Position numbers and translations under genes: made by a program. Under the pieces are notes generated by a model, which saw only the letters and a program-made list of their open reading frames with translations, was not told the origin of the DNA and ran no database searches. A stretch of 63,806 nucleotides of DNA, the filler included, from Hausera hauseri (lineage: Eukaryota), in assembly GCA_046269625.1 (NCBI GenBank). It is 11 parts of 11 records of this genome, joined end to end, with 100 filler letters (N's around TTAATTAATTAA, not from the genome) between each part and the next. Parts side by side here need not be neighbours in the genome. Positions count along the whole stretch, not along the records: positions 26,789 to 31,529 come from JBJURY010454134.1; positions 31,630 to 40,047 come from JBJURY010648774.1; 9 more parts are not named here. The stretch is one strand, 5' to 3'. Below, piece by piece: positions 1 through 63,806 of this stretch. How positions within the stretch are numbered: the stretch's first letter is position 1; every line of letters begins with the position of its first letter.

Positions 1-1070
1 AATATCTATCGGGTCTACACCCAATATTTCTAAATCAGTATTACTTCGATTGCTAACCGGTTTTTCTCTAAGCCGATTGATCATTGTATAATGTATTTTA
101 TCCATCTTACGTTCTAAGTTGCGGGCCACTCTTTTTAACTTCACGCCGACACTATCTTCGTCTTTACTCCATCCTAAAAATTCAACTCCACTTTTAATCC
201 ATGATTCTAATTTATGGTTCCATTTCATCAACGTATCCTGTAGTACATCTTTCGGTTGTCTCACTTCAACTGCTGTATCGGGTTTCTTTTTACTACATAA
301 TTTTAAACTCTTGTACAATTTCTCCGCAAATTGTTGTTCTTTACCAGATATATCGGTTTGTTTACTGATCTATTTAAGCCTTTCTAAATAGCGTCGGAGT
401 ATTTCTGGATCGTGACATCTAATTCTTATTTTCTTTAATCCATCGGCATTCTTCCACGAACGTCGAACCTTCCATTTTCTCGCATCCGGATCAGTATTAT
501 CTTCCGTTTCTTCCTCCCCTAAGGGAGGCGGATAAATTTCATTAATTTCATCATTGATATTTACTATCTCTGGTGTATCCAACGTTTCTACAGTCCTTTC
601 GGGCGTATCTAAGGGCGAGTTGTCTCTTAGCATAGCAATATAGAAATCTACTTTTTCTTCCACGTTTTCTTTATGGGAGATCTTGAGCGAATCTTGGATC
701 TTCTCTTAGGCGATGGGTTTTTATCTCTATTCTTCGTTATCTTGAAAACTAAGGGCCCAATAAATTCTCGTGGTTTATGTAATAATCTTACTGCTTCTAT
801 TAGGTCTGCTCTATGTTCTGGACAAATACCTAAGGTTTCGATATCCTGTTGTTTTGTCTGGGTTGTTCTTTTCGGATTCTAAGTCTAATTCTACATTCTA
901 AGATGCCGTTTGTTTCTCTGTTTGGGCTATTCCTCGCGGGACAAACTTCCTATGCGCCATATTCGTATATTTCTGTGCCAGTGCCCATTCTTCTTTGGTT
1001 TGTGATTTTCTCTGTCCGTGATAGACTTCCATTAGTTGCAATTTCTCTTCATATTCTTTTCTAGCCTTCA
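1..1070 (-). pseudogene. Degenerate coding region continuing downstream of the glycoprotein (unknown charged protein)
   Basis: ORF 370..663 continues in frame past one TAG to position 1 (ISKQTDISGKEQQFAEKLYKS...LGVDPIDI). 664-1070 is also coding-like with stops. No recognisable motif. Confidence 0.5.
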
Positions 1071-2938
1071 TTACCTGATGATTTGTAGTTTCGCATAGAT
1101 TTCGGCATGGCGTTCAACGTCATTTTTCCATCGTTTTTTTTCGTATGCTTTAAGCATTTTGCCTAACGGTATGATAATTGCGGTTAAGATTTTGCATGAA
1201 AATCCTGTTAATGTGAATATTTCGTAGCCATTTATAACCGCTTGGATCACCGCTTTTACTAGTTGTACCAAGAAACAGATGGCTAAAAATCCAGATGCGG
1301 CTTGTCCAAAAATTAATAATCTTCCCCATATTTTGTAGAGTATTTCTGTGGTTACCCGTTGGTAATGATTTGCACCCAACAGGGATTCTTATTTAGCCTG
1401 GTATTGAGTATCGTCTACTACTGATGCCATAGCTCGATTTAATTCGTGCGTCCGTTGTCGTGGAAAAGCGAGAAATTGTCGAAAAGTTTCAATTTCTTTG
1501 GGCCTGTAAATACCTTTTGGGATGTACCTTGAAACTTGTCATTTGTAATTCCTTTCGCTAAATTAGTTCCAGTTAGATTTTTGGGAATGATAGTGACACC
1601 TTCATTGAGTAAGCTAATCCATTCCGTTTCTCTACGTATAAACATTGGTTCGCCCAAACTTGCTTTGCAGTCCTTTAAGATTGTGGGTTGTGTCGCATTA
1701 TCCAGCAACACTCTGGTGATGGTCATGGCTAGACGTGGAGTATTCTGGTAAATTACAGGGAGTTCTTGCATACATCTTTTTCGACTTTAATTGGCACATC
1801 TCTTTTCTCGCATTCATATGTGAGTAAAACCTGGTTAGCAACTCGACCAAAAATTCCTTCTCTCATGGGAATAATTGGTGAGGCTAACTCAGGATTCGCA
1901 TAAATAAGAGCTAATTTTGTCCTCATAATTTCCACATTTAGTTTGCAATCGTTAGTTATCATTGTGAGGTATAGTTCGGATATTCCGACTTGTGCTTTAT
2001 AATATTAATAATCATCTCGGTTTTTCAGATAATCTTCGATTGGAATGTCTTGTGTTTCTACGTTGTATGTTTTCGCGTTTATCTCCGTTTCTGCGACGGA
2101 AAACGCTTCATAGTTAGTGGTCAGCATTACCACTTCACAACGTGAAATCATTTCCTTTTTTATGAATTTCAATTCATGTTGATCAGAGATTAATATCGTA
2201 GGTGTATGATACTCTGATACGTCTTCACATGCTCTTGAACTGATGTCGGATTTGTCTACGTATCGTTTTCCGGTGGCTTCATTAAATTTCAATTCTTTAA
2301 TCTTAATAAAATTACAGCCTTTTTCAGCAGGCGGTTCCGATATGACGACAGAACTTTTAAAGGCACAGGTTCCGTCCTGTATATGACATTTTTGTTTTTC
2401 GGTATATAGTTTAGTGACGCTATGGAACATCACTTTGTGGACTCGCATTTCCGATTCGTAAAAGTCTACTACTACTATGCTTGCTTCCAATCCTTTTCCT
2501 GTGTCGTATTTTGCTCCACTGCAATGCCCTTTATGCATACCTAGCCTTCCAACTACTAGGCATTTTTAGCTCCATACTATCCCATTTCAGTCTTTCGGTC
2601 TCTCTGGACTGCTTTCAGTGTTGTCTTTCCAAATTCATTGGGATCGGAGGAGTTGTCGGTTTAATTATTGAGGAGTGCCCGTGAATTAGCCAACAGTGAA
2701 AAATACTACGAGATCACTTCAGCATACATTCCATACCATCCAAAGATATCAATTCTTGTTGTTGATATAGGAAATAACTCTTTTCCTTTGTTTCCAATTT
2801 ATGTGGTCTGGCATCTTCACATGCTTCTAAATCCATTAGTAAGTATTTTTGTCCAAGCTTTAATCTATCGCAATCGTAAACGATGACGGCCTCCAACTGT
2901 TTTATCAACATCATTATGGTGAGCAAACTGATTATCCA
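1071..2938 (-). pseudogene. Chuvirus-like (Jingchuvirales-type) class III fusion glycoprotein / env, frameshifted
   Basis: Internal signal peptide WIISLLTIMMLIKQLEA, then VIVYDC...C, GHCSGAKY, MITNDCKL, QELPVIYQN, and the membrane region WGRLLIFGQAASGFLAICFLVQLVKAVIQAVINGY. The motif order matches chuvirus-type glycoproteins. Split over ORFs 2714..3058, 2005..2538, 1753..1962, 1439..1771 and 1071..1379. Confidence 0.8.
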
Positions 2939-4250
2939 ATTAGATTCGTTCTTTCGGTTGTTATTATCTGTTGTCGTTAGATTCCGTATAATGTCTCCGA
3001 GTCCATTATTACTGTACCTTTTGTCTTCTTCCTTGTCAAACAGCTTCGGCCAATTCACTTAGCAGGGAAGCTTTTTAGATGCTCTTCGCGCCGAACTTGT
3101 AGCTAGGTTTAGTTCATTTTCTCGATTTGAATTTGTCTTAATTGCCAAGTACAATAATACTTTTCTTAGTTCTTCTATCGTATTCTCCACCATAATCTTC
3201 TCAATTTCTGCGTCGTCAGTTAGGCTACTTTTTGACAGTTTAAAACGCGAACTTCTCATTGTTCTAGCTGCGTTAAATGTCGCCTTTTCTTTATTATACA
3301 ATACATCTCCGCGGGGACTTGAATAATTTACAACAAGTATTAAATTCTTCATTAACTCGCTAAATTCTTTATTGTCAGTGCTAAAGGTAGGAATAAACAT
3401 CTGTCTCAGTTCTCTAATTAGTTCTCCGTTATAGGCAACTTCTCCTCGGGGCTTCCTAGGTCTGCCGACTGGGCGTTTCGGTCTTGGAGCATTAACTGGC
3501 ATTCCATTTAGCGGTACTAGATTCTTGTCGTATTGTTCCTTGTCCTCATCCGTCTGTAAGTACTCGAAATACATTGCTGCATCTCGTACTCCCATGATTT
3601 GCCTTACGCATTGTTCCGTTTCGGCCTTCCTCGTGGCCTCTTCTTTTGTCTGTTTGTTGGCTATTATTATTACTATTTGATTTGTTTCATCAGCAATAAT
3701 TTTGACGTCTATTAATTGTTCTAAATTGTAAACTATTCTTCCTCTAAAGTAAAATCTGTAATTTAGCTCATTTGTTACGCCATTGTTTAGCATCCATTCT
3801 CTTACGTCCTTTACATAGGAGCGTGTAGTTAACACACATTCTTTTTCTTCCGTCAATTCGGATGACATCATTATTTTCATAGTTACCTCATGTTTATTCT
3901 TCAAGATTTTCGCATACTTCTTTACTAAAAGCTTCGGCACCGTGTTGTAAATCATGTTTTCACTGGAAAATTTAGTCAAAGTCGGAATGAGTTCTCTGAG
4001 CTTATTTTCAGTCATATTCACATTAATTCATTCCATCAAGACGTTCTCGGTTAACGCTGAGTTTAGGAGAATATCCACATTGAATTTCCTGTTCTGCGGA
4101 TACTGTTAGCGTTGAGATATGGGACGAAACGCGGAGTCTGTGAAACACCATTTATTTCAACGTCATGTTGTACATTAAAACGGAGTTCTCCTTCGTCGAG
4201 TTGGTGATTTGACCGCTTGATGATTTCTTCGGATTGCATTGTTGTCAAAA
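2939..4250 (-). pseudogene. Polyprotein region upstream of env, with ubiquitin-like domain (~3659-3889) and AT-hook (~3446-3487)
   Basis: ORF 3059..4021 is in frame with 2714..3058, separated by one stop. YRFYFRGRIVYNLEQLIDVKI resembles ubiquitin [30 protein letters not shown] is an AT-hook-like GRP core. Confidence 0.6.
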
Positions 4251-4350
4251 NNNNNNNNNNNNNNNNNNNNNNNNNNNNNNNNNNNNNNNNNNNNTTAATT
4301 AATTAANNNNNNNNNNNNNNNNNNNNNNNNNNNNNNNNNNNNNNNNNNNN
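4251..4350. other. Artificial contig linker (44N-TTAATTAATTAA-44N); repeated at 11704, 16376, 20925, 26689, 31530, 40048, 44914, 50310, 59096
   Basis: Ten identical 100-bp spacers with six-frame stops; sequence content is unrelated across each one. Confidence 0.97.
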
Positions 4351-5039
4351 TTACAAGTCCAATTGTTCATTAAAGCGAACATGTTGCATCCACTGCACCA
4401 GCGAACTTAATTTGTCCTGTCTATCTTTACCATAACCGGTATGTCATCAGATGTACTTGACTCAAGATAATTGGTGTTCATACATGATAACAGCTGGGTT
4501 TAGGTTCGTGTAAAATGGCCTTGACATATCATTCCATAATGGATCTAATTAACCAAATATTTTGACACAAGTGACGATATATCCAGCTGTGATGAGATAA
4601 TTATCGCATGATGAGACTTGTGAACTACGATTAACATGTGGTGTATACAGAAGAATATTTTTTAAGTAACGAATATATAAATGAAAGTAGATGGACAGTG
4701 AAATGTCGATTAATTCTCAAATAATTTTGTAAAATTAAATTTGTATAACATAAGTAATGGTCGTACTGTATTAGTTGACAAATATGAAAGATCTTGTGAT
4801 CTTTGTTGAATGATAACTACAGAGTACGCCATAAGTTACTATCACGTGCAAAAAATAGATAGTTAATATTTTATTCTTTGCCACAAAGTAAAAAACATTT
4901 CCAAATGCAGTTAAAAATGTCACACATCGTAAGGATCAACTTGAAGATCATTATGGAATACACAACTATGGACGGCTAAATGTGCGTCGATTAATAACAA
5001 TTAAATGGTCAGGAGAAATGTCTGAAAATGCGTTCCTGA

Positions 5040-5572
5040 TCGCATTCTTTAATTTCTCGATATTTCCAGCCTTCTGAGGGACAATTTTGGGCTTATTGAT
5101 CCCTCATTGGCATTATCTTATGAGGTGAGATGGGGGCTTCGATCGGGACAAGGAATTGGCCCGACTGTNNNNNNNNNNCCTGTTTATATCCCATGACTCA
5201 TCCTCGAACCACATCGATTTTTCTCCACTGAGGAGGAGGGTTTGGTGCTGTGCGCTCCCTTCCCTCTACTATCACATTCTTCAATTTCTTGATATTTCCA
5301 GCTTTCTGAGCGACGACTTTTGGCTTAATTATTCCCCACAGGGCATTATCGCATGAGGTGAGGTCGGGGCTTCGAGCGGGCCAAGGACCTGGACCGAACC
5401 TGCCCACCCGTCTGTCCGGAAATGTCTCGTCCAAGAACTTCCTCGTGGATTTTGCAGTATGTGCTGGTGTGCCGTTCTGCTGAAAGTGAGAGTGGAACAA
5501 TATTCCTTTTGCGTGTAAGTCAGGAACAAATTTATTGCGGAGCAAGGTTGTTGTGTCCTCGGTTTTCATCAA
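5040..5572 (-). mobile_element. Tc1/mariner-superfamily transposase C-terminal fragment, partly duplicated in tandem
   Basis: FQQNGTPAHT...FPDRRVGRFGPGPWPARSPDLTSCDNALWG (degenerate QQDGAPAH and SPDL motifs). 5040-5168 is a diverged copy of ~5275-5400. Confidence 0.8.
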
Positions 5573-5579
5573 AGGTTAT

Positions 5580-6110
5580 ATGTATCTTTTCTATATCAGG
5601 TTTATTTATGAATAACATAAAACAAATGATCCGATTTCGTTGGTGCTTGGAAATACCTCCAGAAAAATTTCTTTGCACCAACGAAGCTTGTTTTCTTGTA
5701 GGAACGGGGAATTTATTATACACGATAGATTTCAAGTTTTCACAAAAATATTTATTTTTAACACAATAAATAAATGATCCAAATAGCTTAGTACCAAGGA
5801 TAATTCAGTATTACGATATTGTATATTATAGTCCTCTTTCGAATCTCTTTTTCTGAATTTGAATTCAACTTTTTAGTATTTTAATTTTAATTTTAATTTG
5901 TACGCTCTTTTTTCTTTTTCTGTTTTTTAAACTGGAACCAGGTGCATTGATAGAGCAAAGTGATTCCGGAAATCAAATGGTAATACCTCCGGCAGCTATT
6001 TACAATAAATAATTCTATACATATAATCTACTATTATAATAGTACAATATGTATAAGGATACTAATATCTGGCGAACAATAACACCCGTGGTGGGCACCA
6101 CACTACTCCC
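5580..6110 (-). repeat. PPT (6103-6110) and 3' LTR of the contig 2 Gypsy element (left boundary approximate)
   Basis: Minus strand reads GGGAGTAG|TGTGGTGCCC; the same GAGTAG|TGTGGTGCC junction occurs at 61565. Confidence 0.6.
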
Positions 6111-6589
6111 ACGGTGAAAGTGAAAATCGTGAAATCAAAACAAACAAAAAATACATAAGACGAAAAGAAACCGCAGAGAAAATGTTTATGAGTTTTTTGT
6201 GTGAATCTGGCGTTGTATTCCTTCAGAATTAAGTTGTCTACTGTAGGTACTAAATGTCACTGACTTATGATGTATCAATGTTTTGGTGTCTGGTTGTTGG
6301 AGTGGGTTTGGAAGAATAATATCAGCTTCTGTAGAGTGGGATGTTATCTCCGGCAAATGTAATCCAGAAGGTAAAGAAGTGTATGAGGGTGTATGATTGA
6401 TGTTATCTTGTGAAGTACTAGAGGATAATGAGTCTGAAGAATGAGGAAGGTTTTCAGTGACAAAAGTATAGTCTGGAATAGGAATAGGAGGACAACTGAA
6501 AAGTGAAGTAGAGGTAGAAACAGAAACAGGAACAGAAGGAGATGTAAGAGTCAGAAAAGGAGTTAATGTTTCAATAGGAGAGGTATCAT

Positions 6590-9500
6590 CAACGAAAAAG
6601 GCAGGTTTTACGTTGTTAATATGAACCGCGATTTTTTGCCGTATTTAAGGATGACGGCATTGTGCGAGTGTAATTGGATCCGTTTATATGGTCTACTGTG
6701 GTTGGAAACCGCTCGGTGTTTGAATTTTAGCCAAATGAATTTTGCTGAATATAGGTCATTTGGTAAATATTTCTTGTCATTGTGTAACAACATACAAAAT
6801 AAGTCTTTACTGACCGTAACAAAGCGGTTTTATGCCTCTCTAATTATTTTATCTGTAGGTGTGTCTTCTAAAGCGGTCAATTCGAACAATGACCGTACAG
6901 AATCATCAAATAGGGATTCTGTAGGTGAGCATCCTGCAGAAGTGGATAGAGTGTTCCGCCAGCCAATCAGAACGAAGTGTAAGAGAGTTTTCCAGTTTGC
7001 ATTGGATTCTGCCAGAATTTTAAGCGATGTTTTTATCGTTCGATGAAATCTTTCAAGAAGGCCGTTCGATTGAGGATGATAAGGTATCGTATGGATGTGA
7101 TTATCCCCAATCGGTTAACCAGGGATTTAAACAGATTTGATTGGAATTGAGGACCTTAGTCCGAGATGATGAAACGAGGCGATACGAACCTATTAATCTA
7201 CGTACGAATGAAAGCATCCGCTATTGTGTCAGTGTTTGTGCTCCGCACAGGGATGGCTTTGGGCCATCGCGACGAACGATCCATCATGGTCAGAATGAAT
7301 TGATAACCGTTGTCTAGTGGAAGAGGGCCGACGAAATCGATATGTACGGATTCAAAACGTGATGCACAAGGGAAGTGAAATAGTGGTGGCCAAACTACTT
7401 GTCGTTGAAGTAAGCGGAAAGTTTCCTTGGCACCAATGTGGTGTAATGAATATACGCTATCAAATGCTTGTTTTTATAAAGATGGCGCAAGAATTATTTT
7501 GAGTTATCCTGGTTTAAAAGTGCCTAAGGCCACGCCATCAATGATGTTGTGAGACTCAAGCGAATTAAGAAAATCATGAGATGGCTGATTTTCTTGAAGA
7601 TTTCAATGGGTAAAAATTGGTAGAAAGTTGATTGAACTAACTGACCTAGATAAAAAATCGGAAACTAAATTATTAACGCCGTTGATATATTTGATATTGA
7701 AACTAAAAGTTTACAGATACGAAATTTGTCGTTCTTGACGTGTAGATAGGTGTTTCATAGTCATAATATTGACTAAAGGTTTGTGATCAGTTTGGATAAC
7801 GAAACTGTCAGCTGTAAGTGAGAGAAATGTTTTAAGGCCAAAACTATCGCCAGTAATTCTCGATCGAATGTAGAATACTTAGTTTCTGGTGGTGCTAATT
7901 TTCTAGAGAAAAATTTGAGTAGTTAATTTTCGCCTTTGTATAAGTGATGTAACACAGAACCTACCGCAGTGGTTGAAGCGTCTGAAGTGAGAATAAGTTC
8001 AGCGTCAGGTTTAGGAAATGCAAGAATTTCTACGGTTTTGAGACCTTAGTGCAGTTTATCAAACTTATGAAGCAATTCAGGTGTCAATTAAATAGACTGA
8101 TGTTTTTTCCCACTGCTCAAATGTGCGGAAGGTGCCGTGAGTTCCGGACAATATGGAACATATTTGTGGACGAAATGTAAAGTCCCCAAGAAACTCCTCA
8201 TTTCTGTTTTGGTTATTGGTAGTCGTATGCTTTTGATAGTTTCAAAACGTTCTGGCTGGAGAGAATGACCATTTGCTGAAATGATGTGGCCGAGAAAGTT
8301 TATAGACTTTTGGACGAAGTGACATTTCGTAAAATTAATTTGTAAATTATGGTGGTTAAGTCGTTGGAGAATAGAACGAAGGTGTTACTCGTGCTGTTTG
8401 GTTAAAGACGAAGCAATTAAGATATCGTCGATATATGGATGCGCGAAGGTGAAATCCGACAGCATTGAATCAATGTGACGTTGGAAAGTCTGTGCAGCGT
8501 TGCGTAAACCAAAAGGCATATAAATGTATTCGTACAGGCCGAAAGGTGTCGTAACGGCAGTTTTCTCATTATCCTCGGGTGCTACAGGAATATGATGATA
8601 TGCCTTAGCTAAGTCTATGGTTGAATATACTTTAGTGGAATTGAGCCGGTGCAGGATATGCTTAATTAGTGGTAATGGATTTGCATTCATAATAGTTAAA
8701 GTGTTGCCGCATGGTCAGAAAGATCCATCTTTTTTGGACAACGTGCAAAGACGAAGACCACGGCGATTTAGATCTGCATAAAATGTCGGAGCGTTCAAAG
8801 TCTAGAAATTCCGCTTCGACAGCTTGCCTACGACGAGGTGACAATGGACGTACCTTTTGACGAATAGGTCCTTGGTGTTGAGTTATAATATGATGAAAAG
8901 TGCTGTTTGTAGGTGTGTAGGTTCGGTCCTTCTGGATTAAGCGGGAGCATTAAATGTGTATGTATTGCCGTAGACTGGCAGGCAATTGTGAGAGATTGGG
9001 TGGTGTGCAGTGAAGAGTGATGTTTGCGAAGTATTGAAATCAAGGGGAATTTGGTGTAGGATAGTAGTATTAAAAATGGTGTTTGAAGAGGTAGTTTTGT
9101 CTAGTTAATGTACCGAACCAACACAATCGTAGTTATCAAAGCCAAATCTCAACGAAATATTAATATTATCATTAAAAATGTACAAAATGAAAAATTATTG
9201 TTAAAGAAGTTTGGATTAGTTATAGGATTTTTGAGTATAGACTTCCGCAGGAAGATCGTTTGCGCCTTAGTGGATATATCATTTATTTGCTTGGTAAGAT
9301 ATCCAGTAGTGTTACTTTTCAGACATTGTTGTTTGCAATTAACTAAAAGATTATAGTTGGATACGAAATCGGAACCTAGGATTGCTGTGAAGAAGTTGGC
9401 GATGGTAAACGTCCAATGAAACGTGGAATGAAAGTTTGGTAAGGTGAACGACAATTAGATGTATCTAAAATGTCAGGCGGTTGTCCTGACGCCGTAAATA

Positions 9501-9620
9501 ATGATTTAACTTGGAATGGTGAATTTTGTACACGGAAAGTTAGTGGTAGCAAAGGAACCGCAGCGCATGTGTCGATAAGAAAGTCTGTGGATTGAGTTGT
9601 TGGTGTGGTTATCGAAGCAT
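6590..9620 (-). pseudogene. pol: Ty3/Gypsy (CsRN1-like) pol: protease, RT, RNase H, integrase; degenerate
   Basis: FLIDTCAA and ILGSDF (protease); IDLAKAYHHIPV, TPFGLYEYIYMPFGLRNAAQTFQR, YIDDILI (RT); TSDAS and YSTFDRELLAI (RNase H); FESVHIDFVGPL and YHPQSNGLLERFHRT (integrase). Domain order PR-RT-RH-IN. Confidence 0.93.
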
Positions 9621-9789
9621 TTAGTGCAAAAACTGCAAAAGACGTGTGTCGGCAGGTAGTATTAGAGAAGTTGACTTTGCCAGACTCTGCCCTGAAAACT
9701 GGCGGCGAAATTAGTTTTTTTGGATTAGTGATATCGGCCGACTATTACTAGGGGAAATAGAACGTCTGTCGGTGGTATAGTTAGCGTTG

Positions 9790-10672
9790 TTCTTATAGGT
9801 GCAGCCGCAAAAGACATTTCTGTGCGTGGAATCTAAATTTCGCATGGTACATGCAAACAATTTTGTCTGAATGTAAATTTGGAGTGTAATATATACATCC
9901 TAAACAGCATTTATTAGCTTTACTATTAAATGTGTTATGATAATAGCACACAAAAGATCGTGTAGGCGATGGTGACTGTTTCTGGAAACAGAACGAGTAC
10001 GATTATAACACTTCTTCGTTTAACCTATTATTCATATTATTTATTGTCTGTTGTAGTGCTAAATTTTCAGCGCGTAATTGGCTCTACTGTTGCTATATTG
10101 TTGTATTGAGTTGATTGTCTCTTGATGTTACCGCGGCTGATACAATCGGTTGGGAATTCAATTGTTGCACTTCATATGCTTTATAGGCCAATACCGATAA
10201 TTTATCCAACGCCGTAGATTCCTCATCAACGTTAAGAAGTGACCTAATTTGTATAGGCAACGCGTTTAAGAAATATCGGCGCAGAACGTCTGAATTATGC
10301 TGCTTAGTTACACCCAGCGTTTGTAAGTTAGTCAACGACGTACGCTGGAACTCATAAGGCTTTTGTGTACCTATTGCGTTATCATTAAAGAAGCGATGAA
10401 TTTTAGAGTCCATGGACGGCTCTGTAAGTTTTGAAACTGCATTGTAAAGCTGAGTATAAGGGTCGGCCTGCTGAAAAATAGCTATGAGACTGTGGATACA
10501 AGTTTTGATGTTGGTTAGCTTTAGCCAGAGGATCAGTAATGTCACAAGATTGAAGCCATAGTTGGTGAAACTGCAATTAAGTTTTGCTAGAATTTTGGTT
10601 GTCAGTAAAATATTCAGTACACTGAGATGGGCTTGTAGATTGCTCAGTAATCACATGAAATTTCTGGACCAT
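9790..10672 (-). pseudogene. gag: Gypsy gag with two CHCC-type zinc knuckles
   Basis: DPYTQL, IGTQKP and FLNALPIQIRSLL, then CYYHNTFNSKANKCCLGC and CMYHAKFRFHAQKC. CHCC knuckles are characteristic of the CsRN1 clade. Confidence 0.8.
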
Positions 10673-10848
10673 TCATCTAATATATAATGATTGTTGCAAT
10701 GAACTCAAACTGGAACAAGAAACAGGAACAACTTAAAAGTCACTAAAATTATTGTTTTTATAAAACTTCATAAACTGTGCACATACGACTGTGCTTATTT
10801 AAACAACAAACGAAATGTCCATATAATTCTGTTTCTTCCTATTGAGTG

Positions 10849-11703
10849 AATGTGGATACCACATCAGCACCCCCTGGTTTAGTCAGTTTTGCCAGGCCGG
10901 ATCCAACGAGGGTCATCTGGTGATCAGCACGTCTGTGGATTATAATCGAGAAGCATTATGTTTGGTATGGATTGTTCTACTTCTCTATTATAGGATGAAG
11001 CAATGTTGACGAAGCTCGCACTGGCAACGCTGTATCTTTCGGTACTGCCACGTAATGCAATGGACATAGTTAAAACAGTGAACAGTCCTTTTCTTTCCAA
11101 TTGACTTGGAGATTTTATGAATAACGATCTAATGAACTCTGGATATAGGCCGTAAATTGTTCGACAATTACTCCTTGGATGAGCTTGAAAAGCGTTTTGA
11201 TCAAATCATATGCCGATTTCTGACGAGTGAGTGCATTGGATCCTTCAATATATTGACGAATATACTCTGCTGAGAAAGTACAATGAGAATCGTTTGAACA
11301 ATCGTCGGTTTTTAACATTTTATTCGGTGGATGATAGAACGACGAATCACTATCATCACAATCGGATTTACGAGAACGTTTGTGAGATTTGTAAGAAGGC
11401 AAATTGTTTGGGCTATGAGATTTGTGAAAGAGACCTGTTTGTCTAAGTTGTGATGATTTGGATTTCTTACAATCATTCAAATCGACGTTAGCAGCACCGC
11501 AAGTCCCTAATGTATCGACTGCATCGTCGATGGAGAAATAAAATAACTTTTGGATTTCGCCGTGATGCAGATGTGGAACATAAAAATCGAATTGATGTTC
11601 TTGGACTATAAGACAACCAGTCTGTCCTGTGTCAACTGGTTGATAGAGAACTGTCGATCCTAAAGGATCTGTAACCGTTATGGAATATTGAACGTCTTCG
11701 CGC
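10849..11703 (-). mobile_element. 3' part of a pol-less satellite LTR element (ORF, PPT at 10864-10876, LTR start at 10863), homologous to 29470..31300
   Basis: Protein similarity to the contig 6 ORF (CGAANVDLNDCKKSKSS vs CGAATVDLNCFKKSKSS; PPNKMLKTDDC; C*SPDDPRW vs CWNPHDPRW), followed by AGGGGGTGCTGA|TGTGGTATCCACATT. Confidence 0.7.
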
Positions 11704-11803
11704 NNNNNNNNNNNNNNNNNNNNNNNNNNNNNNNNNNNNNNNNNNNNTTAATTAATTAANNNNNNNNNNNNNNNNNNNNNNNNNNNNNNNNNNNNNNNNN
11801 NNN

Positions 11804-14800
11804 TCGTTCGTTCGTTCGTTCGTTCGTTCGTTCGTTCGTTCGTTCGTTCGTTCGTTCGTTCGTTCGTTCGTTTCTTTGTTTGATCGCCCGTCCGTTCCTT
11901 TGCTCGTTTCTTTGTTTGTTCGGTCATTCGTTCTTCCGCCCGTTCATTCTTTCTTTCTTTTATTCGTTCGCTTTTTCTTTCGTTTGTTCGTTTTTCAGTT
12001 TCCTTCCTCGATCGCTTTTAAGTTCCTTCGTTCGTCCGTTCGTTCATTCGTTCATTTGTTTGTTCGTTCGTTCTTTCGTTAGTTTTTCCTTCGTTCGATC
12101 GCTCGTTCGTTCGTTTGCTCGTTTCTTTGTTTGGTCGGTCATTCGTTCTTCCGCCCGTTCATGCTTTCTTTGTTTTATTCGTTCGCTCTTTCGTTCGTTC
12201 ATTCATTCAATCGTTCGTTCGTTCTTTCCTTTGTTTGTTTGTTCTTTCCTTCTTTTATTCCTTTTTTCGATCGTTCGTTTTTTCGTTCATTCGTTCATTT
12301 GTTTCTTCGTTCGTTCCTTCGTTCGATCGCTCGTCCGTTTGTTTGCTCGTTTGTTTTTTGTTCGGTCATTCGTTCTTCCGCCCGTTCATTCTTTCTTTCT
12401 TTCTTTCATTCATTTGCTCATTCGATCGTTTGTTCGTTCTTTAGTTATTTCGTTCGTTCATTCATTCAATCTTTCGTTGGATTTTTTCTTCGTTTGTTTG
12501 CTCGTTTCTTCTTTTACTCCTTTGTTCGATCGTTCTTCCGTACCTTCAATCGTTCATTCGTTCGGCCGTTCGTCCGTTCTTTCCTTCGTTTGTTTGTTCG
12601 TTCCTGCTTTTATTCCTTTATTCGATCGTTCGTTCGTACCTTCATTCGTTTATTCGTTCGTTCGTTCGTACGTTCGTTTGTTTTTTCCTTCGTTCGATCG
12701 CTCGTCCGTTCCTTTGCTCGTTTCTTTGTTTGTTCGGTTATTTGTTCTTCCGCTCGTTCATTCTTTCTTTCTTTCTTTCATTCATTCGCTCATTCTTTTG
12801 TGTATTCCTTCTTTCGTTCGTTCTTTCGTTCGCTCTTACGTTCCTTCGTTCGTTCTTTTGTTCTTTCGTACTTTCATTAATTCGATCGTTCGTTCGTTCT
12901 TTCCTTTGTTTGTTTGTTCGTTCCTGCTTTTATTCCTTTGTTCGATCGTTCGTTCGTACCTTCATTCGTTTATCTGTTCGTTTGTTCGTTCGTTCGTTCG
13001 TTCGTTCGTTCGTTCGTTCGTTCGTTCGTTCGTTCGTTTCTTCGTTCGATCGCCCGTCCGTTCCTTTGCTCGTTTCTTTGTTTGTTCGGTCATTCGTTCT
13101 TTCGCCCGTTCATTCTTTCTTTCTTTTATTCGTTCGCTTTTTCTTTCGTTTGTTCGTTTTTCAGTTTTTTTCCTCGATCGCTCTTAAGTTCGTTCGTTCG
13201 TCCGTTCGTTCATTCGTTCATTTGTTTGTTCGTTCGTTCCTTCGTTCGCCTTTCCTTCGTTCAATCGCTCGTCCTTTCGTTTGCTCGTTTCTATGTTTGT
13301 TCGGTAATTCGTACTTCCGCCCGTTCATTTTGTCTTTCTTTCTTTCATTCATTCGCTTATTCGTTCGTTTCTTCGTTCTTCCGTTCGTTCCCTCTTTCGC
13401 TCTTACGTTTGCTCGAACGTTCTTTTGTTCTTTCGTTCGTTCATTCATTCAATCGTTCGTTCGTTCATTTCTTCGTTTGTTTGTTCGTTCCTGCTTTTAT
13501 TTCTTTGTTCGATCGTTCGTTCGTACCTTCATTCGTTTAGTCGTTTGTTCGTTCATTCGCTCGTTCGTATTTTCCTTCGATCGATCGCTCGTCAGTTCGT
13601 TTGCTCGTTTGTTTGTTTGTTCGGTCATTCGTTCTTCCGCCCGTTCATTCTTTCTTTTTTTCTTTCATTCATTCGCTCATTCGTTCGTTTGTTCGTTCGT
13701 TCTTTCGTTCTTTCCTTCGTTTATTCATTCGATCGTTCGTTCGTTCTTTCCTTTGTTTGTTTGTTCGTTCATTCTTTTATTCCTTTGTTCGTTCGTTCGT
13801 CCGTTCGTTCTTTCTTTCATTTGTTTGTTCGTCCGTTGCTTCGTTCGATCGCTCGTCCGTTCGTTTGCTCGTTTCTTTGTTTGTTCGGTCATTCATTTTT
13901 CTGCCCGTTCATTCTTTCTTTCTTTCATTCGTTCGCTCTTTCGTTCGTTTGTTCGTTCTTTTGTTCGTTCCCTCGTTCGCTCTTACGTTCGTTCGTTCGT
14001 TCTTTTGTTCTTTCATTCGTTCGTTCGTTCGTTCCTTCGTTCGTTTTTACTTCGTTCAATCGCTCGTCCGTTCGTTTGCTCGTTTCTTTGTTTGTTTGGT
14101 CATTCGTTCTTCTGCCCGTTCATTCTTTTTTTCTTTCATTCGTTCGCTATTTCGTTCGTATTTTCGTTCTTTCATTTTTTCCTTCGTTCGATCGCTCGAC
14201 CGTTCGGTGTTTGGTTTCTTTGTTTGTTCGGTCATTCGATTTTCCGCCCGTTCATTCTTTCTTTCTTTCTTTCATTCATTCGATCATTCGTTCTTTTGTT
14301 CGTTCTTTCGTTCGTTTCCTCTTTCGCTCTTACGTTCGTTCTTTCGTCCTTTTGTTCTTTCGTTCGTTCATTCAATCGATCGTTCGTTCGTTCTTTCCTT
14401 CGTTTGTTTGTTCGTTCATTCTTTTATTCCTTTGTTCGTTCGTTCGTTCGTTCGTTTGTTCGTTCGTTTGTTCGTTCGTTCCTTTGTTAATTTTTTCCTT
14501 TGTTCGATCGCTAGTTTGTTCGTTTGCTCTTTTCTTTGTTTGTTCGGTCATTCCTTCTTCCGCCCGTTCAATCTTTTTTTCTTTCATTCGTTCCCTTTTT
14601 TGTTTGTTTGTTCGTTCTTTCGTTCGTTCCCTCGTTCGCTCTTATGTTCGTTCGTTTGTTCGTTTTTTCGTTCTTTCGCTCGTTTATTCATTCGATCGTT
14701 CGTTCGTTCTTTCCTTCGTTTGTTTGTTCCTTCCTTCTTTTATTCCTTTGTTTGATCGTTCGTCCGTTCGTTCATTTGTTCTTTCGTTCGTTCATTCATT

Positions 14801-16375
14801 CGATCGTTCGTTTGTTCTTTCCTTCGTTTGTTTGTTCTTTCGTTCCTTTATTCCTTTGTTCGATCGTTCCTCTGTTCGTTCATTCGTTCATTCGTTCGTT
14901 CGTACGTTCCTTCGTTCGATCGCTCGTCCCTTCGTTTGCTCGTTTGTTTGTTGGTTCGGTATTCAATCTTCCGCCCGTTCATTCTTTCTTTCTTTCTTTC
15001 ATTCGTTCGCTCTTTTGTTCGTTTGTTTGTTCTTTGTTCGTTCCCTCGTTCGCTCTTACGTTCGTTAGTTCGTTCGTTCTTTCGTTCTTTCCTTCGTTCA
15101 TTCATTCGATCGTTCGTTCGTTATTTCCTTCGTTTGTTTGTTCGTTCATTTTTTTATTCCTTTGTTCGATCGTTCGTCCGTTCGTTCGCTCGTTCGTTCC
15201 TTCGTTCGTTTTTCCTTCGTTCGATCGCTTGTCCGTTCGTTTGCTCGTTTGTTCGTTTGTTCGCTTATTCGTTCTTCCGCCCGTTCATTCTTTCTTTCTT
15301 TTATTCGTTCGCTCTTTCGTTCGTTTGTTCATTCTTTCCTTCGTTCCCTCGTTCGCTCTTACGTTCGTTCGTTCGTTCTTTTGTTCTTTCGTTCGTCCAT
15401 TCATTCGATCGTTCGTTCGTTCTTTCCTTCGTCTGTTTGTTCGTTCATTTATTTTATTCCTTTGGTCGATCGTTCGTCCGTTCCTTCATTCGTTTATTCG
15501 TTCGTTCGTTTATTCTTTTGTTCGTTTTTTCCTTCGTTCGATCGCTCGTCCGTTCGTTTTCTCGTTTCTTTTTTTGTTCGGTCATTCATTCTTCCGCCCG
15601 TTCATTCTTTCTTTCTTTTATTCGTTCGCTCTTTCGTTCGTTTTTTTCGTTCTTTCGTTCGTTCCCTCGTTTGCTCTTGCGTTCGTTCTTTTGTTCTTTT
15701 GTTCTTTCGTTTGTTTTTTCATTCGTTCCTTCGTTTGTTTTTCCTTCGTTCGATCGCTTGTCCGTTCGTTTGCTCGTTTGTTTGTTTGTTCGATTATTCG
15801 TTCTTCCGCCCGTTCATTCTTTCTTTCTTTCATTCGTTCGCTCTTTGGTTCGTTTTTTCGTTCTTTTAATCGTTTTTTCTTTCGTTCGATCGCTCGTCCG
15901 TTCCTTTGCTTGTTTCTTTGTTTGTTTGGTCATTCCTTCTTCCGCCCGTTCATTCTTTCTTTCTTTCATTCATTCGCTCATTCGTTCGTTTGTTTGTTCT
16001 TTAGTTTGTTCCCTTGTTCGCTCTTACGTTCGTTCGTTTGTTCTTTTGTTCTTTCATTCGTTCATTCATTCAATCTTTCGTTCGTTTTTTTTTTGTTTGT
16101 TTGTTCGTTCATTCGTTCATTCGTTCGTTCCTTCATTCCTTCGTTCCTTTTTTCCTTCGTTCGATCGCTCGTCCGTTAATTTGCCCGTTTGTTTGTTTGT
16201 TCGTTCATTCATTCTTCCGCCCGTTCATTCTTTCTTTCTTTCATTCGTTCGCTCTTTCGTTCGTTTGTTCGTTCTTTCGTTCGTTCCCTCGTTCGCTCTT
16301 ACGTTCGTTCGTTCGTTCTTTTGTTCTTTCGTTCGTTCATTCATTCGATCGTTCGTTCGTTCTTTCCTTCGTTTG
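11804..16375. repeat. Complex (TTCG)n-derived satellite with irregular higher-order units
   Basis: Pure TTCG runs near 11804 and 12985. The block CGATCGCTCGTCCGTT...GGTCATTCGTTCTTCCGCCCGTTCATTC recurs about 17 times at roughly 130-410 bp spacing. The plus strand is very A-poor. Confidence 0.95.
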
Positions 16376-16475
16376 NNNNNNNNNNNNNNNNNNNNNNNNN
16401 NNNNNNNNNNNNNNNNNNNTTAATTAATTAANNNNNNNNNNNNNNNNNNNNNNNNNNNNNNNNNNNNNNNNNNNN

Positions 16476-17221
16476 CCCGTTGGTAAGTCAATCGCTATAT
16501 TCGATAGTCTTTTCAATAAATCACACCCTAAAACGACGTCATCAGTTAACTGATCCATAATAGCGAACTCATGTCCAAATGATTGCCCAACTAATTGGAC
16601 TTCTGGATTCCACTTAAACATTGGTTTTGACGTTTGGCCAAAAGCTCCTGTGCTTCCTGGATCTTTCGTAGACGGTGGATATAACTGTCTTCTTAGTGTT
16701 TGCGGTATTGAATCATTTTTAATATAAGACATCTCAGAACACGTATCAATTAATGCGTAAACTTCCCAATCTTCGATAATGATTTTGGCAAAGGGTCTTC
16801 CTTCTATTACTGTTCCAAAACAATTTGATGCTACTTTCGAACGTTTATTCGATGATATTTTGTATCCATTGATACGAATTTCTGCGGAGGATACTATATT
16901 TTCCGATAGTTGTCTCAATTCTTCATTTAAGTATACTTCATTGTTTTCTACGTGGAATTCTTCCGTTTCATGAGTACTGATTAACGTTTCACGATTGTTA
17001 GTATGTAGTTCGTTATGTTGAATGGTTTTCAATCTTGGATTATCCCAAATTGTTGATCTTGTTTCGATATTTTTAGGTTCTCTTGGCAAATACAACATCC
17101 TAGGGTCATCCGTGGATTGTCGATGACACATTTTGCGTAAGATTCCATACCGCTTCGCTCCTTCGTAAGGATCTTCTACATTAATTGTTCTTTTATAGAT
17201 TTCCGTCTGATATGAGTTCAT
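16476..17221 (-). pseudogene. Retropepsin-type aspartic protease (start of retroelement pol), truncated by the contig end
   Basis: RPFAKIII...YALIDTCSEMSYI...GAFG...HEFAIMDQLTDDVVLGCDLL matches the retropepsin DTG(S) and ILGxDxL motifs. Confidence 0.8.
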
Positions 17222-19290
17222 AGATCGTTTGTCACAATCTTCACAGAATGGGGTGGTGCTTTGACCACCGAATACATTTTGTGACGGTTTATCCTAAAAA
17301 ATGCTTCTCCTCCCTTAGGCTCGTCATCATCCGTATTATTTCTTCTTGTAATAGACCTTTTAAGTTTTCGCTTCCGCAGGAAGATAGGTTTTCCTCTTCG
17401 TTTTCGATTTAAGTAACCGACATGCCGTTCCACGTCCGATTTCCATCTACTTTCTTCGTACGCCTTTAGGATTTTTCCAAAGGGCGTTATGATTGCGGTC
17501 AATACCTTACATGAAAATCCAGTTATGGTAAATATCTCCTATCCATTTATTACCGCTTGGATTACGGCCTTTACCATTTGTATCAGAAAATATATCGCTA
17601 AAAATCCTGATGCGGCTTGTCCGAATATCAAAAATCTTCCCCACATTTTATATAGTATTTCAGTTGTTACTAGTTGGTAATGGTTTACACTGATTAAAGA
17701 GTCCCATTTAGCTTGATGTCTGGTATCGTCTAATACTGAAGCCATCGCTCGATTTAATTCGTGCGTTCGTTGTCGCGAAAAAGCGAGGAATTGTCTAAAG
17801 GCCTCAATTTCCTTTGCTCTGTAAATCCCTTTTGACGAGGTGTCTTGAAATTTGTCATCTGTAATTCCTTTCGCTAGATTCGTTCCTGTTAATTTGTTTC
17901 GAGCGGCAGTGATACCTCCATTTGGTAAGCTAACCCAGTCCGTTTCACTACGCCTAAACATGGGTTCTCCTAAGCTTGCCTTACAATCCTTGAGAATAGT
18001 TGGTTGCGTCGCATTGTCCAACAAAACTCTCGTCAATGGTGTAGCTAATCTTGGGATGTTCTGATAAATAACGGGAAGTTCCTGAATATAGGGTTTTTCT
18101 TCCATATTGAGGGGTACGTCTTTCTTTTCACATTCGTAAGTTAGCAGTACGTTGCCTGTGACTCTACCAGAAATTTCTTCTCTTATGGGATTTATTGGGG
18201 AAACCAATTCCGGATTTGCATAAATCAATGCCATTTTAGTTCTCCTAATTTCCGTATCCAGTTTGCAGTCATTCGTTATCATTTTATGATATAATTCCAT
18301 TATTCCGACTTGTCCTTTATAGTAAAAGTAATCGTCTCTATTCTTCTGGTAATCTTCGATCAGGATATCCTGCGTTTCTAACTTATACGTTCTTGCATTT
18401 ATTTCTGTTTCTGCGACAAAAAATGCTTCGTAGTTGGTAGCGAACATTACTACATCGCAATGAGAAATCATTTCTTTCCTGATAAATTTTAGTCCGTGTT
18501 GATCCGAGATTAATATGGCGGGCGTAGAATATTATGATACATCTTCTCGCGTCCTCGAACTGGTTTCTGATTTATCCACATATCTCTTTCCCGTAGTCTC
18601 ATTGAACTTGAGTTCTTTAATTTTAATAAAATTACAACTCCTTCCAGAGGGAGGTTCCCATATTATAACCGAGCTTCTAAAAGCACAGGTTCCGTCTTGT
18701 AAATGACACTTTGGGTTTTTGGTATATAATTTAGTGACACTATGGAACATTACCTTTTGTGATCGCATTTCCGATTCATAAAAATCTACAACTACTACGT
18801 TTGGTTTTAATCCTTTTCCTGTGTCGTATTCTGCTCCGCTACAATGTCCGCTATGCATATCTAACTTTCCAGATATCACTTTGTATGGTCTAATTATTTT
18901 TCCGGGTTGCATTTCCAATTGTAGGCTATCACATTGTATTTTCCCACTTTCCTTGGCTTGTTTACAATGTTGACGTTCTAGGTTCATCGGATTAAGCCGT
19001 GTGGTCGGTTTAATTATAGAGGAGTGACTATGAATTAATCCACAATGGCAATGCTACGCGATAGTCTCAACATGCATTCTATTCCATCTAACGATACCAA
19101 TTCTTGCTGTTGATATAGAAAATAATTTTTTTCTCTTGTTTCCAATTTGTTTAGTCTGGCATCTTCGCGAGCTTCCAGATCCATTAGGGAGTATCTTTGT
19201 CCTAACTTAAACTTATCGCAGTCATAAACGGTCACAGCGCCTATGTGCTTGATCAACATCATTAAAGTGAGCAAGCTAATTAGCCTATTT
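17218..19290 (-). pseudogene. Chuvirus-like class III glycoprotein / env, second copy
   Basis: Colinear homologue of 1071..2938 (AVTVYDC, GHCSGAEY, SKGIYRAKEIEAFRQFL, WGRFLIFGQAASGFLAI), followed by a basic cytoplasmic tail. Confidence 0.82.
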
Positions 19291-20924
19291 GATTTGTTCT
19301 TTGACCTCCTACGTCTGACATTGTCAGGTTGCGTATCATATCATCCAGTTTATTGTTATTGCGTTTATCTTTTTCTTTCTCGAATAACTTTGACCAACTT
19401 ACTTCGTAGGGCAGTCTTCTCGCTGCTTTTTGTGTTAAGCTTATAGCTCTGTTGATTTCGTTCTCGCGGTTAGGACTTACTTTGATATCCAAATACAGCA
19501 AAACTTTTCTCAATTCTTCATTCGTGTTTTCTACCATGATTTTTTCTATTACTGACTCATCGGTTAAGTTACTTTTTGATAGTTTGAAACGTGAACTTTT
19601 CATCATATTTGCTGCATCAAATATTATATTTTCTTTATTGTCTAACACATCTCGAAAGCTGGAGTAATTTACAATTCGTATTAAATTCTTTATTAATTCA
19701 CTTAATTCTTCGTTATCTGGGCTAAGGGTCGGAATCGACATCTGTCTCAATTCTCTGATTAATTCTCCATTGTAGTCCACTTCTCGCATTATCCTAGGTC
19801 TGCCTACTGGACGTTTTGGTCTTGGGCCTTTCGGGGTTACTTCGCTTAGTGGTACTAAATTTATATCGTATTGTTCTTTATCTTCCTCCCTTTGTAAATA
19901 CTCAAAATATAGTGCAGCGTCTCGGACTCCCATAATTTGTCCGACGCATTCTTCTGCTTTAGCCTTACGTGTGGCTTCCTCTTTTGTCTGTTCGTTAGCT
20001 ATTGTGACCACTATCCGATTTGCTTCATCAGGAATAATTCCGACATCTATTAGCTGTTCTAGGTCGTCGAGTATTCTACCTCTAAAGTAGAATCTGTAGT
20101 TTAACTCATTTGTCCCGCTATTGTTTAATAACCATTCTCTCATCCTTTACGTAGGAATAAGTGGTTAATTCACATTCCTTTTCATCCATCCACTCGGATG
20201 ATACCATTATTTTTATCTCTACCTCTGGTTTTTTCCTTAAGATTTTAGCATATTTCTTTATCAAAAGTTTCGGCACCGTACTATAAATCGTGTTTTCGCT
20301 AGATAATTTAGTTAACGTTGGAATAAGTTGTCGTAGTTTAGTCTCAGTAATATTTAGGTTAATTAATTCCATCAAATCTTTTTTAGTTAGCGTTGAATCT
20401 ATTATCATTTCCACATTGAATCTCCTGTCTTTGGGACATGTTTCTATTTCGTTTAGGTGTACTGGAGTCATGGGTTCTCCGGTAAGTATTTTGTCGAAGT
20501 ATGCATCCCATTCGGGTTCGTTTTCGACATCCGCAAGTCGGTAGTCCACTAAAGCTGTATTGGCTGTTTGAATGTTTTCGCGAATTTCCTTTAGTTTAGG
20601 TTGTATTTTCATTTTCGTCGTTCGGAAACCTACTCCATTTCCGCAGGCATATTGAATCGTCTTCAATAATTCACCGAATTCGTTAGTCGATTAGCCCTTT
20701 TTGGTGATAATCTGTTAATTCGAGAATCACATCCTTTTGTCATCTTTGTACAAATTCTTGTTTATTCTTAATTTCGGACTCGGTAAAAGCATGTTTGTTT
20801 CGGTAGACTTCAAGTTCTTTTGTTATTTCGTCTAACCTTATCGCTCTTTGTTTTGTTTTAATACATGTTTCTTCTACTTTATGTATTCTGGGCATCAATT
20901 GTCTCATCTGTTCATCACTGATTT
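19280..20924 (-). pseudogene. Upstream polyprotein region, second copy (ubiquitin-like domain ~19995-20228, AT-hook ~19790-19830)
   Basis: ORFs 20118..20666 and 19280..20143 are a frameshifted equivalent of 3059..4021; contain YRFYFRGRILDDLEQLIDVGI and PKRPVGRPR. Confidence 0.65.
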
Positions 20925-22251
20925 NNNNNNNNNNNNNNNNNNNNNNNNNNNNNNNNNNNNNNNNNNNNTTAATTAATTAANNNNNNNNNNNNNNNNNNNN
21001 NNNNNNNNNNNNNNNNNNNNNNNNCTGTAGGGAAACCTGCATGTGGACACTAATCTCTGGGGAGTATTTTATTTTCTGTTGCTAGCTCCAAATTGCTTTT
21101 CCTGGCGTGTCACTGATTTCCCCCCCACTCACTGTTAGCTACCCCACATTCCAGTGGGGCTCACCGTTGTGCAGGCCCCGCCACCCGATGACCGCTGTAT
21201 CCTGGATATAACCATGTTCGGCAGTAAATTTGTTCATAATGTCTGCATTCCTCTCCACACATTCCTGTTTTACAGCAGCTTATATAATATTTATGAAGAA
21301 GCTCCATACTTCCGGTTTGTAGTACTCTACTAATATAGTTACATGGGACGTAATCATTAAAAATATATAATTTTCAAGGGAAACTATTTATTATTCCTTA
21401 ATATTTTATAGAATTGCAGGTTTCTTAGCAGTTCCTTATTCTGTGAAAAAGATCTTACATTTTTCAGTTCATTCGTAGATTTTTTTCGGTTTCTCTCAAA
21501 ATGTCTGAACATCTTATCAATTTCTTTAAATATAAACTTGTAATTAGCCACAATGACTATTATCTTACTTATTTAGCATTACATTTACAGTTTTATAGAT
21601 GGATTGGATTACTTTCGATGTCAATTTCTTAAAGTTCACAAACTTAACATTAATGACCGGCTTCAGTCTGCACTGGGGACATACAGTGATCCGTCCTGGT
21701 ACAATGATCATTATTATGTCTGCATTGTTTGTCTCCCATGTCGACGAAATGTGGGAGAGGTCTTGCTGGCCTCGACAGCAACACCCACCTGTCAGAGGCC
21801 TTCCCTAATCTGAAAATTTCACCGTCAGGATCTCATGACACCGGAGTGGCAATTTCTGTAGCCGTTTATTTGGTGATGGTGTTGGGCATCCAGTGAATAT
21901 GGACCTTTTCCATCTCCTTTTCTACAAGGTCACTCTACTTACCTGAGGCCAGACATAGTCAAGGCAAGGGTATTTTTTTGATGGAGTAATCCTCCTTCAA
22001 AGTTTATATTAATTCTGAAACCTGGTGAGGCCATTTTCACAGTTCTGTGTTTTATATTCCACAATAAAACGTTTAAAAAGTGTATGTCTTAGTTACTTTT
22101 CCAGAATTTATCGATGTAACACACTTGAAAGCACTAAGGTCACACAGTTCCTATGAAATGCTACACTAAAATTTAATTGGTTTCTCTTCACAACATCGAT
22201 ACTTGATATATATGAAATGTGATCACTTTGATCTTGGCCAAAAATTAAATT

Positions 22252-23280
22252 ATGCCAAAACAGTTATACCAGTGTCGGGCAGACCTGGCAGCAACAAAGC
22301 CCAAAGCAACAACCATTACCGAAAGAACGAAGACACGGCCAAAAGCTGCTTTGTCGACGAAGGAGTCTGATTTGGAGTCAATCCTGCTGTCTCAAGAGAC
22401 GGAAACTTTGCCTATGCCCGAAGAAAAAATCATCCGTGGCAGGTGCTTTCACACTAGTTACTAAAGAAGAGGAGACGACTCAACTCTGCCCAGTCAGGTC
22501 CCGTGTACATATACAACGACGAAGACCCAACTCCGGCACAAGCGTACCGGGCAAAACAACCAATAACTGACATGGCGACAGTCACCCATGAAACAGACAT
22601 GACACCGCAGACATCACCTGCATGGAAGAATCGCTCACACCACAGAAAACTATCTGACACTCCTCCAGAACTGGTGTCGCACTAGAGGACGACTACCAGT
22701 AAGAAACAAACTAATCCCCTTTGTCAAAAACAAGACAGAAAGTAGAGAAGATGTACGACACTACAGGAATGGCAGCAGAAATCAAGATAATCAGCCTTAA
22801 CATTCGTGGTCTACGTCACAAGCTTAACAATATTAACACTGACACACAAACACCGTCTAAATTTCATACTTGTACAAGAAACCAACATACACACAGATCA
22901 ATACGCGCAATACATCACGACACAGTTAGGATTTACGGTTTCACCCTTAGTGTACAGAGCCTAGGTTCAGGCCTGGCCATCATACAGACATCAGACAAGT
23001 GGGACATTACTGGGACAAGCAGGGATAGTGAAGGTAGGATAGTCATAGTAAACATTCACGCACCCCCACACTACACACTTCAACCATACTTCTACAACAA
23101 ACTATAAGACTTACTGGCACATTACCACAAGGGGCAAAACATTATTTTAGAGGGAGACTTTTACTGTGTCCTATCAAACATAGACGTTATAGGAGGAGAG
23201 GTAAGGACACAGGTGAGGACAACAAACAACGACAGCACACATCAACAACAACATCAACAACAACAAAACCGCGATCCTTC
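22252..23280 (+). mobile_element. L1/Tx1-clade non-LTR retrotransposon fragment: probable ORF1 end and ORF2 APE endonuclease
   Basis: IISLNIRGL, VQET, GLAI, RDSEGRIV, VNIHAP and ILEGDFYCVL (APE motifs of L1/Tx1 ORF2) from 22769. Confidence 0.75.
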
Positions 23281-23399
23281 TTCCAGTGGTATCTATAAAA
23301 TGTTGTCGACATCCGAGACAAAAATCATAAACAGAACATGAACTGGGGTTGTGGTTTCTCTTTTATGGGTATTTTGTTTTAACATTCCTCAAGACCACC

Positions 23400-24320
23400 G
23401 CCTTCTCTTTTTTTTTGGGCCATGTTGCCTCGAAATTAGCCGAGACAATTTTAAGAAATATTGCTTATCTACAAGAACCCAAATACAGAATTATATGAAA
23501 CATTTGTGTTCCCTTCCTCCAGGTGCTTAAGGATTTTATCCTTGAACATTTCAAAAAAGGATTTGTCAGCGTACCTTTTCTTGTCAGGGATGACCTTTTT
23601 TTGCAGTTCCAAACTAACAGTCTAAAGTCTGCCACTAGAGCTAATAGTCTCATTTTCTATTGTTGCTCGTCGGAGTTAGAAATCGTGTTTAGGAGTATTC
23701 TTTTGTAGGTTTCTGTTTGTCCATGATTCATTGGGATTGCATCTAGTACTTTCAGTGTAGCCGGCAAGGTCGCATAGTCAAAGTACAGATGGGTCTTTTG
23801 ACTCAATCGCGTGTGTATCTCAAAGCTTACAGTACATTTTTTAAAGCTGGAGTCATTGAAGAAATCAGTCTGCAAAAAATCTCCTTCGCCTGCAGTACAG
23901 TCTCTAAATGATGCAGGTCTTAGCAAATCTGTGTGTAGTCTGTGATGAGTAGATTGTACCATCTTTTTATTCGTCTGTGCAGTGAAGGTTCTTGTAATCT
24001 TATCAAATATTTGCAACTTCGTTTCGTGTTTTGTGTAATTAAATGTTCGTGTCCTTTGATACGTTGTATGCATGTCGAGTAGAAGGATGGTAGTGTGCCG
24101 AAGTCATGTGACTTTGTATTGTTCAGTTTGAAAATGTTGGTAATGTGTACCCCCATGTAATAGTGTGTGAATGGATACTTCTCTGGGTTTTTAATTACAT
24201 CCGCTACGTACTTAATCCTTAGTGATTCTATTTTTTTGTTAATGTTCTGTAGTGAAAAAAAAAATATTTGGCAGAGTCCAATCTCGTTAGATCTTTTATG
24301 GACATGGAAAAAAAAAGTCC
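23400..24320 (-). mobile_element. L1/Tx1-clade ORF2 C-terminal (post-RT) fragment
   Basis: LQNINKKIESLRIKY, PSFYS, KCTV...HLYF and LLVWNC resemble the post-RT and zinc-finger region of Tx1-like ORF2. Confidence 0.55.
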
Positions 24321-24327
24321 AAAGGCG

Positions 24328-24956
24328 CTTCTGTTTTCCAGTCGCGTCCAAAAAATTCACAGGTTGTCTACTTCCGCCAAGATGCCGACAGCACCCAAGT
24401 AACTTAAGTTTGTCAATAAACGTAATTGTGGCGACAAAAAAATTGAGGAAAACGCAAACTTCGTGTCAGTAGCCTGCCAAGATTATATCCAACGGAGGAC
24501 AAGCCCAGAAAATTGTTGAGACGAAAGAAGCCTTTCAGTCAGCACAAGAGGAATCTAAGATCTTCTATTACTCCAGGAACTGTTCTTATTCTTATGGCTG
24601 GCAGACATAAGGGAAAGCCAGTCATATTTTTAGGCAATTGTGCTCTGGCCTCCGCTTGGTGACAGGTCTTTATCATCTGAATAGGTGACCTCTAAGAAGG
24701 ATCAACCAGTGCCATGGAATTGCCACAAAGACAAAACTGGACATTAAGGACGTTAAAGTTCCAGATGGTGTTAACGATGGCTACCTCCTAGGACAGAAAC
24801 TAAGGAAACCAAAACATACAGAGGGTCACATTTTCAGCACAAAGAAGGGGGTATATACTGTGAGTGAGGAGCGCAAGGAGGATCAAGCAGCTGTGGGTCG
24901 CTAAATTCTGGATGTCATCCACAAAAACCACGAAAAAAAAACACATCTTTGGATAA
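24328..24956 (+). pseudogene. RPL6: Processed pseudogene of 60S ribosomal protein L6 (eL6), 3' truncated
   Basis: Manual translation: [49 protein letters not shown] / LVTG / PLRRINQ / IATKTKLDI / EERKEDQ. Intronless, with stops and frameshifts. TOP-like tract CTTCTGTTTTCC at 24328 and GCCAAG-ATG at 24382. Confidence 0.92.
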
Positions 24957-25138
24957 GTATGGAATTATCTCATGTGTATTTAGAAATCAATTTGTGAATT
25001 CTAACAATTCAATTATAACAGTATATGTACAGCACCTACAACACTGTTGTATATAAAATGTATAAAATATTATGACTTTTAATGTAAAAGAAGTATGCAA
25101 CTTATATTTAAAATGTAACCCGCTTCTAAAGCGGCTCC

Positions 25139-26060
25139 TTGGCAAAGATCAAGGGACCAAAGTCACGAAATTGGGATTTTTTCATAGCCAGTCGTACTTG
25201 TAAATCAGCAATGAAATTTTTCATTAGCACCAGTAGTTTGTTAAAGCGTTTAAAAAAGAGACATCCAGTAGAATGTGAAAAACTGTTTCCACTTGTGAGG
25301 GTAAAGACAACATCATCACAAGTCCCGACGACAACCGCCACTTACACCACCACTACATCTATCCAGGATACCTCTCAGCCATGGATTATAGTAACACTAG
25401 ATACACTGACGTAGTATAAAGATAATGTACCCAGGAAGTTAGTTGATGATCTCCCTTCGCCGAGCGTCAGCTCTTCTGGATGAGCTCTGACAAGGGCTGT
25501 AGTCCTAAGAAGGACTACGGAGTAGTGGCGTTGAGCTTTCCTGCTGTCCCAGTGGTGTCTAGTAGGGTGGACCGAGGACTTCCGTGCTTTATTGCAATGC
25601 TTGGCCTCCTAGAAGTGATCCATCTCTCAACTGGGGACCATGTCGATCCCCCCAACGTTGGCCAGAAGTTCTACTGCTAGACAAGGGCGTGCCGCTTACG
25701 AGACAACAAGACTGACTGAGGCACACACGGGGCAGCCAACACTGCCGAGGAACTAAAGCCACAAGGATTGAATAAAATATTAGAGAGAAAGTATGCGCCA
25801 TTGTGACTGATAACGTTGCCAATATTGTCGCAGTAGTTGAGCAGCTCGGGCTGAGACATATTCCTTCTTTTGCATACACGCTTCACCTGGAGATGACTGA
25901 AGCCGTTAGAAACGTTGAAGAAGTCAGTCATTTTCATACGTCAGTGAAATCTGCCGACAATCGTGAAGATTTTCAACAAAGGGACGGACGAGAAAGTAGA
26001 AAACTAATGCAAGATGATAAAACAAGGTTTAATTCCACCTTTGGAATGAAGATACAATAA
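25139..26060 (+). pseudogene. hAT (ZBED/Ac-like) transposase relic with decayed BED finger
   Basis: KSRNWDFF...TSSLLKRLKKRHP (BED-like); TDNVANIVAVV, HIPSFAYTLHL (degenerate CxxH) and KLMQDDKTRFNST (TRWNST). Confidence 0.8.
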
Positions 26061-26230
26061 CATGATTTTTACAAAATGGATGATTTAAGAATGTGTATAA
26101 TAATGAGGGAGACGGATGTGCGAGAGGTATTAAGAGGAGATAATACTATCATTGTTGTTACCTATTTTACTAGTAAATGCTATGGAATAAATCCAATCTT
26201 AGTTTCTATGTAGAACTTGTGGTCACTTGC

Positions 26231-26572
26231 TAACACGTTCTCACTCCTGACTCATCACATATTGACAGTTGGTCAGGTATAGTCTGCGTCCAGTTCTGAT
26301 GCATTGGATACCCCCCTCGCGTCAGTCATTGCCACCCGCGGCTTTTCCAGGTTGCGCCAACATAGGGTTGGGGGTCTATGGTTATTATGAAGGATTAAGA
26401 TTAATGGTTAATCTTAGGAAATGAGGTCAGGGATAGGCTGTATATGGCTAATAAAAGTTAAATTTAGGGTCTGATGGGGGGTCAGGGGGGTACCCGACAC
26501 ATCCAAAACTGGACGGAGACAGTACCTGACCAAGCATCTATATGTTGACGAGTCAGGAGTGAGAATGGGTTG
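26231..26572. mobile_element. MITE, 342 bp, ~90-bp imperfect TIRs, 7-bp TSD CACTTGC
   Basis: Ends TAACACGTTCTCACTCCTGACTC... and ...GAGTCAGGAGTGAGAATGGGTTG are inverted repeats. CACTTGC occurs at 26224-26230 and 26573-26579. Confidence 0.8.
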
Positions 26573-27099
26573 CACTTGCTTTTCACATATTTAAAATAAA
26601 TCTTTATGGCCACAGTACAAACAGAAAAGGCAGGGAGGAGACCTTAGACCAGATCCAGCAGGAACCATGATGATGAGTCTTCTCAAGTNNNNNNNNNNNN
26701 NNNNNNNNNNNNNNNNNNNNNNNNNNNNNNNNTTAATTAATTAANNNNNNNNNNNNNNNNNNNNNNNNNNNNNNNNNNNNNNNNNNNNGACGAGATCATT
26801 TCTACTAACTCTCATGTTTCGATAAAACAAAATACAGGTAACTCTCTGCAACTTTGACCTTTTCACAGGTGTAATTTAACTTCTTCTGCATCAAATATAT
26901 AATCTGAAATAACCATAATTCTTATGTGTTTTACATCATGACATATATTTGTGTTTGTGGTGTATCTTGTTCACTGGCGAGCGTCCATTCGTCTTCCTTT
27001 TTGCACTGGTTAATCGAAAGTCATTTTACTAATACGGGGAATCTATATCTCTAGAGGTTCAATCTGACTTGCATAAAACGTCACAGAAAGGATAGAAAT

Positions 27100-27830
27100 T
27101 CTTTATGTTCTTTTGATAATGAAAATCGTACCGGTAGACCCAAATGTTCTTGTATTGAAGCCAGTGTCCAAATTATAAATGAATTAATTGACAAGGATGG
27201 CCACATGTCTGTGGAACAGCTTTTAGAATGCACGAAAATTAGTTGCACAACGGTGTTTCGCATTTTGAACGACGATCTTGACCTGAAATCTGTACTGGCA
27301 CGGTGGATTCCTCATTACATTAATGATGCACAGAAGAGAAATAGAGTAACAGAATCAAGGAATATCCTGGAATATTTTAAAGTTCATCGTAGATCGATTA
27401 GGAAGAATTTTGTGATAGATCAGAAGTGGATGTACCACAGGAATATTGGCACCAGAAACAGCAAAAGTGCCTGGATAGCTGAAAGAGACAGTAAACCATC
27501 TGTTTCACGAAGGTTCACATAAGACAAAAAAACAATAATCATTGTGGTGATTAGTTTTGAAGGTAAATTTTGTGTTCAATGCTTAAGTGATGGCAAAAGT
27601 GTTGATGATGACGTGTAACGACACATCACAATTTCTCTCGGAAGAAGGATCCTCTCGTTTAAGCTGATATGGTGATCTTGCATGATAATGCAACACCACA
27701 CATGAAAGCTACAGTTACAGATTTCCTACAGGAACATGGTGTGATATTATTGAAACAGCCGGCCTATAGCCCTGATTTCTATTTATGAGACCGATGGGTT
27801 TTCAGTAGATTGGAAAACTCCTCATTCAAA
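27100..27830 (+). pseudogene. Mariner (DD34D-type) transposase relic
   Basis: RTGRP, ARWIPHY (WVPHEL), IDQKW (DEKW), LHDNATPH and PAYSPDF. Confidence 0.88.
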
Positions 27831-29699
27831 ACATCATTAAAGAAAAAAATTAGCAAGTTCGGCTGATAAATTACTTTCAAGTGGGTTCAGATGAACTTTA
27901 ACTCCGTTATTATGGCAATAAGAACAGCTTTGATAGAAATCTCAAAAAAGTTCATAAATTTTCACATTATGTTTTCACGATAAAAACATAAAAATTACGA
28001 AGTTTTTGTAACTATACAGAAAAATTTTTTGTACCTGTTTCATGTGTAAAAAGTTTCATCTGAAAAACTTTCAATGTTTTTGAAAATCAAAAATTTTCAT
28101 TTTTGCGAAACACCTCAACATATATATTAGGGTGGTTCAAAATAATATGTTATTCCATTCCGTTTGAGGCAAATCGCGGTTCAGTGTCATTCGCTATGAA
28201 TTACTTATGTAGGGAATTTTAGCAGTCTACATTAAAGTTTACGGGACCTCTTAACTACTTTATCCTTAATATAGGAAAACTGAAATGAACTCCTTTAAAA
28301 GTTGGATATAATTATTTATCACTGCGCAGTTAGGCGTATTACAGAGAAGAAAGTGTACAGAAACAGAAACATTTACAGGACTATTGTCAGAATTAGAGAT
28401 AATATTATAATAAGAGATAATATATAAATATTAACTAGCGACTGGTCCAACGTCCATAAATTTAAATGAAAATTGATTTTTAAATTGAAGGCATATCTTT
28501 GGTGTGCTTTTCAATCACCTTCAGATGATACTGTTTCTGTGATTCGTCCTTAGTTAGAGAACTGTTAAACTCAGTCGAAGGAGCAATTATCCGTTCTGCA
28601 GTATCATTAACGACCTTCATGTCCTGTACAGCATCCCTAAACTCCTGATAAGTTGCATCATCCTCCCATGTTGTTGGTGGTGTTGTGAGAAAGGTTAACG
28701 ATCTTTGTTTTCCAACGGAAAGAATGCTGTCAAAGGAACTTCTTATTCGCTTGGTAACATAGTCAGAAATGCATGTTGCGGTGAAAACATTCTTGTCAAG
28801 CCTTTTAGTTTCTTGCCATCTTTATACTCTGGAAGGTCCAAGTTCTTGACCGTCTGTAGCTTTTCCTGTGGGCAGATGCGACTGTCAAAGAATTCCAATG
28901 CTACCAGCTCTTGTGACAGATACTATAGATGTCTTTTATAGGCATTGAGAGCCGCAGACATCAGTGCTGGATCAGGTAGACCCATTTGCAGCTCCTTTAT
29001 GAAGTCTAGACCGTTTTTTTGGAGCATGAGAAGCAATTGGTGCCTCATTCCAGTAAAAACAATACAGGAGATAAACGAAGAGACTGAGGTCTGTTACAAC
29101 TTTCAGTTCATTTTGGGACAGCTGTATCTGATTTCGGAAAACGAAGATATTAAGAGCATAGATAGCCTTTGCCATCCACCTGGCCTGATTGAATGAGCCG
29201 GGCGATCTGATATGCAATCCTCCTTCTGGCTGTGCTCCTAAAAATGCATAGGAAAAGACTAGCAGATCTTCTTAACCACCACGTGTATGGTGAGATGATT
29301 CGGTTGCTGACTTGAAGTACGCCACTGCTTTTTGTTTCAGCTGCACAAGGTTCCCTGTCTCTGAGAATCTTTCTGATAAAACAGGATCATCAAGTGAGGA
29401 ACACCAGTCATTATAATCAATAGAATGTCATCTTTCCTCGAACTTAATGAAGAATAGTACGTTCGGATTTGAAAGATTCGTTTTTACTTCGAATATATTC
29501 TAAAGTACCTGAATCTTCGAAATTCATGGTTTCAAAAAGAAAAAAGCTGCCATAATTTTATATTTCATTTGAAATTTTACAATAATCGTAAATACGAATA
29601 TTTAGACAACACATTTTTCAAAAAACGTTATATATAGTTATATATAGTTATTTTTTGGGTGGGCCAATGTGGGTACCACATCACTCCCCGCTGACAAAA

Positions 29700-31151
29700 C
29701 TAGGTTGCCGGGGGGACCCATCGAGGGTCATGTGGGTTCCAGCACGCCGGTGGTATTCGATCGCCGAGTATTTCATGTTTTGTATGGCCCTCAACGAGAC
29801 TGGAACAACTCCCCAGCAGCTGCTTTGTTGGTTTTATCATTTGAAACGCAATACCGTTGGAACGATTTTTGAATTTTGCTTTGCGATATTTGAATTCGGG
29901 GTCTCTCTGATTGTTTGGTTCGAAATAAATTGTAGTTGGAAATGTAGAAAAAGAACTCTCGCTGAACTTTGAAAGAGTTGGTGAGAATGTGCGATAAGAA
30001 CTGTACATACAATCGTCGGTTTTTAACATTTTGTTCGGTGGTTGATTGAATGGTAAATTGTTAGTATCACAGTCAGATTTTCGAGGACGTTTGTGAAATT
30101 TATGAAAAGGTAAATCGTTTAAGCTATGGTATTTGTGAAAGAAATTTGTTTGACTAAGTTCGTTATTATTATGATTATTTTATTGTTTTTTCGATACATG
30201 ACGATTTGGATTTCTTGAAACAATTCAAATCAACAGTGGCAGCACCGCAATCGTTATCGAATATTTTATATGGATCGACCGCTTTGTTGAAGCATATATG
30301 AATATGTTTATTAGTCAATGATGCTAATTGTTTATTCGGTGAATCGATTAACAAGGTTCTTTCGACCACTGTATACACTTTTCATTATCGCCACCATCAG
30401 ACTGTTTCACGTTCGGCCCAAGGTTATCGGCGACCAATATATCTTGACCCACCTGACTGTCGGACGTTTCGTTAGATTTAACCGTATCTGAATTTTGAAC
30501 GTACATATGGGTCTGTTGACAAGTTTCACCGACATTAAGACCTTTAATTTTATATTCCATTGATTTGCCCATAATTTCAATTTGAATGTTGTCGCCAATG
30601 TTACATAATTGTTCAAAAATATACTCACCTGATGGATCAGAAATAGTAAAAAAGTATTCATCTTCCGGTGGATATTTATTAATAACGTACAAATCACTTG
30701 GAATGTCATAATCGCCACTTTTTGTGTTGGAAGAAAGACCGAGATTTGGTGATTCGGCATTATGATTTTCGCTGTCAAACGTGTCGTTTTGTAGCAGTAA
30801 AGTTAATTCACTATTATATATAGTTGATGTTTCATCTCGAGATCGTAATAATTTAACGTACGACGAGATAATTTCCCGGTCAACCATCGGGTCTGTTATA
30901 TGCAAAAGGAAATTTTGTGCCTGGATGTACCGATCATTTGCATTGAAAATTTCGGCAACTCCATTAAGTCTCCCCAGAAAGTGTATCGGTAGAAGTGCGA
31001 AAAAAGATAAAGTTCTGTCTGTAGGAGTAATGAATTGACTGTAAGTCCATGTTTCATGTATTATTATCCATGGTAATGCGCTGCCGTTGTTGACAAAGAA
31101 CGGCGTGTGTGGAAAATGATGGTGGGTTCCAGAAACGACGGCTTCTGGCAT
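29700..31151 (-). pseudogene. Gag-N-terminal-domain paralogue fused to a beta-rich and a Ser/Lys-rich unknown region (frameshifted)
   Basis: PFFVNN..PWIIIHETWTYSQFIT...IFNANDRYIQ..ITDP aligns with the contig 2 gag EYFTDN..*LQFHQLWLQSCDIT...IFQQADPYTQ..LTEP. Spans ORFs 30348..31214, 30175..30378 and 29700..30029. Confidence 0.65.
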
Positions 31152-31167
31152 CCTACTTCTGACATCA
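31150..31167 (-). promoter_or_regulatory. Primer-binding site complementary to the tRNA-Leu 3' end
   Basis: TGATGTCAGAAGTAGGAT, 1 nt after the LTR CA; two mismatches to TGGTGTCAGAAGTGGGAT. Confidence 0.75.
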
Positions 31168-31806
31168 ATGAAAGATTCGTTTTTACTTCGAAATTTTACA
31201 ATAATCGTAAACACGAATATTTAAAAAACACATTTTTCAAAAAAATGTTATACATAGTTATATATAGTTATTTTTTGGGTGGGCCTATATGGGCACCACA
31301 GGACCTTTCGAGGGACCATATACAGACTTGGATACATCTGAAAGGATGATTTCTTGCATATGATGCCTTCAAGCAATCCACAAGAGATCCCTGCCCAAAC
31401 TCTGCTAAATTTTGACACAGACATTTTGAGAAAAACATGTATTGGATGCTGTTGTGTCGAACACTAGCCCCATTACCTGATCTTCTATTCTCCATTCCCT
31501 GAGTGCTGTACAACAGGCTCCTGATTAATNNNNNNNNNNNNNNNNNNNNNNNNNNNNNNNNNNNNNNNNNNNNTTAATTAATTAANNNNNNNNNNNNNNN
31601 NNNNNNNNNNNNNNNNNNNNNNNNNNNNNATCGAGTTGCAGTCTTATAGGCAACGGTTTTTTACTGTGAGATAAATATCATTGTTGGTGACACAGACGGT
31701 TTTTTTCTTGAGTGTCATATAGTTGATTTGCGACCACAGCTATTGCCAGCAATGATAGCTAATGAACAGTTGGACACGTATAATTACAATCATAAGTTAT
31801 GGAAAA

Positions 31807-32683
31807 ATGGGAAGTCTGCCTCATCCCGGGGGGGATGTGCGCATCGATAAATCGATAATGCACATGGGCTAATCGATAGTGCACACTGCACTATCGATCG
31901 GTAGTGTGCTAGGCGACTGTACCGCTAGGCACTGTTACTATGCACATTTTTGCACATTTGACAAATCTATCGCTGCACAGTGCAATAATGATCGAATCGA
32001 TCGGGACAAAGTTCTAATCGATAGTACACAGTGCACGTCGATTAGTGCACAGTGCAAGTGTGCAGCACATGTGCAAGTATGCAAAAATCAATAATATCCG
32101 ATTTCCGATAATTCCAATATTGACGATTATGGCACGGCACCGGGTGCAATTGAAAGCACACACGATGGACTGTGAAAATGTGCAGTTAGAATTTATATAT
32201 GTTGATTGGTTTTCGAATAATTGTCAACTGATGCAGACTTCCCATAGGCCTTTCCGTTATAAAATGAAAATCAATAATATTAATATGGTTCATACTGGCG
32301 GGTGCAGTACTTGATATACTATCGTTCAGTGAAATACTCGAGTCAGGTGTCCACTTGGATACGGTTGCTAAGGCACCTTTTCACTTTTTACATATTTGTC
32401 ACTGCAGCGTCGGATTGATGGAATCAATTGGGTCAAGTGCAGGTAAATAGAGCACATCGAGATGCACCTTGATATATACTGCGCAGTGCAAAAACACGTG
32501 TGCAAGTGTGCAAAAATCAAAAATATCGGTTTTCCGATATTTCCAATACTGATGATTAGGACGTGACAGGGTGCATTCGAACACAAACATTGTGCAGTTT
32601 ATGAATGTGCGGTTAGAATTTAAATTTATCGAGCCGATTTCGATTAATATCGATCCAAAATGCAACTGAGGCAGACTTCCCAT
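31807..32683. repeat. Non-coding element bounded by a perfect 17-bp inverted repeat, with a duplicated right arm
   Basis: ATGGGAAGTCTGCCTCA (31807) is inverted at 32667-32683 and, with one mismatch, at 32229-32245. ~32050-32250 resembles ~32480-32690. Many ATCGAT and TGCA palindromes. Confidence 0.7.
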
Positions 32684-33419
32684 AGGTTTGTTAGGTGATA
32701 AGGAGTCAAAATACGATAGTATAATTAGCGGGGCAGATAGGAAGTCGAATATGGCGATCTCAAATCTCAAGTCAGATATTCGAAATTCGAATATTTTCGA
32801 GCTCGAATATCAAAGTTCAAACTACTCGAAAAATCTAACAGCGTCAATCGATTCCTCATATATGAAAACCCCCCTTTACATAAAAATTATTCCATGAAAA
32901 TGTACTATATAGATATAAAATCAATATATCGAATTAAGCAAAATCTGAATTTAAAGCTCAGTGAAGCGGAAATCGATAAATGTAATAGCGGGGCAGGATA
33001 GCAAGTCATATATGTTGAACTGGTATATGGTGTTATATATTCTAATTGGAGCTTCCAAGTCGAATATTTAGCAATTCGAACTCGAATATTCGGTCAAGCA
33101 TGCAATATTTGAGGAATCTAATGAGGCCATTCGAATCCCCATGGTCTAGAACCTTATATTTGGCGCCACCATGTATTTAATTTAGTTGATGCATTAAAAC
33201 AAAAGTGAATTAAACCGATCAATAAACGGGGCAGTACATGGTGATATAACTATATTTTTGATTATTTCCAAAATCACTTCAACGAATGGTGAGTTTTTTA
33301 ATTGTGCTCCTCAAATAGTTGGTTGATTTTTAGATGTGCAAGCTATACAGGGAATGCTTGGTTCAAATCCATGAGCCTGAAAATTATTAAGAAATACTTC
33401 AGCCATCTATACAACAGGG

Positions 33420-36400
33420 CTGAGTATTATGTGCCGTATATGTGAGGTAGTGTGCCAAACCAATTATGTAGACTTTACAGTGTCCATAAACAGCGCTTGA
33501 TTTCCTTCATCAAGTGGGAAAACCATATTCAGTACAAATATACCAATAACGACTTTCGTGTCAAAGGAAAATCAAAAATGCAGTTTGTGTATTGCACATG
33601 TGGAATACACAACCCTCAGAATTGCCACAATACCATGAGGAGCTACTATGGACACAAATTTAATATGATCATCTATTATATCTGCCCAGGATTTGAGGTC
33701 GTATGTGATGGAGAATACATACAGTTTTATGAAGATTACAAACATCATTTGACTGACTTCGCATCAAAGTTAAAGAAGATCATCTTTAATGAACATGAGC
33801 CAGTTGCAGCACAGCTTGTAGTACAGCCAGATGCAAGACTAAAATGCGCATCAGGCGTAGCAGCTCCTTCAAAGAGTCAAAGACAGCGGCCAGTTGATGC
33901 AACGGCATTAAAGAGGAAATGCCGCAAATGTCATTGATGCAGCTGGTCAAACAACCATTAAGGAGTTCTTGGAGTACACAGAGGAATAAACAGAGGGAAC
34001 TCTGCAGGACAGCATAACTGAGCTCAAGGCCACATACGTTAATGTTGATGGCGAAGAGTCCAAAAGGGCTTTAAAGACCAGAAATAGACCCATTTTTGAA
34101 GCACCAATATAGCAGAATGGCTGCATGAAGAGCATGCAAAGCTGGTCCGTGAAGCCGATGAGAGCCGCAGTAAGAAGAGCGGATGGACTCTGGCAACCAT
34201 CAAGAGATTGCTTGTGTATGTGCACAGATTCTCCCGCATGCGGGGTAGTTCATATATTCAACTCCTTGATTGGATTACTAATAAAAAAGCATGTGTCAAT
34301 TTCAATAATAATGACAACATGTGTTTAATGTATGCCATTCTATCAAAACTCGTGCCTGATCAACATAATGCTTCACGAGTTTGGCAATATAAGTATATGC
34401 AGCACAACTATGACTTCCAATGTATCAAGTTCCCTCCATCTTTAGATGAAATGAAGAAATTCAGTCAAATCAACAATATATCCATCAATATCATTGGATT
34501 GGATGATGAGGACAAATTTTATCCCCGACAGATATATGATAATGAATTGGACGATCATAGGGATCTGCTCCTACTAGATGATGGAGAAAAGAAACATTAT
34601 GTTTGGGTAAAGAACTTTAAGTGTCTAGTCGGATCCCAAATTTCGAATCATCATGGACAAATAGAAATATGTAAGCGATTCTGTCCCATTTCAGTGGTGA
34701 TTCAACAGTTGACAAGCTTGCAGAGCACAAGATGTACTATAGCAACAATTACTGTGTAAGGCAAGAATTTCCCGAGGAGGACTATATTGAATTCAAGGAG
34801 TTCGAGAAGAAGACTAAGGTCCCAATAGTTATCTATTGCGACTTTGAAGCTATTCTCCGGTCACTTCACAGGTGCACTCCCAGTCCTCAAGATAGCAGCA
34901 CAACGGCATACCAATATTATGAACTCTCATCATATTGTATGTATGCTAAATGACTGTACAGTGAACCATGTCTATTCAGAGGTCCAGGTGCAGCAGCACA
35001 TTTCATGAAACGACTTGAAGACATGGCTCATAAGCTTGAAAACATGTTTCTGCAGCATAAGGATAATACGAGCATGTCGTGGAAACAAGAAGAATGGCGC
35101 AAGGCAACAGAATGTTACTTGTGCTCAAAATCATTCACAAAGGATAATCATAAAGTCAAGGACCATTGCCATTTTACAGGTGCATATCGGAGCGCAGCAT
35201 GCAACAACTGCAATCTTCGCTGCAAAACATTCACATATGTGCCTGTAGTGTTCCATAATCTTAGTGGCTACGATTCCCATTTCATAGTCTAAGAATTAGG
35301 CAACATTGAAGGAAACATTGATGCGATCCCAAACAGTGAGGAGAAATACATCACATTTACGTAGAATGTTGGGAAAATCCGACTTCGATTCATAGACAGC
35401 TTTCTATTTATGTTGTCTTCACTGAACAGTTTAGTGGAGAACCTCCCTGCATAAGAAGTCAATGAGACGAAGTGATACTTCCCCACTACATTTGATCTGA
35501 TTAAAAGGAAAGGCGTGTTTTCCTATGACTACATAACGTCATGGGAAACACTGGATGTGACGTCATTGTTGGTCAAGAAGGACTTTTACAATATCCTCTC
35601 TGATTGCGATATCAGTGGTGCTGACTACCAGCATGCTCAAAATGTCTGGAATGCATTCCAATGCTGAACATTAGGGGAATACAGTGATATTTCCCTCAAG
35701 ACGGACGTGGTGCTTCTGACAGATGACTTTGAAAGCTTCAGGCATGTTACAATGAAGAGCCATGCATTTGATCCGGCTCATTTTTTTACGACTCCAGGAA
35801 TGAGCTGGGCAGCAAAGCGGAGGCATACTGGTATTAGGCTGCAGATCATTAAGGATTATGATATGATCCTTATGATCGAGAGAGGCATTAGAGGCGGAAT
35901 ATGCCAGGCCATTCACCGGTGTAGTGAGGCCAATAACGAGTATATGGCCCAGTATGATCGATCCAATGAACCCTCATATATATCATACCTGGATGCCATA
36001 AACTTGCATGGATGGGAAATGAATGCCCCATTGCCATATGATAACTTCAAATGGGTCGAGAATCTTGGAAACATCCCTATGTTGGACCTAGATCACACTG
36101 GAGATACGGGATACATTCTGGAGGTAGATATGGAATATCCGGTTTCCGTCCACGCAAGGCATCAATAGCTGCCTTTTTTCCCTGAGAGCAGGCCTCTGCC
36201 CCATGGAGAGCAGAGAAAGCTGCTCTGCCATCTGGGTAATAGGGATAGGTATGTAGTCCACTACATCAATCACCATCAGGCAGTTAGACATGGACTTCGT
36301 ATTACCAAGATCCATAGAGCCCAGCTGTTCAACCAGTCCATGTGGCTGCAGTCATACATAGATCTCAATTCGAAGTTGCGGACTAATGCCAAGAACGACT

Positions 36401-37088
36401 TTGAGAAGGACCAGTTCAAGCTTTACAACAACTCGGTCTTTGGCAAGACGATGGAGAATATCCGCAACAGGATCAACATTGAGCTAGTATGTGACTGGAA
36501 GCGGGCAAAGCAGCTCATTGCCAAGCCTGATTTCCACAGCAGCATCATATATACTGAGAACTTGGTAGGCATCCATATGCTGAAAATAGCATTGATATTC
36601 AACAAGCCCATATATGTGGGTATGGCAATCCTCGACCTGTCAAATACCCTGATGTATCATTTACACTACGACATCATGGTCTCCAAGTTCAAGTCCATAC
36701 AGCTGATGTACTTGGATACTGATAGTTTCATCTATCAGATCCATACAGAGCATATTTATTAGGACTTTGCCCAATTGGCTCAACACATGGATACCTTGGA
36801 CTATACAAAGGAACATCCCAACTATTCAATTGCAAATAAGAAAGTCCTTGAGAAATTCAAAGACCAGATGAATGGAGCAATCATCTCAAGATTTGTAGCT
36901 CTCATATCTAAAATGTATGCTCTAGACATATGTGACCAGATCAAAAAGAGAGCCAAGGGCGTTTAAAGGGCTACCTTAGTCAAGACGATCAGTTTTCAGG
37001 ACTATGTGCCAGTTCTGCAGGAACAGACTCACATCATTTCAGAAATGAGAAGGATCCCATCTAGGGATTATAACATCCAAACAGTAAC
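33420..37088 (+). pseudogene. polB: Polinton/Maverick protein-primed family B DNA polymerase with endonuclease VII-like insert, degenerate
   Basis: GSSYIQL..KKACVN, IYCDFEA (ExoI), KDHCHFTGAYRSAACNNCNL, FHNLSGYDSHF (ExoII), RGIRGG, YLDAINLHG (motif A), KLYNNSVFGK (B), YLDTDS (C), KAKGV-like KRAKGV. Confidence 0.93.
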
Positions 37089-39816
37089 TGGACGTTCTAT
37101 ATAGATATTATACAACATTTCAAGTTTAACTAAACATATATCGTCCTTTGCTCCATAGAATAGATCGGTGTTTATTGTATGATGCGAATGTTCGTCGATA
37201 AAATTTTTACTGGGCTCATTTTCCTCAATCTCTATTTTATTGATTATTTTAACCCTCATTATCCCCTTCCTTTTTTCAACACCTTCTATTTTCGATGTTG
37301 ATCTATTCGGATGGACACATACCATCGCCTGGAGGAAGGATCTATTTTCCGTCATACTTACCAACTCGACCACTATAACCCCATTCAATTCGCTCATAAG
37401 ACACCTTCTGTTCCACATCAAATTTTTTTTCATTTTCACTGTTAGCAAAACCCCAGACTTCATTTATGAATTCTCTATACCCATTTACCTTCCAATTTAA
37501 TTTAATCACTACAAAACTCCATTCATATATCTCTTTATTTCTACTTGAAAAGTATCGTACTAAACAACCATCCGAACAAATTTTCATCACAAAGTTAAAT
37601 GCGTTGTCTGTAAAACAGATCCTCCTTTTCGCTGAATTATCGCATACATATATGTTCATTTTGAGATTACACGTATCCATTCTCGATCTAAACATCTTTA
37701 AATGTAGTTCAGAGCTTTCTAAGTTCAATTTATCAGTCCTTCTAAACCCCCAGGTTCCCTTATTCAATATATACCCATATGAAAATATCAAATTTATTTT
37801 TCCAAGCATACTCGACCATTGTTATCGCGGTGTCTCTCCGCGGGGGAATGATTCCACCGTTAAATATGGATCTTGACACAAACTTACTGAGTTTGGCAAT
37901 CATACAACCCCCTTTGACTTTCGTCGCAGCAAAAGGGAGGCGATAATCACAAACCATAATATTGATATAGCAATTCATCACACAATTTACAAACTTCATT
38001 TCCTCCTGTTTTGTGTTGGATACTTTCAATAATAAGAGTACTGTTTTGTAAGTGCTGGTATGAACAGAGTTGAATGGGTTTGAATCTGAACCATTTTTAT
38101 CTCCAGCATTATTTGACATGTCGGTATTAGTAAGCATAATCCTCATAATTTGATACTTTGTTATTATGACTTGATCTCTTCCCTTAATGTACTTAATTCC
38201 TGAGGAACATCTGAACAAATTAGATAATTCATGGAATTTCATAATTTTTATAATAAAATAATTAAAACTATACCGGTATGTTTTATTCATATTTTCTTCT
38301 ACTATATCAAAGTATGCATATGTATCAACTTGAAAATAATGTTGCATTTGTGGTTTGGAATACGTCATTTGGGACATATTTTGTCTATGATTCTTTGCAA
38401 CCAATTTTCTGCCCTTATCACTTGCTTTTCCCAGTGAGGTTGTATATGCGCAATATACGCCTGAAACTACATTCATTTTAATCTGAATTTTCCAACAATT
38501 CATAATATTCTCACAGGGATTGACCGTTGTCGTTTTCTATCAGTTCAGGAATTTTTGAACGACATGAATTTCAATTCATAAATTTTGATTTTAATTTAAT
38601 TGTCAATTTATTTTGTCAATTCCTTAACTATAGTGAGATCAATGTCACCATAGTATATTATTTTTTATATATTATATATGACATATATATATCTTTATAT
38701 ACATATATTATGCTGACTAAATTTAATTTTGAAGTAAAACTTCCTCCTTTGCATCCTGGATGGCACTTTTTCTGATGTGAGAATAAAGTAGTGAAATAAT
38801 CACTCGAACATCCAGCTACATTTGTCATCTCTTTCATGACTAACGCACTTGTCATAGTTCTAGTTAAATCTATCAGTACAAATTTGACACATTGGATGAC
38901 AAGGCAGACCTATTGATCTAACATGTGTCATTTGAGAAAGGTTTTATCACTCAACCAAATTTTAATAAGCAACATATCTTCTGAAGTTTAATTTTAATAT
39001 GGGGAGACATTTTAATGAACCTTTTTGAATATTTGAATCAATGATCATTTTGTAAAATCCGTTTGGGCAAATTCTTTGTGTTCCATGCACGATAGTACGG
39101 GATGTTCCATGCCTTCGTCATTTTTAAATACATTTGTGGTTGCTGTTTTTAATACATATCTCGTCATTCTAAATACAACTGCGGTTTGCTGTTTCCGTCA
39201 TTTTCGTCACCTATTTCTCGTCATTTTGAACAAAATTGTGGTTTATTGTTTAGCATCTTTTGCTATTTCGATACAATCTCAACACTCTGTATACAATTAC
39301 AGTTTGCTGTCTTTATACATCCGCTTCTGTTAGTAAAACAATCATTATCACTGTTTAGAATAATATCAGGTTCTTTGGTGCTACGATAACTTTCGATAAT
39401 AGCATTAACTTCGACCAATTCGTCTTGATCGCTTGCGCTATGGAAGCCATGAAAAGTATTTCTTTTAAGATCCTTAATTGTTCCTTAGGTATCATGTCAC
39501 CGTCATCATCCCCTCGTCCCCACGAACGTCGCCAGGAGTTGTTACATGCACATTTATTTTAGCACCTTTCATTTTTATATCACACATAATCATTCAACAA
39601 GTCCAACTCTCAATCCAATTTTGATACAGCTCTCATACACAATACAATCATAGTATTAGCCATTATACATTTCACTCAGTCAACATGTGAACACTCTTAT
39701 ATACATTTATACACACATACACACATACTTATATATATACATTTATATTTATATTATATACAGTTTTATCCACCCGATATCCCCCTTAAACGTCTTGATA
39801 CTGACTGGATTGCCCA
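37089..39816 (-). mobile_element. 2.7-kb insertion in polB containing one LTR-like unit (39540-39779) between a PPT (39780-39787) and a PBS-like TGGCGACG (39527-39534), plus unidentified ORFs
   Basis: Flanked by the direct repeat CAGTAACT (alternatively TG...CA with TSD GTAAC at 37084 and 39817). The polB sequence resumes after it. Confidence 0.65.
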
Positions 39817-39914
39817 GTAACTCTGCATAAAAAAGTCTAGATTGGATGGACGACAAGAGGCAGATCCTGAGCGATGGAATCCACACACTACCTCATGGAC
39901 ATGTGGCCTTGTAA
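39817..39914 (+). pseudogene. polB: C-terminus of Polinton polB, resumed after the insertion
   Basis: LDWMDDKRQILSDGIHTLPHGH* is the typical DDKR...TLPxGH end; AATAAA at 39934. Confidence 0.88.
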
Positions 39915-40259
39915 ATATTGGTATTCATTGTTTAATAAATGTTGTATAGAAATATCCTGTTGTCTTCTTTATCAAGTAATGTGGGATATAGGATAAGGCC
40001 AAGTAAAACTAAGTAACTACTATATAGGTTAAGACCAACTAATTTCANNNNNNNNNNNNNNNNNNNNNNNNNNNNNNNNNNNNNNNNNNNNTTAATTAAT
40101 TAANNNNNNNNNNNNNNNNNNNNNNNNNNNNNNNNNNNNNNNNNNNNTAATAGATTTGCACCATCACACAGAACCAATAAAACAAAAAAGGGTAACCATC
40201 TACCCTTCAAACAGGCCATTAAAAACGACCTGCTATCATTCTAACTTTCTTTTTATAAT

Positions 40260-42323
40260 ATGAATTCTTTGGATACTCCAACTTATATTCAAGAAGCTCA
40301 AGAAACAGACTTTAATCCCGATTTAGATAAGCCCAGTAAGGACTCAGATTCCGATGATTCTACTAAAACGGTAGTCCCTAATCCTAAAAGAAGCATTATA
40401 CTACCACAATAACTCTCTAACAATTCGAATTTCACGATGTCATTCACATTTCAAAATTTAATATCGGGATGTGTTATACAACGAGGAATCCTTACTTATT
40501 CACATCCAAATCAAACCTCCAGAACGAAAATTCAACCAAAATCAATAGTAGAAATTGGAAGGAAAGGATTTAGCCTTGAAGATCTACCAGCAACAAAAAA
40601 ATCAAAAATGCAAATCCAATTACGGGAGAATCTAAAGGAAACGGAAGAATACAGACTTGAGAATGGACCTTTAAGCGAGTTATACCATAAAAAATTTATT
40701 ATGGTCTACAATCCCAGGAGAAACTTGTACCCATCTAAATTTTACTCTCAAATGGTGGAGTTAATGTACGTCTCTACAGAGCATTTATATCCCGAGTGCA
40801 AATATCTCGAAAATGGTCTAAAAATTACAATAATTAACGACAGAACGTTCCGAATTTTAAAAATATAGCAACCCATGTAAAATCAATCTAACAAATTTAT
40901 TTTAAATGGATTCTTTTACAGATCAAATTCTATTACATTTAGCTCGAGAAAAATTCAAATTCCAACAAAAGCTGACTAATACGAATCATAAAATGAAAAA
41001 TAAAGTATAATATCGTCCAAAAATACTGTTAAAATTAATCTGGAGCACTCTCAACATCACTTTATTTTCGAATACTCGAAGTACCAGTTATAATTGGAAT
41101 TGAATCCTGTGAACTGATGGATCTAAATACGGGTTACCAACAACCCATCTTCTATCAACAACCAGTTGAAAATATCTGTAATTACAAATTAACTACCGCT
41201 TTTAATTACAGGTACCTCTCCGTCTCTAGCATAAGCTACAAACGGAGATTGTGTACCGGTGGAAGTTATGGTAGCAGATGAGAAACAACTCGTCACATTT
41301 CAGTCATATATCAACCCACGAAGAAGAATTGGAAACAAACGAACACATACACGGATTCACCAACCAAATAATTCAGCAAGCTCCAGATTAGGAAGAAGTC
41401 CGGATAGAATTAATACGATACCTATATGGATACATCATCATCAGTGTTAATACTGCTGTCATTTTACAAGCACTACGGATACCAAGAAGTTTTATATTCG
41501 GAATCCTTGATCTCTTGTCGACAAAAAATTCAAAACAGAGATTTGTTGAAAATAATCTAAAATGTAATCTAACATAGTTAACAACAGTGTACGGTTTTCA
41601 GTATGAATTTCCAAAAACCGCAGAGACGATACTTCAAACTTTAACTGAAATTTATAATCGTGTAGAAAAAGTATGCTCAAATGAATAATGGGAGTTCGAT
41701 TGGTTACCTCCCAATAACAACCTAATCGATTACGGAGCATTAATAAGGATAGATGAAAAATATCATGTTGATTATAAATTTGACGAATCTCAAAGACAGC
41801 TCACTGCAATTGAAAGAATGGAAGAAAATACAATCAGTCTACACAAAAAGTAGACCAAAAGCAAATAGAAATTGTATTAGAATTATTCATTTTACTTTAT
41901 GGAAAATACTGTCAAAATATTAATGTACGATACCTACCAAAAGCAGTCTCATCAAATACCAAAAATCGGTTGATATTCCCGCAACCTAACTTTGGAAAAG
42001 TAATAGGTTTTGTGTATAAACATGTAAAGCACAACACTCTACATCTCGCAGTTATTGGTGCAGACTTACAAAAGATCAAACAACTCGACCACAAAACGAT
42101 CGAGATATGCCAACCAATCTCTATGCAATTGGATACAAATCCTATCCCTAAACAAAGGGGTAGAAAACCGCTGATTCTCAAAAATACTAATAAGTCCAAG
42201 ATCAGGATGATCTTATTTGCCAACAAAGACAAATTCATCCTTGAAAATTTATACAAAAGGGCCCTCTCAGTACAGTCCGAAGAAGAAATACTACAAACAA
42301 TCAATCTGACGATTCAAATTTGA
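40260..42323 (+). pseudogene. Decayed A-rich ORF cluster including a DEDDh (REX4/ISG20-like) exonuclease-like segment at ~41200-41500
   Basis: VEVMVADEKQLVTFQSYINPRRRI..T/HIHGFTNQIIQQAPD*EEVRIELIRYLYGYIII resembles the DEDDh pattern Y..P...I...T..HGIT...L..AP...EV...L...L.G.I. The first catalytic DxE is not evident. Confidence 0.45.
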
Positions 42324-42596
42324 TTTGACATTTTTTCATCTTCTTTGTGCTCGATAGACATTTTTGTAAATACTAACATTTTGTTATATCTCTATCACTT
42401 ATTTGTATGTCTTTTGTACCTTGTTATTTTTTTGCTATTTAATTTACATGTGACGCATTGTAGAATCATTTTTTGTGTTAATATCTAAAAAATTATTTCA
42501 AATTACTTGACTGAATCCTCTAATGTTGAAAATAATCAAGTGCCATATTCTGATAATCATGAATCGGTATGAATAATGCTATTTTATTATTTTTAG

Positions 42597-43786
42597 TATC
42601 GACAGAATTTTACTATTGCCAATTCCGACCCCGATGCCAATATTTTATTCGCCGTACCGAAAGATTCCACCAGTCTTATGCAAAGTCGGTTTCCCAGTAA
42701 CATTTATGAACTTTGTGATCCGCCTGGTAGTACTACGTTTAGACATTTTTGTTCTGTTTTGCCAATAAATGTGGATTTCAATCCATTGATGTATGTAAAT
42801 TCAATTTATAATTTGTTGTTGTAGAGTTTTTTACGGTGTCTGGAGGAAATATCGCCTTGTTTTCGGCACCTTTATCTTTTGTTCCATGTGCGTAACACCA
42901 TGAGATTGAGTCGCTTTCGATCTTTATTTGCCTTTGAATATGTGATACCTTTTAGAGCTGATGTTTTTGCCGTCTACAAGTATCGCTACAAAGATACTTT
43001 GATGGTGCCTTTGTCTGTCAAATTGGCGATCCTCCTATTAATATCTTTAAGGATAATAGTTCTCGAAAAGCTTTATATCGCCTTTTTGATGATACAACCT
43101 CTGTTAATGAGGCAATGCAAGTCATGAAAGATGGCGATCGTGCCGAGTATGTCACGCGTCATCGTCAGTTAACTAATTATGTGAAGTCTAAACTTCGCTC
43201 TCATATTGTTAACACCGAATTTCGATTTATCTTGCCAGCTATTTTATTTCGGTCATCTGAGGGAGTAAATTCATCCTTATTGTTTGGTTCCTATAATATT
43301 GGCAAAATGGCCTATACACTCTCCCACGGACGTAACCCATTGGTTCTTCATAGTATGCACGATACTCCTAGTGAGTGGTGCGATATTTATGATCTCATAG
43401 TTTTTGATGACGTAGGTTTCTCAGATGTTACGCCTGTTTTTTAGCAATTGTTCAGGCTAATCATGCTTATGATAACCGGAGTATTCGCGGTTTATGTAAG
43501 TCTGTTGTTATTCCGTCGAGTATTCCGGTTATTTTCACTTATAATTCACAGAGTGAGTTTTTGATCTCGTCGGATGGAAGCTGTTCAACGTGAAGCCTGC
43601 TTCAAGCGGTCTTTGTTGTACGATTTAGGTGACTTTATGTTGTACGCTTCTGATCGGCCTCGTAATGAGTTTTTATTGTCTAAACGCGTTGATTTTGTTA
43701 AGGGAGACGCAGATTGTGCGTTTAGTGATACTTATTTTCCCGTTGGTATGCCTTTGAATATTCCTGTTAGTGGTTCGTCGGAGTAA
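42597..43786 (+). pseudogene. rep: Endogenous CRESS-DNA-virus-like Rep (HUH endonuclease + SF3 helicase), degenerate
   Basis: Motif I-like RHFCSVL (42741), motif II HLY (42867), motif III YRYKD (42981), Walker A GSYNIGK (43286), Walker B IVFDD (43397), motif C IPVIFTYN (43522); correct order and spacing. Confidence 0.75.
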
Positions 43787-44127
43787 ACTGTTGACCGGCA
43801 GTCGTTGATGTAGTTTATGGTTTGCCTGAGTATTTAGAACATTTCCTACTTATTCTCGTCCTCCTCCGAACCATGAAGTGTTAAGCCCCTATCATGTGTG
43901 ACCTTGTTAGGTGTGGTCAGATTGATTATATTGTTCCGCCAGAAGGTGGTGTTTCTTACTATCATTCTATACCTAATGTTGGTGTAAACGATTTATATCA
44001 GGAGTTTGGTGTGGACCAGCATGTTATTTTGTAATGTTTTTGTACTTTTGTTGTATGTGTTAATCAAACGTTACTATATTTAGTTGCTCAATATTGTTGT
44101 AAATGTTGTTAAATAAAATTATATATA

Positions 44128-44694
44128 GTGTTTTCGTTTGTTATTTATTTTTCATTATTTTTTCTAAGTTTAATGTCTTTTATGAAGTCGAAAACAGGTG
44201 AAAGTTTACTATCGGATTTATTGAAGTTAGATTATATGTTGGATGCTATTGGTGAACATTTATCTAATATGTCTGCTCGATTTAATATGCCACCCGAAGA
44301 AGTCGATTCATTTCAACATGTTAATTTATTGCACCAGGATTTGACGTTGTTATCTTTTCGGTTGTTATATATCTACGATCGTATCGCTAGAAAATATCAA
44401 ATTGAAGATTCGTCATTTTTATCAGCTCAGACAGTTGGTATATTAGATGCAGATCCTGTTCGTGTTTCGCATACTCCTCGCGATACTATACGCATTTGTG
44501 ATGATTTATATCGTCGAATTATGAATGCTACAGATCATTTATTTGCTACGTATGATTGGGGAAATAATTGTACTTTGTCTCATGAGGCCTGGAATTCTAA
44601 ACCGAAAGGTTTGTTGAAATTATGGCTAGATGAGTTAACTCGTTACAGGAAAATGGTTAAAACCCTAATATTTTGGCTTATTGTGTTTTCTTGA
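44128..44694 (+). CDS. Orphan, probably helical protein downstream of Rep (likely ATG at 44173)
   Basis: Uninterrupted 188-codon ORF with the same T-rich codon bias as Rep; AATAAA at ~44798. Confidence 0.5.
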   Translation: MFSFVIYFSLFFLSLMSFMKSKTGESLLSDLLKLDYMLDAIGEHLSNMSARFNMPPEEVDSFQHVNLLHQDLTLLSFRLLYIYDRIARKYQIEDSSFLSAQTVGILDADPVRVSHTPRDTIRICDDLYRRIMNATDHLFATYDWGNNCTLSHEAWNSKPKGLLKLWLDELTRYRKMVKTLIFWLIVFS

Positions 44695-45013
44695 TATTTT
44701 GTCGACTTAATTAATATCCATCTAGTATTTGGCTAATTGTGTTTTCATTTCATTTTTGCTTAATGCAAATATATAGGAATTATTTTTGATTAATGTAAAT
44801 AAATATTTTATTGTGTAATTTATGAAAGTAGCTTGAGTTTATGAGTGAAAAGTCATTTCACATAGTACACTAGCATATAGTGCAGTGATTAATGGACACT
44901 GTCTGCTGTCTTCNNNNNNNNNNNNNNNNNNNNNNNNNNNNNNNNNNNNNNNNNNNNTTAATTAATTAANNNNNNNNNNNNNNNNNNNNNNNNNNNNNNN
45001 NNNNNNNNNNNNN

Positions 45014-45105
45014 ATATCTCATCTTTGGTCTCCCTCTTGGCCTTGTTCCCTCTGACAATTCACCTTGTAAGATCTGTCTGGGAATGCGGCATTCACTCAT
45101 TCTTT
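45014..45105 (-). mobile_element. RTE-clade LINE C-terminal fragment
   Basis: RMSECRIPRQILQGELSEGTRPRGRPKMRY is typical of the RTE ORF end. Confidence 0.65.
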
Positions 45106-46053
45106 CACTCATGTGTACTTTTAAACATATGATTAATATATATGTGCCAGCAAATCTGCTCTCTTCATTAATTTTGTTCTGAAGTTTTTTTTGTGAAGTT
45201 TGAGATCTTAACACTGAACTGTTAAGACATTTTTTATGCCACTGTTGTCCATCTCATGATTGATCTTCGTCCTAATCAGGGTTACAAGAGAACATTGTGG
45301 CCACCTCTGCTGCTAACAGACAAAATGATAAAGGATCTGCAGCTAATTACCAGCAAAATAGAAAGATGCAGTATCATCTCTAATGGAAAATAGGAGATTA
45401 AAGACACTGATGTACAGACAGCACCCATAATGTAAAGAGAAAGACCTCAGCTGAAATTGGACTTTTCAGACTCTGCACAGGCAAATTGCAGGTTGTCTAA
45501 AATGAAGAGATTTTCTTTTTATCTGGGCTTTAGTTTAAATTTTCTAGAATTGACCAACATGCTGAGATTCCTATTATATTTCTTACTTCAGCCTTTGTTA
45601 TGTGATCTCATTCTTGAAATTTGAATGATTATTCAGAAACATCTAATTACAGCAGCGTATCATGCGGAGATGAACAATACAGTATTTCTTGTTTTAAGTT
45701 TTCCGCAGACTTGAGTTGTGTGTTAACAATGAGAATGGGCATACTTTGTATTAAATGTAATTATTGCTATGGGCAAATATTTCATTCACAAGTGCCGTTT
45801 CTTTAAAACAAAACCATCTTTCACCACCTTTCACAAGGAACTCTGCCACCTCTTCTCATCTATGAAGTTCATGGACAAACAACAAGCTGTGGAGTTGTTT
45901 CATATGATAAACAATCTGAAACTAATGGAAAACCCCTAGTTATTTTTATTATATTTTATTCTTATTTTATTCTTGTATTATTATTATTATTGTTATTATT
46001 ATCATTATTATTATTATTGTTAACATTTCTGGTAATCCTACCATTCTTGTTGA

Positions 46054-48996
46054 ATGATGAACTCTGATTGTGCATGGGATAGCTCTTTTGATATTGTTTC
46101 TACCACTGATTCTACTTATATTTTCCCGGATACATTAGAGCAAAAGCTTCTTGACCCTAAGAAATTTTCTATATTCCATCTCAACATTAGGAGTTTGCAT
46201 CAGCATTATGACACTTTCATAGATTATCTTGCTTTTCAAAAGATACAGTTTGATTGCATTGTTTTAAGTGAAACTTTCCTGAATGAGTTCAATGAAGGAA
46301 ATTACCCAATTCCCGGATACACAGGAACACATATATATCGATTAAACAAACGTGGAGGTGGTGTGAGTATTTACGTACGAAATGAGTTATGCAGGGATTC
46401 CAAGCTTGTTTTCTCACTAATCAATGATAACATTGAAACGCTGGCATTATCGATAAATGTTGGTGACCTAAAACTCACAGTTGTTGGTATATATAGACCA
46501 CCTAACTCATCTCGAGTTGAATTCTTAGCCACTCTTGAACCACTAATTAGAGCTCACCTAAATGACACTAAAGCAGTTCTTGCAGGTGATTTTAATATTA
46601 ATGTCTCCAACTCTATCCCTTCAGCTGGCATCAACAACTTCATTAACTTGATGGTGTCTTATGGATTCATAAACTACATAACTCTGCCCACGAGAGTAAA
46701 TAGTAATAGCACTTCAGGCACGCTTCTGGATCACGTCTGGGGAAATTTACCCTTTGATGTAAGGTCCTACGTGATTAAAACTGACATTTCTGATCACTTC
46801 CCTTGTTTAATCAACTTTCCTATTAGACGTGGGCGTCAAGGTCAAGGTCGAGAACAATCCACTTTTAATTATAGATTGGAGAATGATATTAGTAGAGTAT
46901 CTTTTATTAGCAATATCCGTGCAGTTAATTTCTCGTTCGTGTTCAGTGACGCATTATCCATCAATAATAAATTTGAAGTCTTCATAAATTCTTTAAATGA
47001 AGCTTATGATAAATCATTCCCTATTAAAACTAAAAGAATATCCTCAAAAAGAATTCTAAACCCATGGTTAACATCTGGTCTGATTAGTTCAATAAAGCAA
47101 AAGCATGCTCTTTATCGCAATTTTAAGAGAGGAATAATACCGTTTCATCTCTACAATAACTATGACAAAAAGTTAAAAGGAGTTTTAAAGAAAGCCAAAA
47201 GAATGTATTTCAATGAAAAATTTAATGTAACTTTGAATGATCCAAAAGCAACTTGGAATATAATTAGCAAGTTAATAAATAATAAAAAAGCTTCAATCCC
47301 TCTCAATGAACTGAATATCTCTGGAGAAAAGTCAAATGACCAAAAAATAATTGCTGATGCACTGAATCATTACTTTGTAAATCTGGGTAATGAAACTCTG
47401 AAAAATAAACCTGAGAGTCGCTTAAACTTTGAGTCATTCATGTCACCATGCAGGTCTCTTTTTACTTTTAAAAACATAACTGCCTGGGATGTTAATAATG
47501 TCATATCAGGTCTAGTTAATAAGAAGTGCGATTTGTTGAGTATCCCAAATCACTTATACAAACTAATTGCTGACATTATAGCAGCCCCGCTCAGTCACTT
47601 GTTCAATGAATCCTTTCTCTCTGGCATATTTCCTAGTGTCTTAAAAACCTCTCGTGTAACCCCCATCTTCAAAAAAGGTGATCAATCTCTCCCACAAAAC
47701 TATAGACCAATTTCAATAACTCACACAATCAGTAAAATATTTGAAAAAGTCATACATAACCAATTAAACTTCTACTTCAGTTCAAATGATTTACTCAATG
47801 ATCTTCAATTTGGATTTACTAAAGATAGGTCAACAACGGATGCTCTCATTTGTCTAACGGAAAAAATCTATGGGAATCTTGAGAACAGAGACTCCTCAGC
47901 GTTGCTACTACTCGACTTCAGTAAAGCTTTTGATACAGTTGATCATGAAATTCTAATTAAAAAAATGAATTTAATGGGGATAGTCGGGTCTGACCTACAG
48001 TGGTTTCAAAGCTACCTTAAAGACAGAAAACAGTTTGTTAAAATTAGGGATACTTCTTCGAATCTACTTCAAATAACAACAGGTGTTCCTCAGGGTTCAA
48101 TCTTAGGTCCTTTGCTCTTTACGTTGTATACCAATGATTTTTCTAACTCTCATTCTTCTTTTTCGGTTTCTTTTGCTGATGATATATCAATATTGTTGAA
48201 TGACAAAAGTCCTGATAATCTTGCATTAAAAATTGAAAGCACGTTAACAAGAATCATGAGGTGGGTTGATGCTAACAAGTTGTCATTAAATTTACTTAAA
48301 ACATCTTACATTATATTTAGCAATAAGAAGGTTAACTTTAGCTTGAACGTCCAGATAAATGATAACCCTATCGAGAGAGTTCACAGTGCTAAAATACTGG
48401 GCGTCATATTGGATGAAAACTTAAATTTCAAAGATCACATCAATCAATTACTAAACAAACTAGCTAGGGGTATGTATATACTTGTGAAACTATCCAGAAG
48501 TGTTCCTCTACGAATCTTGAGGAAAATATACTTTGCCTATTTTCACACACACATCCTATATTGTCTCCCCGTCTATGGTGTTACTAACATGTCTAATTTA
48601 CGTCCAATTGTCGTTATGCAAAAGAAATTCGTACGTCTATTAGGTGGGTCTAGAAATTTTTATTGCCATACCAAACCTTTATTCAAAAAATTGAAAATAT
48701 TACAATTTTCGGATCTTGTTAATTTATCACTGCTCAAAGTAATGCATAAAATAATCAACAAGAAAACATGTACATTTCTTATGGAAAATTTTCAGCGACA
48801 TCAAACTCACAGACGAGAAAACCTTAGAAATAATTCTCTTATTAGCATCCCATACTATAGACTTACAAAAGCAAGGCAAAGTGCCATCTACATGTCTTCT
48901 AAATTATTTAACAAGCTACCTCAGGATATTAAAAATGAAACTTCTATTTCCTCGTTCTCAGGAAAAGTAAAAAAAATGGCATTTAGTTCCTATTAA
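46054..48996 (+). CDS. Intact non-LTR retrotransposon ORF2 (APE + RT), CR1/L2/Daphne-like group
   Basis: 980 aa. HLNIRSL, LSET, GGGVSIY, YRPP, GDFN and SDH (APE); NYRPIS, QFGF, DFSKAFD, GVPQGSILGP and FADD (RT). Confidence 0.96.
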   Translation: MMNSDCAWDSSFDIVSTTDSTYIFPDTLEQKLLDPKKFSIFHLNIRSLHQHYDTFIDYLAFQKIQFDCIVLSETFLNEFNEGNYPIPGYTGTHIYRLNKRGGGVSIYVRNELCRDSKLVFSLINDNIETLALSINVGDLKLTVVGIYRPPNSSRVEFLATLEPLIRAHLNDTKAVLAGDFNINVSNSIPSAGINNFINLMVSYGFINYITLPTRVNSNSTSGTLLDHVWGNLPFDVRSYVIKTDISDHFPCLINFPIRRGRQGQGREQSTFNYRLENDISRVSFISNIRAVNFSFVFSDALSINNKFEVFINSLNEAYDKSFPIKTKRISSKRILNPWLTSGLISSIKQKHALYRNFKRGIIPFHLYNNYDKKLKGVLKKAKRMYFNEKFNVTLNDPKATWNIISKLINNKKASIPLNELNISGEKSNDQKIIADALNHYFVNLGNETLKNKPESRLNFESFMSPCRSLFTFKNITAWDVNNVISGLVNKKCDLLSIPNHLYKLIADIIAAPLSHLFNESFLSGIFPSVLKTSRVTPIFKKGDQSLPQNYRPISITHTISKIFEKVIHNQLNFYFSSNDLLNDLQFGFTKDRSTTDALICLTEKIYGNLENRDSSALLLLDFSKAFDTVDHEILIKKMNLMGIVGSDLQWFQSYLKDRKQFVKIRDTSSNLLQITTGVPQGSILGPLLFTLYTNDFSNSHSSFSVSFADDISILLNDKSPDNLALKIESTLTRIMRWVDANKLSLNLLKTSYIIFSNKKVNFSLNVQINDNPIERVHSAKILGVILDENLNFKDHINQLLNKLARGMYILVKLSRSVPLRILRKIYFAYFHTHILYCLPVYGVTNMSNLRPIVVMQKKFVRLLGGSRNFYCHTKPLFKKLKILQFSDLVNLSLLKVMHKIINKKTCTFLMENFQRHQTHRRENLRNNSLISIPYYRLTKARQSAIYMSSKLFNKLPQDIKNETSISSFSGKVKKMAFSSY

Positions 48997-49124
48997 ACAT
49001 ATTGTTATTATCTATATGTGTTCAAAATTATTCAATACGCTATCTCAGAATATTAAAATGAAATTTCTTTTTCACTTTTTCAGGTCAGCTAAACAATGGT
49101 ATTCGGTTCCTATTAAGCATATGG

Positions 49125-49770
49125 CTATTATTTTATTATTATTATTATTAATATTATTATTTTATTTATCATTATTATTATTTTTATTTTTGCTGTTCAT
49201 TGTTTTTGTCACTATATTTTGTTATTATTAGCTTTTATTGCTTTTGTCTTGTTATTATTATTATTATTATTATTATCATTATTATTATTATTGTTATTAA
49301 TTTTATTGTTATTATTATTATTATTGTTATTTTATTTCTGATATTAGTATCATTATCTTATTGACTATTTCAGGGATTTTCTATTATTGTTCACTTATTC
49401 TATTATTATTCTTATTATTAATGTACCTTTTATAATTACAATCATTTTACCTTTATTTTTGATATCATGTCTCATATGCTATTAATTCTTATTTAATTAT
49501 TTTAATTATTATTTAATTATTGTTTTTAATTACTATCTAATAATTCTAGATATTGCTCTGTTAACCCTTAACATAATTTCATTGAGTTATTGTTATCTAT
49601 TATTAATATTAGAGGCCCTAAGGATACTTTTCAGTATGACCCCCAGCAGCCCCAATTAGATTTAGGTCACTTATATTTTTATTTTTTTTATAATAATTGT
49701 TTGTATTATTTTATATTTTGTATTTTGTCCTAATTCTAATAAATTTTTTAAAATTAAAAATTATTATTAA
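49125..49770 (+). repeat. (TTA)n-rich 3' UTR and tail of the LINE; similar (TTA)n tract at 45940-46020
   Basis: Degenerate TTA microsatellite; AATAAA at 49738. Confidence 0.65.
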
Positions 49771-50409
49771 TTCGACCTTCGCTTTGAGAAAAAACTATTT
49801 GACCTAGATACAATATGAAGTAATAATAACAATGGATATTGTTATTATTACTTTAATAAACATAATAATAATAATTAGAATAGACTGCAATTATAAAAAG
49901 TATAAGATGCATTTAAGTATTTCAAGTATTTACGTAATTGACCTTGTGGTCTAAATATTTATGCAATTTGTGAATTGTAAGTAGTAGTAGTACATATAGG
50001 AATTTGAAGTATTACATATAGTAATTATAAGTACTTTAGTAAATGGCTGTAATAGTTGTTTAGTCTTAAAATTACTCGACTTGAGCAAGAATTACCATAA
50101 AAAACTGAATAAGTTTTGTTAAAAAAAAAAATGACTTTGTTTACTTAAAGTAAGTTAAAGACTTAGAAATACATAAAAGTAAAGAAGTAAAATACGTAAC
50201 TTATAATTGTCCTGAAGTGTTGCTTTCTGAGAACGTGAATCAAAGAAGACGCAAAATTTCCCCATCGTGAAGTTTGCTTCCAGAGAACGTGAAAAAGGAG
50301 ACGCAAAATNNNNNNNNNNNNNNNNNNNNNNNNNNNNNNNNNNNNNNNNNNNNTTAATTAATTAANNNNNNNNNNNNNNNNNNNNNNNNNNNNNNNNNNN
50401 NNNNNNNNN

Positions 50410-51475
50410 GCGGCGTCAATGGACATCAAGATGTGCTATTCGAGCCCGTATCATCACAACACCAATGGCATAGTGGAAGGGCAATTCCGGACAATTAGAG
50501 TGTATATAGGTGAGACTCTCTACGATCGACGACGAACAGATTGGGAATAGATATTACCAGAGATACAATTCATACTGAATGCGACAGTTCAGAAAATAAC
50601 AGGGAAGAGTCCAGCAGAAATAATATATGGAAGAAAAATACAGAGAGAGAGAAATGGCATCGACAGCATAAATCAATGGAATCAACAATGGGCAACGACC
50701 CAAAAAGGATACCAGTAAAAGGGTATTTCAGGTCGGAGAAAGAGTACTAATACAGAAGGAATTAGGAACAAAAAATAAAGACAAATATGAAGTGCCATAC
50801 GAAGTCATCGAGAGAAAACACGAACGACGATATGTACTACAACACCCGGACGGCAGAATCCTGGAATGAAATGTAGAGAAAATGTGAAAATTAGTAAAGG
50901 CGGGGGATGTGACGAGGAATTGAAACGAATATTAAGGTTTAAATTTAATTCAAATGTAATTCAGTAAACAGCCAACAGAATGTGGGGAAATTCAAAAAAG
51001 AAGGAAAATAAGGCTCATTTTCCGATTGAAGGCGATAAATGTTATATAAACTTTTATAATAAATATCTTACGGATAAATCAATCTTACAATCATCAAGTG
51101 ATGTTAAAGTCCGGATGGTAAAGAAGCAATATACTCACAATAATGATTGTCTTTCAATTTGAGAAACTAAGGATGACGAATAGTAAAATCCGCGCGGATT
51201 AAATACTCTGGAGACGGCCGGATTAACGTACCCAGCAATCCAATATTCGCCCGGCAACGACGAAGTTTGTGTATTGACCATGAAGCCGCCAGTTTTCGTA
51301 AATCATGCGGCACACAATCCAGTGGAAACACACCAGGAAATTTCACGCCAAAGAGCAGTTTCCCGTAGTGTTTGAGCTCAGTGGAGCTAAATGTAAAATG
51401 TCATTTAAGCATAGTAGTAGTAGAAATCAAAATAAATTACTTCATAGTACGAAGAAGAAGAAGTCCTGAGACACA
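50410..51475 (+). mobile_element. Ty3/Gypsy 3' end: integrase C-terminus, PPT and 3' LTR (50908-51475)
   Basis: SPYHHNTNGIVEGQFRT, LNATVQKITGKSPAEIIYG and FQVGERVL..YEVPYEV (GPY/F-like); AAAGGCGGGGGA|TGTGAC...GACACA. Confidence 0.8.
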
Positions 51476-51486
51476 GCGGATTTTAT

Positions 51487-52718
51487 TTATAATATGACGG
51501 TTCCGTTTTTCGTTATTTAAACTTTGGCATCAAATACACCGTAAATGTACACTACGGTAGATTGCTCCAACGCTTTAGCAAAGTGAATCTCCGGTCTCAA
51601 GTTTCCCTGATGAGGTAGTTGAGTCTGTTCAACGTCATAATCAGGAGCCAGGAAAAAGGAGAAGAATGGATAGGTGGACTTGAACAAATCCATCGATATG
51701 CCATTCTTGACTTTTTTGTTCAGCAAATCCATGTTGCGCACAATAGATTGCATATATGTGCAAACATAATGGCCGGTCTCGAAATTCTGCTTGTATGTCT
51801 CAACGAAATCCACATTCCGACCCAAACTGATGTAATTCATATTCCTATGGGTAAACGTTTCCGAATCGGTGGTATAAGTGCCGTTTGTTGAACAGTCGTT
51901 TGAAACGTAACGAGCACAAATTTCGGCTATCGCATGTCGCCAAACAATGCATCTTTGTAAAACGTAGTTGAACCTTTGGGTATGGTATAAAAGACGAGTT
52001 CTGTGCGTTGTATCGGTTAACAAACATTTTGCTTTCTAAGCTCAATCGATGTCCCATGAGCACAGATGGTTCTACCTTTACATGAGGTAGGTATAATCGT
52101 GCCTCGGTAATTTTCAGTATGGGTTTGAGATTTGCAACGGCGGGTTTCAAACAAAAAACATTGCCGCTTCGTTTGAACCGAATCATGGCTTTAACACCGG
52201 ACAGTAGGTATTTCGGTAGATCGAAAAAATCAAAGTACAGCGGTCCACACATTGTAAGCGCTTTTGATTCTGCCACCCATGCCTAACGGTTTGCTTCAGT
52301 GGCGTCATATCCGATCGTTTTCGCCAAATGAGTCGTTTTTGCGTCGGTACTGTAATTCAGAGCCGTTTCAATGAGTGTTTTGATACTGTATAGACTGGTG
52401 TTGCATTCTATTTTGATGCTGTTCGGAGTCAGTGAAGCCTCTGGAACAGTGTGAAGGAAAAGTAATTGGCCGATGTGACAGTGTCTGTTGCAGCGAGAAC
52501 CGTTGATGCATCCTTTTTAACAATGACTTTTACATTGAGTTGCGTATCGTTCAAATCCAGGTATTCATTGTCCGATGCCATAATGTTGAATTGAATGTCA
52601 ATGTTATTGTCCGTTGAAACCGAATCAACGGGGTAGATTTCTTTAAATGCCGCATTGCAAGTAACAACTTGTGGCGCGGCTTTGCAAATATACACTGTTC
52701 GGATTTTGCAGATGCCAT
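51487..52718 (-). pseudogene. Polinton/Maverick major capsid protein (double jelly-roll)
   Basis: AKSE..F, EYLDLNDTQL, IETALNY, GPLYFDFF..KYLLSGV, ARLYLPHVKV and GNLRPEIHFAKAL are Maverick MCP motifs; frameshifted. Confidence 0.88.
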
Positions 52719-52771
52719 TTGTGTGTGTGTGTCTGTCTGTCAATCGAAAATCTTACGACGATGACGTTTGT

Positions 52772-53098
52772 TTATAGTTGATAAGCACGATGATGCTCTA
52801 TGGCGCTTTCTCAATCCACTGCCAACGAATTGTTTTTGACCGATTTAATGACTCCCGGTGTAGCGCTTTTTATTTCTGTCAAGCCGTGTTCCTTCAATGA
52901 TGGTAAAATCGATTTGTTTTCGAATAGTACCTACTGTGCTGTTTTTGATACCACGGTTCCAATACGCTTTAACATCGGAAATGCTAAACGTGCCAATATA
53001 TTCATCTATCCAGAGTCGTACTGTTTACCAAGGAAATACGGCAATTCACCGCCCTACTGGGGTGTACTGTAAATGGAAATGATTTCGGAATCAATCAT
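52772..53098 (-). pseudogene. Maverick conserved small core ORF (PM-like)
   Basis: YSTPQ*GGELPYFLGKQYDSG*MNILARLAFP matches the pattern Y..QxGG..F.G..QxGxG...R...P. Confidence 0.65.
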
Positions 53099-54163
53099 TT
53101 TGGATTCGACAGAAATGAAGAGTTAGACTGGTTGTAGTACCGTACGAAAATTCAATAAGGTAACTCGCGTCACATCGGATATTGACTTCAACATTATTTA
53201 TTGATGCAGATGCCACAGGTAAGTACAATGGATTATTGGGCTTGACAGTGACATTGTCGCCGGCAGTATACTTGCTGCTTTCCGGATAAATTGCGCGGAG
53301 TAGCGGTACATGTACTCCACCGACGAAAATCGGTTAGGTGACGTTCACGTAAATGTAAATTTGACTTAGACCAGTTTTCAGTTTGGGTTTAAGTGTTGCA
53401 ACATGTGCCGCCACCGTCGATGCCTCAAACCGCTGTTTTTCAAAACCCAATACCATGGCCAAAGCTTTGTCCAATGAAATGTCGACAATATCCTTAGCCA
53501 ACTCAAATTTAATGTACCCACTTGCATCTGACTCGAAAACTCTAAATATTTCCTTGTACTTTTGATTTGAAGAAAAGTCTTGACATAGATATGCTGCAGA
53601 TTCTTAATAGACATTGTCGCCAATCGATACGTATGACGTTGACACCCTTTCTGTTGTATAGGTAAATTTCACCGTTGTTTGGTAATATACAAGACATAAT
53701 CTTGGACCAACTACATATTCACTTTTAATATTTTTACCTTTGTACTCTGTATTTTGGATCCAAATTTCTGCGCCATCCCAGAGGACTCAAAGGTAACAGT
53801 AAATTTAAAATCTGCTATAAAATGTAAGTATTCCCCTAAAATAAAAACACCAATCTTTCCGTATAAACCGTAATTTGTACTGGTCGTGCAAATGGCCGAT
53901 TCTCCAACCGTTATTTTATTGTTAGTAAGTGTCAGAGGACAAGAATATGTTTTGGTTTTAGTAACAGTCTTGTTGCACGTTATTTTTATACTACCTTTCA
54001 ATGTCACGGGTGCGTAGGGAAAGTTAAATTCCGTCAGTGCAACCTCCCATTGTCCACCAGATAAATCCAAAGGATTGTTCCAATCTACAACGTATTTACT
54101 GGCGGAATTGTTCGGACAAGTCGTCGGACAATTGTTGCTCGGCAATACCACGTAAATACTCAT
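53092..54163 (-). pseudogene. Polinton minor capsid protein (penton), copy 1
   Basis: MSIYVVLPSN..PNNSASKY..PLDLSGGQWEVALTE and C-terminal VGGVHVPLLRAI..PLYLPV..LTLHF. Confidence 0.85.
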
Positions 54164-54202
54164 AATCTCGATGGTGATGATGATGATGACGCAGTTTGTT
54201 CA

Positions 54203-55262
54203 TTATCGACGACGACGTCGAAAATGTAACATCAAATGTGTCGTTGACCCGAACAGAAATTTAATGGGTTACCAAAATTCATCAAGCATATACACGGAAA
54301 TACTGTGCACAATATTGTGAGACAAAGATAAATACATGGGTCTGACCATATTAACACAAACAGTTTCACCTGATGTTTTGTACGTGTCAAAATTTAGTTT
54401 AATAGAAGCCATTAGTTGTTTACGTTCTCCATCTACGAGTACGGATTCGGTTAAATCCGTTAAAATGTTGATTCTATCAAATGCTCCATAGAGTTGCAGT
54501 TTTTATTTGGCAACAGTAGATTGTCCAACAATGGTTTGACAGAATTCGCGTTTTGAAACCCAGATTCCGAGCCAATAATTGATCAGAAGTTAAATATGTT
54601 ACATTGTCATGTAGTATAAGCGAAATATGACCAGCTCCGTTTATTTCACATGTCTCTACAGCTAATGTAGCCGTTTACTTGACGTATTCACACAATTCCA
54701 GTTCCGTTTTCATTAATAAATCGTTTGGTATAATATACAAGCGGAGGACTGATTCTGACTTAGTCCACTTTACTATAATATCGGATTCCGCATTGGATTA
54801 AAGGTCCAATTTTCACCAGTTATAACATGTCCACCTAGTCGTAGACGTTTTGAGTGTACATTGACTGATTGAAAACCCCATGCCTGAGCATTAGCTATAG
54901 ATTTAAACTGCATTTCCATGGGATTTCGGTGTATTAGTTTCATACGGTAGTTTGAAAAATAGGCATAAACCGAAAAAATTTCTCTCGGATAATTGCGAAG
55001 AACATATCTGTTATTGTGTCGGATTGTCCGTAAACGACTTGAAATCGGGTACGTTTCTTGTGGGGTAAAATAAATACCACTGTTCTGACGTATTGTCATT
55101 GGTGAAAATGTAAATATGAATTCCGTCAAAGCCACTTCCCAGGCTTCGTGGCTTAAATCAACCAGTTGGTTCAAGTGCACGGTAAACTGTTTAGCGGTAT
55201 TGTCGTCATTGTTGTCGTTGTGATAATGATCTGTTACTATCAAGTACCAAATAAATGCTTAT
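54203..55262 (-). pseudogene. Polinton minor capsid protein (penton), copy 2
   Basis: SIYLVLDSN..NTAKQFTVHLNQLVDLSHEAWEVALTE and C-terminal RPMYLSL..LMLHFRRRR. Confidence 0.82.
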
Positions 55263-56302
55263 CACTCAATCTGCGATGAAAATATCCAACTCGGTGTAGT
55301 GTATCCGTGCCACTTGACGAGATATTGTTTATTCGAACCTTTGCCACGTGAACGTAGAATTTCCTGAATACGATACACATCAGGGTTTTCCGCTATTACT
55401 TGCAGTTCCTATTCGTAAAATTTGCCACGTATTTCTTCACAATTTTCATCGTCTAAAATGTACATAATCGGACTTTGTTTTGTGTTGATTGCTGAAATTT
55501 GGAAAACCTCGTCGCTCCAGTTCTGATTGAAATTCTTAATGAATGTTGTCATACTCAGCTTTGAAATACGTGCATAATCACCCATTTTATATTTTGGGTG
55601 TTTAATTGCCTGTCGTCGTCGTCGTCGGTTGTTTTGATAAATCCACATGTCGAAATCATCGATTACGTCAAACGGCCGTAATCCATTGATGCCATAATGC
55701 GTCAAATGATTGTATGCATGAATAATACCCGGCAATACATCTACCCAGCGTTTGTTGCCTTGCTTCGTAAAGAATTTGTTTAGGCGATCGAGCAATGTTC
55801 GATTAAATCGTTAAACGATTTCCGGCTTGTATTGGGAAAACACCTAGTAGTGGTATACGCCGAACAGTTTCAAGACCTCTGCAACGTGGGCGTTGTAGAA
55901 TTCCTTACTCAAATCCGTTTGCTAGTGCTTCGGTTATTTTTGTTGCTGTTACATCAGTGTCTGAACAGCGCCGGCAATCTCTTCACCGGATTTAGATTTC
56001 ACAGCAATTGCACGTGCAAAACGACTAAACACATCAACGCATGACAGTACGTACCGATATCCATCGTTGATGCTGGCGTACGGAATCATTTCCATCAGAT
56101 CCATTTGCCATACATTATTTGCACTGGAAGCATGGTATATACGAGTTGGAAACCGCCTTTTTATCGGTTTATTTAGGCTGTATGCTAACTGTTTCCCAAG
56201 CCAACGTTGGGTCAGTTCCCGAGTCTCTTTGACAGTCTTTGCCAGTTTCTCGACGCCAGTATAGCCGACGGGATGACGCGGATCAAACCACACGTCATCC
56301 AT
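55262..56302 (-). pseudogene. Polinton retroviral-like integrase with C-terminal chromodomain
   Basis: WQMDL, VDVFSRFA, QTDLSKEFYN, RFNRTL, NWSDEVF, GKFYE and YLVKWHGY..SWI; single frame with internal stops. Confidence 0.92.
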
Positions 56303-56425
56303 CTTCGGTGTTATCGTGGGTTTAGCTTGCATTACAACAATTTGAACGAAACGTAAATGAAAGATTCGGTATACTGGGGCAAAAAGATGAAAACCATGCA
56401 CCCATATTGCCGAATCACAATATAC

Positions 56426-56773
56426 TTACCGTGATTGTTTATAGTATGATGTTGTTGCAGAACCAATGGGTCCACCCAGTAATGACGTGACAATCGGTAG
56501 AATTGCACCAAGAAATCCGCCATCTTGCTGGTATATGACCTCCCATTTCAGTCGTTTACTACGAGCGTTGGCAAGACCAATGAGTCGTTTTCGATACTTT
56601 AGTAAACTGCGCTTTTCACTACCAATGTCAACGTGACCCACAACGATATTGTACAAAATTTCCATCAAATCGCCTACTACAAATTGCGGGAATGATTGTC
56701 GCATGTTTCGCTTATGTCTCATAGGTGCTTTGAGTAAAGCAATAAAGAATGGCTGACAAAGTTTGAATCGCAT
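56426..56773 (-). CDS. Maverick conserved ORF (PW-like)
   Basis: EILYNIVVGHV...QQDGGFLGAILPIVTSLLGG carries the QxGGFL motif typical of this Maverick gene. Confidence 0.72.
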   Translation of the reverse strand: MRFKLCQPFFIALLKAPMRHKRNMRQSFPQFVVGDLMEILYNIVVGHVDIGSEKRSLLKYRKRLIGLANARSKRLKWEVIYQQDGGFLGAILPIVTSLLGGPIGSATTSYYKQSR

Positions 56774-56816
56774 GTTTCTCGGATGTATTGATACTGCTGA
56801 TGAGATGTAGTTATTT

Positions 56817-57007
56817 ATAACCGTTGCCACTTTGACGGTAATTTCCGTCTAGCTACTGTTGTTCGACGAAACACAGAATTGATTAATCGTTTTACTGTAG
56901 CGGCGCTTCGTTTTAATACATGTTTCTTCATGCCGGCCACCCGCTTGGTAGTAGATTTACGTTTAACAATTGTTTTTCAGAAATTCTTCATTTTTTATCA
57001 TAATCAT
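56817..57007 (-). pseudogene. Small basic (core/DNA-condensing-like) ORF
   Basis: K/R-rich frame KRKSTTKRVAGMKKHVLKRS...RRKLPSKWQRL*, preceded by TATAAA. Confidence 0.4.
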
Positions 57008-57028
57008 GTCGCTAATTTTCGAATTTGT

Positions 57029-57700
57029 TTATATACACATACACCACACTTCTAACTGAAAATGTCTGTTCGTACACGCATGTCATCGGGACACTGTTAT
57101 ATAAAGTCGATGAACAAGTATCCATGCGGTTTGTTTGTCGCATCATGGTATGCATCTATCAAGTAGGCTCGATTATGAGGAAATGCTTGTCGTGAAACAT
57201 AATCAATGATAGTTTGATCAAGGGGATTTTTGAACAACACCAAATAGTGAACGTTCAGATTTCTTGTTCGATGCTGACCGCCCTGATGGAACATGTTTTG
57301 CATAATGAAAATAACCGTTACGCCATGGTGCCGTGCAATCTTTCTGAACAGGTTGTTGAAGTCCGATTGTTTCGCGACTTCCTGAAACAAATCGTCAATG
57401 ACAATAACGTCACCGTTGCGTTATCTCTCTGACCAGTTTTCATCAAACCCATCAACTACCGTTATTGTCGATGATTTCAGTTTACAAAATTCCCGGTGTG
57501 TCAGACCGGACTGACCATCATCATCAACACCATGATGGCAGTATAATGATTGTACCGCGGTGAATGAAACATGTCACGGTAGTTCTGCAATAGTTTGCAT
57601 ACAACGTGTATTTTTTTATTTCCACTGTGGCCTACAATCTGGAAAATGGCATCATTCTGCAGCTTCATCTAATAATATACAACCTTTTCTCACCATCGCA
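57029..57700 (-). pseudogene. Polinton A32/FtsK-type DNA-packaging ATPase
   Basis: Decayed Walker A IVGHSGNK, VIVIDDL (Walker B), ARHHGVTVIFIMQNMF, NVHYLVLFKNP, ATNKPHGYLFID and RVRTDIF. Confidence 0.9.
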
Positions 57701-57764
57701 TGATTTGTTTGTAATCATGTTACACACATATATAAATAGCTATAGTATATAAACAGTTTCCATA

Positions 57765-58394
57765 ATGATAGCTAATATCAATTATCGCGGACATGTTGCC
57801 GAGTGGTGTGACATTAACACACTACCTTTTAATCAATGGAAGCCGAGGCAGTATGTACTCAAGTGTCCACCGCATTTTACATGCATCGTATTTCAACTGG
57901 GAAAGTGTCGTATTATGGGCTGTCGCAAAGCAATCACAGCTAACGATAGTAAACTACTGCCATTCGGAATTGTCATTGACCAAATTCAATCAATAACGGT
58001 AACGACTCAGTTAGATTACCACCAAACAATCAATCTGTACAAATTAGCAATGGCTACTGCTGAATGTACGTATAAACCCGAACTGTTTCCTGCACTGAGA
58101 CTTACATCGTTTCACTCATTTTGTGTCAATGTGTTTAGCAGTGGAAAAATTGTTGTACTCGGTATTCGAACGGTGAACTATGAACCGGTTATTAATCAAA
58201 TTAAAAACCACACAAATGTTTTAATGAACCAAATAAATGTATTTTGTACAACAAACTATAAATACCATTCCTATGGTTATTCAGACATTACTGCCATGGA
58301 AGACGACGATAAAACGATTCTACTCAATAATGCCTGTAATAAAAGTCCAGATTGGTCGTGCTGTTTGACTACGAAAAAGACAATTCTAATATAA
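57765..58394 (+). CDS. Divergent TATA-binding protein (TBP)-like protein; domain ends ~58220
   Basis: Two TBP repeats: IANINY...TCIVFQLGKCRIMGCR and IQSITVT...INLYKL...YKPELFPAL...VNVFSSGKIVVLGIR (compare TBP YEPELFPGL..IFVSGKVVLTGAK). Confidence 0.8.
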   Translation: MIANINYRGHVAEWCDINTLPFNQWKPRQYVLKCPPHFTCIVFQLGKCRIMGCRKAITANDSKLLPFGIVIDQIQSITVTTQLDYHQTINLYKLAMATAECTYKPELFPALRLTSFHSFCVNVFSSGKIVVLGIRTVNYEPVINQIKNHTNVLMNQINVFCTTNYKYHSYGYSDITAMEDDDKTILLNNACNKSPDWSCCLTTKKTILI

Positions 58395-58532
58395 CATTTC
58401 TGGGAACTAAAACAGAACCTGTACAACAATTATAAAAACATTCTAATATCGATTGTCTTCAGGGCGATTGTTTGGAAGCGAAAAAGGAAATTGCTCAGAA
58501 ATCATCAGCAAGACCGACGTTAAAAAGGCAAA

Positions 58533-58793
58533 ATGCAATTATTCGAATACGTAAACGAAAATTCAAAACCGTCGTGCCAAACACAGACATTTTTACCAAA
58601 ACGAATTTTTTGCAAGTATGAAATGCATTTTCTGAAAGCACCCGTACTGATTTCATTGAATGATCCCGTGTCTTTATGTGTACCCAAGTACAGCTGTGGT
58701 GTAAAACGGCTTTCGGGTAAAAATTTGGATAAACTTTTGGATGCTCTACATCAATTAAACGAGGATTTAAAGTTAAACGAAAGGACCGTGTAA
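58533..58793 (+). CDS. Hypothetical Polinton-associated protein (probably extends to ~58976 through stops)
   Basis: 86-aa ORF; TATAAA at ~58432 and AATAAA at ~58975. Confidence 0.35.
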   Translation: MQLFEYVNENSKPSCQTQTFLPKRIFCKYEMHFLKAPVLISLNDPVSLCVPKYSCGVKRLSGKNLDKLLDALHQLNEDLKLNERTV

Positions 58794-59261
58794 GAGCAAT
58801 CTGTGATTTTACCGGCGCAGAAAACGAAGTGATTTGATTTTATCGGTCGCGACATATCTCATGTATCCGATGATGATTTAAGATATCGAATGAACATTGA
58901 TTTGCAAGGATACTAGAAAAAAGCCTGTATCAAAAGCCCGATTTGGCGTGTAGCTGAAACACATTTTAATTATTAATAAATATTGTTGTTGTTGTTTTGT
59001 TTTGTTTTACCGTTCTTCTTTTTTCATCAACCCAATTAAGGAGTATAAATATACGTGTAATTTTAATATTGGCATAAGAATAATGATAATGAATGNNNNN
59101 NNNNNNNNNNNNNNNNNNNNNNNNNNNNNNNNNNNNNNNTTAATTAATTAANNNNNNNNNNNNNNNNNNNNNNNNNNNNNNNNNNNNNNNNNNNNTTTTG
59201 TCATACCAATGTTTCAGTAACTGGAAATACGATAGAACAAGATTGTTGTCATTAACGTTGT

Positions 59262-60245
59262 TCAGTAATGCACTGGTAATACGCGAAACTGGACGAACAG
59301 CCGATTCGTTGGCGATGAAATAGGATTGGGTGAGGAGAATCTCGAATAGACGGTTGTAGATACGTTTGGTTGTTCTGTTCTTCGGTTTCTTCCGTTGCTT
59401 GTTTCTATTTGGTCTTCTTGACGAGAGATTTGACGAATTCTTTGCATGGATTCTTGAGATCGGATTTTTTTAGCAAGATGATAGAACATATTTTTCCACA
59501 ATTCGGAATCATTCCAACACGAATTGATTAATTTCATTCGTTTGTCCAATTCGACGGATTGGGTAAACTCATTGTTGCCAATCAATTCTGATGCAATGGT
59601 AAATTGAAGACGGTTTTTCTTGTGTTTCGTCAGCAACTCGCTATTCTTCAAAACATTCAAAACGGATGAAAAATCGGAATATAGCGCGAATTGTCGCAGC
59701 AAACATAACGATTGTTCAAGATTGCAACCTTTGAAAATAATCGGCAGCTTGTCCAGAACTTTTCCTGTTGATACGTCAGGTATTGCGATCTTTTGTTTTT
59801 GGATAATTTTCTTTTTTGTAAATGAATGACCAAGCCACAATAAAATAACCTGTGGATGCTCCTTAAGTGTTTTAATGTCAAATAAATCCTTGTCAGGAAC
59901 GGAAATGACATTTTTAAAATCATTGTCGAATAATTTTCTGAACACTTCGCTGATTGTTTTTGCAGATAAGAATCCACAAATAGTATTTTTAACTAAATTA
60001 CTAACATGGGATATAAAATCATTTTTTGTCTGGCTATCTAATTTAGACAATTTCGATGTAGTAAGTAATGCATCCAAAAATAAAACTGAGCCGATAGATT
60101 TTGAGCTGGTTTCCGCTTTTGTACAATTCTCAAAACTTGTACAAAATAAATACTGTTTCGCTTTTTCAACCGTGATGTTGAAATATTCATCATCAATATT
60201 TACCAATAGAGTGTAACGCATTTGAGAAGCCTTGTCTAACGTCAT
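59262..60245 (-). CDS. Unknown 327-aa first ORF of a probable LTR element
   Basis: Long open frame starting ~47 bp after ...AACA-AA-TGGTGTCAGAA (tRNA-Leu PBS, 60292-60302). Confidence 0.55.
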   Translation of the reverse strand: MTLDKASQMRYTLLVNIDDEYFNITVEKAKQYLFCTSFENCTKAETSSKSIGSVLFLDALLTTSKLSKLDSQTKNDFISHVSNLVKNTICGFLSAKTISEVFRKLFDNDFKNVISVPDKDLFDIKTLKEHPQVILLWLGHSFTKKKIIQKQKIAIPDVSTGKVLDKLPIIFKGCNLEQSLCLLRQFALYSDFSSVLNVLKNSELLTKHKKNRLQFTIASELIGNNEFTQSVELDKRMKLINSCWNDSELWKNMFYHLAKKIRSQESMQRIRQISRQEDQIETSNGRNRRTEQPNVSTTVYSRFSSPNPISSPTNRLFVQFRVLPVHY

Positions 60246-61556
60246 CTTGAACGAGAATGCTTAATGCGGAATCAGACTGCATTTGTTGACATTCTGACAC
60301 CATTTGTTAAATTTCATTATATGTATATATCCAAAACGAGAAAACTTCTAACGAAGATTACATTTATTCAACATTTAACATTTTTTTAAATTCTTAACAT
60401 CAGTAATCAATTTTTTATTTACAAGATCTTTTTTACTAAATGCAGATAAAATCGAACGGAAGTCTAATTCATATCATAATTATCACTGCACCAGTATTGT
60501 TAATTTTTCTCGACTCAGAATAGCATTGAAAAGAAAATTGAAGCACAATTTTTTGAAAGTTAATTTGTAATTTCGATATATCTAAAAATGTCCATAGACA
60601 ATAGGTTGAGCACTTTTCCTTTATTGGTTTCGTTCATAGCCTGAATATGGAAACTAAAATAGATTGTCAAAAATACACTGTCAATTGGATAGAAAGAATT
60701 GTCATTGTATGTTGTAGATATTTTCGTGCGCTGACAATACTTTGTTGAGGATTTGTTTTTAATTTTTTAATTTTTTTGTTTTTAACTTTTGATAAAATTC
60801 AGCACTGTAACAAACGGATCTATGGTTATTCTGCTATATCAATACCCTGAACACTGGAAACAAAACCGAAAATTGAAAGCTTAAACATCGTCTCATTTTC
60901 ATTGGTTAAAATATTATCTGGATTAATATCAGTGTAGAATTTCAGATTTTCGTATCGCAGTTATATGAAGATTAACGTTTCTGCCATTTTTCTTTAACAC
61001 ATTTCTGAGATTCAATGTCTAAAGACTCAACAACAATTCATAAATAATTTTTATGCGTAAAATACTGAAGCAACTTAACACAATGGAATTTTTCGTTTTA
61101 ATCCAAGTCATTCATTTTCTTCAAAAAACCAATTTCCTTCAACCCAGTCCGATACATCATCTTCTCTGTGTCTGCTTCACCTATCCCTTATTATTACAAT
61201 GAACGCGACTTCTCTGTCTATAATTGTCACTGCAATCTCTTGACCTGTAAGAATGTTTTCGACGATTATTATTCTTATGCTTTTTTCGTGACGATGACGA
61301 CTTCGACTTCTGAGTACTAAACGACTAAGATTCACCATAAATCTGTCATAAACCGATTGTTGTCCAGGTAAAGAATGTATACCATTTTGCATAATTGTAT
61401 ACGTGAGAGATTGTCTGATTTGAATGCGATTAAGATCACAACTAATTTCCTTCAATAAACAGTAAATCAATCCGGTTGAATGAACTACTAGCAATAGAAT
61501 TTAAAAGGCATTAGCCGAATTAGACGCAGTTGGATGGTGGAGGCGCCCGAGCCCGC

Positions 61557-63806
61557 GGCACCACACTACTCACCTCCCCGTAGCAGAAGTGAAACAATAG
61601 AAAGAGGTGAAAGAAGTGAAAACGTGGTGCGTCTTTGTATGGACAAGGCGTTGAATTTTGTCGATATTTTGTTCTCTGCTGTATTTGCTGAAAGTGACTG
61701 TCTTGTGTCTATTACCATGTTGTTTGATTGTTTGCTGAGTTGGTTGGTAGGAAGTTAAATTTTGCTTTGCCGTGTCAGCAGCTTGAGAACGAGTCGGTAT
61801 GTCGTTTAGCATGGTTTTTTGTATTGATTCGGGTTTTGAAATAGAATGTTGTCGTGGAGGTAAAACAGAAGAACGACTGAAGGAGTCAAAGAAGGTATGT
61901 GCAGAGTTAGTTGTTGGATCCGGTGTGTCATTAACGAAAAATGCAGGTTTAACGTTAGATATGTGCACATTTTGTTCTTTGTCGTTTTTGAGTATTGTAA
62001 CCGTGTGTGAAGTCAGATTGAGAACTTTATTTGGTCCTAAGTAGTTTGGTTGGAATCCGGAAGGTGAAGGATTTTTTATCCACACGAACTTTGCATTAAA
62101 TATCGAGTCAGGTAAGTATGTTTTATCACCATGTACTATTTTACAGAAAGAATCCTGGCTTAACTGAACGAAGTGGCGTTGTGAAGACCTAATTGTTTCG
62201 TCAGTTGGTATGTTGTCCAAATCGGTGAGTTCAAAAAGTGCAAGAATTTTGGTACCGAAAAGTGCTTCAGCGGGTGCGCATCCGGTCGTAGTAGACGGCG
62301 TATTGCGTCACCCCAGTAAAACAAAAAGAAAGGATGCTTGTCCAATTCTTATGAGTTTCGGCCAGGATTTCTAATGATATCTTGTGAGTTCGATGAAAGC
62401 GTTCCAATAAGCCGTTCGACTGGGGATGATATGGAGTTTTGTGTATGTGGTTTATGTCTAGTCGATTAACTAAAGATTTAAATAGGTTCAATTCCAATTG
62501 GGGACCTTGGTCTGTAATTATATAGCGAGGTGAACCGAACCGGCTAATCCAAATCTTTATGAATGCATCGGCAATCGAGTCTATATTGATGAAGCGTAAA
62601 GGGATGGCTTCAGGCCAACGAGACGCGCGGTCCATCATTGTTAAGATGAATTTGTGGCCGTTATCGGAAGGTAATGGTCCAACGATATCTATGTGAACTG
62701 ACTCAAAGCGAGATGTACATGGGAAATGGAATATTGGTGGTTTAATATATTTAGCTACTTTGAACTTTTGGTAAGCTACGCATTGCCTAACCCAGCTCTG
62801 TACATCAGACCTCATTGATTGCCATGTTACGTGGCGTTTGAGAAGGCGGAATGTAGCCTTGGAACCTGGGTGATGCAAAGAATGAACATGTTGAAATGCA
62901 GTTTGTTGGAGAGGAGGTGCCAAAATTGGCAAATGTCGAAGTATCCATGGCTATTTCATCGGTGATTTGCACGGATTTGTACTGTTTCAGAATTTGGATT
63001 AACTGATCCTTTGAGAATATTGGTGTGACGCTAATTACTCCAACTGACCGTGATAAGAAATCGGCTATTAAATTGCCTGTGCCCGAAAAATGGCGAATTT
63101 TAAAGTTGAATGTTGACAGATGAGATATGGCGTTCTTGTCGCATTGATGGTTGTTTTATGTTCATTACGTGAACGAGGGTTTTGTGGTCCGTTTGAATAG
63201 TGAAGGAACTAGCGGTAAGCAAATACGAAAAATATTTCAGAGCTAAAACAATAGCCAGGAGTTCTCCATCGAAGGTGGAATAACGGCGTTCTTGTAGCTG
63301 CAGCTTGCGTGAAAAGAATTCTAATGGCTCATTTATCCCTTGAGATATTTGATGAAGTACCGCTCCTACTGCTGTAGTTGATGCACCGTTTGTTAAAATT
63401 AGGTCAGCGTCAGGTTTTGGGTAAGCTAAAATTTCGACTGTTTTAAGTTTGTCGCTGAGTTCATCGAACTGGTTAATAAGTTCTGGTGTCCAATATGTGA
63501 GCTTTTTCTTCGGCTCTGCTCCTAGTTGAGCGAAAGGATCAGTTAACTGGCTATAGTGTGGGACGTATTTATGTACAAAATGTAAAGTCCAAAGAAACTG
63601 CGAATGTCAGTAATGGTTTTTGGTAGCTCAATGCCTCGTAGCTAATGGATTCTATCAGGCTGTGGACTGTGACCGTCTGGTGTGATGACGTGGCCAAGGA
63701 AATTGACCTTTTTCTGAAAGAAGGAACACTTAGAAAAGTTCACTTGCAAATTGTAGTTGTGCAAGCTTTGGAAAACTAGTCTGATATGTTCTTCGTGTTG
63801 TTTGGC
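61557..63806 (-). mobile_element. pol: CsRN1-like Gypsy pol 3' half (RT end, RNase H, integrase), PPT 61566-61579, LTR start 61565
   Basis: FLGHVI, YSTFDGELLA, HSLHHPG..C, FESVHIDIVGPLP, ITDQG, YHPQSNGLLERFHRT and YLGP; same family as contig 2. Confidence 0.92.

Follow-up and report, generated by a model that had tools for sequence, protein, structure and literature searches.

A decayed, probably Ty3/gypsy-type element of Hausera hauseri with a gB-type envelope region upstream of the protease

Contig 4 of the window (the whole 63,806 nt stretch that was analysed, 11 contigs joined by N44-TTAATTAATTAA-N44 spacers) very probably carries a decayed Ty3/gypsy (Metaviridae) LTR element of the GAG-ENV-POL type with a gB-type envelope, nearest to a flatworm group with the Schmidtea errantiviruses and, by domain order, Burro/GYPSM1. 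Positions 16476-20924 are exactly this one contig of 4449 nt. All parts of the element are on the minus strand, in the order helical bundle, ubiquitin/SUMO-like domain (UBL), AT-hook-like motif, helical domain, signal peptide, glycoprotein, TM helix, spacer and retropepsin (Table 1), and the single strand and the order agree with the original prediction.

The contig 4 copy is decayed and dead, with at least five frame breaks and two in-frame stops in the coding sequence, at least seven in total. Given these breaks, a single polyprotein can only be inferred for this copy; the earlier description of an envelope embedded in a polyprotein holds for the relatives, which have it in one frame, but for the broken contig 4 copy it goes beyond the reading frames present. 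Gag, RT, RH, IN and the LTRs lie beyond contig 4, which stops after the protease, and both ends of the element are outside it, as had been stated for RT and the LTRs. No LTR-like or long repeat was found in contig 4, and the repeats in contigs 4 and 1 are short and at chance level. The upstream coding region contained no Gag motif, no significant Pfam match and no match among 151 collected proteins, and no Gag was found by Pfam in the 1.6 kb present upstream of the envelope.

Table 1. Features of the contig 4 element and its diverged copy in contig 1 (positions in the window)
Feature	Position	Strand	Basis or remark
Upstream coding region, no assigned domain	20397..20922	-	Two frames, break near 20743-20690; reaches contig end
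Small helical bundle before UBL	20223..20396	-	Also in relatives P0008, P0014, P0019
Putative ubiquitin/SUMO-like domain (UBL)	19999..20225	-	Frameshift ~20146-20121; same domain unbroken in contig-1 copy
AT-hook-like GRP motif	19787..19822	-	GRP core at 19804
Helical domain where relatives have a Bcl-2-like domain	19352..19774	-	Alignment by position
Predicted internal signal peptide of envelope	19236..19289	-	Hydropathy peak; same segment in relatives matches, E down to 1e-12
Predicted Cys-rich class III (gB-type, Monjiviricetes-like) ectodomain	17644..19235	-	PF24664 and herpes gB profile matches
Predicted TM helix, then moderately hydrophobic stretch	17470..17643	-	Hydropathy, translation; stop at 17541-17539
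Putative cytosolic tail and spacer	16802..17469	-	Frame break between ~17408 and 17221
Retropepsin (aspartic protease)	16505..16801	-	PF00077 RVP; frame open to contig end
Second, diverged copy (contig 1), helical bundle end to envelope tail	1103..4092	-	blastn 74% over 3025 nt

The envelope glycoprotein and the protease

The envelope of contig 4 has the features of a class III (gB-type) ectodomain flanked by a signal peptide and a TM helix. Only two hydrophobic stretches reach the level of 1.6 in the Kyte-Doolittle scan (19-residue window), and these are the predicted signal peptide and one TM helix, both of which had been named before. The ectodomain is interrupted by a frameshift near 19053-19038 and a stop at 18534-18532. 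All three ectodomain pieces match PF24664 (Monjiviricetes_fusion) in Pfam in collinear order (E 0.11, 7.6e-8 and 5.1e-32), and the ectodomain read through the breaks with X matches positions 85-601 of the 653 in the profile (E 1.1e-47). The comparison with herpes gB proposed in the original prediction gave matches to gB in 38 of 39 PDB rows with the envelope family profile, the best at E 8e-4.

The retropepsin matches PF00077 with E 1e-4 (23 bits, cut-off 20.7) and has the catalytic motif D-T-C at 16747. This match, on the same strand as that to PF24664, bears out the proposal that a class III envelope is located upstream of a protease. Of the collected proteins, polyprotein P0005 gives the best match to the protease, with its second protease (E 1.3e-8); when the window protease ORF and the contig-1 ORF were searched against PDB sequences, only chance rows came up. 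The tail and spacer between envelope and protease have no homologue among the collected proteins. The basic tail described earlier coincides with a frame break, beyond the end of the contig-1 similarity, and may be an off-frame reading.

Relatives and lineage of the element

The envelope search covered 1.84 billion representatives, and its top 14 matches at E<=1e-30 are mostly long polyproteins. Among 18 matches chosen by rank and length for a Pfam scan, ten have an envelope followed by a protease, with five going on to RT-RH and four to IN; the families in these ten are gypsy-type and no BEL/Pao marker was found in them. P0002 is an eleventh relative with an envelope and then a protease. The tree joins the window envelope and these 11 relatives in one clade with a support of 1.0, but the window sequence sits on a long branch (1.53), and its position in the subclade has a support of only 0.195. 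In this clade the protease comes straight after the envelope in one open frame in 11 of the 14 relatives, the remaining three ending before the protease point, and is followed by gypsy-type RT-RH-IN in P0003, P0005, P0015 and P0021. Gag markers are found upstream of the envelope, up to ~600 aa before it, in P0008, P0013, P0019 and P0021. The order with the envelope before pol is therefore genuine and the lineage very probably Ty3/gypsy, not BEL/Pao; the survey for the order glycoprotein, protease, RT that had been suggested thus finds it in the relatives. Since Gag, RT, RH, IN and the LTRs are outside the contig, the gypsy identity rests on relatives with an envelope identity of 22-31%.

It is most improbable that contig 4 represents an Anakin-like BEL/Pao element, or simply an inserted chuvirus glycoprotein with the protease adjacent by chance. 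PF24664 takes in chuvirus and BEL/Pao glycoproteins, and in P0029 the glycoprotein is preceded by DUF5641, but both P0029 and the stand-alone glycoproteins of ~650 aa fall in the other main clade of the tree. The envelope of contig 4 precedes the protease, the polymerases of its close relatives belong to gypsy-type families, and Pfam showed no viral N or L gene in contig 4 or contig 1. A non-retroviral chuvirus EVE is likewise at odds with an envelope embedded between retroelement domains in a clade of retroelement polyproteins. The label chuvirus-like in the original prediction, taken as a recent capture from a chuvirus, is not upheld by this position apart from the stand-alone glycoproteins. 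Mosquito BEL/Pao elements with a chuvirus-like glycoprotein, as described (Dezordi 2020, PMC7642597; PMC13524379), share the Pfam glycoprotein family with contig 4 but have the envelope last and a BEL/Pao pol, and such glycoproteins are found in the other clade.

The junction between envelope and protease could also have arisen from two adjacent elements, an envelope cassette and the protease of an unrelated gypsy element inserted or recombined just past the envelope tail; this is unlikely. The part of contig 4 in common with the contig-1 copy is 17418-20428 only, ending just past the TM helix, the frame break and the spacer follow the envelope tail, and no protease was found by Pfam and homologue searches in the 1.1 kb left of contig 1, or in ~440 codons after its TM helix. 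However, spacers between envelope and protease are unconserved among the relatives as well, and the distance from TM helix to protease, ~299 codons in contig 4, is inside the range of 148-391 in seven relatives. Envelope and protease are on the same strand, an LTR boundary between tail and protease, named beforehand as a sign of two elements, has no counterpart among the repeats of contig 4, and relatives that extend to the protease point have both domains in one frame.

The accessory block and the diverged copy

Upstream of the envelope, a profile of three relatives ranks the ORF of the helical bundle top of 278 (E 1.3e-5; 19.3 bits against 8.4 for the best shuffle). The bundle is left without a name because the model of the P0019 bundle matched generic bundles only (Z up to 8.6). 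Pfam does not match the UBL in the window; a profile of four relatives, with segments picked by eye, nevertheless puts its ORF at the top of all 278 in the window (E 2.5e-5; 18.7 bits, the best of 900 shuffles reaching 8.2), in line with the UBL originally proposed. Judged from their sequences, both blocks are homologous to blocks of the relatives. The relatives' block is itself tied weakly to UBLs: its profile matches the ubiquilin-2 UBL with E 0.08, and P0019 has a Pfam ubiquitin match with E 0.068. A low-confidence model gives the beta-grasp strand order. In the AT-hook-like motif, also predicted before, V replaces the R that is the first residue of the canonical AT-hook. A GRP[RK] motif is located upstream of the envelope in P0005, P0007, P0008 and P0019.

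Directly before the envelope four relatives have a Bcl-2-like domain. Pfam finds Bcl-2 in three of six relative segments (best E 2.5e-5), and the P0019 model gave the Bcl-2 family in 40 of the 40 Foldseek matches listed, none reaching E 0.001; A179L and ORFV125 are among its structure-search matches. The helical domain at this place in contig 4 lacks the BH2 GGW motif and matches the relatives' Bcl-2-like profile with E 3.3, below significance; the hhalign score was 17.0 (P 0.05), higher than in any of 60 column shuffles. An AlphaFold model of the contig-1 block from an 8-row alignment was too poor for a fold call (pLDDT 43.6, pTM 0.21); its best matches were at E 0.68 in Foldseek and Z 6.6 in VIA, to generic helices, with no Bcl-2 protein among the 50 matches listed. 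ESM Atlas searches with the contig-1 ORF and the putative Bcl-2 region gave no usable match, and the accessory-block profile found only its own members among longer proteins (two of 7695 candidates).

The contig-1 copy is flanked by unrelated sequence on both sides and can be read from the UBL to the signal peptide in a single frame broken by one stop. Between the two copies dN/dS is 0.08-0.14 along the whole cassette, a sign of purifying selection on all of it, and dS is 1.1-1.8 or saturated. With this deep divergence the contig-1 copy is an old sister lineage, the result of an old split and not of recent amplification; the second copy of the original prediction is thus real, but to call the cassette amplified was an overstatement. 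A dN/dS of ~0.1 might also be seen in a domesticated host gene, an exapted fusogen fused to a UBL and AT-hook and still under selection. Such a gene is hardly credible here: each copy is broken by several stops and several frameshifts, whose sites differ between the two, and selection therefore predates insertion and decay, and the relatives are retroelement polyproteins. The 235-codon frame after the envelope in contig 1 had no homologue (0 of 1454 candidates) and no Pfam family. A SAM-like pattern at 878-651, read by eye, had no Pfam support and was rejected.

Proposed expression and known elements

The intact ancestor of the Ty3/gypsy element would have encoded one polyprotein, in the order Gag, accessory block (helical bundle, UBL, AT-hook and Bcl-2-like domain), envelope, PR, RT, RH and IN as in the relatives. 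The internal signal peptide would direct the ectodomain into the ER lumen and the single TM helix would bring the chain back, so that PR-RT-RH-IN would be on the cytosolic face, as hydropathy and the known topology of viral polyproteins suggest, and would be cut free by the protease. By analogy with its family, a trimeric class III envelope may enable the particles to enter germline cells or adjacent cells by fusion. The accessory block may act on the host: the UBL could serve in processing or be a decoy, the AT-hook could bind DNA, and the Bcl-2-like domain would counter apoptosis with the leftover envelope signal peptide as its tail anchor.

A more tentative and rather doubtful proposal is that the helical bundle-UBL-AT-hook-Bcl-2 block is a conserved module of the wider clade with the envelope before pol, rather than peculiar to the giant Burro elements, and maybe present in an unreported host group. 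The signal peptide would serve as the Bcl-2 tail anchor, and one cleavage would therefore release a fusogen together with an apoptosis blocker anchored in the membrane; the window domain, with BH2 lost yet purifying selection kept, would have changed its function. If the Bcl-2-like domain is functional and anchored in this way, these elements would carry an anti-apoptotic tool of a kind more usually associated with large DNA viruses. This is open to test in intact relatives such as P0019 and P0004, and host tinkering of this sort was considered worth testing in a 2019 review (PMC6431247).

Envelope-before-pol order is already known from flatworms, nematodes and bryozoans, and the inverted invertebrate lineage proposed for contig 4 is genuine as to the order in its relatives but not new. 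GAG-ENV-POL errantiviruses with an HSV/gB-type envelope are described from these three groups (Chary and Hayashi, eLife, PMC13524379) and resemble contig 4 in having the envelope before pol and a gB-type ectodomain flanked by a signal peptide and a TM helix. This holds especially for Platyhelminthes_C1a, Smed_errantivirus_1-6; by eye, the Smed rows have a domain I-II pattern like that of the window envelope, unlike the Bryozoa rows. That catalogue holds intact elements, whereas the contig 4 copy is broken; its text does not mention Bcl, ubiquitin, AT-hook or Burro, and the accessory block is therefore not discussed there. Among nematodes, the non-canonical ERVs of Sacco et al. 2022, a metavirus with env and pol flipped as cited in PMC13524379, are similar by this description only, and the accessory block is not known from them.

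Planarian Burro/GYPSM1, as reviewed in PMC6431247 with reference to Grohme 2018 and Jurka 2007, has SUMO-like, BCL2-like, env, PR, RT, RH and IN in one frame, is more than 30 kb long with an ORF of ~4,900 aa that includes MATH, BIR, ankyrin and dUTPase-like domains, and has decayed copies with stops and frameshifts in D. japonica. Its envelope is ambiguously described there, with gypsy Env homology and mononegavirus glycoprotein matches. By domain order only, it is like contig 4 in the Ubi2/SUMO-like domain upstream of the envelope and in the envelope followed by PR, and both have decayed copies; it differs in that the window helical domain is without BH2 GGW and has the insignificant Bcl-2 match. 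The window has ~37% G+C, compared with more than 70% A+T in S. mediterranea (PMC11410931), so its host is probably a different animal. The contig 4 element adds one decayed member to the described class and links the Burro domain order (SUMO-like, BCL2-like, env, PR) with the gB-type GAG-ENV-POL catalogue.

The missing pol was also sought in the RT-RH-IN sequences of contigs 2 and 11, but these were rejected: their identity to the RT-RH-IN of the relatives is 23-40%, apart from one 24-residue piece at 62%, and no envelope match occurs there. Contig 2, as read by eye, has a Gag-like ORF of its own.

The contig 4 element and its second copy

The window (G+C about 37%) consists of 11 contigs joined by spacers, and the feature occupies the entire 4449 nt of contig 4. 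The coding pieces are interrupted by two in-frame stops and five frame changes, and the copy is now decayed; no LTR-like repeat was found within the contig. Three consecutive pieces matched the Pfam family PF24664 (Monjiviricetes_fusion), covering 5-83, 85-227 and 265-574 of the profile, and the glycoprotein read through with X gave E 1.1e-47. Hydropathy indicated a signal peptide and one TM, and the final piece contains a retropepsin (RVP, E 1e-4) with the motif D-T-C. The PF24664 pieces, the signal peptide, the TM and RVP are collinear on one strand, as the original prediction described. Of the 39 PDB rows returned by a glycoprotein profile of 60 sequences, the window's among them, 38 were herpesvirus gB (best E 8e-4), and these matches of the family profile support the assignment of the contig 4 env to class III.

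Positions of features in the window
Feature	Position	Strand	Basis
Coding pieces, contig 4	20922-20743, 20690-20121, 20146-19283, 19340-19038, 19053-18535, 18531-17542, 17538-17221, 17293-16478	minus	
Retropepsin D-T-C, contig 4	16747
Part of contig 4 matched by contig 1	17418-20428
Region past env tail, contig 1	1-1103	minus
SAM-like pattern, contig 1	878-651		by eye only
Ordinary gypsy elements, contigs 2 and 11	4351-11703, 59196-63806
Degenerate TTCG-rich satellite, contig 3	11804-16375
Contig 7	31630-40047
DNA polymerase B fragment, contig 7	36169-36759		PF03175, E 1.1e-5
Contig 8	40148-44913
Walker-B-like stretch, small-virus Rep helicase-like, contig 8	42962-43441		by eye
LINE ORF, contig 9	46054-48996
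Contig 10	50410-59095
TBP-like ORF, contig 10	57753-58391	opposite to Polinton-like region	PF00352, E 1.8e-13

Contig 1 carries a second copy, which matches only one part of contig 4 (74% over 3025 nt). Purifying selection has acted in the past: of eight segments, six allowed an estimate of dS and gave a dN/dS of 0.08-0.14 between the copies, and dS is saturated in the other two, the putative Bcl-2 region included (pN 0.15, pS 0.78). These ratios indicate that the entire cassette was formerly coding and constrained, and that the split between the two copies is old. Contig 1 has a single frame from the UBL (ubiquitin-like) block to the signal peptide, with one stop, which is in line with a polyprotein.

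Gene order in the relatives

Past the env tail the two copies diverge. The following 1.1 kb of contig 1 gave no protease and no homologue in Pfam and database searches; it contains an unrelated, partly open coding region of 235 codons with one stop, also without a Pfam or database match. This divergence, with no protease in what remains of contig 1, is the main point in favour of the rival reading of two separate elements, an env cassette and the protease of an unrelated gypsy element inserted or recombined just after the env tail. The TM-to-protease spacing is about 299 codons in contig 4 versus 148-391 in the relatives (seven of 11, with the TM located by pattern).

Among 1.84 billion representatives scanned, 362 matched, 14 of them at E<=1e-30. 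Pfam was run on 18 of the 150 listed matches, picked by rank and length, and on one added relative, P0002. Env is followed by protease in one open frame in 11 of these 19; five of the 11 run on to RT-RNase H and four to integrase (P0003, P0005, P0015 and P0021). Their pol contains the families RT_RNaseH, Integrase_H2C2 and gag-asp_proteas, and Pfam found no BEL/Pao marker. The order env before protease is settled by these relatives. The other eight comprise three that stop in or at env (P0006, P0014, P0019), two with env last (P0029 after DUF5641, P0078 after integrase), two with env alone and one with a fusion to Ig domains. In P0146 the PF24664 glycoprotein is placed behind Ig domains, which may reflect an artefact of gene calling or else a fusion that was domesticated.

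The env tree (FastTree, 507 columns, midpoint root) included the first 45 by id of the 92 proteins, out of 151, that covered at least 400 residues. The window env and 14 relatives form a clade with support 1.0, 11 of the 14 being the env-PR proteins, and stand-alone glycoproteins of about 650 aa fall outside it. In a subclade (support 0.979) the window groups with eight relatives, of which seven have some part of the accessory block upstream of env and one starts within env. The branch leading to the window env is long, and the tree does not fix where in the subclade it belongs.

The feature proves real. The structural reading in the original prediction, a retroelement with a chuvirus-like class III env upstream of the protease, was mostly right, but the order is not new. 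PMC6431247 describes Burro/GYPSM1 as a single ORF of Gag, CCHC knuckles, MATH, Ubi2/SUMO-like, BCL2-like, env, PR, dUTPase-like, RT, RH and IN, with an env matching mononegavirus fusion glycoproteins, and calls this the first case of an env lying in frame between gag and pol. PMC13524379 catalogues GAG-ENV-POL elements with gB-type env from Platyhelminthes, Nematoda and Bryozoa; Sacco 2022 is among the works it cites. By eye, the six Schmidtea env rows in its supplements resemble the window env and its top matches, whereas the ten Bryozoa rows do not. The contig 4 element works like the env-before-pol gypsy errantiviruses and groups with them on testable features; its likeness to Burro proper is one of domain order. 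Its intact form would have been translated as one polyprotein, in which the signal peptide and single TM would leave the ectodomain lumenal and PR-RT-RH-IN facing the cytosol, and env would drive cell entry.

Several relatives have two to four tandem retropepsin-like domains downstream of env (motif counts: three in P0004, two each in P0005 and P0007, four in P0008), and P0010 and P0013 each have two Pfam protease stretches there. The available parts of published descriptions of such elements contain no mention of this arrangement. P0003, P0005 and P0015 have long C-terminal extensions; that of P0003 (aa 2250-2627) lies past the integrase and holds what look like another signal peptide and TM.

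The region upstream of env

The complete order is seen in P0019: Gag, CCHC, helical bundle, UBL, GRP motif, Bcl-2-like domain, signal peptide and env. With profiles of relatives alone, the helical and UBL blocks of the window gave E 1.3e-5 and 2.5e-5; both ranked top among 278 ORFs and cleared 900 shuffles by a wide margin. These E-values are somewhat generous because the segments were picked by eye after the likeness was noticed. The accessory block would work on the host.

Pfam Bcl-2 matched three of six relative segments (best E 2.5e-5) and neither window row. With the profile of the relatives' pre-env region, the E-value was 0.006 for Bcl-xL and 0.08 for the ubiquilin-2 UBL. The P0019 model (overall pLDDT 54, rising to 70-87 for the last domain) gave the Bcl-2 family in all 40 Foldseek rows listed (best E 5.7e-3, none below 0.001), and Z 7.0 with rmsd 4.9 over 110 residues against ASFV A179L. 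Directly upstream of env, four relatives have a tryptophan-GGW motif of BH2 type. The putative Bcl-2 region of the window aligns with the relatives by position, without GGW; its profile match is weak (E 3.3), and in hhalign (P 0.05) its score of 17.0 lies just above all 60 shuffles (16.0). It is possibly a degenerate Bcl-2 fold.

The signal peptide of P0004 comes about 30 residues after the BH2 motif, and Bcl-2 proteins bear a tail anchor at that place; from this position, the env signal peptide may double as a Bcl-2 tail anchor. No such dual role is stated in the Bcl-2 literature searched or in section 7 of PMC6431247, and the primary Burro paper or its supplement may cover it.

By eye, pre-env segments resemble DEDD-type exonuclease domains in P0015 (at about aa 110-290) and in P0014 (at about aa 370-450); Pfam gave no match to them at E 0.01.

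Other contigs of the window

The other contigs contain ordinary animal repeats: a LINE that carries endonuclease and RT, gypsy sequence with RT-RH-IN, and Polinton-like sequence coding for integrase and DNA polymerase B. The gypsy elements of contigs 2 and 11 are related (65% identity, both RT-RH-IN), and no env match was found in either. Contig 8 has several ORFs, with no Pfam match and none in the phage collection. The open LINE ORF of contig 9 is 980 aa long, with AP endonuclease and RT. Many spurious plus-strand ORFs in contig 3 are due to its TTCG-rich satellite, which has longer recurring units. The DNA polymerase B fragments of contig 7 are of Polinton type, and contig 10 is a decayed Polinton/adintovirus-like region with an integrase (rve, E 2e-6) and, by eye, capsid-like ORFs.

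Follow-up and report, generated by a model that had tools for sequence, protein, structure and literature searches.

An LTR element in the genome of the animal Hausera hauseri belongs to a group of non-autonomous mini-retrotransposons that lack copying enzymes, and the copy examined here is a dead member of that group. The elements carry one long reading frame, whose two ends (a front lobe and a short tail) are conserved as protein between families, while its middle is under selection for the frame only. Each element probably needs its own protein, or the translation of that protein, to ride with full-size elements. The copy lies in what we call the window, the whole stretch of 63,806 nucleotides that was analysed, which consists of short contigs joined by N spacers and was taken from an 869-Mb assembly of 909,086 contigs (GCA_046269625.1).

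Anatomy, decay and insertion of the window element

The whole element occupies positions 31300 to 29470 on the minus strand (1831 bp, ~1.83 kb) and consists of one frame without pol, for which there is neither room nor a Pfam match. All its parts lie on the minus strand. The 5’ LTR (31169..31300, 132 bp) starts with the common TGTGG head and lacks a stretch of 80 bp in which the in-frame ATG of the LTR lies. This ATG is retained at 29527 in the 3’ LTR (29470..29680, 211 bp) and is in frame with the PBS and the ORF in family copies. Outside the 80 bp missing from the 5’ copy, the two LTRs are identical at 122 of 130 aligned bases. The PBS (31150..31167) is in the ORF frame, overlaps the ATG at 31151 and agrees at 16 of 18 bases with the common PBS, which occurs exactly 324 times genome-wide. 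We take its primer type to be tRNA-Leu; no tRNA gene was found within the window. A PPT-like purine run (29681..29692) precedes the 3’ LTR. The ORF frame runs from 31151 to about 29700, a length of 484 codons, of which only 267 are open, and is broken by frameshifts near 30380 and 30200 and again at the tail. An earlier note on this DNA had described an LTR-PBS-ORF-PPT-LTR element with one degenerate ORF of ~480 codons, and this anatomy is borne out.

The protein begins with a Gag capsid N-lobe (residues 1-95, 30867..31151), assigned by HHalign, AlphaFold and structural matches, after which come neither a C-lobe nor a zinc knuckle. A low-complexity linker (30714..30866, dN/dS 0.93) leads into a beta-rich segment that we call module A (30304..30713), which contains the frameshift near 30380. 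The next stretch (30009..30303) combines the end of a B-type domain with a basic Ser/His/Lys tract; it contains the frameshift near 30200, is common to families C, D and F and has a dN/dS of about 1, as does the C-terminal block that follows (29745..30008), common to families F and G. The frame ends in the tail C-WxPxDxRWVPPG (29700..29744), which recurs directly before the PPT in those family groups for which a 3’ end was observed and is conserved between groups at the protein level.

The element interrupts a multi-copy, DNA-transposon-like ORF (28480..29464, resuming at 31306-31529, minus strand). Its flanks read GGATT and GGACC, a real 5-bp target-site duplication of which one copy (31301..31305, plus strand) is the same as the empty site and the other (29465..29469, plus strand) has changed at 2 of 5 bases. 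The target 5-mer occurs once in 10 of the 11 copies of the host transposon that are uninterrupted (8 exactly, 2 with one change). Since the 5-mer is single in empty copies and stands on both sides here, the element was inserted as a unit, as had been proposed, and the insertion is old. A perfect 5-bp duplication surrounds the sister element L062. The interrupted sequence had been named a hATm transposase: it is indeed a repeat, with 40 other matches in the genome, but Pfam finds no transposase domain in the flank, and we use hATm as a presumed label only.

A capsid-like lobe at the front of the frame

To judge from its sequence and predicted fold, the front of the window ORF is a Ty3/gypsy-type capsid N-lobe. 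Residues 15-100 align with the N-terminal capsid lobe of the genome’s autonomous gag over 86 columns at 27% identity (HHalign probability 95%, E 2e-8), which upholds the earlier match of the ORF’s N-terminus to a Gag N-terminus. The match of this autonomous gag to DUF7041 is itself weak (7 of 13 members, best E 0.004). The AlphaFold model of the lobe is helical (pLDDT 74), and each of its 17 best structural matches is a capsid lobe (Z 4.9-7.6), among them PEG10 (Z 7.6, rmsd 2.8, 67 aligned), Arc (7.5) and the Ty3 N-lobe (5.8); Z values below 8 are modest and do not distinguish an N-lobe from a C-lobe. Foldseek with the same model missed the capsid match that the wider structural aligner recovered. 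Searches with a natural open copy, or with the lobe alignment among longer proteins, returned no homologs, word-based searches being weak here. An Atlas search gave a first match of 0.84 for the ORF and, for the B domain, none that could be used; sequence searches of the PDB brought up no match with E below 0.3.

The lobe stands apart from an ordinary gag in two respects. A C-lobe follows the N-lobe in none of 67 pol-less lobes, compared with 36 of 39 autonomous ones, so the reading of the ORF as a Gag lobe fused to non-Gag sequence, and not a full gag, holds. In a tree of 32 rows without an outgroup, pol-less and autonomous lobes are split with 100/100 support by a branch of 1.86 changes per site, which argues against a recent deletion of the sampled autonomous family.

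Families with a common build and exchangeable middles

Further searches, together with fetched contigs, revealed at least 7 pol-less families in the genome, with internal lengths of about 0.7-1.5 kb. They share a common build: an ATG often inside the LTR, a PBS that is read through, a conserved front domain, a swappable middle, and the WxPxDxRWVPPG tail at the PPT. Families W (that of the window), E, F, G and H begin with the capsid lobe and have different middles, and families C and D begin with B, a 70-residue beta-rich domain. The first 267 residues of the window ORF have at least 148 scored matches in the genome, including partial matches to sister elements; DNA identity among W copies is 82-91%, and some of them stand in tandem with a common LTR. 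Seven duplicate loci were excluded from most counts.

The LTR head and the PBS are common to these and to autonomous elements. Candidate helpers are L276, in which the same PBS is followed by gag and protease, and an autonomous element on the second contig of the window with the same LTR head.

The middles have been replaced in frame by LTR pieces or by host genes. Module A recurs elsewhere as the 3’ end of LTRs lying behind pieces of host genes, such as SANBR and an actin-like protein. Pfam identified only SANBR, actin and CLU_N among this LTR cargo, to which we would add the names Spt20 and Arp10 as presumed identities. No host parent was identified for the middle of family W. The clearest host cargo is in family C, which is represented on the second contig by a sister element (10864..11703, minus strand) with a B domain, a basic tract, an in-frame exportin-2 piece (10985-11268), the tail and a PPT; downstream of it lie an LTR and a decayed gag-pol element. 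The exportin-2 piece matches Pfam Cse1 (E 3e-7) and is 85% identical in DNA to the host gene, a single frame of 955 codons with which the element has only a few bases in common at the joints. The exportin-2 of this genome is ~40% identical to named animal orthologs. In a long form of family C the captured host exportin-2 measures 912 bp and keeps the frame across its two joints, and L218 and L226 have 454-455 open codons; the short form, to which the second-contig copy belongs, has an internal deletion that still keeps the frame. In L227 the B domain is joined in frame to a kinase, giving 496 codons.

The earlier note had equated the beta-rich segment of the window ORF with a segment of this second-contig copy and had treated that copy as its counterpart. 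Neither holds: module A and the B domain match over only 33 columns (probability 79%) and are different domains, and the copy belongs to another family, with an in-frame piece of a host gene. For the B domain (model pLDDT 66), Foldseek produced no match at E 0.001 in the PDB or viral libraries. HMMER over 1.84 billion proteins gave three matches to B, all of them summed short matches to ankyrin or Ig-like repeats, which we rejected. We also rejected B as a decayed protease, an idea prompted by a DTG in one copy, as the motif is not conserved; neither the B nor the A profile matched any of 30 autonomous gag loci.

Selection on the reading frame

We counted a change as shared when it was present in three or more copies. 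Stops make up 12 of 754 shared changes in the ORF frame; the figures for comparison are 196 of 3607 for the five remaining frames (p 7e-7) and 130 of 2806 for private changes (p 5.5e-5). Family W on its own shows the same deficit (7/325 vs 93/1552, p 0.004). The loci were chosen by protein search, which may favour intact frames, but stops among private changes (4.6%) come close to the rate in other frames (5.4%), so this bias looks small. Indels tell a similar story: a length divisible by three is found in 5 of 7 shared indels, compared with 23 of 117 private indels and, within the LTR, 2 of 11 shared indels. The numbers of shared indels are low, and two of the seven represent deletions in the reference copy.

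The frame extends upstream of the PBS. An in-frame ATG lies at most 60 nt upstream of it at 34 of 57 B-type sites (other frames 6 and 3) and at 31 of 52 lobe-type sites (other frames 9 and 0), often six codons before the PBS and across unrelated LTR ends. From 41 exact PBS sites chosen regardless of ORF, six lead into a lobe, all in frame 0, six into an autonomous-type leader, and most of the others into one-off sequence; the one-off host captures named by Pfam at these sites are out of frame (TTI1 in frame 2, a cyclase and CH in frame 1). Frame keeping is incomplete, with the tail in the PBS frame in only 21 of 41 complete elements (p 0.014) and an early frameshift near the ORF start common to 5 of 19 D copies.

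It is very unlikely that no selection acts today, with open frames descending from a few lucky masters and captured coding DNA, and with the ends kept as RNA or DNA signals. The middles, with dN/dS about 1, the tail’s place beside the PPT, and the weak stop deficit of exportin-2 alone (0/76 shared changes with about 3.6 expected; 2/90 in the short family with about 4.7 expected) would all fit such an account, which is disfavoured by the pooled stop and indel tests, the frame bias of the ATG across unrelated LTR ends, the codon-position bias of the tail described below, and the random frames of the one-off captures.

Selection on the encoded protein

Estimates of dN/dS were made from natural copies only, with the autonomous gag as control (0.28). 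Within families, the linker, the core of module A, the basic tract, the C-terminal block, the exportin-2 piece and the middles of D and E range from 0.88 to 1.08, the back half of module A stands at 0.71, and the front domains lie at 0.55-1.0, some of these values being inflated by frameshifted stretches. The lobe within W has a value of 0.81 (0.62-1.06) and is under no significant constraint; nonsynonymous over synonymous changes in it amount to 33/19 for shared and 131/45 for private changes (p 0.16), and stops account for 3 of 55 shared changes.

Comparison between families, with within-family divergence subtracted and ‘other’ loci left out, gives a different result. The net dN/dS of the lobe is 0.17-0.35 in six of six pairs, with all intervals below 0.7. 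Values for B are 0.35-0.50 (C vs D 0.35) and for module A 0.48, while those of the basic and C-terminal blocks (0.59-1.36) have intervals that span 1. For the tail we compared 60 sequences in five groups, dropping those with a displaced twelfth codon: third codon positions differ between families at 0.61, as opposed to 0.30 and 0.28 for the other two positions (bootstrap gap 0.13-0.49). The conservation of the lobe between families and the third-position bias of the tail imply that the protein is needed, or at least was formerly. Past selection on the ORF, as the earlier note had it, can therefore be upheld for the lobe and tail and not for the fusion protein as a whole, whose linker, beta module, basic tract and C-terminal block are near neutrality within families (0.93-1.08, and 0.71 for the back half of the beta module), a dN/dS near 1 being what that note had named as grounds for refutation, and whose middle keeps an open frame only.

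Translation alone may be what matters today, a reading that we consider possible if somewhat doubtful. The passage of a ribosome from LTR to PPT could, for example, allow escape from NMD or help the RNA to reach assembly sites, and the protein would now be a by-product, as with coronavirus defective RNAs. The nonsynonymous-to-synonymous ratio of shared changes is nearly the same in frame (2.36) as in other frames (2.28), with 35/89 in the gag control, and the within-family dN/dS of the middles and front domains, together with the interchangeability of those front domains, points the same way. A long ORF, even a chimeric one, helps the defective RNAs of the coronavirus MHV, according to the accessible text of PMC8255065. 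Against this stand the between-family conservation of the lobe, the codon bias of the tail, and a lobe model that appears to retain the capsid fold.

Discussion

We are able to suggest a working model for these elements from comparison of their sequences. The chances seem about even that the one-frame protein of these Ty3/gypsy-type elements, with its lobe, replaceable middle and tail, acts in cis by carrying its own RNA into helper particles. Translation would run to the PPT from a start either within the LTR end or immediately after the PBS. The nascent lobe (the B domain in other families), the tail, or both would then contact helper Gag with the ribosome still on the RNA, and the encoding RNA might thereby win an advantage in packaging or stability. 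The middle would serve as a spacer between two docking ends, swapped by template switching of the reverse transcriptase, and in-frame products alone would amplify. Families C and D are without a capsid lobe, so the design does not require one.

The purging of variants shared among copies indicates that an RNA benefits from the ORF it encodes, an argument set out in the accessible text of PMC9073684. The same observation bears on a trans-acting protein, a capsid decoy or a restriction factor like Ty1 p22, by which helper particles would be poisoned or redirected, an idea that is quite unlikely to apply here. A lone capsid lobe with a bulky tail does have a dominant-negative shape (for p22, see the available part of PMC4599808), but a decoy would bring nothing to its own copy, and stops would spread with the copies, whereas they are purged. 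Nor did we see a single, fixed, domesticated locus; the copies are dispersed and decaying. The likeness to Ty1 p22 and Fv1 that had been drawn fits poorly, because the variants on which selection is visible are those that transposed copies have in common. Data on Ty1 argue against cis preference as a general rule: as described in the consulted parts of PMC3945221 and PMC4974528, Ty1 RNA is packaged efficiently in trans, and mini-Ty1 can do without an ORF.

Among known systems, analogy suggests that the elements probably work most like mouse IAP IΔ1, which is likewise an animal, non-autonomous element with a single fused ORF and a Gag start, whose product is reported to act in cis in retrotransposition (PMC6466679 and PMC10924933, accessible parts). 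As in IΔ1, an in-frame fusion ORF is maintained in amplified copies. IΔ1 differs from its helper simply by an in-frame gag-pol deletion, whereas here the lobe is only 27% identical to helper Gag and set apart by a long branch, the middle is foreign and exchangeable, the tail is dedicated, and some families have no Gag at all. Mammalian MaLRs carry a single gag-like ORF. They are described, in what is available of PMC4724089, as non-autonomous and with two vaguely Gag-like products.

The earlier label ‘TR-GAG-like’ fits loosely. Plant TR-GAGs resemble the present elements in their size (< 4 kb), LTRs, PBS, PPT, 5-bp target-site duplication, single ORF, lack of pol and multiple copies, but they encode a Gag precursor (PMC4350172, in part). 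The window element has the capsid N-lobe alone, with ~80% of its ORF non-Gag, and without a precursor of capsid and nucleocapsid it is not a plain TR-GAG. In LTR-mediated retroposition, which includes maize Bs1, pieces of host mRNA replace the interior and the chimeras re-amplify non-autonomously; our sister families likewise contain host coding sequence (exportin-2, a kinase). The accessible text of PMC5131818 reports no frame keeping in such chimeras, in contrast to the amplified families here, in which the cargo stays in frame and the coding ends on either side of it are fixed. Capture of host pieces is also known from telomeric elements of Drosophila, for which a piRNA role has been proposed (PMC13534243, as far as accessible).

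TRIMs, such as tapeworm ta-TRIM and the modular families of sugar beet, share small size, helper dependence, tandem arrays and the shuffling of modules, and ta-TRIM also has a tRNA-Leu PBS. The parts of PMC4558846 and PMC13570524 that we consulted give no ORF above 120 codons for ta-TRIM, unlike the elements described here, which are coding throughout. MHV defective interfering RNAs are helper-dependent, and their long open frame is selected regardless of content (PMC8255065, in part), but they are non-integrating replicons of an RNA virus, while the present elements show amino-acid constraint at both protein ends. In the openly accessible literature, to which most subscription journals do not belong, we found no published description of this frame-keeping design.

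A broader interpretation is tentative, and we put its likelihood somewhat below even: that the families form a class of protein-coding satellites, each with a ‘boarding pass’ protein in which a docking domain and the WxPxDxRW tail confer cis preference for helper capsids, and which fuse host sequence in frame and raise it to tens or hundreds of copies. Such a class would amount to a standing machine for fusing and amplifying host coding sequence, since any filler that keeps the frame is tolerated.

No sign points to a host function for the window copy, which is dead. What stands out is a rule at the level of families: the coding ends are conserved, the middle is free and the frame is kept. The accessible part of PMC9073684 treats the possible workings of cis preference in LTR retrotransposons as an open question. 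Judging by their sequences, these families may isolate that question, as they need no enzyme of their own and have a presumably translated frame with conserved ends, and they may serve as a minimal system from nature for telling protein function apart from translation. They also point to in-frame exon shuffling for which selection on the element is itself the driver, and translatable chimeric genes would then be born at a higher rate.

Apparent capture of coding DNA at the primer binding site

Among 40 loci chosen by an exact match to the 18-base primer binding site (PBS; L247-L286), approximately two thirds of the PBS sites open directly into unrelated, often host-like coding DNA, including TTI1, a cyclase and a CH domain. 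Because so large a share of these sites adjoins unrelated coding DNA, the sequences suggest that mRNA capture at the PBS happens at a very high rate. Host exportin-2, a piece of which is carried by the family C copy beside the autonomous element of contig 2, is encoded in one intronless frame of 955 codons (L215; G000:C780647).

In L250, L272, L275, L276, L282 and L283, the ~20 bases past the PBS form part of an autonomous-type leader. These bases resemble the complement of a tRNA T-arm, which would amount to an extension of primer pairing. At L052:1429-1455, the 5' LTR of one element consists solely of the 13-bp palindromic head, which the PBS adjoins directly; this element forms a tandem with a second one, whose 3' end precedes it.

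Capsid lobe, tail and other contigs of the window

The fourth-ranked structural match to the modelled capsid lobe of the window element (29470-31300, minus strand) is the peptide-bound N-lobe of Arc. The conserved tail at the end of the open reading frame (ORF) might be a peptide ligand of a capsid lobe.

Elsewhere in the window, contigs 1-4250 and 16476-20924 are ~76-77% alike across several 300-bp blocks, both carry decayed ORFs on the minus strand, and they are probably related retroelements. A degenerate TTCG/TTCT tetranucleotide array of 4.5 kb makes up contig 11804-16375, and an open frame of 980 codons at 46054-48996 (plus strand) has ATT-rich repeats on both flanks.

Host pieces in LTRs

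In L031-L046, LTRs that end in module A, the beta-rich module of the window element, hold differing host pieces (SANBR, actin-like), with CLU_N nearby; several of these pieces share a reading frame with module A. In the autonomous element of contig 2, an ORF that extends across the LTR/gag start (10096-10647, minus strand) gives a weak Pfam match to MT-A70, below the cut-off (E 0.005), and this MT-A70-like stretch is possibly another host piece captured in an LTR.

In L229, L231, L092 and L097 the open frame begins deep within the LTR and crosses the PBS, continuing open from LTR to tail in L229 (446 codons), L231 and L092. Such a frame makes an N-terminal extension possible: as judged from these four loci, LTR cargo can lengthen the protein at its N-terminus.
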